Source of the DNA: Halogeometricum borinquense DSM 11551
GTDB taxonomy: Archaea > Halobacteriota > Halobacteria > Halobacteriales > Haloferacaceae
NCBI RefSeq assembly: GCF_000172995.2
Contig: NC_014736.1
Location: forward strand, 60,001-92,000
Direction: 5' to 3'
DNA length: 32,000 nt
Shown: positions 1 to 32,000 of the stretch, piece after piece
How positions within the stretch are numbered: position 1 is the stretch's first letter
How the letters are laid out: every line of letters begins with the position of its first letter
Translations under genes and position numbers: made by a program
Notes under the pieces: generated by a model
What the model was told of the DNA's origin: nothing
Databases searched by the model: none
What the model saw: the letters and a program-made list of their open reading frames with translations, nothing else

Positions 1-144
1 TGACTCTGCCGCGGTGCTATCTGCCGACGATGCATCGTCGTTGCCGAGACAGCCCGCAAGCACTCCACCGCCAAGAATGCTGCAGCCAGCTTTCAGTACA
101 TCTCTGCGCCTCGGGACTCCGTATGAGATATCTCGGTCTTGCAT
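1..144 (-). CDS. Partial CDS (N-terminus only, continues beyond the window start): Tat-signal lipoprotein, function unknown
   Basis: The reverse-strand ATG at 144-142 opens a frame that stays open to position 1 (48 codons): MQDRDISYGVPRRRDVLKAGCSILGGGVLAGCLGNDDASSADSTAAES. The RRR twin-arginine motif, hydrophobic core and LAGC lipobox form a typical haloarchaeal Tat lipoprotein signal. It is absent from the ORF track because it has no stop in the window. Confidence 0.5.
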   Translation of the reverse strand, partial: MQDRDISYGVPRRRDVLKAGCSILGGGVLAGCLGNDDASSADSTAAES

Positions 145-418
145 ATTTTTAGGTCAGCCTAAGAAGCTTTTATATGTTGTGTTTTTGTTGTCTAGCTAAA
201 AGCAGCGTGACTCTCCACCCCGCCGTGGCCGAACAGCGGAGTCCACCGTATGAATCACCAGACTACCGATGTAATCAAAGCACGAATCACGACCTTACGC
301 AACCAATCTTCCTTAGAATCGTGCTTCATCCGCGATCAATAGAATTGGTTATTTTACTGTTGATGTCAATAGATCTGGTTCGGAACATCTTTCTTCTAAC
401 TTGATAATCACATCGTAT

Positions 419-1204
419 ATGCTGTTAGAGTCGCTCGTTGTGCTATTCGCAGGGATTGGTGCCGGTGCCGTCACTGGTCTGATCGGTGCATCCGCAGTGG
501 TGGTTGTGACTCCAGTTCTCATCACAGTTCTGGGGTACAACCCGTACACAGCAATCGGGATTAGTCTCGTAACAGACGTGTTCGCGTCATCTGTCTCCGC
601 GGCTACGTACTGGCGGAATGGAAACATTCGAATTCGAGGGGGCCTCACCATCGCCTTCACAGCGGTTCTCGCGGCTGTCGTCGGGAGTTGGCTGTCCGGT
701 GACGTGGATCCGACGACGCTCGGTGGGTTGTCCGGGGTCGTGATTTTACTTATGGGCGTCTCGTTCACACGGAAATCGCTTAACGAACGGCTCGAGTCGT
801 TTCGAGAGACCGCCGACTTATCCGCTGTCCGGGAACACAAGACGGTCGCCTCGGCACTCGCCGGAGGCTTCATCGGAACGATGACCGGCGTCTTCGGGGC
901 TGGTGGCGGAGTTATGATTCTCATCATTCTCACGTTCATCCTCGAGTACGAGGTTCACACCGCCGTTGGTACGTCCGTCCTGATCATGATTTTCACGGCG
1001 CTCTCCGGCGGTGTGAGCCACTTTATCGTCGAGTCAGCTGTCCCGTTCGCCGCGCTGGGGATCAGTGGTATCGGTGGCATCGTCGGAGCCTTCCTCGCTG
1101 CACGGTACGCGAATCTGGTATCCGAAGAACGGCTCTCGACTGTTATCGGTATGACGTTCGTCGGTCTCGGCGGGTTCGTTGTCCTCCAGCGACTTCCGTT
1201 TTGA
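419..1204 (+). CDS. TauE/SafE (DUF81) family anion/sulfite-exporter-like permease
   Basis: Track ORF 401..1204. I prefer the in-frame ATG at 419 (MLLESLVVLFAG...). The protein has multiple Gly/Ala/Val-rich hydrophobic helices with a two-fold internal pattern (GIGAGAVTGLIGASAVVVV ... GVFGAGGGVMILIILTF), which is typical of TauE/SafE. The antisense ORF 349..939 is a shadow ORF. Confidence 0.8.
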   Translation: MLLESLVVLFAGIGAGAVTGLIGASAVVVVTPVLITVLGYNPYTAIGISLVTDVFASSVSAATYWRNGNIRIRGGLTIAFTAVLAAVVGSWLSGDVDPTTLGGLSGVVILLMGVSFTRKSLNERLESFRETADLSAVREHKTVASALAGGFIGTMTGVFGAGGGVMILIILTFILEYEVHTAVGTSVLIMIFTALSGGVSHFIVESAVPFAALGISGIGGIVGAFLAARYANLVSEERLSTVIGMTFVGLGGFVVLQRLPF

Positions 1205-1399
1205 ACCGTCCGGAAGTAAACGCGCTGGGTCCTGGTCTCAGCGGGCAGGATGGGAAATATCCCACAGAAAGGCGGTTAATCGGCCTGCTACAAGCACAGG
1301 AACTATCTATACCCAAGATCCACAGTTGAGTGTAGATAGCGACGGTTTAGACAACTAAGGAAACACATAGTTGTCTGCAGACTGGTTATACGGATATCG

Positions 1400-2134
1400 A
1401 TGTACACGGTCGCAGACCTAGCGATCAACAACCGGCTCCAGACCGTTGAATACGATCTCAAGCTTGAATCGGCGCTTCGCCAGATGTTCGAGAATAGCTA
1501 TACTCAGGTCGGCGTTGAACGCGACGACGAGCTAGTCGGTATCGTTACGTACAGATCTGTTATCCGAACATTATTGGCGTTTCACCAGTTGGAAGTCGAT
1601 CAAAAAGGGTTAGACAGAATCTCGGTAGGGGCGGCAGTTGAAGATGTACACACAATTAGCGAGGATGAGAATATTCTCACAGTATTCGATGCGCTCGCGG
1701 AACACACGTATCTAGTAGTTATCCGAGACGACGAGTGGCGAATCCTCACCGATTACGACCTCCTGACGAGATTGAAACAAATGCTTGAACCATTTCTGCT
1801 GATCGAATCGATCGAGATGCGACTACGGGAGATTTTCGAGCGGGTATTTGGAGACGCGCTTTCGGACCGACTGGCCGAAACGTTTGGAGAGGAGCATCCG
1901 CTGCCAACGCCGACATCTGTCGAACACTGTAGCTATGCACACTATGCTCAGTTTATCTCGATTCACTGGGACGAGTTTGAGTCACTCTTCGACGATCAGC
2001 AGGATGTGATTCGAGAGTTGGTGCTTGAAATTGGAGATATGCGAAACCGACTCTTCCACTTTCGCGTCGAAGATCCGGACGAATTCGATCGGGATCTATT
2101 ACGCTTCGGCCAGTCGTATTTTTCGTCAGTGTAG
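1400..2134 (+). CDS. CBS-pair domain protein with a C-terminal HEPN-like (RNxxxH) domain
   Basis: ATG start, 244 aa. The N-terminal half has two CBS-like units (...DELVGIVTYRSVIRTLL... and ...DDEWRILTDYDLLTRL). The C-terminal helical domain ends in GDMRNRLFHFR, an Rx4H motif (nt 2042-2059) like the catalytic motif of HEPN RNases (Swt1-like RNxxxH). The domain call is by motif only. Confidence 0.7.
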   Translation: MYTVADLAINNRLQTVEYDLKLESALRQMFENSYTQVGVERDDELVGIVTYRSVIRTLLAFHQLEVDQKGLDRISVGAAVEDVHTISEDENILTVFDALAEHTYLVVIRDDEWRILTDYDLLTRLKQMLEPFLLIESIEMRLREIFERVFGDALSDRLAETFGEEHPLPTPTSVEHCSYAHYAQFISIHWDEFESLFDDQQDVIRELVLEIGDMRNRLFHFRVEDPDEFDRDLLRFGQSYFSSV

Positions 2135-2160
2135 AACTCTGGGCCACCCGCTACTGGCTA

Positions 2161-3411
2161 CTAAACAAGATCAACAGATCTGAGATCATCCATCCGGCCT
2201 CTATTCATCATACCTCGGAGAGTTCGCGCAAATTCTTCGGGTTTTTCGAGACCTCTGAGTCGGAGATTCTCGCTCGTCGAACACTGAATCTCGACAGGAA
2301 ACTGGTCGGCTGGAAGCGGGTCGAACACTGACAGGAACTTCCAGCGACGTGAGTCATCAGCCACCGAAAGAGAGCTAATCTCCGTATACTCGAGAGTCCA
2401 CTGCGGCTCATCAAGATACGTATCATATGCTACGAGCGCATCGTCGTGGAGGCGGTACTCGACGTTAGCGCGACCCAACCAGATGGTAATCAGTGTCACC
2501 GGGGCGAAAACAAGCGGGGAGACGACGAGGACAACGGCAATGCCGTAAAGCGCAGGCGTGAGTCCCCACACTAACAACAGGAAAAAGAACAGGGCAAATT
2601 CGAAACCCCTGCCAAACGCGTACACGAGGCCGTCGTGAATCGCCCAGTTACGCACCACTCGTTTATCGTTTCCGAACATTGATCGCGGCTCACTGTCCGG
2701 TGTCGGGAGTGGCTGTTCAGTGTTGTCGCTGCCCGGGTTGAACGTAAGTGGCCACGGGCCGATGCCGGCTTCACGGAAATCGAACGGGAGTTTCGGCATG
2801 AAAACGACCATCGTCGCGGCGGTGACGGACACAGTGGTCGGATCTGCGTTGGAAACAACCAAAACGGCGAAACAGGCGATGAAAGCAGTGTAAAGCAGTT
2901 CGCGGCTTCGGCGGATCGTTTGCGCCCCAGAATCCTCGTACATCCCCATCGACTGCCACGTGTCCACGATCAGGTAGTGTTTGGCGGCCAAGAGACAAAC
3001 CGTGGGTACGGCGGAGAGTGCGAAACCCCCCGCTAACGGTTCGAGACCCTGCCACGTCAACATCACGACCGGGGATAACACCCAGAAGATAATCCACTGG
3101 TCGATTACGAATGGGATATTCCGTGGGTACAGCGGGGGAAGTCGATCAGAGAGATGGAGATGACCTCGTTTGTCCAATACCGCGTCGTAGAGATCTTCAA
3201 AAAACCGAACCCAATCCATCGGTGGCATGGCGTCGCCGCGTGGACGCCCGGCGGCCAGTCGCTCAAAGAGGATACGACCAATCCCGAGAAGCGCGTCCAC
3301 GACGAAGAGAACGGCGATTGTGAACTGACTCTGTGAGAAGAGCGCTCCAAGGAAAATAAAAAGGTTCGAGAATAAGACGATGAGAAAGAGCCGAACTCGT
3401 CTCCAGTGCAT
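2161..3411 (-). CDS. Polytopic membrane protein, function unknown; possible bPH (YdbS/YdbT-like) C-terminal domain
   Basis: 416-aa ORF with many long hydrophobic segments (LFLIVLFSNLFIFLGALF, FALFFFLLLVWGLTPALYGIAVVLVVSPLVFAPVTLITIWL, and others). The soluble tail (VEYRLHDDALVAYDTYLDEPQWTLEYTEISSLSV...VEIQCSTSENLRLRGLEKPEEFARTL) resembles bacterial PH-like domains that follow a TM hairpin. The overlapping ORFs in other frames are short shadows. Confidence 0.7.
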   Translation of the reverse strand: MHWRRVRLFLIVLFSNLFIFLGALFSQSQFTIAVLFVVDALLGIGRILFERLAAGRPRGDAMPPMDWVRFFEDLYDAVLDKRGHLHLSDRLPPLYPRNIPFVIDQWIIFWVLSPVVMLTWQGLEPLAGGFALSAVPTVCLLAAKHYLIVDTWQSMGMYEDSGAQTIRRSRELLYTAFIACFAVLVVSNADPTTVSVTAATMVVFMPKLPFDFREAGIGPWPLTFNPGSDNTEQPLPTPDSEPRSMFGNDKRVVRNWAIHDGLVYAFGRGFEFALFFFLLLVWGLTPALYGIAVVLVVSPLVFAPVTLITIWLGRANVEYRLHDDALVAYDTYLDEPQWTLEYTEISSLSVADDSRRWKFLSVFDPLPADQFPVEIQCSTSENLRLRGLEKPEEFARTLRGMMNRGRMDDLRSVDLV

Positions 3412-4393
3412 TTAGATGTGCGTCATTGATGACTCACTGATAAAATGCATTCGATGAAATGATTTCACGATCCAAGAGATCGGTCCACCCTGTCCAATAC
3501 GAATTATTCAAACACGACGACTGTGGCCCCGTCAAGAATGAATGTGATCGTGCGTGCGCGCTACCTTAAGACCAAGAGCGACTCAGTAGGTGACCGGAGT
3601 CAACTAAGCGAGCAATCGGTCAGGCTAACGTGACATTCATCGAAAAGTATATGTTATCATACCACACACAAATGAACGGGGAGGCAGGGACAGATCGGTG
3701 GTCGGATTTCCCATACTCCCACAGAGGCACCTACTCCGTGGTTTGCTCCCAGCGGTTCAGGGTGGGCGAGTTTTCGCCACCGGGCACCCCACCAATACTG
3801 GGGGCATCCACTACTCGTTGCTAGCAGTTCCCGTGACACTTTACGCTGGAGTGTTCAGTGGATTCGAGTTCCTTCTGTAAGGGACGACGAAGTTCGAAAA
3901 GTCGATGAAACCAAAACCAGATTGTCCCGAGTTACACCTCGTATATTAGTACTACAAAGAAGCTATGCTCATCTGTCACTACTATATCCAGATGTAGTTA
4001 TATATTTGAAGAGTTGAACGGATAATAGCCAGAGATAAGATCTTTTTGCCTCTACCGAGAGATAGTGAGATAAAAAGCCGCTCGTTTGTCACGAAATGGA
4101 AGAGAGCAAATTTCCAAGAACCATCAGCAGTCAGCAGAGCAATGTAGCCGATCTGCCCGAATGGTTTATCATGACATGCGAAGCGTGATATTCGGAGTAT
4201 TACTGTCTGTAGACAGTCAAGATCATCATCTTTATATCTCGGAAGACATTTCAATGTACTAAGTAAATGTGTGAATCGAAAAATACCGGTCTGGGTCTTT
4301 CTTTCCAGTCCGTGCATGTAACCGGAGTTCTTGGAGAGAGAATCGGTCACCGGCTCATCAAACCAGTACACCAGTCAACCCATCTATAAGAGC

Positions 4394-5560
4394 ATGATTC
4401 GGCTGTTCTCTAAAGTTCAAACCATAATCGGGCGCGTCCGCAAGCGACTCGGGCCAATTCTCCCCGTTCTCCTAACGGCCTTGATAGTCGCACTCCTCGT
4501 GTGGGGCGCGAGCCATATATTCAGTCTTCTCCACACCGTTCCGCAAGTCATCATTCCCGGCCTGTTCAGTGACAGTCCCCTTTGGAAGATCAAACCGCAG
4601 TACGTTGTCTTCATTGCTGCGTTCATCTTCGGGGCGCTTATCGGGACGTGGTATTTCGTCTATCGTCCGAACAGAGAGACGGTCATCGAATACTGGCAGC
4701 AAATTCCCACGTGGATTCGGGCGACTACACTCGGGTTCGGAGGTGCAGTTTTAGTTACTATCGTCCTTCTTTCCCTCGGCACCCATTGGGAAATCCCCGA
4801 CCTCGTCGTCTTAGCCGCGTTCCTGGTCTCGTGGCCGCTGACGACCGGGATAGTTATCCTCTCCAATCGTTGTATTGGCGGCGACTGCCCCCGCTCGACG
4901 TCGATTAGAATCGGCTACATGCACGCGAGAGGGTTAGAGAGTCGAACGATGGCGATTATCGTCGGCGCGTTAGTCGCAGTCGTCGGTGGATTCGTGACGT
5001 GGGCCGTCTCGATCCGCGTCGCAGACTGGGACTCAGTACTCCTGGCGACGGTCGTTGCAGTCCTGTTGTGGATGCTCGCAACGGTGATCGTCTACAACCG
5101 ATACGAGGCACAAACTGCTGAGCGAACTGGTCTGGCGATCACAGATGTCAACCGTCCAGAGGCTCGAACAACGTGGGAACTAGCGATCAAGAACGAGTCG
5201 AACTCGACTATCGATCTGTCGCTGGCGAGAATCCGCGACACGAAATTCGACCTCTACCGGTTTGGAGTCGATACGGACCTCGGACCTGGTGCAGTCTGTA
5301 CGTTCAACGCCCCCGAGGACTTCCGACTGGCACCGAACGATGACTCATGGGAACTCCCGCTCGGCTACACGCTCAAGCAAGGATCACAAACCCCCGTAAT
5401 CCTGACGCGGGGTGGGGAGATGTACGCACTTCAACGGGATCGACTCGATACCGAAGGCGACGGCTCGTCGGAGACTGACGCCAGCGATTCGAGCATGGGG
5501 GAGAGTCAGCACCCCAGTCTATCAGGGCAGAGTCCTGAAGACCCATCGCCACAGGACTAA
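4394..5560 (+). CDS. 6-TM membrane protein with a C-terminal soluble beta-rich domain and acidic tail; first gene of the island, function unknown
   Basis: Track ORF 4331..5560 begins at TTG. I prefer the in-frame ATG at 4394 (MIRLFSKVQTIIGRVRKRLGPILPVLLTALIVALLVW...). About six hydrophobic helices are followed by ~150 aa of soluble sequence (TWELAIKNESNSTIDLSLARIRDTKFDLYRFGVDTDLGPGAVCTFNAPEDF...) and a D/E/S-rich tail. The gene is on the same strand as the giant ORF and lies 110 nt upstream of it. Confidence 0.7.
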   Translation: MIRLFSKVQTIIGRVRKRLGPILPVLLTALIVALLVWGASHIFSLLHTVPQVIIPGLFSDSPLWKIKPQYVVFIAAFIFGALIGTWYFVYRPNRETVIEYWQQIPTWIRATTLGFGGAVLVTIVLLSLGTHWEIPDLVVLAAFLVSWPLTTGIVILSNRCIGGDCPRSTSIRIGYMHARGLESRTMAIIVGALVAVVGGFVTWAVSIRVADWDSVLLATVVAVLLWMLATVIVYNRYEAQTAERTGLAITDVNRPEARTTWELAIKNESNSTIDLSLARIRDTKFDLYRFGVDTDLGPGAVCTFNAPEDFRLAPNDDSWELPLGYTLKQGSQTPVILTRGGEMYALQRDRLDTEGDGSSETDASDSSMGESQHPSLSGQSPEDPSPQD

Positions 5561-5670
5561 GTCGAAGTCGCTGGTCTCTTCGTTCGGAACAGATTGACCG
5601 ACCAACAGATACGTAAGATAACATCTCATGAGGGACAGTATGAACAACGCACGTCACCGGGTGCGATATT

Positions 5671-8600
5671 GTGGCACGCGGGAACACTAACAGCGAAGCA
5701 CATATGACTCGAGAACGCTCAAACCTCACGCTCGAATCATCCGGTCGTGATATCGGCACACTCACCGACACTGACGCGGTCAACTCGATAGACCCCGCTG
5801 TTACGTCTCTCGCAACGACAGGCGGTCTCGAACAGCGAATCAGTTCGATTGCAACGCTCGATACGGCACGTCTCGGTGGGACGTTTGCACAGCGAATCAT
5901 CCGCAAGCGAGGTGCAGCCACCCTCATCTTTCGGTCGTTGCAGAACGCCGTCCAAGACGACACGCCCGACGAAGCCGAACCATCGGATGACTTCTACTCT
6001 ATTTCGTATCCGTCTCTCGAAGAAACATATCCACAGTACGACTCGGAAACTCCCGAGTGGGAAACTCCGGACAGCGGTACGGCACGTGCTGACCCTCCGC
6101 TACGAACAACACGTCCCAGCACCCCGGACCTCACTGTTCAACAATCGGACGCTCCGCAACCGCAAACACACGAAGTCACCCAAAATCCCAACTCGCTCCA
6201 GTCGGAGGCGGCGCCGGACCAGACAGCGCAGAGTTGGCTCGACGAAGACAGCGATACACCAAAATCCGGAGTGACAGCCGAGGCTGAAACTGAGTCCGGA
6301 CAGCACAGAACGGATACCCCGTCTAGCGTCGTCTCAACACCAACCACTAGCGGACAGAACAGCGGGCGTGCCGGGAGCCACCGGCCATCAGTAGAGCGTA
6401 CCGACGCTGCCATTCGAACAGTTAGCCAGCAGCTTCGTCGCGTAAGCCGCCGAGCCACGGGCGCTCGAACCGTCCTCGTGGACCAAACCGATACCGACTC
6501 GACGACGCTCGCTGGCCAGTCCAACCAGCCGTTATCCACTCTCACTGGTCAAACCAACCAGCAATCAACCACGCCCACTAGTCAAACGAACCGACAGCCC
6601 ATCTCGACGGATGAATACCGTGCAGGCGACAGCAACAGACAACAGCAAACGCCGACAGTCGCACCGTCTGCATCGTCTCCCTCGCCCACAGTTCTGTCCG
6701 AACACGAGACAGAATCGTCCACATCATCCTCGACCAGCGGTAAACGGATATCTAACCAGCGGACAGCGCACGAATCGCGACTCACGGGCACGCAACACGA
6801 AAGCGGACACTTGCAAGGTTCGAGGGCGAGTACGCCCAAGGCACGTCAGCGACGCATTCCCCGAACCGATTCGTCGCAGTCACCTACTGCAGGTACGACG
6901 ACCGCCCACGAGACATCGGTCAACCGCTCGGCAAACCCCCAGAAATCGAACGGGCAGCGATCCGCGCTGTGGACACCCGCTGCCACTGCTTCGAACCGCT
7001 CACCAGAATCAGCAGTACGGGCATCACCCACGACAGAGAGACCAAACAGTACCGAGTCAACGACGCAGCGTTCACTGTCGGGGTCACACGAGCGATCAGC
7101 TTCGAGTACTTCACTCCGAGCCACTGCGTCTACGATTCCAGGCCCGGATGTCGAAACCCCGGTGCGTGCGACGACACGAACCCGTGGAATAGCCGCAGGA
7201 CGGGAATCAAATCAGACCCTAACCAGTCCCAGTCGAACGGCCGCAGAGCGCGAACCAACTCAGCGACCGAGTGGAACGACGGTGACAGCGAGCGATTCAT
7301 CGCAGCCAACCGCCCCCACAGCAGACAGCGGTCCGTTCCAGCCATCGTTAGGAGTAACCCCGACGACAGTACTAGACACACCAGTTCAACGACAACCGGG
7401 AAGTACGCAAGAGAGTGCAGTCCAGCGTGCCAACTACGAGTCGGCGACGACATCGACACGGACGCGCGTTGTCGATACGACGAACGCAACTACCGCAAGT
7501 CCAGTCGAATCTACGAGTCCGACGGACAGTGATTCGACGCCGTCGAACCGAGACTGGTCAACGCCAACCAGCACGCCGACGCAAGGATCGCGACGGACAC
7601 TCACCCGAGTATCCGACACGGGCACAGGGAAGGAGCGCACCGCCGAGGGTCAACTTCGTTCACCGTGGTCGCAGTCGCATTCCTCTCAGATGAAGACAGC
7701 AGCAGACACATCGGCCACATCGACCACAGCAGCCACATCGGGCGACCGCGTCGGGTCCATATCGGGAGCGATAGAGACTGCAAATCGGGCGCGAACCGAA
7801 ATCGCCGAGAACGACTCGTATCCGAACAGACCGACCGCGAGCAGTACGGATCCATCTACAGCAGCCGACAGGCTCAGCAGGCAGGAGTTCGGGGAGGTGG
7901 ACACCGCAAACCGAGCGAGAACCCAAACGAGAACTGGTGTCTCTGCGAGCGGCACGGACTCGAGCGTCCCGGCCACAAGGAGTTCGGCCACCTCCGAGTC
8001 GGCTAACGGACTCGACAGTCAGGTGTCGAACCGGTCGGGATCAGTTGCCCCGGAGAACTCAACTCGTCCGAACTCCCACGTTCAGAGCCAGCGAACTGCA
8101 ACACGTACGATAGATCATCTAACAGTACATCGCCTGTCGAGTCAGTCAGCGATCACAGACGGGACAACCGGAAGTAGCCTCCAGCGAACCCACGCGATGG
8201 GTGGTGCGAAACGCGCACTCACAGCGGGGACTCAAAGACGGCCGGAGACATCGACTACTCGCCGCGAGCAGGTGAGCGACAGTTCTCCGGCGCAACCGAC
8301 GACACAGAGTGCCCAGTCGGACACCGCACTGTCCGCGGGCGACGTCCGCGCGCGTGACAGTTACGCCACTGGGGCAACTCGCACCCGCTTCAGACAGCAT
8401 GCAGAGTCGCAATCGCTCCAAGCACTTGATTCGGGAAGTAATCGGGACACGGAATCGCCGTCGCCATTGTCGTCGCCGTCTACTGACGATATCACCGCTA
8501 GTGAGGGGCGCATCACCAGAGCGAGTCGTACCGAGGCAGTACAGCCCAGCGATTCCCACTCCGTCCAACCGCTCAATGCCGGTGACCGTCGAGCCACAGA

Positions 8601-11600
8601 GTCGTCGCCGACCATCGACGATGTGAGTTCTCGCGGGGAACACACCACCGAAACAGGTCGGTCTCAGACAGGGACCCGTCTGTCGAACCAGTCGGCGGTC
8701 GCAGATGTTCCAACCGGCGGAATCATCCAGCGAACTCACACACTGGGAAGTGTCGAACACCGGCTTACATCGACCATTCGAGAACACTCACTCATGTCGG
8801 GAACGAACCGCAAACAGGTGAGTGCACGGTCACGACCGCAGTCGGCCGCGACGAAAGTGCGTACCCAGTCAGGTACGTTGCCGGCGGCCGGCAGCAGCGG
8901 TTCTCGTGAGGGAGCCACCAGCGAGGCAGACGGTGCCCGCGCTGTACAGCACACAGAATCCCGTTCGCCACAAGCACCCGATGTTGGCGAGGGGCGAAGT
9001 ACACAGTCGGTCTCGCCGTCGCTGTCGGAGTCACCTGCTCAGTCCCGAGGTGTTCAGAAAACATCCCAAGCGAGTCGCCGGTCTACAGGAACGCCGGAAC
9101 TGTCCACTGAAGCACCCGAGACTCAACAGCCGGTGCGCCACTCATCCCACACAAACGTCCCTCCGGCTACGAACGTACCTGTCACTACGAACACCACTAC
9201 TGCGACCACACCCCACGCCACGAATTCGTCCTCTACGACGACGACCCCGCAGACGACGAATTCCGCCGCCACTACGAGCACCCCTCGCACTACGGACTCC
9301 CTTCGGGCGCGGCACGCGCAGAATACAGCCGAAAGCGGAGAGACAACGGCAGAAAGCGGGGAGATAACGGCATCTCGTCGGGAAGAACAGCGAATCAGGG
9401 AGACGACCCCACACCTGAGAGACCAGCGCTCGTCCAACGTTCGCAGCCAAGCGCGGGGGCAACCGACGACACAGACCGGCACACGCACTGTCGCACTACC
9501 TACGGTCGAGTCTGGGATTCGGAGACCGAGTGCAACAGACCCCGATAGTCGAACGTGGACAGATCAAGTGTCCACCCACGGGACGGACGAGACAGCCTCA
9601 GGTCGATTGCGGAACGTCGATGCGCCCACCTCTCTCCAGCAAACGTTCACGCAAGGGGGGCAAGCTCGGTCGCCGGCCCCCAGCCAACCCGCATCCGCTG
9701 AGATAGTGTCGGGAGCGGAGACGCAGTCGTCTGATCGTCCAGCGCTCATACCGCGGTCACGGCGGCGCAGTCAGCGACCTTCCAACGAGTCCACCCCCGG
9801 CAATCGTGACACTCCCACGGACCCAAGCCGTGATGTCGCAACCGGAGACTACTCGACGGATACGGACGCGTCGCTCCACGAGGACGAGTTCCGTCCACAA
9901 CAGTCGGTCGGATACGACACGCCCGGATGGTCCAACGAATCAAGTCCGCTCACTGCTCTCGGGATGTCGGACGCAACTGGGAAAACAGGGCTGTCGGTAA
10001 TTGGACACGAGGTGTTCGAACGCGCCAGTCGATCCAGCCGACTCGGTAGCCGAACGAATCCGACCAGCGGCCGAACGAATCCGACCAGTGGCCGAACGAC
10101 GACCGATTCGGAGGCCCGACGCGTCGTCTCGCCGGGGTCTCCTGACGCACCGTCGTCAGAGACGAGAACGTCCCGTACGACAGTCTCCGATCACTCGAAT
10201 CATCAGTCTGCTCGTCCGCCGTCAACCGACTCCGTAGAGGACGCGGCATGGGACGTGTCATCCCAGTTGGCGCGTACAGCAACGCAGTACGCTGCAAACG
10301 TAGCGGCCAACCGTCGGAGCCAGCAATCGGAGTCCGTCCCCAAAACGGTAGCACAGAATGTGCGCCGCTCGGATGCTCCCCGTAACGACGTCAGTGAGCC
10401 AGCGTCACAAGTGACAAGTGGGCAAGAGACCCGGGACCCTGTGCAGAATCCAGATGCACCGGGCAACAACGCTCAGACGGAATTCAAGTACTTGCAATCA
10501 GCTCCATCGGCAAGCCAGAGATGGGCAAACGAAGGAGCGTCCGGACAGGCGTCGCCAACGAGTGGCACGGTCCGTCAGAGACAGAATATCGGTGGTTCAG
10601 GATTCGAGACAGCTGTTGTGCAGCGGTATCAGCCAGCCGCGGTTAGCACGCCAGCCTTGGATTGGGTTTCCGAAACGATGCAGTCTGATGCGACTCAACT
10701 GGCACAGTCGCACCGCAGTCACTCGAACGAGTCGGGACAGAATCCGGGTGGAAAGACGCTTCGAGGACGCGCCGGCGGAACAGACGATCCGACCGCACTG
10801 GTGCGTGGGAGCGCACCGTCGTCTCCAGCGGTCGATCAGAGACAGCACCGAAGCGCTAGCGAAACGAGTGCGCGTCAAGCCGTTCGTCAACGAGGCGCGT
10901 CTGAGAGCGAAACCGTTCCCCAACCGGGCGCGTCCGAGGCCGACACCGCTCGCCGACCGAACGTATCCGGAGGCGACGGGGAAATGCCAACGCCGAGTGT
11001 GAACCCACGGGCGTCCGAGAGAGTATCATTCCCGACTGCGCTATCGTCGTCTAGGCGTTCGGCTACAAAGACCCGTTCCACGCGGACAGAGGCCTCGACC
11101 GGTATCTCCGCAAAGACATCGTCCGCCGATTGGCCCACCCAGTCATCAGAGACGCTGTCATCAGCCACGGCGGTAAGCGATGATACCGAAAGCGCTGTGC
11201 AACGGTCTAGGACGGGGAACTCTGTGAATCGGTCAGGACAACCGAATCTGACTGGAGCGAGTGAGATAGCAGACACGAGCGGGGCATCACCGAGCGTCTC
11301 ACCCGCTGCACGGGTGTTCGCCCGAGCAAACAAAGCTCGTACCGCGGTTGAGGGAACTCGTACTTCGGCCGAAGGGGCTCACACTTCGGGTGAAGATACC
11401 CGCTCTTCGGCTGAAGAGACACAGACAACAGTCGAAGGTGCCCAAGCCAGAGTCGAAGCAACCCGTACTGCGGTCGAGGGAACCCGGACGACGGTCAGAG
11501 AGGCAACCGATGACGGGAACGCTAATCGAGATGGCTCAGTAGTAGATTCCGGTGTGAAATCGGAATCCGATAGCGACAGAGCGGATTCGACTCGGTCCAG

Positions 11601-12282
11601 TCCGTCGATGAGCGGCGGGATAGTGGCCGGCGATAAAACATCACTTGGCGAAAAAGTTAAATATAAAAACAGGAATATCGAATATAACACCACAGATGAG
11701 GGACGGAGCAGGAAAACCAGTGGAGTCGAGCGGATGAGCATGCCGAAACCACAGACTGAGCCGTCACTCGTATATCGACAGGAGCGTTCGCCTGCTACGG
11801 GTCAGCAGAACGACGACCGCGTCGCCGGCGACACTCAACGCGCTGGTCTGACTGGCGAATCGCTGCACGGTCAGCCAAGAGCGAACCAACAGCAGCCATC
11901 GCACATGGCGCGTTCCTCGACTCGCCAGGGCAACTTCACCAGCGGGGTAGGCACGAATCAAGGGCCAACTGAGCAAGACCGGCATGGAATCCAACGACAA
12001 GGCACTGCGTCCCATCGCGGTGATACGGTCAGCGGTTCTCCCTTCGACTCTAACGGCCCACAGAACACGGATCTACGTTCCGCAACCTCACAAACAGGTG
12101 TCAGCGGGCATCCCTCTGAGAACGACCACTCACAACGTGCCCAAGGTCGTATCGACGACCTCGATATTCAGCTGAGCGACCAGTCGCTACAACTCAACGC
12201 TGACGTTGACCGACTGGTCGATGTACTGTACCGGAAACTAGAACGCAAACGCCGGATGGAGCGACAACGGAGAGGATTCTAA
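5671..12282 (+). CDS. Giant (~2200 aa) low-complexity R/S/T/Q/P/A-rich protein in the tape-measure position of the CIS operon; function unknown
   Basis: A single 6.6-kb open frame, while all competing ORFs on both strands are under 200 aa. The start is uncertain (GTG 5671 or ATG 5704). The stop TAA at 12280-12282 abuts the ATG of the LysM gene at 12283. There is no N-terminal signal peptide or TM segment. Most of the protein is compositionally biased. Only the first ~100 aa and the last ~60 aa (IDDLDIQLSDQSLQLNADVDRLVDVLYRKLERKRRMERQRRGF) look like ordinary helical protein. Confidence 0.8.
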   Translation: MARGNTNSEAHMTRERSNLTLESSGRDIGTLTDTDAVNSIDPAVTSLATTGGLEQRISSIATLDTARLGGTFAQRIIRKRGAATLIFRSLQNAVQDDTPDEAEPSDDFYSISYPSLEETYPQYDSETPEWETPDSGTARADPPLRTTRPSTPDLTVQQSDAPQPQTHEVTQNPNSLQSEAAPDQTAQSWLDEDSDTPKSGVTAEAETESGQHRTDTPSSVVSTPTTSGQNSGRAGSHRPSVERTDAAIRTVSQQLRRVSRRATGARTVLVDQTDTDSTTLAGQSNQPLSTLTGQTNQQSTTPTSQTNRQPISTDEYRAGDSNRQQQTPTVAPSASSPSPTVLSEHETESSTSSSTSGKRISNQRTAHESRLTGTQHESGHLQGSRASTPKARQRRIPRTDSSQSPTAGTTTAHETSVNRSANPQKSNGQRSALWTPAATASNRSPESAVRASPTTERPNSTESTTQRSLSGSHERSASSTSLRATASTIPGPDVETPVRATTRTRGIAAGRESNQTLTSPSRTAAEREPTQRPSGTTVTASDSSQPTAPTADSGPFQPSLGVTPTTVLDTPVQRQPGSTQESAVQRANYESATTSTRTRVVDTTNATTASPVESTSPTDSDSTPSNRDWSTPTSTPTQGSRRTLTRVSDTGTGKERTAEGQLRSPWSQSHSSQMKTAADTSATSTTAATSGDRVGSISGAIETANRARTEIAENDSYPNRPTASSTDPSTAADRLSRQEFGEVDTANRARTQTRTGVSASGTDSSVPATRSSATSESANGLDSQVSNRSGSVAPENSTRPNSHVQSQRTATRTIDHLTVHRLSSQSAITDGTTGSSLQRTHAMGGAKRALTAGTQRRPETSTTRREQVSDSSPAQPTTQSAQSDTALSAGDVRARDSYATGATRTRFRQHAESQSLQALDSGSNRDTESPSPLSSPSTDDITASEGRITRASRTEAVQPSDSHSVQPLNAGDRRATESSPTIDDVSSRGEHTTETGRSQTGTRLSNQSAVADVPTGGIIQRTHTLGSVEHRLTSTIREHSLMSGTNRKQVSARSRPQSAATKVRTQSGTLPAAGSSGSREGATSEADGARAVQHTESRSPQAPDVGEGRSTQSVSPSLSESPAQSRGVQKTSQASRRSTGTPELSTEAPETQQPVRHSSHTNVPPATNVPVTTNTTTATTPHATNSSSTTTTPQTTNSAATTSTPRTTDSLRARHAQNTAESGETTAESGEITASRREEQRIRETTPHLRDQRSSNVRSQARGQPTTQTGTRTVALPTVESGIRRPSATDPDSRTWTDQVSTHGTDETASGRLRNVDAPTSLQQTFTQGGQARSPAPSQPASAEIVSGAETQSSDRPALIPRSRRRSQRPSNESTPGNRDTPTDPSRDVATGDYSTDTDASLHEDEFRPQQSVGYDTPGWSNESSPLTALGMSDATGKTGLSVIGHEVFERASRSSRLGSRTNPTSGRTNPTSGRTTTDSEARRVVSPGSPDAPSSETRTSRTTVSDHSNHQSARPPSTDSVEDAAWDVSSQLARTATQYAANVAANRRSQQSESVPKTVAQNVRRSDAPRNDVSEPASQVTSGQETRDPVQNPDAPGNNAQTEFKYLQSAPSASQRWANEGASGQASPTSGTVRQRQNIGGSGFETAVVQRYQPAAVSTPALDWVSETMQSDATQLAQSHRSHSNESGQNPGGKTLRGRAGGTDDPTALVRGSAPSSPAVDQRQHRSASETSARQAVRQRGASESETVPQPGASEADTARRPNVSGGDGEMPTPSVNPRASERVSFPTALSSSRRSATKTRSTRTEASTGISAKTSSADWPTQSSETLSSATAVSDDTESAVQRSRTGNSVNRSGQPNLTGASEIADTSGASPSVSPAARVFARANKARTAVEGTRTSAEGAHTSGEDTRSSAEETQTTVEGAQARVEATRTAVEGTRTTVREATDDGNANRDGSVVDSGVKSESDSDRADSTRSSPSMSGGIVAGDKTSLGEKVKYKNRNIEYNTTDEGRSRKTSGVERMSMPKPQTEPSLVYRQERSPATGQQNDDRVAGDTQRAGLTGESLHGQPRANQQQPSHMARSSTRQGNFTSGVGTNQGPTEQDRHGIQRQGTASHRGDTVSGSPFDSNGPQNTDLRSATSQTGVSGHPSENDHSQRAQGRIDDLDIQLSDQSLQLNADVDRLVDVLYRKLERKRRMERQRRGF
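8128..8478 (+). repeat. Module A of a diverged ~117-121-aa internal duplication within the giant ORF
   Basis: HRLSSQSAITDGTTGSSLQRTHAMGGAKRALT...QVSDSSPAQ...RFRQHAESQSLQALDSGSNRDTESPSPLSSP aligns by eye with module B: TRLSNQSAVADVPTGGIIQRTHTLGSVEHRLT...QVSARSRPQ...RAVQHTESRSPQAPDVGEGRSTQSVSPSLSESP. Confidence 0.6.
8674..9036 (+). repeat. Module B of the diverged internal duplication within the giant ORF
   Basis: See module A. The shared skeleton is RLSxQSAhxDxxTGxxhQRTHxhGxxxxLT ... QVS ... QHxESxSxQAxDxG. Confidence 0.6.
9325..9372 (+). repeat. Coding 21-nt tandem repeat (about 2.3 units; TAESGET/TAESGEI)
   Basis: acagccgaaagcggagagaca / acggcagaaagcggggagata / acggca. The two full units match at 17 of 21 positions. 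Confidence 0.65.
10050..10099 (+). repeat. Coding 21-nt tandem repeat (about 2.4 units; RTNPTSG)
   Basis: ccgaacgaatccgaccagcgg / ccgaacgaatccgaccagtgg / ccgaacga. There is one mismatch between the full units. The protein reads SRTNPTSGRTNPTSGRTT. Confidence 0.8.
11335..11502 (+). repeat. Coding degenerate 21-nt (7-aa) tandem repeat, 8 units
   Basis: ARTAVEG TRTSAEG AHTSGED TRSSAEE TQTTVEG AQARVEA TRTAVEG TRTTVRE. The heptad periodicity is read directly from the translation. Confidence 0.7.
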
Positions 12283-12951
12283 ATGGGTACCTCAGGTAAA
12301 CTAGAGAAAGCACAGATCATCATCCTGAACGGGAACCACGAAAACACGACTATCGACTGCAAGTTCAATCCAAACTCGTACACGCTCGAAAAAAGCGTTA
12401 ACTACGGGGAACTGAAGGCGACTGGCTCGGGCGCATCCGTCCAGCAGTTCGTCGATGGAAACGCTGAGCGACTGTCGATGGAACTGTTCTTCGACACCAC
12501 CGACGAGGTTGACTCAGCCAAATCCGTCGATAAGGTCGATGTCAGAGAGCAGTACACGAAGTACATCGATCTACTGCTCTCCGTGGACGGCGAACTCCAC
12601 GCACCACCAGTATGTCGCTTCGTCTGGGGGAAAGGAATCGACTTTACGGCACTTGTCCACAGTGCAAACAAGCAATTCACGAAGTTCCTCCCCAGCGGTG
12701 TACCGGTACGCGCACGCGTGTCCATTGTATTTCAGGAGTTCAAAACGGCCGACTACCACAAATCCGAGGTCTCTCCGGAGTCCACTGACAAAACGAAAGT
12801 CTGGACAGTGAGCGAAGGAGACACGCTTTGGCTCATCGCATCCGAGGAGTACAGCGACCCGGCACACTGGCGAACGATTGCTGAACACAACAACCTCGAG
12901 AATCCCCGAGATATCCAAGCGGGACAGAAACTCGAACTGCCGCCTCTGTAA
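12283..12951 (+). CDS. CIS tube-initiator-like protein with a C-terminal LysM domain (Afp7 / P2 gpX-like role)
   Basis: The N-terminal tube-fold signature (KAQIIILNGN...IDCKFNPNSYTLEKSVNYGELKATGSGASVQQFVDGNAERLSMELFFDTT) matches the FNP...W/Y...G...QF.GG...L.L.L.FD pattern of CIS tube/initiator proteins. The C-terminal LysM domain is WTVSEGDTLWLIASEEYSDPAHWRTIAEHNNLENPRDIQAGQKLELP. The ATG immediately follows the stop of the giant ORF. Confidence 0.9.
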   Translation: MGTSGKLEKAQIIILNGNHENTTIDCKFNPNSYTLEKSVNYGELKATGSGASVQQFVDGNAERLSMELFFDTTDEVDSAKSVDKVDVREQYTKYIDLLLSVDGELHAPPVCRFVWGKGIDFTALVHSANKQFTKFLPSGVPVRARVSIVFQEFKTADYHKSEVSPESTDKTKVWTVSEGDTLWLIASEEYSDPAHWRTIAEHNNLENPRDIQAGQKLELPPL

Positions 12952-12953
12952 GC

Positions 12954-13982
12954 ATGGCTCCAGGAATCAACAACCACCCGGCCTACTCGCCGCGATTCAA
13001 AGTCGAGGTCGGGAGTAAGAAGTTCCAAGAACCCGGCGGACGGATCGCTGACCTCGTCGTCGAGACGACGTTCGATGGGGCCGACCGGTTCTCGTTCACG
13101 CTGAACTATCCGTTCGACGAGGAGCGAGACCAGTTCGCCGGACTCGACTGGGACCTGTTCAGCATCGGGACCGACGTCGAAATTGCGATGGGATACGGCG
13201 ACAAAGGTCAACTGACGGACCTCTTGACCGGGAAGATCCACTCCATCAACACGGAGTTTACGACAGACAGAGGGCCGTCAGTCCAAGTCTCCGGATACGG
13301 ACTGCTCTGGGAGATGATGCAGGGGACGAACTCGGATTCGTGGGAGAAAACCACGATTGGAGATGCCGTCAAAGACGTCCTGTCGTCGTATTCGTTCTCG
13401 ACGACCAAGGTCAAGAGCGCAAATATCAAGCGGGACAAACTCATCCAAGACGACCGGAGCGACTACAAGTTCGTCGAGCAACTCGCGTCCGCCTACGGAT
13501 TCGAGTTCTATGCGGAGCGCGATACGGTGAAGTTCATACCCCGGTCGTCGCAACCGAACGACAAAGAGCCAGTCGAGGAGTTGTGGTACGGCGAAGACCT
13601 CCACGACTTCTTCGGCGAAATCACCGAACAGCGGCAGAGCCACCAAGTGGAAGTCCGATCGTGGGACATCCACAAGAAAGAGGAGATCAAAGCGACCGCG
13701 GGCAGTCGAAGCGCAAAACACAAAGAAGTCTTCAGAATACCAGCCATGTCACGCGACGAAGCCGAACACATAGCCAAGACGAAACTCGGCAAGTTCTCAG
13801 ACGGAATCGTTCAGGCCCACGGTGAAACCGACGGAATTCCCGCGCTTCGAGCGGGCGTCACGGTGAAGCTTGAAGAACTCGGGAAGCGGTTCTCGGGCAA
13901 ATACCACGTCACGAACGCGACCCACCGGATGGGGACAAGCGGGTATCGAACAACGTTTGAGGCCACGGAGGTGGCTGGATGA
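12954..13982 (+). CDS. Baseplate hub protein, phage late control gene D (gpD) / VgrG N-terminal-like
   Basis: 342 aa. It starts 2 nt after the previous stop. The C-terminal signature GKYHVTNATHRMGTSGYRTTFEA matches the gpD/VgrG hub motif (Y.V..v.H.....GY.T.f). Confidence 0.88.
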   Translation: MAPGINNHPAYSPRFKVEVGSKKFQEPGGRIADLVVETTFDGADRFSFTLNYPFDEERDQFAGLDWDLFSIGTDVEIAMGYGDKGQLTDLLTGKIHSINTEFTTDRGPSVQVSGYGLLWEMMQGTNSDSWEKTTIGDAVKDVLSSYSFSTTKVKSANIKRDKLIQDDRSDYKFVEQLASAYGFEFYAERDTVKFIPRSSQPNDKEPVEELWYGEDLHDFFGEITEQRQSHQVEVRSWDIHKKEEIKATAGSRSAKHKEVFRIPAMSRDEAEHIAKTKLGKFSDGIVQAHGETDGIPALRAGVTVKLEELGKRFSGKYHVTNATHRMGTSGYRTTFEATEVAG

Positions 13983-14722
13983 CGCATCCTGATCTGTTCG
14001 GTGCCGAGCAGTCGGGCGACGACGGCATCCGTGGCGTCGCCGTCGGCATCGTCACGGACAATCAAGATCCGAAGGACCTCGGCCGAGTCAAGTTGCAGTT
14101 CCCGTGGCGAGACGCCGACGACGAAAGCTACTGGGCGCGGATTGCGACGGAGATGGCAGGAAAAGAGTACGGGACGTACTTCCTGCCGGAGGTCGAAGAC
14201 GAAGTTCTCGTCGCGTTCGAGAACGGAGATATCCACAAACCGTTTGTCATCGGGTCGCTGTGGAACGGGAAACAAAAGCCGCCACAGAAGAACAGCGACG
14301 GGAAGAACAACACGCGCGAGATTCGGTCACGAAGCGACCACAAAATCGCGTTCGACGATGCCGATAAGGGGAGTATCACGATTCAAACGAGTGCCGGAAA
14401 CGAGATCGCAATCGACGATTCGGGTGACTCCGAGACGATTGTCGTTCGTGACGAGAAAAACGACAACAGCATCGCAATCGACTCCGGAAGTGGGTCGGTG
14501 AAGATCGATGCGAAAAAAGAGATTGAGCTGTCGGCACAAAATATCAAGATAAACGGCAAAAAGAGCGTGGACATCTCCGGCAATAAGGGAGTCAAAGTCC
14601 AAAGCAAAGGACAGATGAAGCTCTCCAGCAAAGCAAAATTGGACATCAAAAGCAGCGGTCTCATGAGTGTCAACGCCACAGGGCCCCTCCAGATTAAGGG
14701 CGCTATCATCCAACTCAACTAA
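13979..14722 (+). CDS. Central spike protein, gp5/gpV OB-fold plus beta-helix (VgrG C-terminal-like)
   Basis: ATGA overlap with the gpD-like gene. The OB-fold is GVAVGIVTDNQDPKDLGRVKLQFPWRDADDESYWARIATEMAGKEYGTYFLPEVEDEVLVAFENGDIHKPFVIGSLWNG. A repetitive beta-helix follows (ITIQTSAGNEIAIDDSGD...VKIDAKKEIELSAQNIKINGKKSVDISGNKGVKVQSKGQMKLSSKAKLDIKSSG). Confidence 0.9.
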   Translation: MTHPDLFGAEQSGDDGIRGVAVGIVTDNQDPKDLGRVKLQFPWRDADDESYWARIATEMAGKEYGTYFLPEVEDEVLVAFENGDIHKPFVIGSLWNGKQKPPQKNSDGKNNTREIRSRSDHKIAFDDADKGSITIQTSAGNEIAIDDSGDSETIVVRDEKNDNSIAIDSGSGSVKIDAKKEIELSAQNIKINGKKSVDISGNKGVKVQSKGQMKLSSKAKLDIKSSGLMSVNATGPLQIKGAIIQLN

Positions 14723-14749
14723 CTCACACCCAACGAAACCGATCAACCA

Positions 14750-15043
14750 ATGAAACCAGCAGCTAGACTCGGCGATTCAACGGCACACGGAAAGCCCCTG
14801 AGCGGTGGAATAGGTAGTCCAAACGTCCTGATTGGCGGGAAACCAGCGTGGCGTGCGGGAGCCGATATGCACGTCTGTCCGCTCGTCACCGGGACCGTCC
14901 CTCACGTCGGTGGTGTCGTTGCTAAAGGTAGCACCAGCGTGCTCATCAACGGCATGCCCGCCGTCAGAATGGGGGACAAAGTAATCGAGAGCGGCCCGCC
15001 GAACACCATCATCAGCGGCGACACAACCGTCCTCATTGGCTGA
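14750..15043 (+). CDS. PAAR-domain spike-tip protein
   Basis: 97 aa: MKPAARLGDSTAHG...VLIGGKPAWRAGADMHVCP...VLINGMPAVRMGDKVIE...TVLIG. It has the three PAAR-like repeats with the typical G-D/ING-P pattern. Confidence 0.9.
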   Translation: MKPAARLGDSTAHGKPLSGGIGSPNVLIGGKPAWRAGADMHVCPLVTGTVPHVGGVVAKGSTSVLINGMPAVRMGDKVIESGPPNTIISGDTTVLIG

Positions 15044-15049
15044 CCGGAC

Positions 15050-15448
15050 ATGTCTGAAGACTTTCTTGGCAAAGGCTGGGCCTACCCAGTGCGACCGGAT
15101 CACCGAGGTAACATCGAACTCTCAGAAACCGACGACGACATCAAAGAGTCCATCCGCATCATCCTCGGGACCGCCAAAGGCGAACGTGTCATGCGCCCCG
15201 ACTTCGGGTGCGACATCCACGACCACGTCTACTCGGCCGCCACCCCCGCCACGCTGAACGTCATCGAGACTAGCGTTCGGGAAGCGCTCGTGCGCTGGGA
15301 GCCGAGAATCGACATCGAAGACGTCGAAGCGTTCACCGACGAGGACGACCCCAACAAGATACTCATCAATATCGACTACCGGGTTCGTACCACGAACGCA
15401 CTCGCAAACATGGTCTATCCCTTCCACATCACGGAGGGTGATGGATGA
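15050..15448 (+). CDS. Baseplate wedge protein, GPW/gp25 family
   Basis: 132 aa: FLGKGWAYPV...IKESIRIILGTAKGERVMRPDFGCDIHDHVY...VREALVRWEPRI. This is the canonical gp25/gpW signature (GER.mrPdFG). Confidence 0.9.
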   Translation: MSEDFLGKGWAYPVRPDHRGNIELSETDDDIKESIRIILGTAKGERVMRPDFGCDIHDHVYSAATPATLNVIETSVREALVRWEPRIDIEDVEAFTDEDDPNKILINIDYRVRTTNALANMVYPFHITEGDG

Positions 15449-18400
15449 CCACTCCCCCGACGATTGACGACCGCGAAGAAGAGGACCTGTTCGATGAGTT
15501 GGTAGACCGAGCAGACGTATACACCGACGACTGGGACCCTCATACGTCAGATACCGGCCAGACAATCCTTCGAATTTTCTCTACCTTCGAGGCCGATGTC
15601 CGGAATCGCCTCAACAGCGTCCCACAGAAACACCGAATCGGCTTTCTCAACGCGTTCGGATTCGACCGTCGTCCCCCGAAGGCCGCCAGAGTTCCGCTCA
15701 CGTTCCACGTTCCGGGAGACCTCGACCGGAACGTCGTCATCCCCGGTGGCACGCAGGCAGTCGCCGGCGCAGGCGACACCTCACAACTCTTCGAGGTACC
15801 ACGCAACAAAGGGTTCGAGGCGACGGGCGCGTCACTGACAGATGTCATCGCTGTCGATCCCGCCGAAGACGCCATCGTAGACCACTCCTCGGTGCTTGAG
15901 TCAACGGAGTCGGTCGAACTCTTCGTCGGTGAGAATCTTCAGCAACACCACCTTTACGTTGCGAACGAGGACGCGTTGAACCTCCAGCCCGGCTCCATGC
16001 TCTCGATTACTGCGCAGGTCGATATCGAGACCGAGGCATTCGCGGACGCGGTCGTCTGGGAATACTACGGCGAAGACGAATCCGGAGACGAAGGGTGGCA
16101 TCCACTTGTACCGCCACAGAAACGAGCCAACACTGCCACGGCCGACAGCGGCATCGAAGCGGTCAAAGAGCAACTCCGGGAGCGCGATTCGTCCGACTAC
16201 GACACACTCGCCGGATCCCAATCCGTCTCGGGAAGCGTAGCAGCCGATCAATCAGTATACGAAGGGACCTTCCAGATTCCGGGGACAATCACCAAACGGT
16301 CGGTCAACGGGATCGAAAGCCGGTGGCTTCGCTGTCGTCTGACTGATAGAAACAGAGACGTTTTCTCCACGTCGGTTCGAGACTTGGCGGTTCACGTCGG
16401 AAGCACCGACGACGTGAACGGTCTCGAACCAGATCACCTACTGTCGAACGACGTGCCGCTCTCCACTGACGACGGCAACATCAAGCCACTCGGCCAACTG
16501 CCACAACCGCCCACCTCCTTTTACGTCGCCTGCGAAGAAGCGTTCACGAAGTCCGGAGGCACCATCACCCTCAAATTCCATCCGCCGGAAGAGGACAGTG
16601 ACACGTCAAGCGACGAGTCGGACAGTACCGACGGTTCTGACTCAGCGGGCAGCAGCGCTGGACGCGGTGCCGACATCGGAGTGATCGGCGGAGAGCCGCG
16701 ACTCTCCTGGGAGTACTGGAACGGTGACGGGTGGGCACAACTCGACTCCGTCAACGACGAGACGGATACGTTCCACAACGCGGGTACCGTCACGTTTCAG
16801 GTACCCGACGATATCGATCCGACAACCGTTTCCGGGCACGAGAACGTCTGGATTCGGGCCCGCCTCGTCAGCGGAAACTACGGACAGCCCTCGATTAACG
16901 TACCGGAGAACGACGTGTTCGACGGACTCAACAGCGATCCGGACCCGCCGGTGTTCGGTGATGTCTCGATTCAGTACGAGCACCGCGGCCAGCCCTTCGA
17001 TACGGTGTTCCGACACAACAACGCGTCGTACAGCGATGATCTCACGGAACGAATCGAGGCGTACGCTCCCTTTCAGGACCTTCCCGACGACGGACAGACA
17101 GTCTACCTCGGATTCGACGACAGCTTGCACGATGGACCACTCACGCTGTTCGTTCCCATCGACGACACGACGTATCCGCAGTCGTTCGACCCCGGAATGG
17201 AGTGGGAGTACTGTACGAGTCCGTCGGAGTTCTCCTGGACGGAACTCGACGTTCGAGACCGAACCGGTGGCTTCACCGAGCGCGGTATCGTCACGCTGAC
17301 CTTTCCCGAGGAAACCACTGCATTCGACTTGTTCGGTCGCACCCGGCACTGGATTCGGATTCGAACGACGCAAGACGAGTTCGAGCGCCCCGAAACAGCC
17401 CAGCAGTCCCAAGGACCGGCAACAGCCCGAACCGTCGCTGACCGGTCGAGTCGAACGACGACGCCGCCGCTTCTGGAGGGACTGCATCTCAACACGCGAT
17501 GGGCGTACAACAAGCGGACAATCGAAGACGAGATTCTCGGGTCATCAGATGGCTCTCACGACCAGTCGTTCCGGTGTGCGCACGCCCCGATGATCACGAT
17601 TGAGGTGTGGGTAGACGAGGTCTCGACGCTATCTGCGGGAGAGCGACGTACGTTACTCGAAGAACGACCCAACGATGTCGAACGGGTGTTCGATGATCGA
17701 GGAGACCTCGCTGAATTCTGGGTCCGGTGGACGAACGTCGAGGACTTCCTCGACTCGGGGCCGACGGACCGACACTACGTCGTTAACAAGACCCTCGGAA
17801 CGATCGAGTTCGGGAACGGGGACAACGGAGCGATTCCGCCGAGCGGACAGGACAACGTACGAGCGACGTACACCACCGGAGGCGGGAGCGATGGCAACGT
17901 CGATGCGGGGTCGGTATCGGATCTAAAGAGCTCGATTTCGCTCGTCGACGACGTGTCGAACCCCGAATCCGGCGATGGTGGCGCTGACGTTGAATCGATA
18001 GACGCGCTCGTGTCGCGGTCTGCAAACCGAATCAAGCACCGCGGGAAAGCCGTCACGCCATCGGATTACGAGCAAGTCGCACTGTCGGAATTCAGAGAGC
18101 TATCGACCGTAAAGTGCGAATCCACGTCGGACGGAGACGAGACGCGAGTAACCGTGATAATCGTCCCCGAAACAGAACGTGACAAACCGGTTCCGTCGAT
18201 GGCGTTGAAACACCAAGTCAGAGATGTCTTGACCGACTGTGCGCCGGCCACTGTCGTCGAATCCGACGACATGGATATCGTCGTTCGCGGACCGGGATAC
18301 GCGGAGATTTCCGTTCAGGCGACGATCCGCGCGCCGAATCTCAAGAGCGTGTCGTTGTTGAAACAGACGATACGCCGAGAACTCGACGAGTACCTCCACC

Positions 18401-18639
18401 CACTGACTGGCAAAGACGGGAAGGGCTGGTCGTTCGGTGAACTCCCCAGTTCCGACACACTCGTTCAGCGCCTCAACGACCTTGAAGAGGTCGCAGAGAC
18501 GGTCGAAGCGACGACGTACGTCGAAATAAACGGTGAGCGCCGTGCACTCACCGAACGGACAGCAGACGAGATTCTTCCGCAGAACACCCTCGTCTGCAGT
18601 GGCCAGCACGATCTCAGAATCACCATGGACATGGAGTGA
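15445..18639 (+). CDS. Large Baseplate_J-like baseplate assembly protein (gp6/gpJ/Afp11-like)
   Basis: ATGA overlap with the gp25 gene, 1064 aa. The N-terminal motif is IDDREEEDLFDELVDRADVYTDDWDPHTSDTGQTILRIFSTFEADVRNRLNSVPQKHRIGFLNAFG. The C-terminal gpJ-like region is GGSDGNVDAGSVSDLKSSISLVDDVSNPESGDGGADVESIDALVSRSANRIKHRGKAVTPSDYEQVA. It contains an acidic low-complexity insert, EEDSDTSSDESDSTDGSDSAGSSAG. Confidence 0.85.
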   Translation: MTTPPTIDDREEEDLFDELVDRADVYTDDWDPHTSDTGQTILRIFSTFEADVRNRLNSVPQKHRIGFLNAFGFDRRPPKAARVPLTFHVPGDLDRNVVIPGGTQAVAGAGDTSQLFEVPRNKGFEATGASLTDVIAVDPAEDAIVDHSSVLESTESVELFVGENLQQHHLYVANEDALNLQPGSMLSITAQVDIETEAFADAVVWEYYGEDESGDEGWHPLVPPQKRANTATADSGIEAVKEQLRERDSSDYDTLAGSQSVSGSVAADQSVYEGTFQIPGTITKRSVNGIESRWLRCRLTDRNRDVFSTSVRDLAVHVGSTDDVNGLEPDHLLSNDVPLSTDDGNIKPLGQLPQPPTSFYVACEEAFTKSGGTITLKFHPPEEDSDTSSDESDSTDGSDSAGSSAGRGADIGVIGGEPRLSWEYWNGDGWAQLDSVNDETDTFHNAGTVTFQVPDDIDPTTVSGHENVWIRARLVSGNYGQPSINVPENDVFDGLNSDPDPPVFGDVSIQYEHRGQPFDTVFRHNNASYSDDLTERIEAYAPFQDLPDDGQTVYLGFDDSLHDGPLTLFVPIDDTTYPQSFDPGMEWEYCTSPSEFSWTELDVRDRTGGFTERGIVTLTFPEETTAFDLFGRTRHWIRIRTTQDEFERPETAQQSQGPATARTVADRSSRTTTPPLLEGLHLNTRWAYNKRTIEDEILGSSDGSHDQSFRCAHAPMITIEVWVDEVSTLSAGERRTLLEERPNDVERVFDDRGDLAEFWVRWTNVEDFLDSGPTDRHYVVNKTLGTIEFGNGDNGAIPPSGQDNVRATYTTGGGSDGNVDAGSVSDLKSSISLVDDVSNPESGDGGADVESIDALVSRSANRIKHRGKAVTPSDYEQVALSEFRELSTVKCESTSDGDETRVTVIIVPETERDKPVPSMALKHQVRDVLTDCAPATVVESDDMDIVVRGPGYAEISVQATIRAPNLKSVSLLKQTIRRELDEYLHPLTGKDGKGWSFGELPSSDTLVQRLNDLEEVAETVEATTYVEINGERRALTERTADEILPQNTLVCSGQHDLRITMDME

Positions 18640-18643
18640 TACG

Positions 18644-20584
18644 ATGGGTATCGACATCCCAGAACTCGACGACCGGAGCTACGAAGAGTATCTTGAGCAG
18701 GCGAAAAAGCTGATTCCGGCCTACTCGGACGAGTGGACGGACTTCAATCCGCACGACCCGGGGATCACCATACTCGAGGTCCTCGCGTGGGTAACCGAGA
18801 CGCATACCTATCAGCTGGATCAGATTACGGACGACCACCGTGAGAAGTACCTCCAGTTGATGGGAGAGCATCGGCGGTTGCAAGAACCGGCATCGGCGCA
18901 ACTCTCGTTGTCTCCGCCGGATTCCGCAGTCGGGGAACGGCTTCCAGCAGGAACCAGATTCCTCGTCACTGATGGAACTAACGACACCTACCGGTTCGAA
19001 ACCGACCACGACATCGTGTTAACCGACGTCTCTCTCGAACGAGTCGTCACAGTCGGTGCGACCGGCCGAACCGACAACAGCCAAGAAAACGGGACCGACG
19101 GCATGTTCTATCGAGCGTTCGGGAACACCGTCGAACGCGGGGACACGCTGTACATCGGGTTCGACGGCGATCCGTTCGCAGCGGCAGAATCGCTCACGTT
19201 GGCCGTAGATTATCACGATGCCGATCTTCCGGAACCAACCGAAATCGGGTCCGACGACGTGTCGTTCGAGCCGTCAGTCGAACTGCAGTGGGAGTATCTA
19301 CCGCCGGACGGCGATAGCTGGATGCGACTCAACATCGCCGCCGACGGGACGAACGCACTGTACGAAAGCGGAGCCATCGAACTGACAGACCCCGAAGAGT
19401 GGCGGTTCCCCCGGGGAGACGGTGACCTCCTCGACATCGAATCCTCGGATCTCGTTTGGGTCCGGTGTCGCGTGGAGACGGCCGGATACGAGATTCCACC
19501 TCAGTTGGACCGAATCCAACCGAACGTCGTCTCGGCAAGTCATCGCGTAACCGTCACCAACGAGAGAGTAGAGCAGGTTGCGTCGCTCGGTGAGCCAACC
19601 GCACTCGACGGCCAAACGTACAAGACCGAGCACACGTCGATCCTTTCGGCTGACGTTCGAGTTAACGGAGAGCGGTTCGTCGAAGTACCCGACTTCGACG
19701 CGTCCGGGCCAACCGACCCACACTACTGTTTAGACCGAGATGCGGGACGGATCACGTTCGGCGACGGCGAACACGGAAGCGTTCCGCCCGCCGACGCGAC
19801 CGTGACGGCAGATTACGTTTACGGCGGCGGCGACGAGGGGAACGTCTCGCCCACCGCTGTCTGGCAGTTCGAGGATCCGTCCCAGTCGCTCACCGAGACC
19901 ACATCGCTGAGCGACATCGAGATCACAGCCACCAGTGCTGCCACGGGCGGCACGGATCGAGAGACGATCACGGAGGCACTCGAACGAGTCCGTCAGGATC
20001 TCCGCACACCCTATCGTGGCGTAACAGTCGATGACTACGAAGCGATTGCGTCACGGACGCCAGGTGTGAGAGTCGGCCAGACGAACGTTCTCGTCGATGG
20101 CGAACAGGTTACGGTCGTCGTCGTCCCGTACGCACCACCGGACATCTCGACACCGAAACCAAGCGACGGATTCCTCGATACTGTCCGTCAGCACGTTACC
20201 CAGCGAGCGATGCTCGGCGATCAAGTGACAATCAGCGGCCCGACGTACGTCGGACTCGACATCACTGTCTCCGGACAGGCCCGTCCGAGGTACACGGACA
20301 ACGGCTATGAAGCGGACATCCGAGCGGCTATCGAATCGTTCGTCCACCCCTTGATCGGATTCGACGGCGACGGCTGGCCGTTCGGTCGGAGTTTGAAGAC
20401 CGCAGAGATTGCCGAGCAGGTTACGGCGCTCGACGGCATCGATCACGTCTCGGATGTGGAGATAACGGCACACGGCGGGACGACGATCAACGGGACTGTT
20501 TCGATCAGTGACCAAGAACTGTTTTCAGTAGTGAACGTCTCAACGAATCTGGAAGTGCCGACAACAGACGACAGAGGTCGATAA
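18644..20584 (+). CDS. Second Baseplate_J-like baseplate assembly protein (paralogous N-terminal motif)
   Basis: The track ORF starts at 18533, inside the upstream gene. I prefer the in-frame ATG at 18644, 4 nt after the upstream stop (18637-18639): MGIDIPELDDRSYEEYLEQAKKLIPAYSDEWTDFNPHDPGITILEVLAWVTETHTYQLDQITDDHREKYLQLMG. This is the classic N-terminus of putative baseplate assembly proteins. The gpJ-like part is GGGDEGNVSPTAV...ATGGTDRETITEALERVRQDLRTPYRGVTVDDYEAIA. Confidence 0.82.
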   Translation: MGIDIPELDDRSYEEYLEQAKKLIPAYSDEWTDFNPHDPGITILEVLAWVTETHTYQLDQITDDHREKYLQLMGEHRRLQEPASAQLSLSPPDSAVGERLPAGTRFLVTDGTNDTYRFETDHDIVLTDVSLERVVTVGATGRTDNSQENGTDGMFYRAFGNTVERGDTLYIGFDGDPFAAAESLTLAVDYHDADLPEPTEIGSDDVSFEPSVELQWEYLPPDGDSWMRLNIAADGTNALYESGAIELTDPEEWRFPRGDGDLLDIESSDLVWVRCRVETAGYEIPPQLDRIQPNVVSASHRVTVTNERVEQVASLGEPTALDGQTYKTEHTSILSADVRVNGERFVEVPDFDASGPTDPHYCLDRDAGRITFGDGEHGSVPPADATVTADYVYGGGDEGNVSPTAVWQFEDPSQSLTETTSLSDIEITATSAATGGTDRETITEALERVRQDLRTPYRGVTVDDYEAIASRTPGVRVGQTNVLVDGEQVTVVVVPYAPPDISTPKPSDGFLDTVRQHVTQRAMLGDQVTISGPTYVGLDITVSGQARPRYTDNGYEADIRAAIESFVHPLIGFDGDGWPFGRSLKTAEIAEQVTALDGIDHVSDVEITAHGGTTINGTVSISDQELFSVVNVSTNLEVPTTDDRGR

Positions 20585-20586
20585 GC

Positions 20587-22794
20587 GTGGATTTCTCGTA
20601 CATAACGACGACGAGTGACGCAGATTGGGCGAACGGCGTACTGGACAACGTCGAAGTTCGAAACGGTGGTGTTCGTCTAGCGACGAAAACGGCAACTCGC
20701 CGGTACGAGGTGGCGACAGGCGTTCGTGACGTTGCCGCCGACCCCGACGGAGTCCTGTACACGATCCGAAACGAGGGTGGTGTGTTCCGGTACGATCCGA
20801 CCACCGAATCCCGGGAGCAACTTCTCAAGCGCACGGACAGAACCATCCAAGAACCGTGCGCGATCTGTGCGAGTTCGAACAGGGTGTTCGTCTGTGATGC
20901 CGACGACGGCACGATCACAGCGCTTTCACCACGACTCCATCGCGTCGTTGGAACGCTTCGTCCGAATCTCCGCGAACCGAGAGCCCTCGCGTACGGAGAC
21001 GGGACAATCTATGCGCTCACCGCAGACGGACTCGTCGCCATCGACCGAGACGGAACTGCCAGCACCGTATTCGACGACGAACTTACTGACCCGATAGACT
21101 TCGCAGTTCGAGAGAACGCGATATACGTGCTGGATAGCGATGCACGCGGACGCTCTCTTCGAGCGCTCGGTGATTCGGCTGAAACCGGACGTGACTCGCT
21201 CCCCGGGCAGGATACCGACTTTGGATTCGGTGACGAGGCATTCACTCCCGCATGTGTAACAACACTGGGAGAGAAGTTGGTCGTGGCAGGTCCGTTCGAC
21301 AACGCGGACGAGTACGGGATATTCGTGTACGACGCGGCGACCGCCGCGTTCGAGCAACGGGTCGAACTCGACGCACAGCCCCGGAAGATGGTTGCGCAGT
21401 CGGGAGATCCGGACAAACAGACGCTGCATGTAGTAACTGGTGACGAGAGAACCTGCCACGGGTTCCGAGCGCTCAACGAGTATGTGAACCATCCCCAGCA
21501 GAATCGGCACGTCGGGACAGCGATACTCCGCTACGACTCGGGCACGAAGGCAATCGACTGGCATCGGCTAACCCTCGGCATCATTCGGTCGTCAGCCAGC
21601 ACACAGGTCCGACTGCGGTACGTCGCAACCGACGAACCGCCGGTACTGGAACTCGATGCCGACGCCTTCGAAGAGATGTCACCGGACGCCGCGGAAACGC
21701 TGCGCGAGGCAGGTATACAGTCGATGTGGGAGTTCGTGACTGCCGATCCGGATTCGCTGGTGTCAGCCGATACGGAGTTCAGTCGCAACGAGATCAAATC
21801 GTGGCAAACGCAGGCAGGTTCGGAGTTAGCGTCGCACGCGGCATCGGAATGGACCACGAGTGACGTGATCGATCCCGAGGATATCCTCTTGGAGGATGCG
21901 AGCGGGCGATATCTGTACGTCGCCGTCGAACTGCTCGGGACACCGGAGGCATCACCGCTGGTCGATTCGGTTCGAGCGTACTGTCCACGCACGTCGTACC
22001 TCCGCTACATGCCGGAGATCTACCAGAACGACGAGCAGTCGGCGGCGTTCCTCGAACAGTATCTCTCCGTGATGGAGAGTTCGTTCGTCGATATCGAGTC
22101 TGAGATCGAATCTATCGGTGAACACTTCGATCCGTACGGCGTGTCGAGCGAATCACTGGCGTGGCTGGAGAGTTGGCTGGCCGCAGATATCGGACGGGAG
22201 TGGCCCGAGAGCGCTCGGCGCGAACTGCTTTCCCGCGCTCCCGAACTGTACAAAAAGCGGGGAACGAAAGCCGGATTGCTCGAACTGATTCGGCTGTACC
22301 TCCGGCATACGAATCCCAGATCGAATGCTCCGTCCCGTCGGCCCGCCCTCGAAGCGTCTCGGCTGCCTGACAGCGATACCGTGACGAACGGAGTCACGGC
22401 TACCGAATCCGAGCAAGACGGACAAGACGGCGGAGCATCGGACTACCGGCTGTTCTTCGTGGAGCGCACCGACCTCGATGCAGTCGATGATGACGTAGTG
22501 GACCGTCAGTATGGGTCGTTCCTTTCGGGGAGTCGGTCGTTCGCAGTGTTCTGCGGAGAACTGGATTCGGACGCGCAACTCGAAGGATTACAGGACATCG
22601 TTGACGCAGAGCGGCCAGCGCACGTCGATGGGACCGTGGTCGAATTCGAAGAGGAGTTCATCCTCGGGGAAAGTTCGTTCCTCGGACTCAACACCCACTT
22701 GACGTCGCGGGAGTTCACGATGGGCGAAGCCCGACTCGGCGAGGACACCGTCCTCTCGCCCAGAGGTGCTTCGGAGTCTCCGACCAACTCCTGA
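20587..22794 (+). CDS. Baseplate/tail protein: N-terminal beta-propeller-like repeats fused to a P2 gpI-like 'phage tail protein' domain (Afp12-like)
   Basis: GTG start 2 nt after the previous stop, 735 aa. It has 5-6 NHL-like repeats of ~45 aa (DPDGVLYTIRNEGGVFRYDP; EPCAICASSNRVFVCDADDGTITALSP; EPRALAYGDGTIYALTADGLVAIDRDG; DPIDFAVRENAIYVLDSDARGRSL; ...). The gpI-like signature is YLRYMPEIYQNDEQSAAFLEQYLSVMESSFVDIESEIESIGEHFDPYGVSSESLAWLESWLAADIGREWPESARRELLSRAPELYKKRGTKAGLLELIRLYL. Confidence 0.8.
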   Translation: MDFSYITTTSDADWANGVLDNVEVRNGGVRLATKTATRRYEVATGVRDVAADPDGVLYTIRNEGGVFRYDPTTESREQLLKRTDRTIQEPCAICASSNRVFVCDADDGTITALSPRLHRVVGTLRPNLREPRALAYGDGTIYALTADGLVAIDRDGTASTVFDDELTDPIDFAVRENAIYVLDSDARGRSLRALGDSAETGRDSLPGQDTDFGFGDEAFTPACVTTLGEKLVVAGPFDNADEYGIFVYDAATAAFEQRVELDAQPRKMVAQSGDPDKQTLHVVTGDERTCHGFRALNEYVNHPQQNRHVGTAILRYDSGTKAIDWHRLTLGIIRSSASTQVRLRYVATDEPPVLELDADAFEEMSPDAAETLREAGIQSMWEFVTADPDSLVSADTEFSRNEIKSWQTQAGSELASHAASEWTTSDVIDPEDILLEDASGRYLYVAVELLGTPEASPLVDSVRAYCPRTSYLRYMPEIYQNDEQSAAFLEQYLSVMESSFVDIESEIESIGEHFDPYGVSSESLAWLESWLAADIGREWPESARRELLSRAPELYKKRGTKAGLLELIRLYLRHTNPRSNAPSRRPALEASRLPDSDTVTNGVTATESEQDGQDGGASDYRLFFVERTDLDAVDDDVVDRQYGSFLSGSRSFAVFCGELDSDAQLEGLQDIVDAERPAHVDGTVVEFEEEFILGESSFLGLNTHLTSREFTMGEARLGEDTVLSPRGASESPTNS

Positions 22795-22887
22795 TCGGGC
22801 AACTGCTAAACGCGGGGCCACAACTTGGCAGAAATCCGCCGATCCGGTTCGACGGCCAGACGCCCGGATTGTCTGTTCACGTAACTG

Positions 22888-22893
22888 TTTTTT
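22888..22893 (+). terminator. Oligo-T tract, candidate archaeal terminator of the baseplate operon
   Basis: A T6 run (aactgTTTTTTctgc) lies 94 nt after the stop at 22794, in an otherwise GC-rich context. Archaeal RNAP terminates at oligo-T. There is no experimental support. Confidence 0.3.
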
Positions 22894-22916
22894 CTGCACG
22901 AAATTCAGTAGTAAAG

Positions 22917-22924
22917 AATTATAT
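22917..22924 (+). promoter_or_regulatory. TATA-box-like element upstream of the full-length DUF4157 effector gene
   Basis: aattatat is centred about 30 nt upstream of the ATG at 22951. This spacing fits a leaderless or near-leaderless haloarchaeal transcript and supports both an independent promoter for the effector array and the 22951 start. Confidence 0.35.
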
Positions 22925-22950
22925 GGAACGCCTGTCAATTCAGCGTAACG

Positions 22951-24378
22951 ATGGGATTTCGGACCGCACGAGAGAACACCACCGAGACCGAGCGGTCCTC
23001 GATATGGAGCCGCGACGAATCGGACTCGTCACGGCACCAACGCCACCGTCGGGGGCCTCGCTTCACGGCCCAAGAGTGCGAGGACTTGTTCGGGATCGAC
23101 ATGTACATGGACGGGCTGGAGGTCAAAGTCCAGCGTCTCGCCGATAGCCACGGCGCGGGCCAAGTCCGGCAGTGGGCCGACGAGGGAATGACCGTGGACA
23201 CGATGGGCAAACCGCGCGACATGCGCGCGTTCCGCGAGCGCCAGAAAGAACGGCCCGCGGAAGTACCCAAAGATATCGAGCGGCGGAACGCCAAATCTGT
23301 CCAGCGCAGTCGCGGCGCGCATCATGAGGCGTCGAAGGCTGGCGACGCGAACGTGCCCGATTCGGTTCGGGATATTATCTCCTCGCCCGGCCAGCAACTC
23401 GATGCAGGTATTCAGCAAGCGATGGAAGAGCGCATGGGTGACAACCTGGGCGACGTGCGCATCCACACAGGCCCACAGGCCGCGAAAGCCTGTGAAGACA
23501 TCAACGCCCGCGCGTTCACCGTCGGGAATCACATCGCGTTCAATCACGGCGAGTATGATCCGAGTTCGGCAGAAGGCCAGCACGTGCTTGCCCACGAGTT
23601 AGCGCACGTTCGCCAGCAGACCGGCGGCGCAGTGTCGATGCTTCCGCAGACGGGTGCGTTGGAAATCGACCCCGACGAGCGGCTGGAGCGTGAGGCTGAG
23701 GAGACCGCTCAACGCGTGATGCAAGGCGGGAAAATCGGCGTCCATCGGATGCACAACTCCGACGTGCATATTCAGCGAATGCCCGCCGACATGGTCCCAG
23801 AGGCACTGGAGATGTTCAAAGCCGAGAACCAAGGCGGTGCCGTCGGATCGTTCCAACAGCGTCAGAATCAAGAACGCATCGAGTTCATCGAAGAGCAAGT
23901 CGAGCAGAAGCTCAAGAATCTGGATACTCTCCAGAACTCGCTGACCGACCAGGACGAACAAATACTCGATGCTCGGGCTGAGGGAGAGGAAGAACTCGTC
24001 GCTGATCTCCAAGCAGCGAAGACGGCAATCCAAGAGCGCATCAGCGAACTGTACGCCACCATCGAGGACAAAGCCGACCAGATCGCGTTGACCGACGAAC
24101 AACGCGAAAAGTTGTACGGTGACACCGACTTCGACGGTGGCGAGTTCGCCATGGAGTTCGGCTGGACACTGTTCAAAGCGGGCATGTCTCTCGTTCCTGG
24201 CTTTGGCATCGCTATCGCTGGGCTCGAAATCAGCGAAACGCTGTTCCGAGAGACGATGAAACAAACCGACGGGTCACTCGCTGAACGACTCACCCAGACT
24301 ATGGACATCCTCGTCAAGAGCGGCAAGACTGGAACGGGAGACTCGCAGGGTGTCGGTAGCAGTAGGAGGGATGCATAA
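22951..24378 (+). CDS. Full-length DUF4157-domain (HExxH, zincin-like) CIS effector candidate with coiled-coil and C-terminal hydrophobic module
   Basis: 475 aa. The DUF4157 core spans about nt 23353-23620: [97 protein letters not shown] is encoded at 23593-23607. After DVHIQRM (23761-23781) come a heptad-rich acidic region and a Gly-rich hydrophobic segment, [25 protein letters not shown] (24157-24231). The exact start is uncertain (alternative ATG at about 23101). Confidence 0.85.
23491..23781 (+). repeat. Homology stub, copy 1 (3' half of the DUF4157 domain plus linker up to the HIQRM junction)
   Basis: The 291 nt recur at 25292-25582, with about 23 mismatches by hand alignment, mostly at third codon positions. 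Nt 23644-23722 are identical to 27398-27476. Confidence 0.85.
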
Positions 24379-25277
24379 TGGATGGACTAATTACTGGAGA
24401 AAATGACGAGCGGGTTGGACTCAGCGTTATCGACAATAACGACGTTGAGCACGTCATTGAGATGGAGTTCGATGGCGAAATCAAATATCACGAGCAAGAC
24501 GGGTATCCGGATGAGCCACTGAAGCGAACGAACGAAGGGGCAGAACACGTCAACCAGGCTCGCCGGTACGCCAAGTGGCATGTCTACCGTGAGCGAGGAT
24601 ACGAGACGGTCCCGCCGACGGAAAACCCCGACAGCCTTCTGGCAGCGTGTATCGCTGTTGCTCGACTGTCTGAGACCGCGTTCGAAGACGCGTTCGGGGA
24701 TATCGAAGCCCAGATACGGAGTCACTACGACGATTCGACGGTCGAGTTGCCGTTTGCCGATGCCGATGGAAGTGATATACTCGTCTACAAGAAAGATATC
24801 GCGGTCCGTCCGGACCCGATGACGTTTGATCCACCGGTACTCGAACAGTTCCTCGGGCAATTCAGCGGTGACTCAGACTCCCCAGTGGTTCCAGCGAAAG
24901 CTGATCTTGACCGCGAGGTGTTCGACGACCTTGATTTCGAACTCAAAAGCGTCTCGGGGATGCACTACCTCCACAACGACGGGTACGACAACGAGCGAAC
25001 CGTCCAGAGCAGCCAGCGACTCGGCACAGACCCAGATGCGACTGTTGAGATGATTCCGGTTGACCCAGCTGAGTTCGGTAATTTCCAGCACTACGTTACT
25101 TCAAATCTGATTTACCAAGCTCGAGATGTGCTCCTTCGCATGGGAGTCAAACCACCGATCGCGTTCCGGGCTCAAGGACAAGGAAAGTACCGAGCAACAC
25201 TCGAACAACAAGCCTGCCCACAGTACGAGAATTACTGGGACGCGACAGCAGATATCCAGTCGTGGGAACCGAAGTAG
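24378..25277 (+). CDS. Effector-partner protein 1 (uncharacterised acidic family; immunity or chaperone candidate)
   Basis: TAATG overlap with the effector stop, and GGAGG lies just upstream. 299 aa, with no TM segment. Family motifs are ITGENDERVGLSVIDNNDVEHVIEMEFDGEIKYHEQDGYPD...EHVNQARRYAKWHVYRERGYETVPP and a C-terminal FQHYVTSNLIYQARDVLLRMGVKPPIAFRAQGQG. Confidence 0.8.
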   Translation: MDGLITGENDERVGLSVIDNNDVEHVIEMEFDGEIKYHEQDGYPDEPLKRTNEGAEHVNQARRYAKWHVYRERGYETVPPTENPDSLLAACIAVARLSETAFEDAFGDIEAQIRSHYDDSTVELPFADADGSDILVYKKDIAVRPDPMTFDPPVLEQFLGQFSGDSDSPVVPAKADLDREVFDDLDFELKSVSGMHYLHNDGYDNERTVQSSQRLGTDPDATVEMIPVDPAEFGNFQHYVTSNLIYQARDVLLRMGVKPPIAFRAQGQGKYRATLEQQACPQYENYWDATADIQSWEPK

Positions 25278-26338
25278 TCCACAGGCAGGACTGCGAGGAC
25301 ATCAACGCCCGCGCGTTCACCGTCGGGAATCATATCGCCTTCAATCACGGCGAGTATGATCCCACGTCACCGGAAGGCCAGCACGTCCTCGCTCACGAAC
25401 TCGCGCACGTTCGCCAGCAGACGGGCGGCGCAGTGTCGATGCTCCCGCAGACGGGCGAGTTGGAAATCGACCCCGACGAGCGGCTGGAGCGTGAGGCTGA
25501 GGAGACCGATAAACGCGTGATGCAAGGCGGGAAAATCGGCGTCCATCGGATGCACAACTCCGACGTGCATATTCAGCGGATGGGGGCTGGCGAGTACATC
25601 GATGGGGCGTCCATCGGCGGGATGATTGAAGCGATTGCGAGCGAATCGGAGTTAGAACCAGACGAAGTCGCCGCAATCGTCGAGAATTACAAGGTCAGTG
25701 GGACGGTTCACAGTGGAGCCAAAGGCCACGACGCACTGAACCTCAAGGCGCTGAAAGAGGCCCAGAACCTGTTGGAAGAGGCAGACATCGCTTCGGATAT
25801 CAACCAAGAGTTACTGGCGGAATTAGAAGACTCGGACCTGCGTGCTGACCTCGCAATCTCCGAGATGAAAGCTGACCGAGGTCGTGAAAACGGCAAGGGA
25901 CTCGAACACTTCGACAGCCCTGAAGAGGCCTTCGAGACGGTCAAAGAGTTCCAAAACGACCAAGAGAAACTCGAACAGCGGCTTTCAGAGTTGGACAACC
26001 GGCTGAAACAGACGATTGGCCGGTCGAATATCCGGCTCTCCGAAAAGCAGAAAGAGACGCTGGAAAATCTCGCCGACCAGGTCGACAGCCCGTATTCGGG
26101 GCAGGCAGTCAGCATTCTGCTGAACTACATGTCGGTCGCGTCTACTGAGAAGACACTGTCGGGAATCCTTGCGACTGCAACGTCAACCGGTCCAATGGGT
26201 GGTGTCATCCTAGCTATGGGCGTGGTTTCGACCATCACCACTATACTGCCGCAAGTCGTCTCCATGCTTGAGAGCGGTCTGACTACCCGCTCGGACGATG
26301 ATACCACTGAGACGGACGATTCACGGGGTCTGACATAA
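25262..26338 (+). CDS. Orphan effector cassette 2: 5'-truncated DUF4157 stub plus divergent coiled-coil/hydrophobic C-terminal module
   Basis: The open frame is headed only by a GTG that overlaps the last 16 nt of partner gene 1. Homology to the full-length gene begins at 25292 ([17 protein letters not shown]...[65 protein letters not shown]). The N-terminal ~180 aa of the full-length protein are missing. The C-terminal hydrophobic stretch is GILATATSTGPMGGVILAMGVVSTITTILPQVVSML (26162-26269), followed by a 22-aa acidic tail. It may be a silent cassette rather than an expressed gene. Confidence 0.65.
   Translation: MGTEVVHRQDCEDINARAFTVGNHIAFNHGEYDPTSPEGQHVLAHELAHVRQQTGGAVSMLPQTGELEIDPDERLEREAEETDKRVMQGGKIGVHRMHNSDVHIQRMGAGEYIDGASIGGMIEAIASESELEPDEVAAIVENYKVSGTVHSGAKGHDALNLKALKEAQNLLEEADIASDINQELLAELEDSDLRADLAISEMKADRGRENGKGLEHFDSPEEAFETVKEFQNDQEKLEQRLSELDNRLKQTIGRSNIRLSEKQKETLENLADQVDSPYSGQAVSILLNYMSVASTEKTLSGILATATSTGPMGGVILAMGVVSTITTILPQVVSMLESGLTTRSDDDTTETDDSRGLT
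25292..25582 (+). repeat. Homology stub, copy 2
   Basis: See copy 1. It begins 15 nt after the TAG stop (25275-25277) of partner gene 1 and ends at the HIQRM codons (25568-25582). Confidence 0.85.
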
Positions 26339-26339
26339 G

Positions 26340-27317
26340 ATGAAGGCAAAGATAACCGGCGAAGATGATGTTCGTGTGGGACTCCATGTTACTGACAATA
26401 ATGGAGTAAAGCACAAGATCGAGATGGAGTTTAATGGTGAAATTAAATACCATAATCAAGACGGCTATCCAGACAAGCCGAAGAATCGAACACCCAATGG
26501 AAATGCACACGTAAACCAGACCTGTCGATACGCCCGCTACCACGTCTATCAAGAGACCGAGTACACCCCACTCCCACCCGAGGAAAACCTCCCAGGAATC
26601 AAGAAGGTCAAGCAGGCAATTGCGGACCTCTCAGTCAAGGAGTTTGAGGCGTACTTCAGCGATACCTACGACCAAGTGCTATCAAACCATCCAAGTGTCA
26701 CTCCACCTGTTCCACATCCAGAATCAGTCCCGCAGAATGGATACATCCTCTACCTGATTGACGTGTACCTCGACGACAACGACGAAATCGAGGCTGTCTC
26801 GGACATCCACCTCCAGTATCTGGACGAAAATGGTGACAAAACCCAGGACTGGAACGACGACCCATTCCCCGACCGGCAGCCCGACGCCCGCCTCCAGCTC
26901 TTCGGAAAGTATGTTCCATCGATGGATGTGTTTCAAGAGTTCGTCGTCTACCATCTCCGGTGTCAACTTCGGGATGTCTACATCGGGGCAGGTCTGGAAC
27001 CACCTGAAAAGTACCGGGTTCTTGGACGTGGCGATGACGACCTCACGAGTCGTTACCACAACGATAAAGTAACTATCTACGACGACTACCACCTCGAAGA
27101 AGCCGACATCCCCGGATACGAACTTGAGTTCGACTACGGATTTGGGGAACTCGGTAAACAAAGCGTCATCAACGCCAAGCGAAAGGGAATCGGCGCTGAG
27201 AATCCAGACGACGCTGATAGTAGGTTAGCCAATCCATCACAGGATGGAGAAGAGGGACTGCTCGAAACGGTATCATCGGTACTCCGAGGGAGCGACACTG
27301 ACCAGACCGAGACGTAA
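26340..27317 (+). CDS. Effector-partner protein 2 (same family)
   Basis: The ATG lies 1 nt after the cassette 2 stop. 325 aa: ITGEDDVRVGLHVTDNNGVKHKIEMEFNGEIKYHNQDGYPD...AHVNQTCRYARYHVYQETEYTPLPP ... FQEFVVYHLRCQLRDVYIGAGLEPPEKYRVLGRG. Confidence 0.8.
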   Translation: MKAKITGEDDVRVGLHVTDNNGVKHKIEMEFNGEIKYHNQDGYPDKPKNRTPNGNAHVNQTCRYARYHVYQETEYTPLPPEENLPGIKKVKQAIADLSVKEFEAYFSDTYDQVLSNHPSVTPPVPHPESVPQNGYILYLIDVYLDDNDEIEAVSDIHLQYLDENGDKTQDWNDDPFPDRQPDARLQLFGKYVPSMDVFQEFVVYHLRCQLRDVYIGAGLEPPEKYRVLGRGDDDLTSRYHNDKVTIYDDYHLEEADIPGYELEFDYGFGELGKQSVINAKRKGIGAENPDDADSRLANPSQDGEEGLLETVSSVLRGSDTDQTET

Positions 27318-27355
27318 TCTCGGGGAACCCTTCTAAACAACAAATTTGTGGGCCC

Positions 27356-27535
27356 GTGCACGTGCGTCAACAGACTGGTGGTGCGGTAAGTATGCTCCCG
27401 CAGACGGGTGCGTTGGAAATCGACCCCGACGAGCGGCTGGAGCGTGAGGCTGAGGAGACCGCTCAACGCGTGATGCGTGGTGGGGAGCTGGGCGTGAAAC
27501 CGCTCAGTCAGACTGAGTACCACATTCAGCGGATT
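27356..27535 (+). repeat. Homology stub, copy 3 (partial)
   Basis: Nt 27398-27476 (79 nt) are identical by eye to 23644-23722 of copy 1. The flanks are diverged. It ends at the HIQRI codons (27521-27535). Confidence 0.8.
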
Positions 27536-28252
27536 CCAGAGGGAACAGCGGAATTCTACGAGGGCGTCATCGACGCGATCAAGCGCGAGTCAGCTCTCAC
27601 GGACGACGATGTCGAGCGGATTAAGGACGAAGTGGCGCAGGACGTGGCTGGAACAGACTACGCTGGGGCGAAAGGCCACGACGAATTGAACGTGAAGGTA
27701 CTCGAAAAAGCCCAGCAGAAAGCCCAACAAAAAGCCGAGGAACTCGGCGCTGTCGATAAGGTGAACAAAACGCTTGCAGAGTCCGATCTGGTGCGTGGAA
27801 ACAATGAATCTGGGAACATCGATAGCCTCACCGACGGGGAGAAATCGGCGATGGATGTCGTTCACGAACAGGCACAGGTCGAAAAGACGCTCGACGAACT
27901 GGACGCCGAACTGAGTTCCCTACTCTCCGACGAGAACATCCGACTGACAGCGACTCAGGAATCCGAAATCAAGTCTCTCCAGCAGAAGCTGGCCGAACAA
28001 TTCGACTCCCCCGTCGCCGAACTGGTCATCACGTGGCTGCTGGACAACCTTACAGGGGCAGCGACGAGCGTAACGAGCCTCTCGGCGCTGTTCGCAAAAG
28101 AGATGGGCGCGGCAGATGCATCGACCGCTGCCGGTGCGATCGTCATGGCTGTCTCGATGGGCCTGGCGCTGTTCGTCAAAACCATAACCACTGACTACGA
28201 TGTTGGTGATGATACTGGCGCAGAAAACGATCCGACTGGGGTGAGAGAATGA
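27356..28252 (+). CDS. Orphan effector cassette 3: more deeply 5'-truncated stub (starts at HVRQQTGG) plus divergent C-terminal module
   Basis: The GTG-headed frame starts 38 nt after the partner 2 stop: [59 protein letters not shown]. The first His and the Glu of HExxH are missing. The C-terminal module is related to cassette 2 (AGAKGHDELNVKVLEKAQ vs SGAKGHDALNLKALKEAQ; FDSPVAELVITWLLDNL vs VDSPYSGQAVSILLNYM). Its hydrophobic segment is AAGAIVMAVSMGLALFVKTI (28127-28186), followed by a 21-aa acidic tail. Confidence 0.65.
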   Translation: MHVRQQTGGAVSMLPQTGALEIDPDERLEREAEETAQRVMRGGELGVKPLSQTEYHIQRIPEGTAEFYEGVIDAIKRESALTDDDVERIKDEVAQDVAGTDYAGAKGHDELNVKVLEKAQQKAQQKAEELGAVDKVNKTLAESDLVRGNNESGNIDSLTDGEKSAMDVVHEQAQVEKTLDELDAELSSLLSDENIRLTATQESEIKSLQQKLAEQFDSPVAELVITWLLDNLTGAATSVTSLSALFAKEMGAADASTAAGAIVMAVSMGLALFVKTITTDYDVGDDTGAENDPTGVRE

Positions 28253-29115
28253 TGGACGGAGATATCATCGGTGAAAACGAAGACGGTATCGGTGTCGATG
28301 TTTCGGATAACAACGAGATCATACACGAGATCTCGATTGAAAAGGGTAGTTGGGAGATCGTATACCACGAGCAAGACGGCTACCCTGACAAGGCAGCCAA
28401 ACGCACGCCAGATGGTAACGAGCACGTCAACCAGGCGAGAAGATTCGCTCGGTATCACGTGTACAAAGAACGCGGCTACGAGACGTTCCCATGGGACGAA
28501 CACATCGGATACATCGAAACTGTCGGTGATGCCATCAAGAGCCTCTCAACCGAGGAGTTCGAGGACTACTTCGGCGAGTTCTACGAGACGGTTGCTGGCT
28601 CGCTCAGCCTCAACAGTGGGGGAGACATCACAGCTCTCTTCGCGGCGATCCAAGAGAAGGCCAACGCGTACTACATCGACGTGTACCTCGACAACGATGG
28701 ACAGGTAGAGGCAACCTCAGAGGTGCGGCAGATAATTCCTACCGACGACTGGCAAGAGGAACTCGAATCACCGCCGGAAGACACCGACCGCGTTCCTGAC
28801 GCACGCATCGAATTGATGCCGATGCCGCTGCCATCGATCGAGTTGTTCCAGCCTATTGTTGTCCACCAGACGAGATGCCAGATTCGAGACTGCTACATCG
28901 TCATGGGCGAGGAACCACCCGAAGAGTATCGCCTACTGGGCTTTGGGAAGTACAAATTCGCCTCGCTCTATCAGCGAGGCGACCTCTCGCTGTACGAGGA
29001 CTACACCCGTCTCGACGCCGACATTCCTGGCTACACGGTCGGCCTCGGCCTCGAAGAGTACCCAGAAATCGAAGGACAGGTCAAATCGCTGTTGTCGGCG
29101 TTCGCCGACGAATAA
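28249..29115 (+). CDS. Effector-partner protein 3 (same family)
   Basis: ATGA overlap with the cassette 3 stop. 288 aa: IIGENEDGIGVDVSDNNEIIHEISIEKGSWEIVYHEQDGYPD...EHVNQARRFARYHVYKERGYETFP ... FQPIVVHQTRCQIRDCYIVMGEEPPEEYRLLGFG. Confidence 0.8.
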   Translation: MMDGDIIGENEDGIGVDVSDNNEIIHEISIEKGSWEIVYHEQDGYPDKAAKRTPDGNEHVNQARRFARYHVYKERGYETFPWDEHIGYIETVGDAIKSLSTEEFEDYFGEFYETVAGSLSLNSGGDITALFAAIQEKANAYYIDVYLDNDGQVEATSEVRQIIPTDDWQEELESPPEDTDRVPDARIELMPMPLPSIELFQPIVVHQTRCQIRDCYIVMGEEPPEEYRLLGFGKYKFASLYQRGDLSLYEDYTRLDADIPGYTVGLGLEEYPEIEGQVKSLLSAFADE

Positions 29116-29169
29116 CCTCCCGTGGCTTCTTGTTTGGCGTGTGGTTCTGGCTGCGATGTGTCCAGCACT

Positions 29170-29289
29170 GTCGAGTACGACCCGAACTCCGCGGAGGCCA
29201 GCACGTCCTCGCTCACGAGCTCGCGCACGTTCGCCAGCAGACCGGCGGCGCAGTGTCGATGCTCCCGCAGACGGGCGAACTCGAAATCG
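29170..29289 (+). pseudogene. Fourth DUF4157 stub remnant, frameshifted and lacking any C-terminal module
   Basis: The sequence gtcgagtacgacccgaactccgcggag-gccagcacgtcctcgctcacgagctcgcgcacgttcgccagcagaccggcggcgcagtgtcgatgctcccgcagacgggcgaactcgaaatcg aligns to [38 protein letters not shown] of copies 1 and 2. One base is missing in the gaa-ggc codons (around 29196-29198), so EYDPNSAE and [11 protein letters not shown] fall in different frames. Homology stops at about 29289, and AT-rich sequence follows. Confidence 0.7.
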
Positions 29290-29535
29290 CCCACCGAAAT
29301 CGGTTCCATACTATCCACCAGATATTATCATGGACTACTATTTTGTCGATCAGAACGGATCAATCCTGATGCAGAGTATATCAGTAACGAAATTCAAGAA
29401 AAGAGACAGATCCGAATTGTTGATCCAAACACGTGAAATCGGAAGAGACGCGTAACCAGCACGCTCAGTAGTTCTCATCCCGACTGTAACCACAGATCAC
29501 CGCTGTGGGAGGTTAGTCCGCACGAGATCGAGAGA

Positions 29536-30501
29536 TTACGCTAGCAAATACGAACCAAGTCTTTCGAGCGCATCCACGCCCTGTGCTTCACCCTCCAACT
29601 GCGGCACACAGTTGATCGGCACTGAAAACCGCTCCTCAACCGCTTCGATTCGGTCTCGATGCCGCTCGGCATCCCGCTGGCATCGGTCACAACGACAGCC
29701 GTCGGGATTCTCGAAGACGCGATTCACCACCACACAGTCGGAGGGAACTGATGCCTCGTCAAGCCTCTCGACCAACCGCTCAGCTTCAGCAATTGCCATA
29801 CGCTCTGGAGTGAGCACCACACAAAAATGAGTCCGTGACGGATCACGCAACACCTGCTGAACGGACCCAACGCGCTCTTGGAGCGACACTACCTCGTCAG
29901 AACCACTATTTGAACCCCAATATGCTGCCGGGCCGAAAAACACGCTTTTGGCCGCCTGTGCAGTCCGCCGAACGCGCCGTTGAACTTCGCCAGCAACGCC
30001 GAGTGTCTCCCCGAGCACTTCTGGCAAGTCGAGTAGTCGGAGCGTATGCCCAGTCGGTGCAGTGTCGAATACGACGTGGCTGTACCCGGCGTCGGCGTAG
30101 CGGGCGATGTACTCCAGAGCAGCCACCTCATCGCCACCCGGTACGAGTCCGGCCTTGAACAGTCGCTCCAAATCGTCGTCATCCAGTCGCAGTCCGGCGT
30201 CTCGAAACTCGTCGGCGAGTGCCTCAACGACGTGCCGGTAAGCCTCCTGTCCGGTTTCGGCATCAACTTCGATGGCAAACAGTGAGTCAACAACCTCCGT
30301 GGGTTCTCCACTGAGTTCTTGTTCGAAAGCGTCGCCGAGTGAGTGGGCAGGATCAGTTGAGACCACGAGTGTGTCTCCCTCACGCCGTTTCGAGAGCGCG
30401 AGAGCGTGCGCTGCCGCACAGGTCGTCTTTCCGACGCCACCTTTCCCTCCGTACAGAACAATGTCGGTTTCGTCACCGTGCGGATGCTCTGTCTCGGTCA
30501 T
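29536..30501 (-). CDS. arsA: ArsA/Get3-family P-loop ATPase
   Basis: 321 aa. It has the deviant Walker A motif GGKGGVGKTT, STDPAHSLGD, and the signature DTAPTGHTLRLLDLP. A Cys cluster CRCDRC contains a CxxC like the Zn-bridging motif of Get3 dimers. Confidence 0.9.
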   Translation of the reverse strand: MTETEHPHGDETDIVLYGGKGGVGKTTCAAAHALALSKRREGDTLVVSTDPAHSLGDAFEQELSGEPTEVVDSLFAIEVDAETGQEAYRHVVEALADEFRDAGLRLDDDDLERLFKAGLVPGGDEVAALEYIARYADAGYSHVVFDTAPTGHTLRLLDLPEVLGETLGVAGEVQRRVRRTAQAAKSVFFGPAAYWGSNSGSDEVVSLQERVGSVQQVLRDPSRTHFCVVLTPERMAIAEAERLVERLDEASVPSDCVVVNRVFENPDGCRCDRCQRDAERHRDRIEAVEERFSVPINCVPQLEGEAQGVDALERLGSYLLA

Positions 30502-30638
30502 TGCGTTGGTGTAGGGTCTGTAAGGTTACAAAGGCGTGGGCGGCCCTCATCGCGCGTGTGCGTGAGTAGAAAAGCGTGCGCGAGTAGAAGCAGGGCGAAG
30601 ATGAGAGAGAACAGGAGTGAGACAGTAGCGCTCGGAGG

Positions 30639-31637
30639 TTATAGATCCGGCCGTGGTGCGAGTCCGGTCCAGTCGATAATCGCGTGCTCGCTGTGGTAGT
30701 TCTGGAGTTGGTCGGCGCGTTCGTAGCGGCCAGTGAACGAAGTGATGCCGTGGCCCGTCACTTGCGCGTCGCTCGGTGGTCGAACCCCCATGCCGACGTA
30801 GCAATCTCGGAGTTGGCAGCGGAAGTGATCGACCAGGGTTCGCTGGAACGCTGCCACGGAGATAATCGGCGTATGGTCTGGTGTAAGTTGGATGCGGGCA
30901 GCGAGCGTGGCATCCTCGTCCGGTTCCGTCCCGTCACCGTATTCGATGCGTGTCGGTCCGTCTGTATTCCAGTGGACACGGAGCGGAGAGATAACGCGGA
31001 GGAACTGCTCGCTGGACGCATCTTCAGTAAAGGTGGACTCAGATGTCGAGAGCACGCGGTTCAGACGGGAGAACAGGTCCGAATCTTTCCGGTCAGGACG
31101 GACATCAAGTGCCTGTCGGATTTCTCCGAGGCTGTTCAGTTCGGCGAGGACTTCGGCGAGTCGCCGGATCTCCTCGGTATCCAAGGTGAGGTGAATGTCC
31201 TGTTCGATGAGTTCCCAATCTGCGTCTGGCGCTACCTGTGGAGGTTCCACTGGCGGGGTATCGTTCGTCCGGAGAGCGGCGAGTTGGTCGTAACAGGTCG
31301 TGAGATGCGATTCGAGTGTGTCCTGAGCCATCGCGCCGATCAACAGTGTCGTGACGGCGAGTCGGTCGGGATCAGCGATCTGATCGGATTGACTGTACGG
31401 TGAGAGGGCGTTAGATCCGGTTGTGCGGGTGAGATAGTACTTCGCAAAACGTTCGACGCGAGCCAAGCGCTCTTTGACCCCTAGTGATCGGTCATCGCTG
31501 TCGGGAAAATGTTGGTCACACCAGTGGTCTGTGACCTCCCCTTCCTTAGAGAGGGTGAGGTGGTGTTGTACATCATCATGGTCGGTGATTCGAAGCTCGA
31601 CTGTACGGTCCGTTTCGGAGTGTTCGGTGACGTTCAT
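30639..31637 (-). CDS. Effector-partner family paralog 4 (divergent, stand-alone, opposite strand)
   Basis: 332 aa. It shares the family skeleton: VELRITDHDDVQHHLTLSKEGEVTDHWCDQHFPD...ERLARVERFAKYYL at the N-terminus and FQRTLVDHFRCQLRDCYVGMGVRPPSDAQVTGHG near the C-terminus. Compare FQxxhVxHxRCQhRDxYhxxGxxPPxxYRxxGxG in partners 2 and 3. The overlapping + strand ORF 30684..31403 is a shadow. Confidence 0.8.
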   Translation of the reverse strand: MNVTEHSETDRTVELRITDHDDVQHHLTLSKEGEVTDHWCDQHFPDSDDRSLGVKERLARVERFAKYYLTRTTGSNALSPYSQSDQIADPDRLAVTTLLIGAMAQDTLESHLTTCYDQLAALRTNDTPPVEPPQVAPDADWELIEQDIHLTLDTEEIRRLAEVLAELNSLGEIRQALDVRPDRKDSDLFSRLNRVLSTSESTFTEDASSEQFLRVISPLRVHWNTDGPTRIEYGDGTEPDEDATLAARIQLTPDHTPIISVAAFQRTLVDHFRCQLRDCYVGMGVRPPSDAQVTGHGITSFTGRYERADQLQNYHSEHAIIDWTGLAPRPDL

Positions 31638-31812
31638 ACTGAATTAGTATCGGATTTCGTCGGTGGGAGCGTTGAACGAGGACATTGGAGCGGTCTATAT
31701 TCCTGTTATTTCAGTAATCGGAAGGTAGGGATTAAATTGTGTGGTCTCGTCCGGATAGAAATTGGTGGTGCGTTGGAGGAAAGTTCGGTTTGTAATGTTT
31801 TCTAACCGAACA

Positions 31813-31820
31813 TTTTATAA
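31813..31820 (+). promoter_or_regulatory. TATA-box-like element upstream of the partial gene at the window end
   Basis: ttttataa, preceded by ccgaaca (BRE-like), sits in an AT-rich divergent intergenic region about 40 nt upstream of the ATG at 31860. Confidence 0.3.
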
Positions 31821-31859
31821 GAGAACAATGTTATCCTCAGTGTACTAACCTTACTTCGT

Positions 31860-32000
31860 ATGCCACGTGACGATACCTACTCGGATTCGGATACGCCTGC
31901 TCTGTCGCAGTTCCAGAAGAACCGATTCTTCAAGGGCAAGTTGATGACGCCCCGCGACATGGAAGCAGAACAGGCGTACCACGCCGAACGCTTGCATACG
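31860..32000 (+). CDS. Partial CDS (N-terminus only, runs off the window end), function unknown
   Basis: The ATG at 31860 opens 47 codons to the window edge: MPRDDTYSDSDTPALSQFQKNRFFKGKLMTPRDMEAEQAYHAERLHT. It has acidic haloarchaeal composition and a good upstream promoter-like element. It is absent from the ORF track because it has no stop. Confidence 0.5.
   Translation, partial: MPRDDTYSDSDTPALSQFQKNRFFKGKLMTPRDMEAEQAYHAERLHT

Follow-up and report, generated by a model that had tools for sequence, protein, structure and literature searches.

How does a contractile injection system attain a set length, several hundred nanometers, when its gene cluster has been described as lacking a ruler? 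The locus of Halogeometricum borinquense is the only archaeal contractile injection system (CIS) that has been characterized by experiment. In the published study, cis14 and cis6 were reported as missing from the cluster, homologues of a tape measure, plug, or crown were stated not to exist in it, the cluster was begun at cis7, and the gene that precedes cis7, Hbor_38630, was unmentioned (PMC11566945). Homologues of afp14 have likewise been reported absent from lineage II in surveys of the eCIS, and a typical tape measure has been reported absent in studies of Streptomyces. Here we present evidence that Hbor_38630 is probably the tape measure that determines the length of the haloarchaeal clade-IIa CIS, as a functional counterpart of Cis14/Afp14.

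The window analyzed here is the whole stretch of 32,000 nucleotides from H. borinquense DSM 11551 (NC_014736.1, positions 60,001 to 92,000). The large open frame and its neighbors within it are the following.

4331..5560, + strand: membrane-protein gene with about six transmembrane segments by hydropathy (seven overlapping calls), probably Hbor_38620
5671..12282, + strand: maximal open frame from GTG 5671 to TAA 12280-12282, 2203 codons with a stop-free translation
5704..12282, + strand: probable CDS of Hbor_38630, ATG start, 2192 aa, 231.9 kDa
12283..12951, + strand: cis7 (Hbor_38640), CIS_tube + LysM tube initiator, whose start adjoins the stop of Hbor_38630
12954-13982, + strand: cis8a (gpD-type hub), presumed docking partner
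13979-14722, + strand: cis8b (gpV-type spike), presumed docking partner

The name Hbor_38630 was given to the large frame by locus-tag numbering, with cis7 being Hbor_38640 in Table S1 of the published study (PMC11566945). Hbor_38620 is the candidate membrane anchor proposed in that work (PMC11566945). Scans of the window for Rfam families and tRNAs returned no matches, and a scan for sigma-70 promoters and terminators, which is irrelevant for an archaeon, returned nothing above shuffled sequences.

An earlier sequence-only reading of this DNA had described an uninterrupted 6.6-kb frame whose stop directly abuts the next ATG. Both observations were confirmed: there are no internal stops in 5671..12282, the remaining five frames contain 41-68 stops each, and TAA 12280-12282 is followed at once by ATG 12283 of the gene for the CIS_tube + LysM protein. 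The length of 2203 codons stands for the open frame from GTG 5671; the start of the gene is instead probably ATG 5704, since the resulting Met1 matches the Met1 of the homologues (P0002 and the H. larsenii frame) and that of the 2192-aa protein ADQ69177.1. The product of 5704..12282 is identical to GenBank ADQ69177.1 / UniProt E4NVV7 (100 % self match), which is located on plasmid pHBOR03 of H. borinquense. The GenBank product name, a DUF457 membrane-bound metal-dependent hydrolase, is an annotation error, as no Pfam family is found at E <= 0.01 and there is no segment that resembles a transmembrane helix. The highest Kyte-Doolittle value of any 19-aa window is 0.68, in agreement with the earlier statement that the protein has no transmembrane segment.

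The RefSeq annotation of Hbor_38630 covers the terminal 182 aa only (8 % of the gene), and PGAP-type annotations of four genomes similarly call the C-terminal 177-224 aa and omit the rest. The GC3 of the gene is 0.59, versus 0.66-0.74 in the neighboring genes, and its GC2 of 0.63 is atypical; the C-terminal-only calls of the gene finders are therefore explained. The same annotations (RefSeq/PGAP and one GenBank annotation) and the same atypical GC3 and GC2 could be taken to mean that only the last 180-224 codons constitute a gene and that the 2000 codons upstream are untranslated or a decaying pseudogene. The low-complexity sequence and its small tandem repeats could also be read as a chance or compositional ORF, or as an assembly artifact of a repetitive, GC-rich region.

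The comparison of related loci speaks against both readings. In ~30 haloarchaeal CIS loci, an open frame of 1063-2388 codons occupies the same position and ends 0-15 nt from cis7. Its length is ~2365 aa in Haloferax elongans, 2153 in Natrinema pallidum, 2059 in N. gari, 1851 in N. altunense, ~1400-1500 in Natrialba spp., and ~1063 in Haloarchaeobius amylolyticus. Between close pairs, the indels are in frame in 19/20, 12/12, 18/18, 14/14, 4/4, and 1/1 cases, with sizes of 3-750 nt. The substitutions between close relatives are concentrated at codon position 3, and when the same substitutions are placed randomly, 5-25 stops are expected, whereas 0 are observed. The ratio dN/dS is below 1 along the entire frame, and a conserved N-terminal domain is found at its far end. 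Two strains of H. borinquense, assembled independently, carry an open frame of 2192 and 2213 aa, respectively, with 91 % identity, and a stop density of 41-68 per 2203 codons in the other frames yields nothing near such a length by chance. We thus rejected both proposals: a gene confined to the last 180-224 codons is very unlikely, and a spurious frame is scarcely credible. The question of frame integrity that the earlier reading had raised is answered by selection that has kept the frame across genera. On the evidence of sequence comparison, the frame 5671..12282 is a real coding gene.

The composition of the protein is strongly biased. Serine (15.4 %), threonine (14.1 %), arginine (9.8 %), alanine (9.7 %), glycine (6.8 %), glutamine (6.8 %), and proline (6.6 %) together make up 69 % of the residues, while F+W+Y account for 2.0 % and I+L+V+M for 11 %, much as the sequence-only reading had noted. 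Its description of an arginine-rich, basic protein among acidic neighbors holds in part. The neighbors are acidic (pI 4.2-5.5) and arginine is enriched relative to them (9.8 % vs 3-8 %), but the protein is neutral rather than basic, with D+E at 11.2 %, K+R at 11.0 %, a net charge of -5, and a pI of 6.9. Most of its orthologues from other haloarchaea have a basic pI, as high as 11.6. The body of the protein and the repeats within it are listed below, the repeats as found by a repeat scan.

6109..11649, + strand: low-complexity hypervariable body (S/T/R/A/Q/G/P), predicted coil, in which composition and frame are kept and sequence and length are not
6521..6592, + strand: in-frame tandem repeat, period 33
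7707-7741, + strand: tandem repeat, period 9
9331-9372, + strand: tandem repeat, period 21
10049-10099, + strand: tandem repeat, period 21
10880-10959, + strand: tandem repeat, period 33
11452-11508, + strand: tandem repeat, period 21

The periods of all six repeats are divisible by 3, and they look like traces of length change via in-frame duplication. The dN/dS of the body is 0.54-0.71, versus 0.00-0.04 for cis7 at similar dS, and its evolution is thus nearly neutral.

Structure was modeled using AF2 for aa 1-1200 (as a single sequence) and for the segment 11608-12279 (the last 224 aa). In these models the pLDDT is ~30 over aa 1-1200, aa 81-1200 are coil, and the pLDDT is < 50 over most of the last 224 aa ahead of the terminal helix. 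The earlier proposal that the protein is disordered rather than helical is therefore consistent with the predictions, which give coil apart from the last ~52 residues. The charge-hydropathy plot is a crude indicator, as a baseplate protein also falls on its "disordered" side, and TOP-IDP was uninformative for the disorder of Hbor_38630.

Conservation is confined to three parts of the protein: a domain of ~100 aa at the N-terminus, a pair of short sub-terminal motifs, and the C-terminal helix.

5704..6108, + strand: N-terminal conserved domain, ~aa 1-135 with a core at ~aa 10-100, from jackhmmer, dN/dS, and AF2
11650..11784, + strand: sub-terminal motifs EKVKYKNRNIEYN and PQTEPSLVYRQE, conserved relative to P0002 and Haloferax
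12118..12273, + strand: predicted C-terminal alpha-helix of ~52 aa, AF2 residues 171-222 of the segment 11608-12279
12196..12279, + strand: family signature NADVDRLVDVLYRKLERKRRMERQRRGF at the extreme C-terminus, from conservation across loci and an HMM

The N-terminal domain, for which AF2 predicts short helices at aa 30-34, 43-46, and 61-80, begins the long ORF in 15 haloarchaeal loci and is absent from the bacterial ORFs (jackhmmer, fetched loci). Its dN/dS is 0.15-0.17 in Natrinema pairs. Of the sub-terminal motifs, PSLVYR / PSLTYR was found again in 6-8 orthologues. The helix proposed earlier for the C-terminus is predicted with confidence over the last ~52 residues: 10-residue blocks of its core have mean pLDDT values of 92-98, and it is the sole high-confidence structure in the modeled parts. 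It ends in ...LYRKLERKxRxERxRRG[FL]. A motif of the type RxERxRxG, which the first reading had named, ends the gene upstream of cis7 in every one of the ~30 haloarchaeal loci. Of the 49 bacterial loci collected, 22 have it too, with a diverged version of the NADVDRLVDVLYRKLERKRRMERQRRGF signature. Using an HMM of the haloarchaeal tails, the ORFs upstream of cis7 were top-ranked among 9112 six-frame ORFs, and in 1.84 billion proteins the signature was matched 45 times, always at the C-terminus of the protein. A search with the whole protein against a 5.8-billion-protein database gave the protein itself and one homologue among the matches listed; low-complexity words dominate such a search, and the C-terminal query was more productive. 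BLASTP aligned the first 550 aa only of the H. borinquense and H. larsenii proteins, and the conservation of their C-termini was shown by a global MAFFT alignment.

The architecture of the protein is thus that of a ruler, with both ends conserved, a variable middle, a C-terminal helix, and coil elsewhere. Its gene also lies where phage-type clusters encode a tape measure, after the tube/chaperone genes and before the hub/tube-initiator genes of a contractile tail. This slot, which the sequence-only reading had assigned, was corroborated in unsplit clusters of Bacillota and Verrucomicrobiota, where the genes run in the order sheath, tube, small ORF, tube, the gene with the same C-terminal motif, and cis7; the homologous gene sits between tube/cis5 and cis7. 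Homologues found via the C-terminal motif alone, independently of cis7, are linked to CIS genes in three of three metagenome loci. There is no rival candidate for the tape measure. The orthologous cluster of H. larsenii has only ORFs of 50, 176, and 89 aa between its two tube genes, and no cis14 was found in the published locus study (PMC11566945).

Sequence membership in the Afp14/Pvc14/Cis14 or phage tape-measure families was not supported. No homology to a tape measure was found in Pfam, NCBIfam, PHROGs, or the PDB chains, whether the query was the entire protein, one of its ends, or a bacterial counterpart, including a less biased homologue from Bacillota. The alpha-helical central region of known tape measures is likewise not predicted in Hbor_38630, the modeled body of which is coil. 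Furthermore, Hbor_38630 is not among the reported proteins of the H. borinquense sheath preparations or of the CIS-dependent secretome (PMC11566945), for which it may be noted that the RefSeq entry holds the last 182 aa only. These points stand against a role as a ruler.

The size of the protein can be compared with the length of the particle. The published contracted sheaths of H. borinquense measure 220 +/- 16 nm with a rise of 17.09 A, which corresponds to ~129 rings. With the 38.5 A rise of CIS-Sc, the inferred extended length is ~496 nm; with the empirical ratio of extended to contracted CIS-Sc, it is ~361 nm. Arithmetic from the ring count only gives ~500 nm, but for the Streptomyces CIS it yields lengths ~36 % above those measured, and the range was therefore widened to 360-500 nm. 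With 2192 aa, this range corresponds to 0.165-0.226 nm per residue, for one organism and with a length uncertainty of ~30 %. The experimentally validated coefficient of the AlgoCIS ruler is 0.229 nm/aa, and the slope across CIS is 0.2156. The proposal that the length of the protein serves as a ruler is consistent with the published sheath length (0.17-0.23 nm/aa, versus 0.216-0.229 nm/aa as measured for eCIS), for a single data point with an inferred extended length. The 7 % spread in sheath length favors a ruler; against it, the authors call the sheath lengths heterogeneous, with a range of 121-274 nm.

A mechanism can be proposed from these results. Hbor_38630 is translated in full and coupled to cis7, to judge from a frame under selection and a stop that abuts the next start. 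The amphipathic C-terminal helix with its RERRG[FL] end would then dock, probably as a trimer, within the lumen of the spike/tube-initiator complex of Cis8a/8b and Cis7, by analogy with the C-termini of phage and eCIS tape measures, which dock there, and with the Cis6 plug, which sits there. The non-helical low-complexity body of ~1850 residues may thread through the growing Cis1 tube, and the N-terminal domain would mark the distal end, at which polymerization would stop and the Cis16 cap would bind. As the comparison of loci shows, only the translation, composition, and length of the body matter; it therefore drifts almost neutrally, and in-frame indels change its length. Such changes would in turn make the weapon differ in length from one species to another.

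Two other roles for a translated protein must be weighed, and the sequence-only reading had offered both as an alternative, a lumen-loaded cargo or a plug. As a cargo or effector, the giant disordered protein would travel inside the tube, be ejected from it on firing, and play no part as a ruler. A precedent is Tme (BN159_7576) of the Streptomyces davawensis CIS, a protein of more than 2000 aa that is ~70 % disordered, is similarly encoded by the largest ORF of its cluster, immediately ahead of the baseplate genes, and binds the spike and the tube initiator (PMC11126660). A disordered chain would fit the ~4 nm lumen, and three chains would fill 13-19 % of it. However, Tme, compared here by its description, has a DUF4157 domain, TM helices, coiled coils, remote homology to tape-measure proteins, and a C-terminal EndA-like nuclease, and Hbor_38630 has none of these. 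Neither PF13699 (DUF4157) nor any other domain was found in Hbor_38630, and its C-terminus is a single helix of the docking type rather than a nuclease. An enzymatic or toxin domain and an adjacent immunity gene are absent, the near-neutral evolution of the body is unlike that of an effector with a target, and the proteins identified as secreted in a CIS-dependent manner included DUF4157 proteins and not Hbor_38630 (PMC11566945). A cargo is therefore quite improbable.

The plug part of the alternative may hold. Hbor_38630 could be an N-terminally extended plug of the Cis6 type or an assembly scaffold. The helix would then close the junction of the spike and tube, and the role of the long tail would be to occupy or lubricate the lumen, or to recruit cargo, with no effect on length. 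Like Cis6/Alg6 (7aef chain t), the protein is encoded directly upstream of cis7, and the cis5-cis7 slot that it occupies holds an ORF of 60-70 aa in other bacterial loci. The profile of these short ORFs weakly matches the "inner protein (Algo6)" 7aef_t of AlgoCIS from residue 1 (E 0.64). In hhalign, the helix of the short ORFs and the one that ends the long family are aligned with a score of 19, compared with <=13.2 in 30 column shuffles and 9.9 for the reversed sequence, and cis6 and cis14 are both among the genes reported missing from the cluster (PMC11566945). The hhalign probability is only 19-29 %, and this similarity between Cis6 and Hbor_38630 lies below conventional significance. Cis6 is a small protein (52-70 aa) composed of a strand at the N-terminus and a helix at the C-terminus, whereas Hbor_38630 has 2192 aa, of which only the last ~30 residues align. 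The ~2000 extra in-frame residues in every haloarchaeal locus and the conserved N-terminal domain are left unexplained by a plug alone, which we regard as unlikely. A plug is compatible with a ruler rather than opposed to it. One protein may even supply both missing parts, as a ruler of ~2000 residues, disordered along its whole length, to which a Cis6-like plug helix is fused at the C-terminus, a possibility that we offer tentatively and with some doubt.

The best-supported reading remains the tape measure first proposed from the sequence, unusually long and disordered, on the strength of the frame, the slot, the linkage, the size, and the lack of a rival cis14. As with Afp14/Pvc14/Alg14 (Cis14) and T4 gp29, the gene lies in a contractile-tail cluster beside the hub and tube-initiator genes, and, as in Cis14 and the phage tape-measure proteins, the termini are conserved, the middle is variable in length, and the C-terminus is the most conserved part. 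Hbor_38630 has no detectable homology to these proteins, however, and its body is predicted to be low-complexity coil where theirs is alpha-helical. At 2192 aa, it has four times the length of Alg14 (526 aa). Whereas cis14 follows cis13 in lineage I, Hbor_38630 precedes cis7.

Partly disordered rulers are found in injectisomes and flagella as YscP and FliK, respectively, with ~0.19 nm per residue for YscP. Hbor_38630 would resemble them in that the length of a tubular assembly is set by a largely unstructured polypeptide inside its channel. The machines and sequences are unrelated, and YscP and FliK differ from an anchored tail protein in being secreted substrates by which export specificity is switched.

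A ruler of this kind would give a testable answer to how such systems reach a defined length, and would extend the tape-measure concept to a protein the body of which has no predicted regular structure. Proteomic and comparative studies based on RefSeq will miss the gene, a systematic failure of annotation. If the fusion of plug and ruler were true, the ...ERxRxERERRG-tailed family would be the long-sought tape measure of the lineage-II eCIS generally; a ruler would need no helical rod, only a translated chain of set length and composition; and closely related archaea would differ in a weapon length that is tuned by frequent in-frame indels. Engineering of particle length for cargo capacity has already been pursued with AlgoCIS. 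Across the haloarchaeal ORFs of 1063 to ~2365 aa, the predicted series of weapon lengths extends from roughly 230 to 540 nm.

The open reading frame at 5671..12282 on the forward strand (2203 codons from a GTG, free of stops in translation) probably encodes a disordered tape measure for the contractile injection system (CIS). The sequence-only reading had described an uninterrupted frame abutting the ATG of the LysM gene, and this was confirmed: the TAA at 12280-12282 is directly followed by the ATG of cis7, the gene for the CIS_tube+LysM tube initiator (12283-12951, +). The true start is likely the ATG at 5704, since it aligns with Met1 of the homologues, giving a product of 2192 aa that is 100% identical to GenBank ADQ69177.1 (210,350-bp contig). 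The source replicon is the H. borinquense plasmid pHBOR03.

The product is composed of S (15.4%), T (14.1%), R (9.8%), A (9.7%), G (6.8%), Q (6.8%), and P (6.6%), together 69%, with 2.0% F+W+Y and 11% I+L+V+M. It has no TM segment, as had been stated from the sequence, and the hydropathy of every 19-residue window is below 0.7. The description as R-rich holds only in relative terms; the protein is neutral rather than basic (pI 6.9, net charge -5, D+E 11.2%) and stands out only beside its acidic neighbours (pI 4.2-5.5). GC1/2/3 is flat at 0.60/0.63/0.59, and the neighbouring genes have GC3 values of 0.66-0.74. The AT skew is strongly positive (A > T). Six small tandem repeats were found within the frame, all with periods divisible by three.

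The GenBank entry contains the full 2192 aa under the product name "DUF457 membrane-bound metal-dependent hydrolase", an identity that is unsupported by any Pfam match or TM segment. RefSeq WP_244880415.1 retains only the last 182 aa. Only the final 177-182 aa survive in RefSeq/PGAP calls, and 224 aa in one GenBank annotation of the H. borinquense gene; shortened calls affect H. borinquense, Haloferax larsenii, H. elongans, and Haloferax sp. S1W. The flat GC profile probably explains the shortening by gene finders. The gene exposes a systematic RefSeq truncation.

Downstream of the frame are found, in order, cis7, a gpD-type hub, a gpV-type spike, gp25, two Baseplate_J proteins, a P2_I-type protein, and two DUF4157 (eCIS_core) proteins. 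Features of the window around the frame are as follows.

1400-2134, + strand: protein of 244 aa encoded directly ahead of the CIS region; carries a CBS domain at its N-terminus and weakly matches Swt1-like HEPN (E 0.0045)
2161-3411, - strand: second multi-pass membrane protein, 416 aa, about 5-6 TM-like segments, without a Pfam family
4331-5560, + strand: 409-aa membrane protein upstream of the long frame, with about six TM-like segments; probably the candidate membrane anchor Hbor_38620 of the published study
15445-18639 and 18533-20584, + strand: consecutive Baseplate_J paralogues cis11a and cis11b

The C-terminal soluble part of the 4331-5560 protein weakly matches the Lamin Tail Domain (E 0.0045; H. 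larsenii orthologue, E 0.0031). From its listed GTG start (18533), cis11b would overlap cis11a by 107 nt; the real start is probably just after 18639, as in the H. larsenii annotation. Zachs et al. (Sci Adv 2024, PMC11566945) investigated this cluster, and their Table S1 assigns cis7 to Hbor_38640; with the membrane protein probably Hbor_38620, the long frame is therefore Hbor_38630 by locus-tag numbering. Those authors report the cluster to be without homologues of the tape measure (cis14), the plug (cis6), and the crown. The cluster is bounded there at Hbor_38640-38890 and Hbor_38630 is nowhere mentioned; no paper citing identifiers of this gene was found in the literature searched.

Eighty loci were fetched via Cis7, of which about 30 are haloarchaeal and 49 bacterial. 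In each of the ~30 haloarchaeal loci, a frame that terminates 0-15 nt from cis7 runs without a stop for 1063-2388 codons, contig permitting, with a shared composition (S+T 21-29%, R 10-17%, K ~1%, aromatics ~2%). Versions of 1851, 2059, and 2153 aa are carried by three Natrinema species, and those of two H. borinquense strains (2192 and 2213 aa) are 91% identical. Closely related pairs (84-99% DNA identity) were used for indel and substitution tests. Frame-preserving indels, 3-750 nt in size, accounted for 19/20, 12/12, 18/18, 14/14, 4/4, and 1/1 per pair, and substitutions were enriched at codon position 3. Random placement of the observed substitutions predicts a mean of 5-25 stop codons; none was observed. 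The dN/dS of the body is 0.54-0.71, with cis7 at 0.00-0.04 at similar dS. The N-terminal domain is below the body at 0.15-0.17 (Natrinema pairs), and the last 210 codons give 0.21-0.48 in most pairs and 0.74 in the least diverged pair.

We conclude from these sequence comparisons that translation covers the entire frame and that selection keeps it open, while the amino acid sequence and length of the product are only weakly constrained. A short gene restricted to the C-terminal part is very improbable, given the in-frame indels and the stops that were expected but not observed. That the frame is an artefact is scarcely credible, because the remaining five frames over the same 6.6 kb each contain 41-68 stops and its length is thus no accident of composition. 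The version of Halapricum sp. CBA1109 (L033, 8580-10022) has 480 codons, with a motif that breaks off after LYRDFERR and runs into cis7, and looks like a frameshift or pseudogene. No N-terminal domain was recognised in the 1063-codon frame of Haloarchaeobius amylolyticus (L021, 6797-9988).

Four elements are conserved: the N-terminal domain, a small number of short stretches within the body, a pair of sub-terminal motifs (KVKYK..EYN and PQTEPSLVYRQE), and the extreme C-terminus (...NADVDRLVDVLYRKLERKRRMERQRRGF). The N-terminal domain (approximately aa 10-100) begins the long frame in 15 haloarchaeal loci and was not detected among the bacterial ORFs of the fetched loci. AlphaFold2 was applied to aa 1-1200 and the last 224 aa. 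The last 224 aa (five-sequence alignment) were predicted to form one helix over the final ~52 residues (core block-mean pLDDT 92-98), with coil elsewhere (pLDDT < 50). From a single sequence, aa 1-1200 were predicted as coil (pLDDT ~30) with only short helices at aa 30-34, 43-46, and 61-80. When 1.84 billion representative proteins were searched exhaustively with HMMER, the C-terminal profile matched only 45 of them, always at the very C-terminus. Their lengths are bimodal, at 31-600 aa (truncated gene calls) and 1340-1904 aa.

[quoted passage not shown] These ORFs are mostly 244-446 aa, with 690 aa in a Bacillota MAG and 1754 aa in Brevibacillus dissolubilis. Of the 9112 six-frame ORFs in the bacterial loci, the haloarchaeal-tail HMM ranked exactly these motif-bearing ones highest, aligned at the C-terminal end (E 1e-4 to 0.2); a second iteration brought in Acidobacteriota-type tails. 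A metagenome scan seeded with the C-terminal motif alone gave a long open frame with cis7 directly downstream in 3/3 loci. The 690-aa relative (L034, 3498-5570) has ordinary composition (K 9%, aromatics 10%) with the same C-terminal motif, and the low-complexity body may therefore be a derived state.

The gene order in unsplit bacterial clusters is sheath, tube, small ORF, second tube (cis5-like), motif-bearing gene, and cis7, which places the motif-bearing gene in the tape-measure position of contractile phage tails. The sheath-tube module of haloarchaea is displaced downstream, and no separate canonical tape measure is found between its two tube genes, where there are only ORFs of 50, 176, and 89 aa (DUF6760).

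L001 (H. larsenii) 28842-29794: 50-aa ORF, 176-aa ORF, and DUF6760 protein between the two tube genes of the sheath module

All three could be chaperones acting on the tape measure; the one of 176 aa weakly matches zinc ribbons and the Mu Gp41 tail-assembly chaperone (E 0.15 for the latter).

Contracted H. borinquense sheaths measure 220 ± 16 nm (n = 100, range 121-274 nm) with a published helical rise of 17.09 Å, corresponding to ~129 rings. The extended length estimated from Streptomyces CIS is ~496 nm by the extended rise (38.5 Å) and ~361 nm by the extended/contracted ratio (230/140 nm). The two differ because ring arithmetic overshoots the Streptomyces measurements, and a range of 360-500 nm is therefore given, or 0.165-0.226 nm per residue for 2192 aa. 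In experiments reported in a 2026 preprint, the length of AlgoCIS is set by Alg14 at 0.229 nm per residue, and the slope across CIS is given as 0.2156 nm per residue (R2 0.84). These values predict 473-502 nm for 2192 aa; an α-helical rod at 0.15 nm/aa would span 329 nm. A protein four times the length of Alg14 thus matches a machine three to four times longer, on one data point with an estimated extended length. By calculation, three chains would take up 13-19% of a lumen 4 nm wide, so that cargo could still be accommodated.

The tape-measure interpretation proposed in the sequence-only reading is supported by how the protein is conserved, where its gene lies, the structure it is predicted to lack, and a size that would suit a ruler. 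The C-terminal helix would be anchored in the lumen of the Cis8-Cis7 complex, probably as a trimer, with the disordered body lining the tube during growth and the N-terminal domain marking the end for cap binding; length would shift between species through in-frame indels of the body. The protein would work like Cis14/Afp14 and phage tape measures; no sequence or profile homology to known tape measures was found in Pfam, NCBIfam, PHROGs, or PDB chains. Known eCIS tape measures have a helical body, whereas this one is predicted to be coil. The nearest published precedent is Tme of Streptomyces davawensis (BN159_7576, PMC11126660), likewise very large, mostly disordered, and encoded upstream of the CIS baseplate genes; unlike Tme, the haloarchaeal protein lacks DUF4157, TM helices, and a nuclease domain. 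Surveys find lineage II to be without afp14 homologues, and published Streptomyces studies report no typical tape measure. A disordered tape measure would fill the stated gap in the only characterised archaeal CIS, is probably general to lineage-II eCIS, and gives direct quantitative predictions.

Other roles for the product are an extended plug or scaffold, which we consider unlikely, and a cargo, which is somewhat less likely again. The Cis6 plug sits in the lumen of the spike/tube-initiator complex. In bacterial loci arranged instead as tube, sheath, tube, x, cis7, the place before cis7 is taken by an ORF of 60-70 aa.

L044, L057, L059, L073, L082, L047, and L069 (bacterial loci), ~200 nt upstream of cis7 in the cis6 position: conserved 60-70-aa ORFs, M.DVRIGEVxTExVVTE...VKRIV...QDR..

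No Pfam family covers these ORFs. From weak profile similarity, the haloarchaeal protein may combine a Cis6-like plug with the ruler, which we hold to be less likely than not but likelier than a plug or scaffold alone; both "missing" genes would then be accounted for. The short-ORF profile weakly matches PDB 7aef chain t, the AlgoCIS "inner protein (Algo6)", with the match starting at residue 1 (E 0.64). Its helix aligned to the C-terminal helix of the long family with an hhalign probability of 19-29% and a score of 19, compared with at most 13.2 for thirty column-shuffled controls and 9.9 for the reversed profile.

Follow-up and report, generated by a model that had tools for sequence, protein, structure and literature searches.

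Halogeometricum borinquense carries a T6SS-like contractile injection system (CIS), encoded by the cluster Hbor_38640–38890 (Sci Adv 2024; PMC11566945); cryo-tomography shows a membrane-anchored machine, not an extracellular CIS (eCIS), the type whose effectors the initial annotation of this DNA had used for comparison. The 8.7-kb "interspacing region" of the cluster (Hbor_38720–38800) holds three genes that the published study treats as separate toxin genes: the secreted protein Hbor_38720 and the toxins of two toxin-immunity pairs (Hbor_38740/38750 and Hbor_38760/38770). The latter two toxin genes are truncated at their 5′ ends, which raises the question of whether they are independent effectors, as that study has it, or displaced parts of one variable effector gene. 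We favor the second answer with a probability of roughly 80%: the region appears to be a polymorphic-toxin locus of the T6SS-like CIS, in which displaced orphan cassettes follow a single expression site. The window analyzed here is a 32,000-nt stretch of plasmid pHBOR03 of H. borinquense DSM 11551; its nine array ORFs match ADQ69186–69194 exactly and map onto Hbor_38720–38800.

Organization of the array

The array lies between two CIS subclusters, not downstream of the CIS as first annotated. The upstream baseplate/spike subcluster (12283..22794, + strand; from Pfam matches and gene calls in the identical contig L055) contains tube-LysM, gpD/VgrG, base_V, PAAR (about 14750–15043), gp25, two Baseplate_J and a 735-aa Tail_P2_I; the sheath subcluster lies on the other side. 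Simple motif matches in the spacer (22888..22924, + strand) consist of a T6 run at 22888 and a TATA-like TTATAT at 22919, 32 nt 5′ of the ATG of the first array gene. The T6 run, a candidate terminator of the baseplate operon, is the only + strand run of at least five T between 20000 and 32000, and none occurs within the array. TTATAT is the sole promoter-like element ahead of the array and may function as its promoter; besides 22888 and 22919 in the spacer, the only + strand TTWWWW hexamers between 22700 and 29500 are those at 26430 and 26443, within the coding sequence of partner 2 (see below).

The first gene, Hbor_38720 (22951..24378, + strand; 475 aa, exact match to ADQ69186.1), is the sole full-length DUF4157 (now eCIS_core) gene of the array, covering positions 1–78 of the 79 in Pfam profile PF13699 (E = 1.7e-31). 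It encodes an N-terminal region (22951–23394), DUF4157 with the motif HELAH (23395–23628), a linker to HIQRM (23629–23781) and a tip, CT1 (23782–24375); in the AF2 model residues 1–34 are disordered, 40–129 helical and 137–224 alpha/beta, 225–275 form a low-confidence linker, and the C-terminal tip is helical. Homologues share residues 1–277 at 76–91% identity and then diverge, with GH-E, deaminase and colicin-D domains among their tips, and the alignment with the secreted toxin Hbor_38900 (80% over residues 1–284) stops at the same junction.

The second half of DUF4157 and the linker form the tract common to the orphans (stub 1, 23490..23781, + strand). Self-alignment finds it again at 25291–25582 (stub 2; 292 nt, 92% identity), with exactly 23 mismatches in 291 codon-aligned nt, where about 23, mostly synonymous, had been counted by hand; 17 of the 23 fall at third codon positions, and the altered codons (15 synonymous, 5 non-synonymous) show what appears to be a purifying-selection pattern. 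The shorter third copy and the frameshifted fourth were likewise recovered, at 27358–27495 (86% to stub 1 over 138 nt, with protein-level homology to HIQRI at 27535) and at 29195–29292 (94% to copy 2). Similarity among the sites is highly significant, identity that high over such length being far beyond chance. Perfect tracts of 67, 50 and 35 nt are shared by stubs 1 and 2, of 79 nt by stubs 1 and 3, and of 50 nt by stubs 2 and 3.

In each orphan a 5′-truncated stub (part of DUF4157 plus the linker ending HIQR[MI]) precedes a toxic tip, to which a DUF7958 immunity gene is tightly coupled. The partner of the full-length gene, partner 1 (Hbor_38730; 24378..25277, + strand; 299 aa, DUF7958), overlaps the stop of Hbor_38720 with its start, and the orphan Hbor_38740 (25262..26338, + strand; 358 aa as annotated) begins at a GTG inside partner 1. 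It retains 291 nt of stub, enters DUF4157 at Cys181, matches PF13699 only over profile positions 30–78 of 79, and carries tip CT3 (25583–26335), followed by partner 2 (Hbor_38750; 26340..27317, + strand; 325 aa, DUF7958), whose AF2 model (pLDDT 86) had no match in a PDB fold search. Hbor_38760 (27356..28252, + strand; 286 aa from the annotated ATG at 27392, 298 aa from the GTG at 27356) retains about 140–180 nt (stub 3, 27358–27535), enters at HVRQQ with loss of the HE of HExxH, gave no match when ORF 27356–28252 was searched with PF13699, and carries tip CT5 (27554–28249), followed by partner 3 (Hbor_38770; 28249..29115, + strand; 287/288 aa, DUF7958). The check for full versus truncated Pfam coverage proposed in the initial annotation thus yields full, partial and no coverage in turn. 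Its GTG starts at 25262 and 27356 stand, but its claim that no ATG is available does not, the in-frame ATG at 27392 lying within stub 3 as the GenBank start of Hbor_38760 and an equivalent Met codon being conserved in stub 2. The C-terminal regions diverge strongly, as it had described, but CT3 and CT5 are related, as distant homologues with about 32% aa identity. Because each tip ends in a hydrophobic Gly/Ala/Ser-rich segment, the tips may be membrane-active.

Stub 4 (29172..29297, + strand) is a tipless, frameshifted remnant inside the annotated 79-aa Hbor_38780 (29130–29369), with EYDPNSAE in one frame and 31 residues in another; homology ends after LEI. A fourth DUF7958 paralogue that had been overlooked, Hbor_38800 (30639..31637, − strand; 332 aa), lies at the edge of the sheath subcluster with no toxin adjoining; it is conserved and syntenic (73–76% across genera, 97–99% within species) and 22–26% identical in aa to partners 1–3.

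Homology of the copies starts about 13, 40 and 55 nt after the stop of the preceding partner gene, in keeping with the 15–54 nt first estimated. Such gaps leave no room for a lost N-terminus, which argues against reading the repeats as plain tandem paralogues, devoid of cassette logic, whose 5′ ends were mis-annotated or lost by sequencing or assembly error. At the stub, short-read assemblies are indeed interrupted by breaks or N-gaps (loci L059, L053, and L055), but the window is identical in two independent DSM 11551 assemblies (the complete plasmid pHBOR03 and AOHT01000003.1), and the same layout is present in gap-free complete replicons (loci L002, L057, and L058); together these refute the error-based reading in practice, and we give it next to no probability.

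Exchange of tips between genomes

Comparison of genomes shows that the same tip-plus-immunity modules occur in the full-length gene or as orphans depending on the genome, that breakpoints lie at or inside the stub, and that the architecture recurs across Halobacteria. At the syntenic site, pHFX2 of Haloferax sp. S1W has a full-length gene of 528 aa that ends in CT3 (tip 92% aa identical), together with the CT3 partner gene, and Haloferax larsenii NCIM 5678 has one of 516 aa that ends in CT5 (97%), likewise with its partner; the comparison proposed in the initial annotation thus shows that syntenic loci vary in which tip the full-length N-terminus carries. The window and pHFX2 run collinear up to window position 23781, where pHFX2 jumps to 25291; this equals a deletion between stubs 1 and 2. 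Recombinants built in silico agree with natural proteins: the stub 1 × stub 2 product (528 aa) aligns gaplessly with the 528-aa S1W protein at 89% identity, and the stub 1 × stub 3 product (515 aa) aligns gaplessly with the 516-aa H. larsenii protein at 90.5% identity over 506 aa. The H. larsenii cassette is 90.3% identical in nt to the window, while its flanking CIS genes reach only about 80–82%; stub 4 and the next orphan's stub in that genome are collinear, within one 90% identity block (27355–29297).

Strain polymorphism within H. borinquense starts at the stub boundaries: 97% identity between GCA_040679015.1 and the window ends at 23777 and returns at 29409, and identity with CP048739.1 ends at 23625. 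These two strains have flanks 99.3% identical to each other; a truncated orphan in one of them, cut at a sharp junction, matches the other's 538-aa resident tip at 99.7% identity. The only near-isogenic strain seemingly with CT3 at the expression site (locus L059) has a 10-N scaffold gap inside its stub, which makes it unusable as evidence. Comparative genomics thus supports tip exchange at the stub on evolutionary time, with tips fused elsewhere and a resident of one strain found as an orphan in another, and to that extent bears out the recombination-switchable repertoire first proposed.

Orphans as effectors, relics or reserve

The truncated proteins are active as annotated: Hbor_38740 is toxic in H. 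volcanii and is neutralized by Hbor_38750, and Hbor_38760 is toxic and is neutralized by Hbor_38770, which makes both partners immunity proteins by experiment (PMC11566945). Their ORFs are intact, with usable starts (GTG 25262, ATG 27392) and stops that overlap or abut the immunity-gene starts; together with the purifying-selection pattern of the stubs, this suggests that the orphans may be translated in the native host. They could then be independent, natively expressed effectors without DUF4157 that are loaded in trans, for example with Hbor_38720 as adaptor and the linker stub as docking handle. Hbor_38720 shows CIS-dependent secretion yet is not toxic in H. volcanii (PMC11566945), Streptomyces DUF4157 proteins bind spike components and can tether DUF4157-less effectors to the particle (PMC13277306), and adjacency to a DUF4157 gene is a recognized feature of eCIS toxins without the domain (PMC11297309). 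Hbor_38740 and Hbor_38760 are both absent from the reported set of proteins that CIS-dependent secretion enriches in the wild-type secretome, an absence that the authors explain by growth conditions (PMC11566945). Independent effectors of this kind are nevertheless quite unlikely: the cut runs through the folded DUF4157, its position varies from genome to genome and no start is conserved, so that truncation looks accidental rather than designed, and other genomes have these tips covalently joined to the complete N-terminus.

Among 96 non-redundant stubs in the retrieved loci, 55 are full length, 36 truncated and 5 cut by contig ends. A tip ORF of at least 150 codons is kept in 31 of the 36 truncated copies, the other five being short fragments; 25 of these 31 cassettes lie within 300 nt downstream of a partner gene, and 24 have their own partner gene at most 60 nt downstream. 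The nearest stub comes from the same locus in only 11 of 19 truncated stubs, so evidence for local homogenization is modest.

The array might instead be a mere record of past replacements, in which orphan toxins decay and are never re-used and only the immunity genes are selected, as protection against neighbors. Strings of leftover immunity genes are known in polymorphic toxin loci (PMC3482391), truncation points are scattered across the surveyed copies, five truncated copies are short fragments, and copy 4 and one orphan cut inside its tip (locus L052) are plainly debris, so part of the array is a graveyard and not a usable reserve. As an account of the whole, such decay is improbable given the long tip ORFs in most truncated copies, the toxicity of both window orphans, the retention of perfect tracts of 50–79 nt, the greater similarity of stub 2 to stub 1 (92%) than to any stub from another genome (77–87%), and the gapless match of predicted recombinants to natural proteins.

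Relation to known systems and meaning

Polymorphic toxins with orphan modules are known already, and DUF4157 polymorphic toxins have been described in H. borinquense since 2012 (PMC3482391); with the toxin-immunity pairs of this locus published in 2024, the novelty first claimed was overstated. As in the Rhs, CdiA and MafB systems, a full-length gene and its cognate immunity gene are followed on the same strand by 5′-truncated tip-plus-immunity modules with a retained tract of homology to the conserved sequence immediately 5′ of the variable tip, tip sets differ among strains of one species, and crossover at the tract would give an in-frame chimera. Here, however, the host is archaeal and a membrane-anchored, phage-tail-like CIS serves for delivery; where those systems conserve Rhs/YD or FHA repeats, this one conserves an N-terminal region and a metallopeptidase-like DUF4157 domain; its stub comprises half of DUF4157 and a disordered linker ending HIQR[MI] instead of VENN or PxxxxDPxGL; the immunity proteins all come from a single haloarchaeal family, DUF7958, and two or more of the tips are distant homologues. 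Orphan activation is known for Salmonella Rhs (Koskiniemi 2014, as cited in PMC4436062), whereas here it is proposed from sequence comparison.

DUF4157 (PVC-metallopeptidase) toxins have been described for extracellular or PVC-type CIS (Zhang et al., 2012, PMC3482391; Geller et al., 2021, PMC8213781): they carry an N-terminal DUF4157 with the HExxHxxQ signature ahead of C-terminal toxin domains that vary greatly, occur in several copies per genome and were proposed to evolve by recombination; H. borinquense is an explicit example. In those studies many systems have no adjoining immunity genes, and archaeal toxin/immunity cassettes are given only for Methanosarcina Rhs toxins, not for haloarchaeal DUF4157 toxins, whereas here no tip lacks its immunity partner, and truncated cassettes that retain homology stubs occur frequently. 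A text search of PMC11566945 found no "truncated", "orphan" only as an author name, and no mention of truncation, shared stubs or inter-strain exchange; the literature searched yielded no orphan reading of this archaeal CIS locus.

Under the orphan reading, Hbor_38720, with its own promoter-like element and with N-terminal region, DUF4157, linker and toxic tip in order, would be the expression site. Incoming modules would cross over homologously within the conserved 5′ part and be joined illegitimately downstream, displacing the resident tip to a downstream, orphan position; stub-to-stub crossover at some later time, for which the 50–79 nt perfect tracts are available, would delete the intervening DNA and bring an orphan tip into frame with the N-terminus required for spike loading. 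Orphan immunity genes may meanwhile be transcribed by read-through and protect against neighbors deploying those tips. The two published "toxins" Hbor_38740 and Hbor_38760 would then be spare parts, not deployed weapons.

The array and its place in the injection-system cluster

In an exact-sequence look-up, the region's nine ORFs each match one of the consecutive proteins ADQ69186–ADQ69194 (DSM 11551, a replicon of 210,350 bp); from the ADQ/Hbor numbering, ORF1 is Hbor_38720 and the series ends with Hbor_38800 at 30639–31637. The window span 22951–31637 (8,687 bp) is the published "interspacing region" (8.7 kb, nine genes) of the contractile injection system (CIS) cluster on plasmid pHBOR03 (PMC11566945), and contig AOHT01000003.1 (assembly GCA_000337855.1) holds exact matches to the 735-aa baseplate protein and to ORF1. 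The CIS genes 5′ of the array, assigned by Pfam, are tube-LysM, gpD, base_V, gp25, two Baseplate_J, and Tail_P2_I. Directly 5′ of the tube-LysM gene lies an ORF of 2203 aa (5671–12282, plus strand) that has no Pfam match at E ≤ 0.01; the published description of the cluster reports finding no tape-measure, plug, or crown homologue (PMC11566945). At the left end of the window, and unrelated to the array, a CBS-domain protein (1400–2134, plus strand) matches a Swt1-like HEPN domain weakly, below the threshold (E = 0.0045).

Cryo-tomography shows the CIS of H. borinquense attached to the cytoplasmic membrane, and the system carries out contact-dependent killing of Haloferax volcanii (PMC11566945, Sci Adv 2024); because the published system is thus membrane-anchored, contact-dependent, and T6SS-like, it should be kept out of the eCIS class of Afp/PVC-type, released particles. 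The wild-type secretome is richer in Hbor_38720 (ORF1, 22951–24378) than the secretome of a sheath mutant, and the protein showed no toxicity in H. volcanii. [quoted passage not shown] The N-terminal 277 residues are common to ORF1 and Hbor_38900 (ADQ69204), a toxic paralogue that was the only other secreted DUF4157 protein compared; residues 1–284 align at 80% and the alignment ends at the same HxQR junction. DUF4157 proteins of Streptomyces are reported to bind spike components (PMC13277306), and the N-terminal 277 residues presumably attach the effector to the spike. An AlphaFold model of ORF1 consists of a disordered segment (residues 1–34), a helical region (40–129), an alpha/beta domain with HELAH (137–224), a low-confidence linker (225–275), and a helical tip; at pLDDT 64 it was used for domain boundaries only and was too uncertain for a fold search.

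The tips of ORF1, ORF3, and ORF5 (CT1, CT3, and CT5) and the partner proteins have no match in Pfam (local copy), NCBIfam, or PDB sequences. All three tips end in a Gly/Ala/Ser-rich hydrophobic segment, a hint of membrane activity. An ArsA/Get3-type ATPase, Hbor_38790 (29536–30501, minus strand), sits inside the array region in 4 of 4 H. borinquense strains and is missing at the corresponding spot in three Haloferax loci (L001, L002, and L057). Get3-type ATPases act on tail-anchored proteins; a functional tie between Hbor_38790 and the tail-anchor-like hydrophobic tip ends is pure speculation.

Homology stubs, truncated effectors, and partner genes

A repeat finder returned a direct repeat of 292 nt with 92% identity (23490–23781 and 25291–25582), a three-copy family that adds 27358–27495 (86%), and a four-copy family that adds 29195–29292 (94% identical to copy 2). 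When the four sites were aligned with their flanks, similarity to the full-length gene set in abruptly, 13–55 nt past the stop codon of the preceding gene, and in copies 1–3 it ended at the HIQR[MI] codons. The initial annotation, which had placed copies at four sites with the last three truncated, is borne out by both analyses, and its estimate of about 23 mostly synonymous mismatches between the first two homology tracts (stubs 1 and 2) was accurate: 23 of 291 positions differ, 17 of them at third codon positions, with 15 synonymous and 5 non-synonymous codon differences. Copy 4, lying inside Hbor_38780, is a frameshifted remnant, as had also been proposed; it encodes EYDPNSAE in one frame and a further 31 residues in another, after which homology ends. 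Perfectly identical tracts measure 67, 50, and 35 nt between stubs 1 and 2, 79 nt between stubs 1 and 3, and 50 nt between stubs 2 and 3; a nearest-neighbor test for local homogenization of the stubs gave a weak signal (11 of 19).

The DUF4157 profile (PF13699, now eCIS_core) separates the full-length from the truncated proteins as predicted. In ORF1 it covers positions 1–78 of 79 (108.6 bits, above the Pfam gathering score), and the complete domain includes HELAHVRQQ, the HExxHxxQ signature. Only positions 30–78 of 79 are matched in ORF3, whose homology starts at Cys181, so about half of the DUF4157 fold is missing; ORF5 has no PF13699 match, its homology starting at the second His of HExxH, with the H-E of the motif lost. 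The downstream modules thus carry a tract homologous to the full-length gene and no N-terminal trafficking region. Two earlier statements need amendment. The truncated copies were said to have no ATG at the homologous position, but an in-frame ATG at 27392 lies inside stub 3 and is used as the start by the database annotation. The C-terminal regions were said to diverge past HIQR[MI], and similarity to the full-length gene does end there, but CT3 and CT5 are distant homologues of each other (~32% aa).

Directly 3′ of each tip lies a cognate immunity gene (Hbor_38730, Hbor_38750, and Hbor_38770; P1–P3), with toxin stop and immunity start overlapping or separated by 1 nt. Precomputed Pfam assignments place the partner genes in PF25858 (DUF7958); the three proteins are paralogues with 35–42% aa identity, their homologues are exclusively haloarchaeal, and the family appears confined to haloarchaea. 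In the confident AlphaFold model of Hbor_38750 (26340–27317, plus strand; pLDDT 86, pTM 0.83), a beta-sheet at the N-terminus is followed by a helical bundle and another beta-sheet; a search with this model gave no PDB fold match at E ≤ 0.001. A fourth paralogue, Hbor_38800 (30639–31637, minus strand), has no adjacent toxin gene; its position next to the sheath subcluster is kept in every CIS locus of Haloferax and Halogeometricum that was compared and, at 73–76% aa identity across genera, its conservation is well above that of the cassette partners. Its candidate roles are a core part of the CIS or an immunity gene that became fixed long ago.

Distribution and exchange of cassettes among Halobacteria

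A pattern scan of one genome per species gave 51 loci, and the set was enlarged with complete replicons and three more strains of H. borinquense from exact-protein and BLAST look-ups; the N-terminus, DUF4157, linker, three tips, and four partners of the window were mapped onto all of them. If a stub preceded by 150 or more in-frame codons ahead of the linker is counted as full length, the 96 non-redundant stubs comprise 55 full-length and 36 truncated copies and 5 cut by contig ends. A tip ORF of at least 150 codons is kept in 31 of the 36 truncated copies; 25 of these 31 have an upstream DUF7958 gene within 300 nt, and a DUF7958 gene of their own follows within 60 nt in 24, compared with 42 of the 55 full-length copies. 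Upstream of the linker, 17 of the 31 lack an in-frame ATG and 8 have no start codon whatever, and the truncation points are scattered (DUF4157 residues 4 to 53, linker residues 1 to 12). Genera with truncated cassettes include Haloferax, Halogeometricum, Natrinema, Haloarchaeobius, Halohasta, and Halovenus.

The tip on the full-length N-terminus differs among syntenic loci, the comparison for which the initial annotation had called. Plasmid pHFX2 of Haloferax sp. S1W is collinear with the window to 23781 at ~80% and then with window 25291–27470 at 85%, and so resembles the window minus the DNA between stubs 1 and 2; its full-length gene ends in CT3 (92% aa) and is followed by the P2 orthologue (83%). 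A recombinant of stubs 1 and 2 made in silico has 528 aa and aligns without gaps, at 89%, to the natural 528-aa S1W protein. On pHl5678-1 of Haloferax larsenii NCIM 5678, a full-length gene of 516 aa occupies the same position, directly 3′ of the Tail_P2_I orthologue; its tip matches CT5 at 97% aa identity, the P3 orthologue (88%) comes next, and the corresponding recombinant of stubs 1 and 3 (515 aa) matches the protein at 90.5%, gap-free over 506 residues. This block is 90.3% identical in nucleotides to window 27355–29297, whereas the flanking CIS genes are ~80–82% identical; the CT5 cassette being more similar than its backbone points to its exchange between genera.

Two H. borinquense strains complete the comparison. 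GCA_040679015.1 is 97% identical to the window over 12957–23777, the end of stub 1, where identity collapses to resume at 29409; in CP048739.1 identity stops at 23625, the end of the DUF4157 domain, and the two strains share 99.3% identity in their flanks. An orphan (a 5′-truncated cassette) of GCA_040679015.1 matches, at 99.7%, the tip of the 538-aa resident gene in CP048739.1; this orphan starts sharply inside the tip (…LNIKVIQEAEQ…) and has 3.9 kb of new modules in front. On these alignments, a tip that is resident in one strain has been displaced to an orphan position in another strain of the same species. In all three cases (CT3/P2 in S1W, CT5/P3 in NCIM 5678, and the H. borinquense pair) a module of tip plus immunity gene that one strain carries as an orphan belongs to the full-length gene of another, and the alignments show such modules to have been exchanged between an orphan position and the expression site (the full-length gene), with breakpoints at or in the stub.

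In locus L052 (14433–14540), a mosaic links a 21-aa fragment, which matches the beginning of CT3 at 90% identity, with an internally cut CT5-like tip; joins inside tips thus occur too. One seemingly near-isogenic strain with CT3 at the expression site (L059; RZHH01000012.1, 99.4% flanks) was rejected, as a scaffold gap of 10 N falls exactly in the stub (~6040 in reverse-complement coordinates), and two Logan contigs (L053 and L055) stop at the array edges, so that those of the DSM 11551 run are uninformative on population variants; with draft assemblies breaking at this locus, false "recombinant" junctions are possible in short-read genomes. For the array itself, an artefact of assembly or annotation is excluded by two independent DSM 11551 assemblies and by the gap-free complete replicons.

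On a rival reading, the truncated proteins would be genuine effectors that the secreted, non-toxic Hbor_38720 loads in trans. Intact truncated ORFs, a pattern of purifying selection in the stubs, and reported DUF4157 adaptors (PMC13277306, PMC11297309) fit such loading, but Hbor_38740 and Hbor_38760 are not among the CIS-dependent secreted proteins, the cuts pass through a folded domain at points that differ from genome to genome, and other genomes have these tips in covalent fusion with a complete N-terminus. The array could also be a pure graveyard of past replacements, which fits in part, namely for copy 4 and for the orphan with an internally cut tip; against it stand the 31 intact cassettes, the retained toxicity, and the long perfect tracts. 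An array of orphan cassettes is supported by sequence comparison at the level of architecture and evolutionary exchange, and to that extent the switchable repertoire first proposed stands.

Expression, possible switching, and significance

Promoters and terminators were sought with a simple scan for TATA-like motifs and T-runs, sigma-70 scanners being inapplicable to archaea. Across 22700–29500, the plus strand has just two TATA-like hexamers in non-coding DNA, one at 22888 and one at 22919, which lies 32 nt ahead of the ORF1 ATG, and this motif scan found none in front of the orphans; the only T-run of at least 5 within 20000–32000 is at 22888. With a single promoter-like spacer and no T-run in the array, we infer that a single promoter serves the entire array by read-through, so that the orphan immunity genes would be expressed. 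The orphans have start codons and the geometry of translational coupling with their immunity genes and, since toxin stops overlap or abut immunity starts, the truncated toxin ORFs may be translated in the native host.

Incoming modules would enter by homologous recombination in the conserved 5′ part and illegitimate recombination downstream, displacing the resident tip; a later crossover between stubs could then remove the DNA that separates them and bring an orphan tip back into frame behind N-terminal residues 1–277. The array could even be a working switch and not a fossil record, in which RadA-mediated crossovers at the 50–79-nt perfect tracts continually yield subclones in growing populations, deleting 1.8 or 3.75 kb so that CT3 or CT5 is loaded instead of CT1 while the population is immune to all three; we hold this unlikely, at about one chance in four. 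Such a switch would resemble Rhs orphan activation and pilE/pilS variation, a contingency-locus-like change of weapon, here in an archaeon.

Orphan modules of Rhs, CdiA, and MafB toxins are laid out in the same way (reviewed in PMC4436062). Zhang et al. (2012; PMC3482391) described DUF4157 (PVC-metallopeptidase) proteins as polymorphic-toxin-like, naming H. borinquense, and proposed evolution by recombination; in their account, immunity genes are missing from many such systems, and archaeal toxin and immunity cassettes are given only for Methanosarcina Rhs toxins. DUF4157 has been a marker of eCIS toxins since Geller et al., 2021 (PMC8213781) and a machine-learning study of 2024 (PMC11297309), and toxins without the domain often adjoin DUF4157 genes (PMC8213781, PMC11297309). 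No link of DUF4157 to orphan modules was found in the searchable literature, which did not include Makarova et al., 2019 (mBio), where an earlier description is possible. The principle is familiar; within the literature checked, its CIS-linked occurrence in an archaeon is new, as is what follows from it for the published toxins.

The added value lies in reinterpreting published experimental data on the same locus. In the only archaeal injection system studied experimentally, two of the four validated toxins would be beheaded spare cassettes, a structural reason for their absence from the secretome, and residues 1–277 are predicted to carry the loading determinant. The orphan immunity genes are a likely basis of resistance to neighboring Haloferax that carry those tips in full-length form at the syntenic site. 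Beside trans-chaperoning, orphan cassettes offer a second explanation for CIS toxins that lack DUF4157 and sit by DUF4157 genes. The locus provides a genetically tractable setting with directly testable predictions, and the comparisons argue that orphan-cassette dynamics, hitherto documented mainly in bacterial Rhs, CdiA, and MafB toxins, operate in Halobacteria too, including across genera.

Follow-up and report, generated by a model that had tools for sequence, protein, structure and literature searches.

The DNA analysed here (the window, 32,000 nucleotides in full) belongs to plasmid pHBOR03 of Halogeometricum borinquense DSM 11551. The genes of interest, Hbor_38720-38800 (window positions 22951-31637), form what has been called the "interspacing region" of the H. 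borinquense T6SS-like contractile injection system (CIS) (Zachs et al., Sci Adv 2024; PMC11566945). Hbor numbers were assigned to the window genes from nine consecutive GenBank accessions (ADQ69186-69194) together with the DUF4157 pattern. The locus is a classic polymorphic-toxin array, in which a full-length toxin is followed by two N-truncated orphan cassettes and then by a terminal relic, all on the plus strand. The full-length DUF4157/eCIS_core toxin, tox1 (22951..24378, 475 aa; Hbor_38720 by accession order, ADQ69186), is followed by its putative cognate immunity protein, imm1 (24378..25277, 299 aa; Hbor_38730). Next come orphan toxin cassette 2, tox2 (25262..26338, 358 aa; Hbor_38740), with imm2 (26340..27317, 325 aa; Hbor_38750, ADQ69189), and orphan toxin cassette 3, tox3 (27356..28252, 298 aa as an ORF and 286 aa in the annotation; Hbor_38760), with imm3 (28249..29115, 288 aa; Hbor_38770); immunity has experimental support for both of these partners. 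A conserved DNA block (23490..23781, plus strand), encoding the 3' part of the DUF4157 domain and the linker, recurs at the head of each cassette, and a frameshifted relic of it (29170..29292, plus strand), which reads EYDPNSAE / [31 protein letters not shown], lies after the last cassette, with no toxin module or immunity gene behind it. The fourth partner-like gene, imm4 (30639..31637, 332 aa; Hbor_38800, annotated PF25858:DUF7958), is a divergent paralogue and the only one of the four on the minus strand; all four reading frames were confirmed at the positions first proposed.

Each cassette consists of two genes only, and neither the ORF list nor the neighbourhoods contain a third gene for separate immunity. 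Toxin and partner meet at tight stop-start junctions, exactly as originally described: TAATG at 24376-24380, TAA-G-ATG at 26336-26342 (a 1-nt gap) and ATGA at 28249-28252. In tox1, an N-terminal extension precedes a complete metallopeptidase-like domain (aa 149-226; Pfam eCIS_core, E = 1.7e-31), after which comes a variable C-terminal module that is helical and includes a hydrophobic segment. Toxin tox2 matches the eCIS_core profile at positions 30-78 only, being without the N-terminal ~170 aa or the first 29 DUF4157 positions, and tox3 starts inside the HExxH motif (reading HVRQQ...), so that it has no intact metallopeptidase site and gives no eCIS_core match in the Pfam scan. The constant eCIS_core, present in tox1 and tox2, is joined to variable C-terminal modules: those of tox2 and tox3 are 33% identical (BLASTP E = 1e-19), and that of tox1 is unrelated to either by BLASTP. 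Hydropathy peaks near the C-terminus in all three toxins, with 19-residue Kyte-Doolittle maxima of 1.56 (tox1, aa 407), 1.97 (tox2) and 1.96 (tox3). Because tox3 is toxic despite missing the HExxH site, toxicity lies in the C-terminal module. The AF2 model of tox3 is all-helical and moderately confident (pLDDT 67.6); Foldseek gives no significant structural match for it, and ClyA, YaxB and AhlC, which appear at E about 1, we regard as a lead only.

The similarity proposed among the four partner proteins withstands statistics, with pairwise BLASTP E-values from 3e-65 to 2e-10: imm2 and imm3 are 42% identical (E = 3e-65), imm1 and imm3 35% (E = 4e-41), imm4 and imm1 23% (E = 2e-10), and imm4 matches imm3 at E = 3e-15. 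The shared skeleton, an N-terminal motif plus the C-terminal FQ..VV...RCQ.RD.Y...G..PPE.YR.LG.G, is seen in the alignment, with the reservation that imm4 retains the N-terminal motif in part only; the Q-x-R-D, PP and G-x-G positions vary little or not at all among 122 aligned family members. The family was not recognised in the original prediction, but it has a name: all four proteins belong to Pfam DUF7958 (PF25858). This annotation is precomputed for a protein (P0001) 100% identical to the product of 24378-25277 and likewise for the product of 30639-31637; it is carried by all 120 homologues listed, and a profile built from 122 members recovers all four window proteins at 280-424 bits. DUF7958 has ~190 representatives, from Halobacteria in every case where the organism is named. 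The four proteins had no matches in our local Pfam (E ≤ 0.1; a copy without the PF25858 model), NCBIfam, PHROGs and PADLOC libraries, and the same libraries gave no profile match to SUKH, Imm-Ank, Colicin_immun or other Pfam Imm families. Pfam lists DUF7958 as a domain of unknown function, our literature search found no paper naming it, and its link to the published immunity experiments is drawn here.

As predicted, the partners have neither a transmembrane segment (19-residue Kyte-Doolittle maxima of 0.68-1.17 across the four proteins) nor a signal peptide or other hydrophobic segment. Their acidity, by contrast, is not distinctive: all proteins checked, ArsA included, have a pI of 4.2-4.9, as is usual for a haloarchaeon. 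The AF2 model of imm3 is confident (pLDDT 91.3, pTM 0.89), and it has no match at E ≤ 0.001 in the PDB or BFVD with Foldseek; a sequence-profile search of the PDB with the partners likewise returned 0 matches. Foldseek matches of imm3 to Hsp70 substrate-binding domains are noise (E 0.1-1, TM about 0.1, rmsd 14-20 Å). DUF7958 is a confidently predicted fold without a solved relative, one that neutralises, presumably from the cytoplasm, a toxin that is probably membrane-active.

Nor are the partners uncharacterised, as had been supposed, since two of the four already figure in published rescue experiments (PMC11566945). Alone, Hbor_38740 and Hbor_38760 gave no stable Haloferax volcanii transformants and are thus toxic, while the tandems Hbor_38740+Hbor_38750 and Hbor_38760+Hbor_38770 could be transformed, the product being detected via a tag on the downstream protein; immunity rescue, read out by transformation, is on record for these two cognate pairs (PMC11566945). 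The same work reports a lysis phenotype and the killing of H. volcanii by H. borinquense, for which contact, the CIS and an intact sheath gene are required, in agreement with the archaeon-versus-archaeon antagonism that the original prediction had raised. Among the window toxins, only the full-length Hbor_38720 is found in the CIS-dependent secretome, and it is non-toxic in H. volcanii; Hbor_38740 and Hbor_38760 are not secreted, and no DUF7958 protein is among the nine CIS-dependent secretome proteins (PMC11566945). The cognate-immunity reading of the locus matches these results, which concern the very same genes: Hbor_38750 and Hbor_38770 are the "downstream partners" that prevent toxicity, and the immunity role of these genes has been established for this locus since 2024. 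The published text and supplement make no mention of partner homology, a family name, orphan cassettes or the repeat block; Hbor_38730 is left out of the rescue pairs and Hbor_38800 is not singled out (PMC11566945). New here are the DUF7958 link, the array architecture, the cassette swapping, the toxin-partner co-variation and the distinct fourth member. The architecture offers an explanation for a puzzle in the published data, as the toxic but non-secreted Hbor_38740 and Hbor_38760 are N-truncated orphan cassettes. With the DUF7958 identity of the published partners, ~190 Halobacteria representatives become readable as probable immunity proteins. The C-termini of two other validated partners, Hbor_38910 and Hbor_03000, deduced from the published primers, were compared with the proteins fetched to see whether these partners too might belong to DUF7958, and had no match there.

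Our survey covered the window and 74 genomic loci, with 151 complete family members between them, of which 140 were evaluable. The proposed association with DUF4157 genes is borne out in 113 of the 140, which lie directly downstream (-80 to +30 nt) of a DUF4157 ORF, with -4 and +2 nt as the commonest gaps; 71 of the upstream toxins are full-length and 36 N-truncated, and a few family members lack an upstream toxin ORF altogether. Behind other haloarchaeal DUF4157 toxins stand matching immunity types of known kind (an ankyrin-repeat protein after a GH-E nuclease, SUKH after a deaminase, Colicin_immun after an orphan colicin D), so that the slot 3' of a DUF4157 toxin is an immunity slot. These types were picked up there by the same profile searches and annotations that match none of them to the window partners. 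In an earlier survey, many toxins of the DUF4157 PVC-metallopeptidase class, for which H. borinquense was named as an example, had no immunity gene next to them, and archaea were without most of the immunity superfamilies (Zhang et al., 2012; PMC3482391). The toxins of the window share with that class the constant N-terminal DUF4157 domain and the variable C-terminal modules, but behind them the slot is taken by a dedicated immunity family of archaea. Clustering at a normalised score of 0.3 divides the 110 toxin modules into 43 groups, and the similarity of toxin C-termini co-varies with that of their partners (Mantel r = 0.72, reached by 0 of 2000 permutations). By partner region, r is 0.74 for the variable middle, where the co-variation is strongest, 0.68 for the tail and 0.37, the lowest value, for the N-terminal 90 aa. 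The constant frame of DUF7958 is formed by the N-terminal 90 residues and the Q-x-R-D/PP/G-x-G helix-loop, and specificity probably sits in the variable middle (about aa 121-180 of imm3) and the C-terminal tail. Toxin-partner co-variation is also expected from plain linkage within a cassette.

The fourth member stands apart from this pattern. Hbor_38800 has no toxin upstream and occupies a fixed position, divergent from a 415-aa gene and the sheath operon; the 415-aa gene was considered as a toxin-like partner and rejected, since it lacks both a Pfam match and a hydrophobic segment and does not resemble the toxin modules. Full-length orthologues, 66-76% identical, hold the same place and orientation in Haloferax and Natrinema, and in Natrinema sp. 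H-ect1 the orthologue is the only gene between two structural subclusters. The baseplate proteins are 73-85% identical over the same genera, so Hbor_38800 diverges at a similar pace, and in a second H. borinquense strain, where the cassette array differs, it is 96.7% identical. Its type forms a subfamily of its own, 21-26% identical to the cassette members. Hbor_38800 is a conserved non-cassette paralogue, part of the backbone or flank of the cluster and outside the variable array, which sets it apart from the cassette immunity genes. Its role would be either that of a fixed orphan immunity gene or that of an accessory factor. That it is simply one more orphan immunity gene, its toxin having been lost, is conceivable, though we lean against it: it belongs to the same family, keeps the invariant residues, has toxin-less counterparts elsewhere, and its long-term fixation is compatible with a "public" immunity gene, but the syntenic orthologues, the baseplate-like pace of divergence, the near-identity between strains with differing arrays and the separate subfamily all speak against it. 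More speculatively, and we think it rather doubtful, the constant N-terminal frame of DUF7958 could dock onto an unvarying part of either the injection machinery or the DUF4157 toxins, the Hbor_38800 type being a core accessory factor of this archaeal T6SS clade (e.g., an effector-loading adaptor or regulator) from which the polymorphic immunity proteins evolved. If true, DUF7958 would be a new fold coupling immunity with effector loading in archaea.

For the three plus-strand proteins, we consider it highly probable that they are cognate immunity proteins of polymorphic toxins delivered by the membrane-anchored T6SS-like CIS. The cassette toxin module appears to be built from long helices and, after them, a hydrophobic helical segment rich in small residues; judging from this hydrophobicity and the published lysis phenotype, it probably damages the cytoplasmic membrane. 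Most likely, the soluble, translationally coupled DUF7958 protein acts in the cytoplasm, where it binds the toxin module of its own cassette and blocks it, a protection that would cover the producer as well as any sister cells under attack. Immunity proteins of pore-forming colicins and of membrane-active T6SS effectors are membrane-embedded or periplasmic. DUF7958 proteins resemble them in protecting from a probably membrane-targeting toxin and differ in having neither a hydrophobic segment nor a signal peptide. The original prediction had pointed to this mismatch, as immunity to membrane toxins is usually membrane-embedded. The worry weakens in an archaeon, because with one membrane and no periplasm the toxin, whether injected or made by the cell itself, would meet the membrane from the cytoplasm; what remains of it is that such an arrangement is unusual among bacterial systems.

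The lack of a periplasm also bears on a dual role, in which the immunity proteins would additionally stabilise the toxin before loading, the complex dissociating at the spike or on firing. A free toxin could, after all, insert into the producer's membrane from the cytoplasm, and the published rescue fits this reading, as do the solubility of the partners, the hydrophobic helices of the toxins, a translational coupling tight enough to suggest co-folding, and N-terminal 90 residues that barely track toxin type and could dock to a constant component. We nevertheless regard it as unlikely, the absence of DUF7958 from the CIS-dependent secretome being compatible with release before firing and lending it no positive support. 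Eag/DUF1795 chaperones are, like DUF7958, soluble partners of effectors with hydrophobic helices, and DUF7958 proteins as chaperones or adaptors of this sort, shielding the hydrophobic C-terminal helices and passing the toxin to the spike without being true immunity proteins, would draw on the same points, the rescue being explicable by a sequestered hydrophobic segment; this is very improbable, however, since the cassettes contain no other immunity gene although sister cells must survive, since it is the partner that neutralises toxicity (PMC11566945), since intact partners kept beside N-truncated, non-secreted toxins and toxin-less family members are both expected for immunity and pointless for loading, since behind other DUF4157 toxins this position is taken by bona fide immunity families, and since there is no sequence or fold similarity to DUF1795, to any other family of the local Pfam library (E ≤ 0.1) or to the PDB (Foldseek E ≤ 0.001; profile search). 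Eag systems are also arranged differently, with the chaperone gene upstream and a separate immunity gene beside the pair, whereas here the partner gene lies downstream and the toxin has its hydrophobic segment at the C-terminus.

On the immunity reading, the orphan cassettes serve as a store: only the first toxin gene is full-length, and those kept behind the conserved block can be moved to the expressed slot by homologous recombination. In bacterial CDI (cdiA-CT/cdiI) and Rhs loci, a full-length toxin gene is followed by 5'-truncated modules, each with an immunity gene, and a short homologous block allows module replacement. The array in the window has the same organisation, but it differs in that delivery is by a contractile injection system in an archaeon, in that a metallopeptidase-like domain supplies its 3' end as the homology block, and in that the toxin modules are mostly members of a single toxin superfamily and the partners all of a single immunity superfamily, in place of many unrelated ones. 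A repeat search in the window (repeat families D1-D3) puts the identity of the block copies at 86-96% overall: the copy at 25291-25582 is 92% identical to 23490..23781, that at 27358-27495 86% over a 138-nt core, and that at 29195-29292 94% identical to the 25375-25472 copy. The block is presumed to be the recombination substrate.

Cassettes change slot between species and vary between strains, and exchange is thereby documented both between genera and between strains. The full-length toxin of Haloferax larsenii joins the tox1 N-terminus (86% identity) to the tox3 module (94%), with the crossover within the conserved block; behind this chimera comes a partner with 88% identity to imm3, and the tox1-type module with its imm1-like partner is present there as an orphan. 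In the second H. borinquense strain, flanks 95-96% identical to those of the window enclose a different array of 4-5 cassettes, a number that differs from that of the window and whose partners are just 40-62% identical to those described here.

The window holds a plus-strand contractile-injection-system (CIS) operon, with genes for a tube-LysM protein (starting at 12283), a gpD hub (12954), a VgrG-like OB spike (13979), a PAAR protein (14750), gp25 (15050), two baseplate-J proteins (15445 and 18533) and a Tail_P2_I protein (20587), upstream of a region in which three toxin genes are each followed directly by a partner gene, all on the plus strand: toxin 1 (22951–24378, 475 aa) and partner 1 (24378–25277), toxin 2 (25262–26338, 358 aa) and partner 2 (26340–27317), and toxin 3 (27356–28252, 298 aa) and partner 3 (28249–29115). 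A fourth member of the partner family is encoded on the minus strand (30639–31637), behind an ArsA-family ATPase gene (29536–30501, minus strand; Pfam E = 2.4e-72) that lies between it and the cassette array.

The CIS cluster Hbor_38640–38890 sits on the 210-kb plasmid pHBOR03, where an "interspacing region" of about 8.7 kb and nine genes (Hbor_38720–38800) divides two structural subclusters, with a DUF4157 domain reported among the interspacing genes in Hbor_38720 and Hbor_38740 (Zachs et al. 2024, PMC11566945). The seven proteins looked up all have accessions within the consecutive series ADQ69186–ADQ69194, and, because the nine consecutive accessions, the 8.7-kb span (22951–31637) and the DUF4157 pattern agree, gene order, rather than direct reading of locus tags, would make toxins 1–3 Hbor_38720, 38740 and 38760, partners 1–3 Hbor_38730, 38750 and 38770, and the fourth member Hbor_38800. 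Haloferax volcanii gave no stable transformants with Hbor_38740 or Hbor_38760 alone; in tandem with Hbor_38750 or Hbor_38770, respectively, it could be transformed and product was detectable; lysis of H. volcanii by H. borinquense needs contact and the sheath; and the CIS-dependent secretome contains Hbor_38720, not Hbor_38740 or Hbor_38760 (PMC11566945). CIS-dependent contact killing, two toxic modules and their rescue by the downstream genes were thus established earlier (PMC11566945), and the original prediction of cognate immunity is right and already published for this very locus, covering two of the four proteins. Earlier still, H. borinquense had been listed with several PVC-type DUF4157 toxins with variable C-termini, in a survey that found most immunity superfamilies not present in archaea (Zhang et al. 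2012, PMC3482391). The main text and supplement of PMC11566945 make no mention of the partners' mutual relatedness or of orphan cassettes, those with an N-terminally truncated toxin. The present analysis establishes that the partners belong to DUF7958, strictly adjoin or overlap toxin genes and lack membrane segments, and it documents how cassettes and repeats are arranged, the exchange of cassettes among species and strains, toxin–partner co-variation and the logic of the immunity slot. Beyond the published work it adds the assignment to DUF7958, the reading of the truncated cassettes as orphans, a fold without a match and a distinct conserved paralogue.

All four ≈300-aa proteins align, confirming the common skeleton observed originally, and their similarity, left then to be checked, is statistically significant in pairwise BLASTP: partners 2 and 3 are 42% identical (E = 3e-65), partners 1 and 3 35% (E = 4e-41), and the fourth member matches partner 1 at E = 2e-10 and partner 3 at E = 3e-15. 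Their pI is low, as the word "acidic" had implied, but this is not distinctive, all proteins tested in this analysis having a pI of 4.2–4.9. The junctions of toxin stop and partner start are exactly as claimed (TAATG, TAA-G-ATG and ATGA for partners 1, 2 and 3), and hydropathy shows no hydrophobic segment in any of the four, in agreement with the predicted lack of TM segments; toxins 1–3 each carry one near the C-terminus (hydropathy peaks 1.56–1.97).

The family, originally unrecognised, is Pfam DUF7958 (PF25858), a precomputed annotation found on 120/120 listed homologues; a local Pfam scan of the four proteins gave no match because the copy scanned was without the PF25858 model. A literature search found no paper naming PF25858 or DUF7958. 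A profile built from 122 sequences, run exhaustively with HMMER against 1.84 billion representative proteins, found only 194 at E ≤ 0.001. All named homologues and all 74 recovered genomic loci are from Halobacteria, and many of their species are among the CIS-encoding strains that the supplement of PMC11566945 lists. Five longer proteins (P0190, P0235, P0251, P0258 and P0263; 590–800 aa) contain a DUF7958 part, with no second Pfam domain found, and P0172 joins N-terminal TPR repeats to a complete DUF7958.

For partner 3, AlphaFold2 confidently predicts (mean pLDDT 91.3, pTM 0.89) an N-terminal four-stranded sheet, several helices, one of them long, conserved and bearing a Q-x-R-D motif, and a second small sheet. 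The fold, not recognised originally, remained unmatched: no structure in the PDB or BFVD matched it at E ≤ 0.001, nor did any PDB entry in a sequence-profile search, "no known fold" here covering solved and viral structures. Repeated non-significant Foldseek matches were to Hsp70 substrate-binding domains (E 0.1–1, TM about 0.1).

A DNA block comprising the 3′ part of the DUF4157 domain (now eCIS_core in Pfam) and the linker (23490–23781) is repeated at each cassette head, at 25291–25582 (92% identity) and 27358–27495 (86% over a 138-nt core), and again after the last cassette at 29195–29292 (94% to the second copy), where it forms part of a frameshifted relic (29170–29292, plus strand) with nothing behind it. 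Small ORFs overlap this relic (29122–29436 and the tail of 28875–29369), one of which is probably the annotated Hbor_38780, expressed without effect by Zachs et al. (2024, PMC11566945). Toxin 1 matches the whole eCIS_core domain and toxin 2 only profile positions 30–78, while toxin 3 does not match it because its ORF starts inside the HExxH motif, reading HVRQQTGG. As toxin 3 is toxic without this site (PMC11566945), toxicity resides in the C-terminal module. Hbor_38740 and Hbor_38760, though toxic, may go unsecreted because they lack the N-terminal part of the secreted full-length toxin. The toxin 3 model consists entirely of helices (pLDDT 67.6); Foldseek gave it no significant match, and non-significant ones were to the alpha-pore-forming toxins ClyA, YaxB and AhlC (E about 1). 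Bacterial CDI and Rhs orphan modules share the architecture of this cassette array.

Exchange between arrays is seen in the homologous CIS locus on Haloferax larsenii plasmid pHl5678-1, where the full-length toxin is in two parts: residues 1–278 share 86% identity with toxin 1 and residues 219–506 share 94% with orphan toxin 3. The partner next to it is 88% identical to partner 3. The crossover falls within the repeated DNA block, and a module of the toxin-1 type (66%) forms an orphan cassette there with a gene resembling that of partner 1 (61%). In a second H. borinquense strain the flanks are 95–96% identical in DNA and enclose four to five different cassettes, with partners 40–62% identical to those of the window.

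The DUF7958 profile and an iterated profile for DUF4157 were run on ORFs called across the 74 loci and the window. Homologues are not widespread away from DUF4157 genes, as the proposed functional link had implied: 113 of the 151 complete family members come immediately after a DUF4157-bearing ORF, most commonly with gaps of −4 nt (35 cases) or +2 nt (27 cases), and 11 are too near a contig end for an upstream call. The upstream toxins are full-length in 71 cases and N-terminally truncated in 36, and arrays of three to five cassettes are common. The 27 members with no detectable DUF4157 ORF upstream include about ten preceded by a short ORF with a hydrophobic tail, likely a more deeply truncated toxin, five of the fourth-member type, and a handful without any toxin ORF. 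Other haloarchaeal DUF4157 toxins with recognisable domains have the matching known immunity type next downstream, such as an ankyrin-repeat protein after a GH-E nuclease toxin in H. borinquense and a SUKH protein after a deaminase toxin in Haloarcula sp. S1CR25-12 (locus L078), which is evidence that this position serves immunity. DUF7958 is thus tied to one kind of C-terminal module, helical with a hydrophobic segment rich in small residues, and not to DUF4157 itself. After the SUKH gene, L078 continues (5869–6995) with an orphan colicin-D module, a Colicin_immun gene and a 70-aa eCIS_core relic, an array of the same logic as those of DUF7958 with unrelated toxin and immunity families.

Across 110 non-redundant toxin–partner pairs, similarity of the toxin C-terminal module and of the partner are correlated (Mantel r = 0.72, reached by 0/2000 permutations). 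By region of partner 3, the correlation with toxin type is r = 0.74 for aa 121–180 and 0.68 for aa 236–288 (mean pairwise identity 19% and 18%), and 0.37 for the N-terminal 90 aa (47%), a pattern that fits a constant frame with variable specificity regions. This co-variation supports binding and is not proof of it, as linkage alone would give the same. In the mechanism we propose, the partner would bind its own toxin module in the cytoplasm, its variable middle and tail conferring specificity; the toxin would attack the membrane from the cytoplasmic side, and stored cassettes might be activated via recombination at the repeated block. An additional toxin-stabilising role of these immunity proteins is possible. 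That DUF7958 partners are chaperones only is unlikely, because the cassettes hold no other immunity candidate, partners are kept beside non-secreted orphan toxins, and some family members are not preceded by a toxin ORF.

The fourth member has no toxin upstream and is only 21–26% identical to cassette members. Full-length orthologues (66–76% identity) occur in Haloferax larsenii, H. elongans, Haloferax sp. S1W and Natrinema sp. H-ect1, a divergence about equal to that of the baseplate proteins (73–85% identity between H. borinquense and H. larsenii), always on the opposite strand, adjoining and divergent from a conserved ≈415-aa gene heading the sheath subcluster, in whose product no toxin-like feature was found. 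In Natrinema sp. H-ect1 it is the sole gene between the two structural subclusters, with a DUF4157 and DUF7958 pair at the far end beside an AAA ATPase. This conserved place, and 96.7% identity between the two H. borinquense strains despite their differing arrays, make the fourth member part of the conserved backbone of this cluster clade, either as a long-fixed orphan immunity gene or as an accessory factor. The neighbouring ArsA-family gene is 97% identical in the second H. borinquense strain, is missing from the equivalent place in H. larsenii and Natrinema sp. H-ect1, and has 82% DNA identity to a Haloferax mediterranei plasmid gene.

Upstream of the CIS operon, a plus-strand ORF of 409 aa (4331–5560), with six hydrophobic segments within aa 38–247 and then ≈160 soluble residues, has the features described for Hbor_38620, the putative membrane anchor. 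Between it and the tube-LysM gene lies an ORF of 2203 aa (5671–12282, plus strand) with no Pfam or NCBIfam match, no hydrophobic segment and a composition (15% Ser, 14% Thr, 10% Arg) atypical of haloarchaeal proteins. The order of accessions would make it Hbor_38630, immediately beyond the limits that Zachs et al. (2024) set for the cluster; they found no tape-measure homologue (PMC11566945). Further upstream, the 244-aa product of 1400–2134 (plus strand) contains a CBS domain and shows weak similarity to Swt1-like HEPN, at an E of 0.0045 that falls short of the Pfam cut-off.
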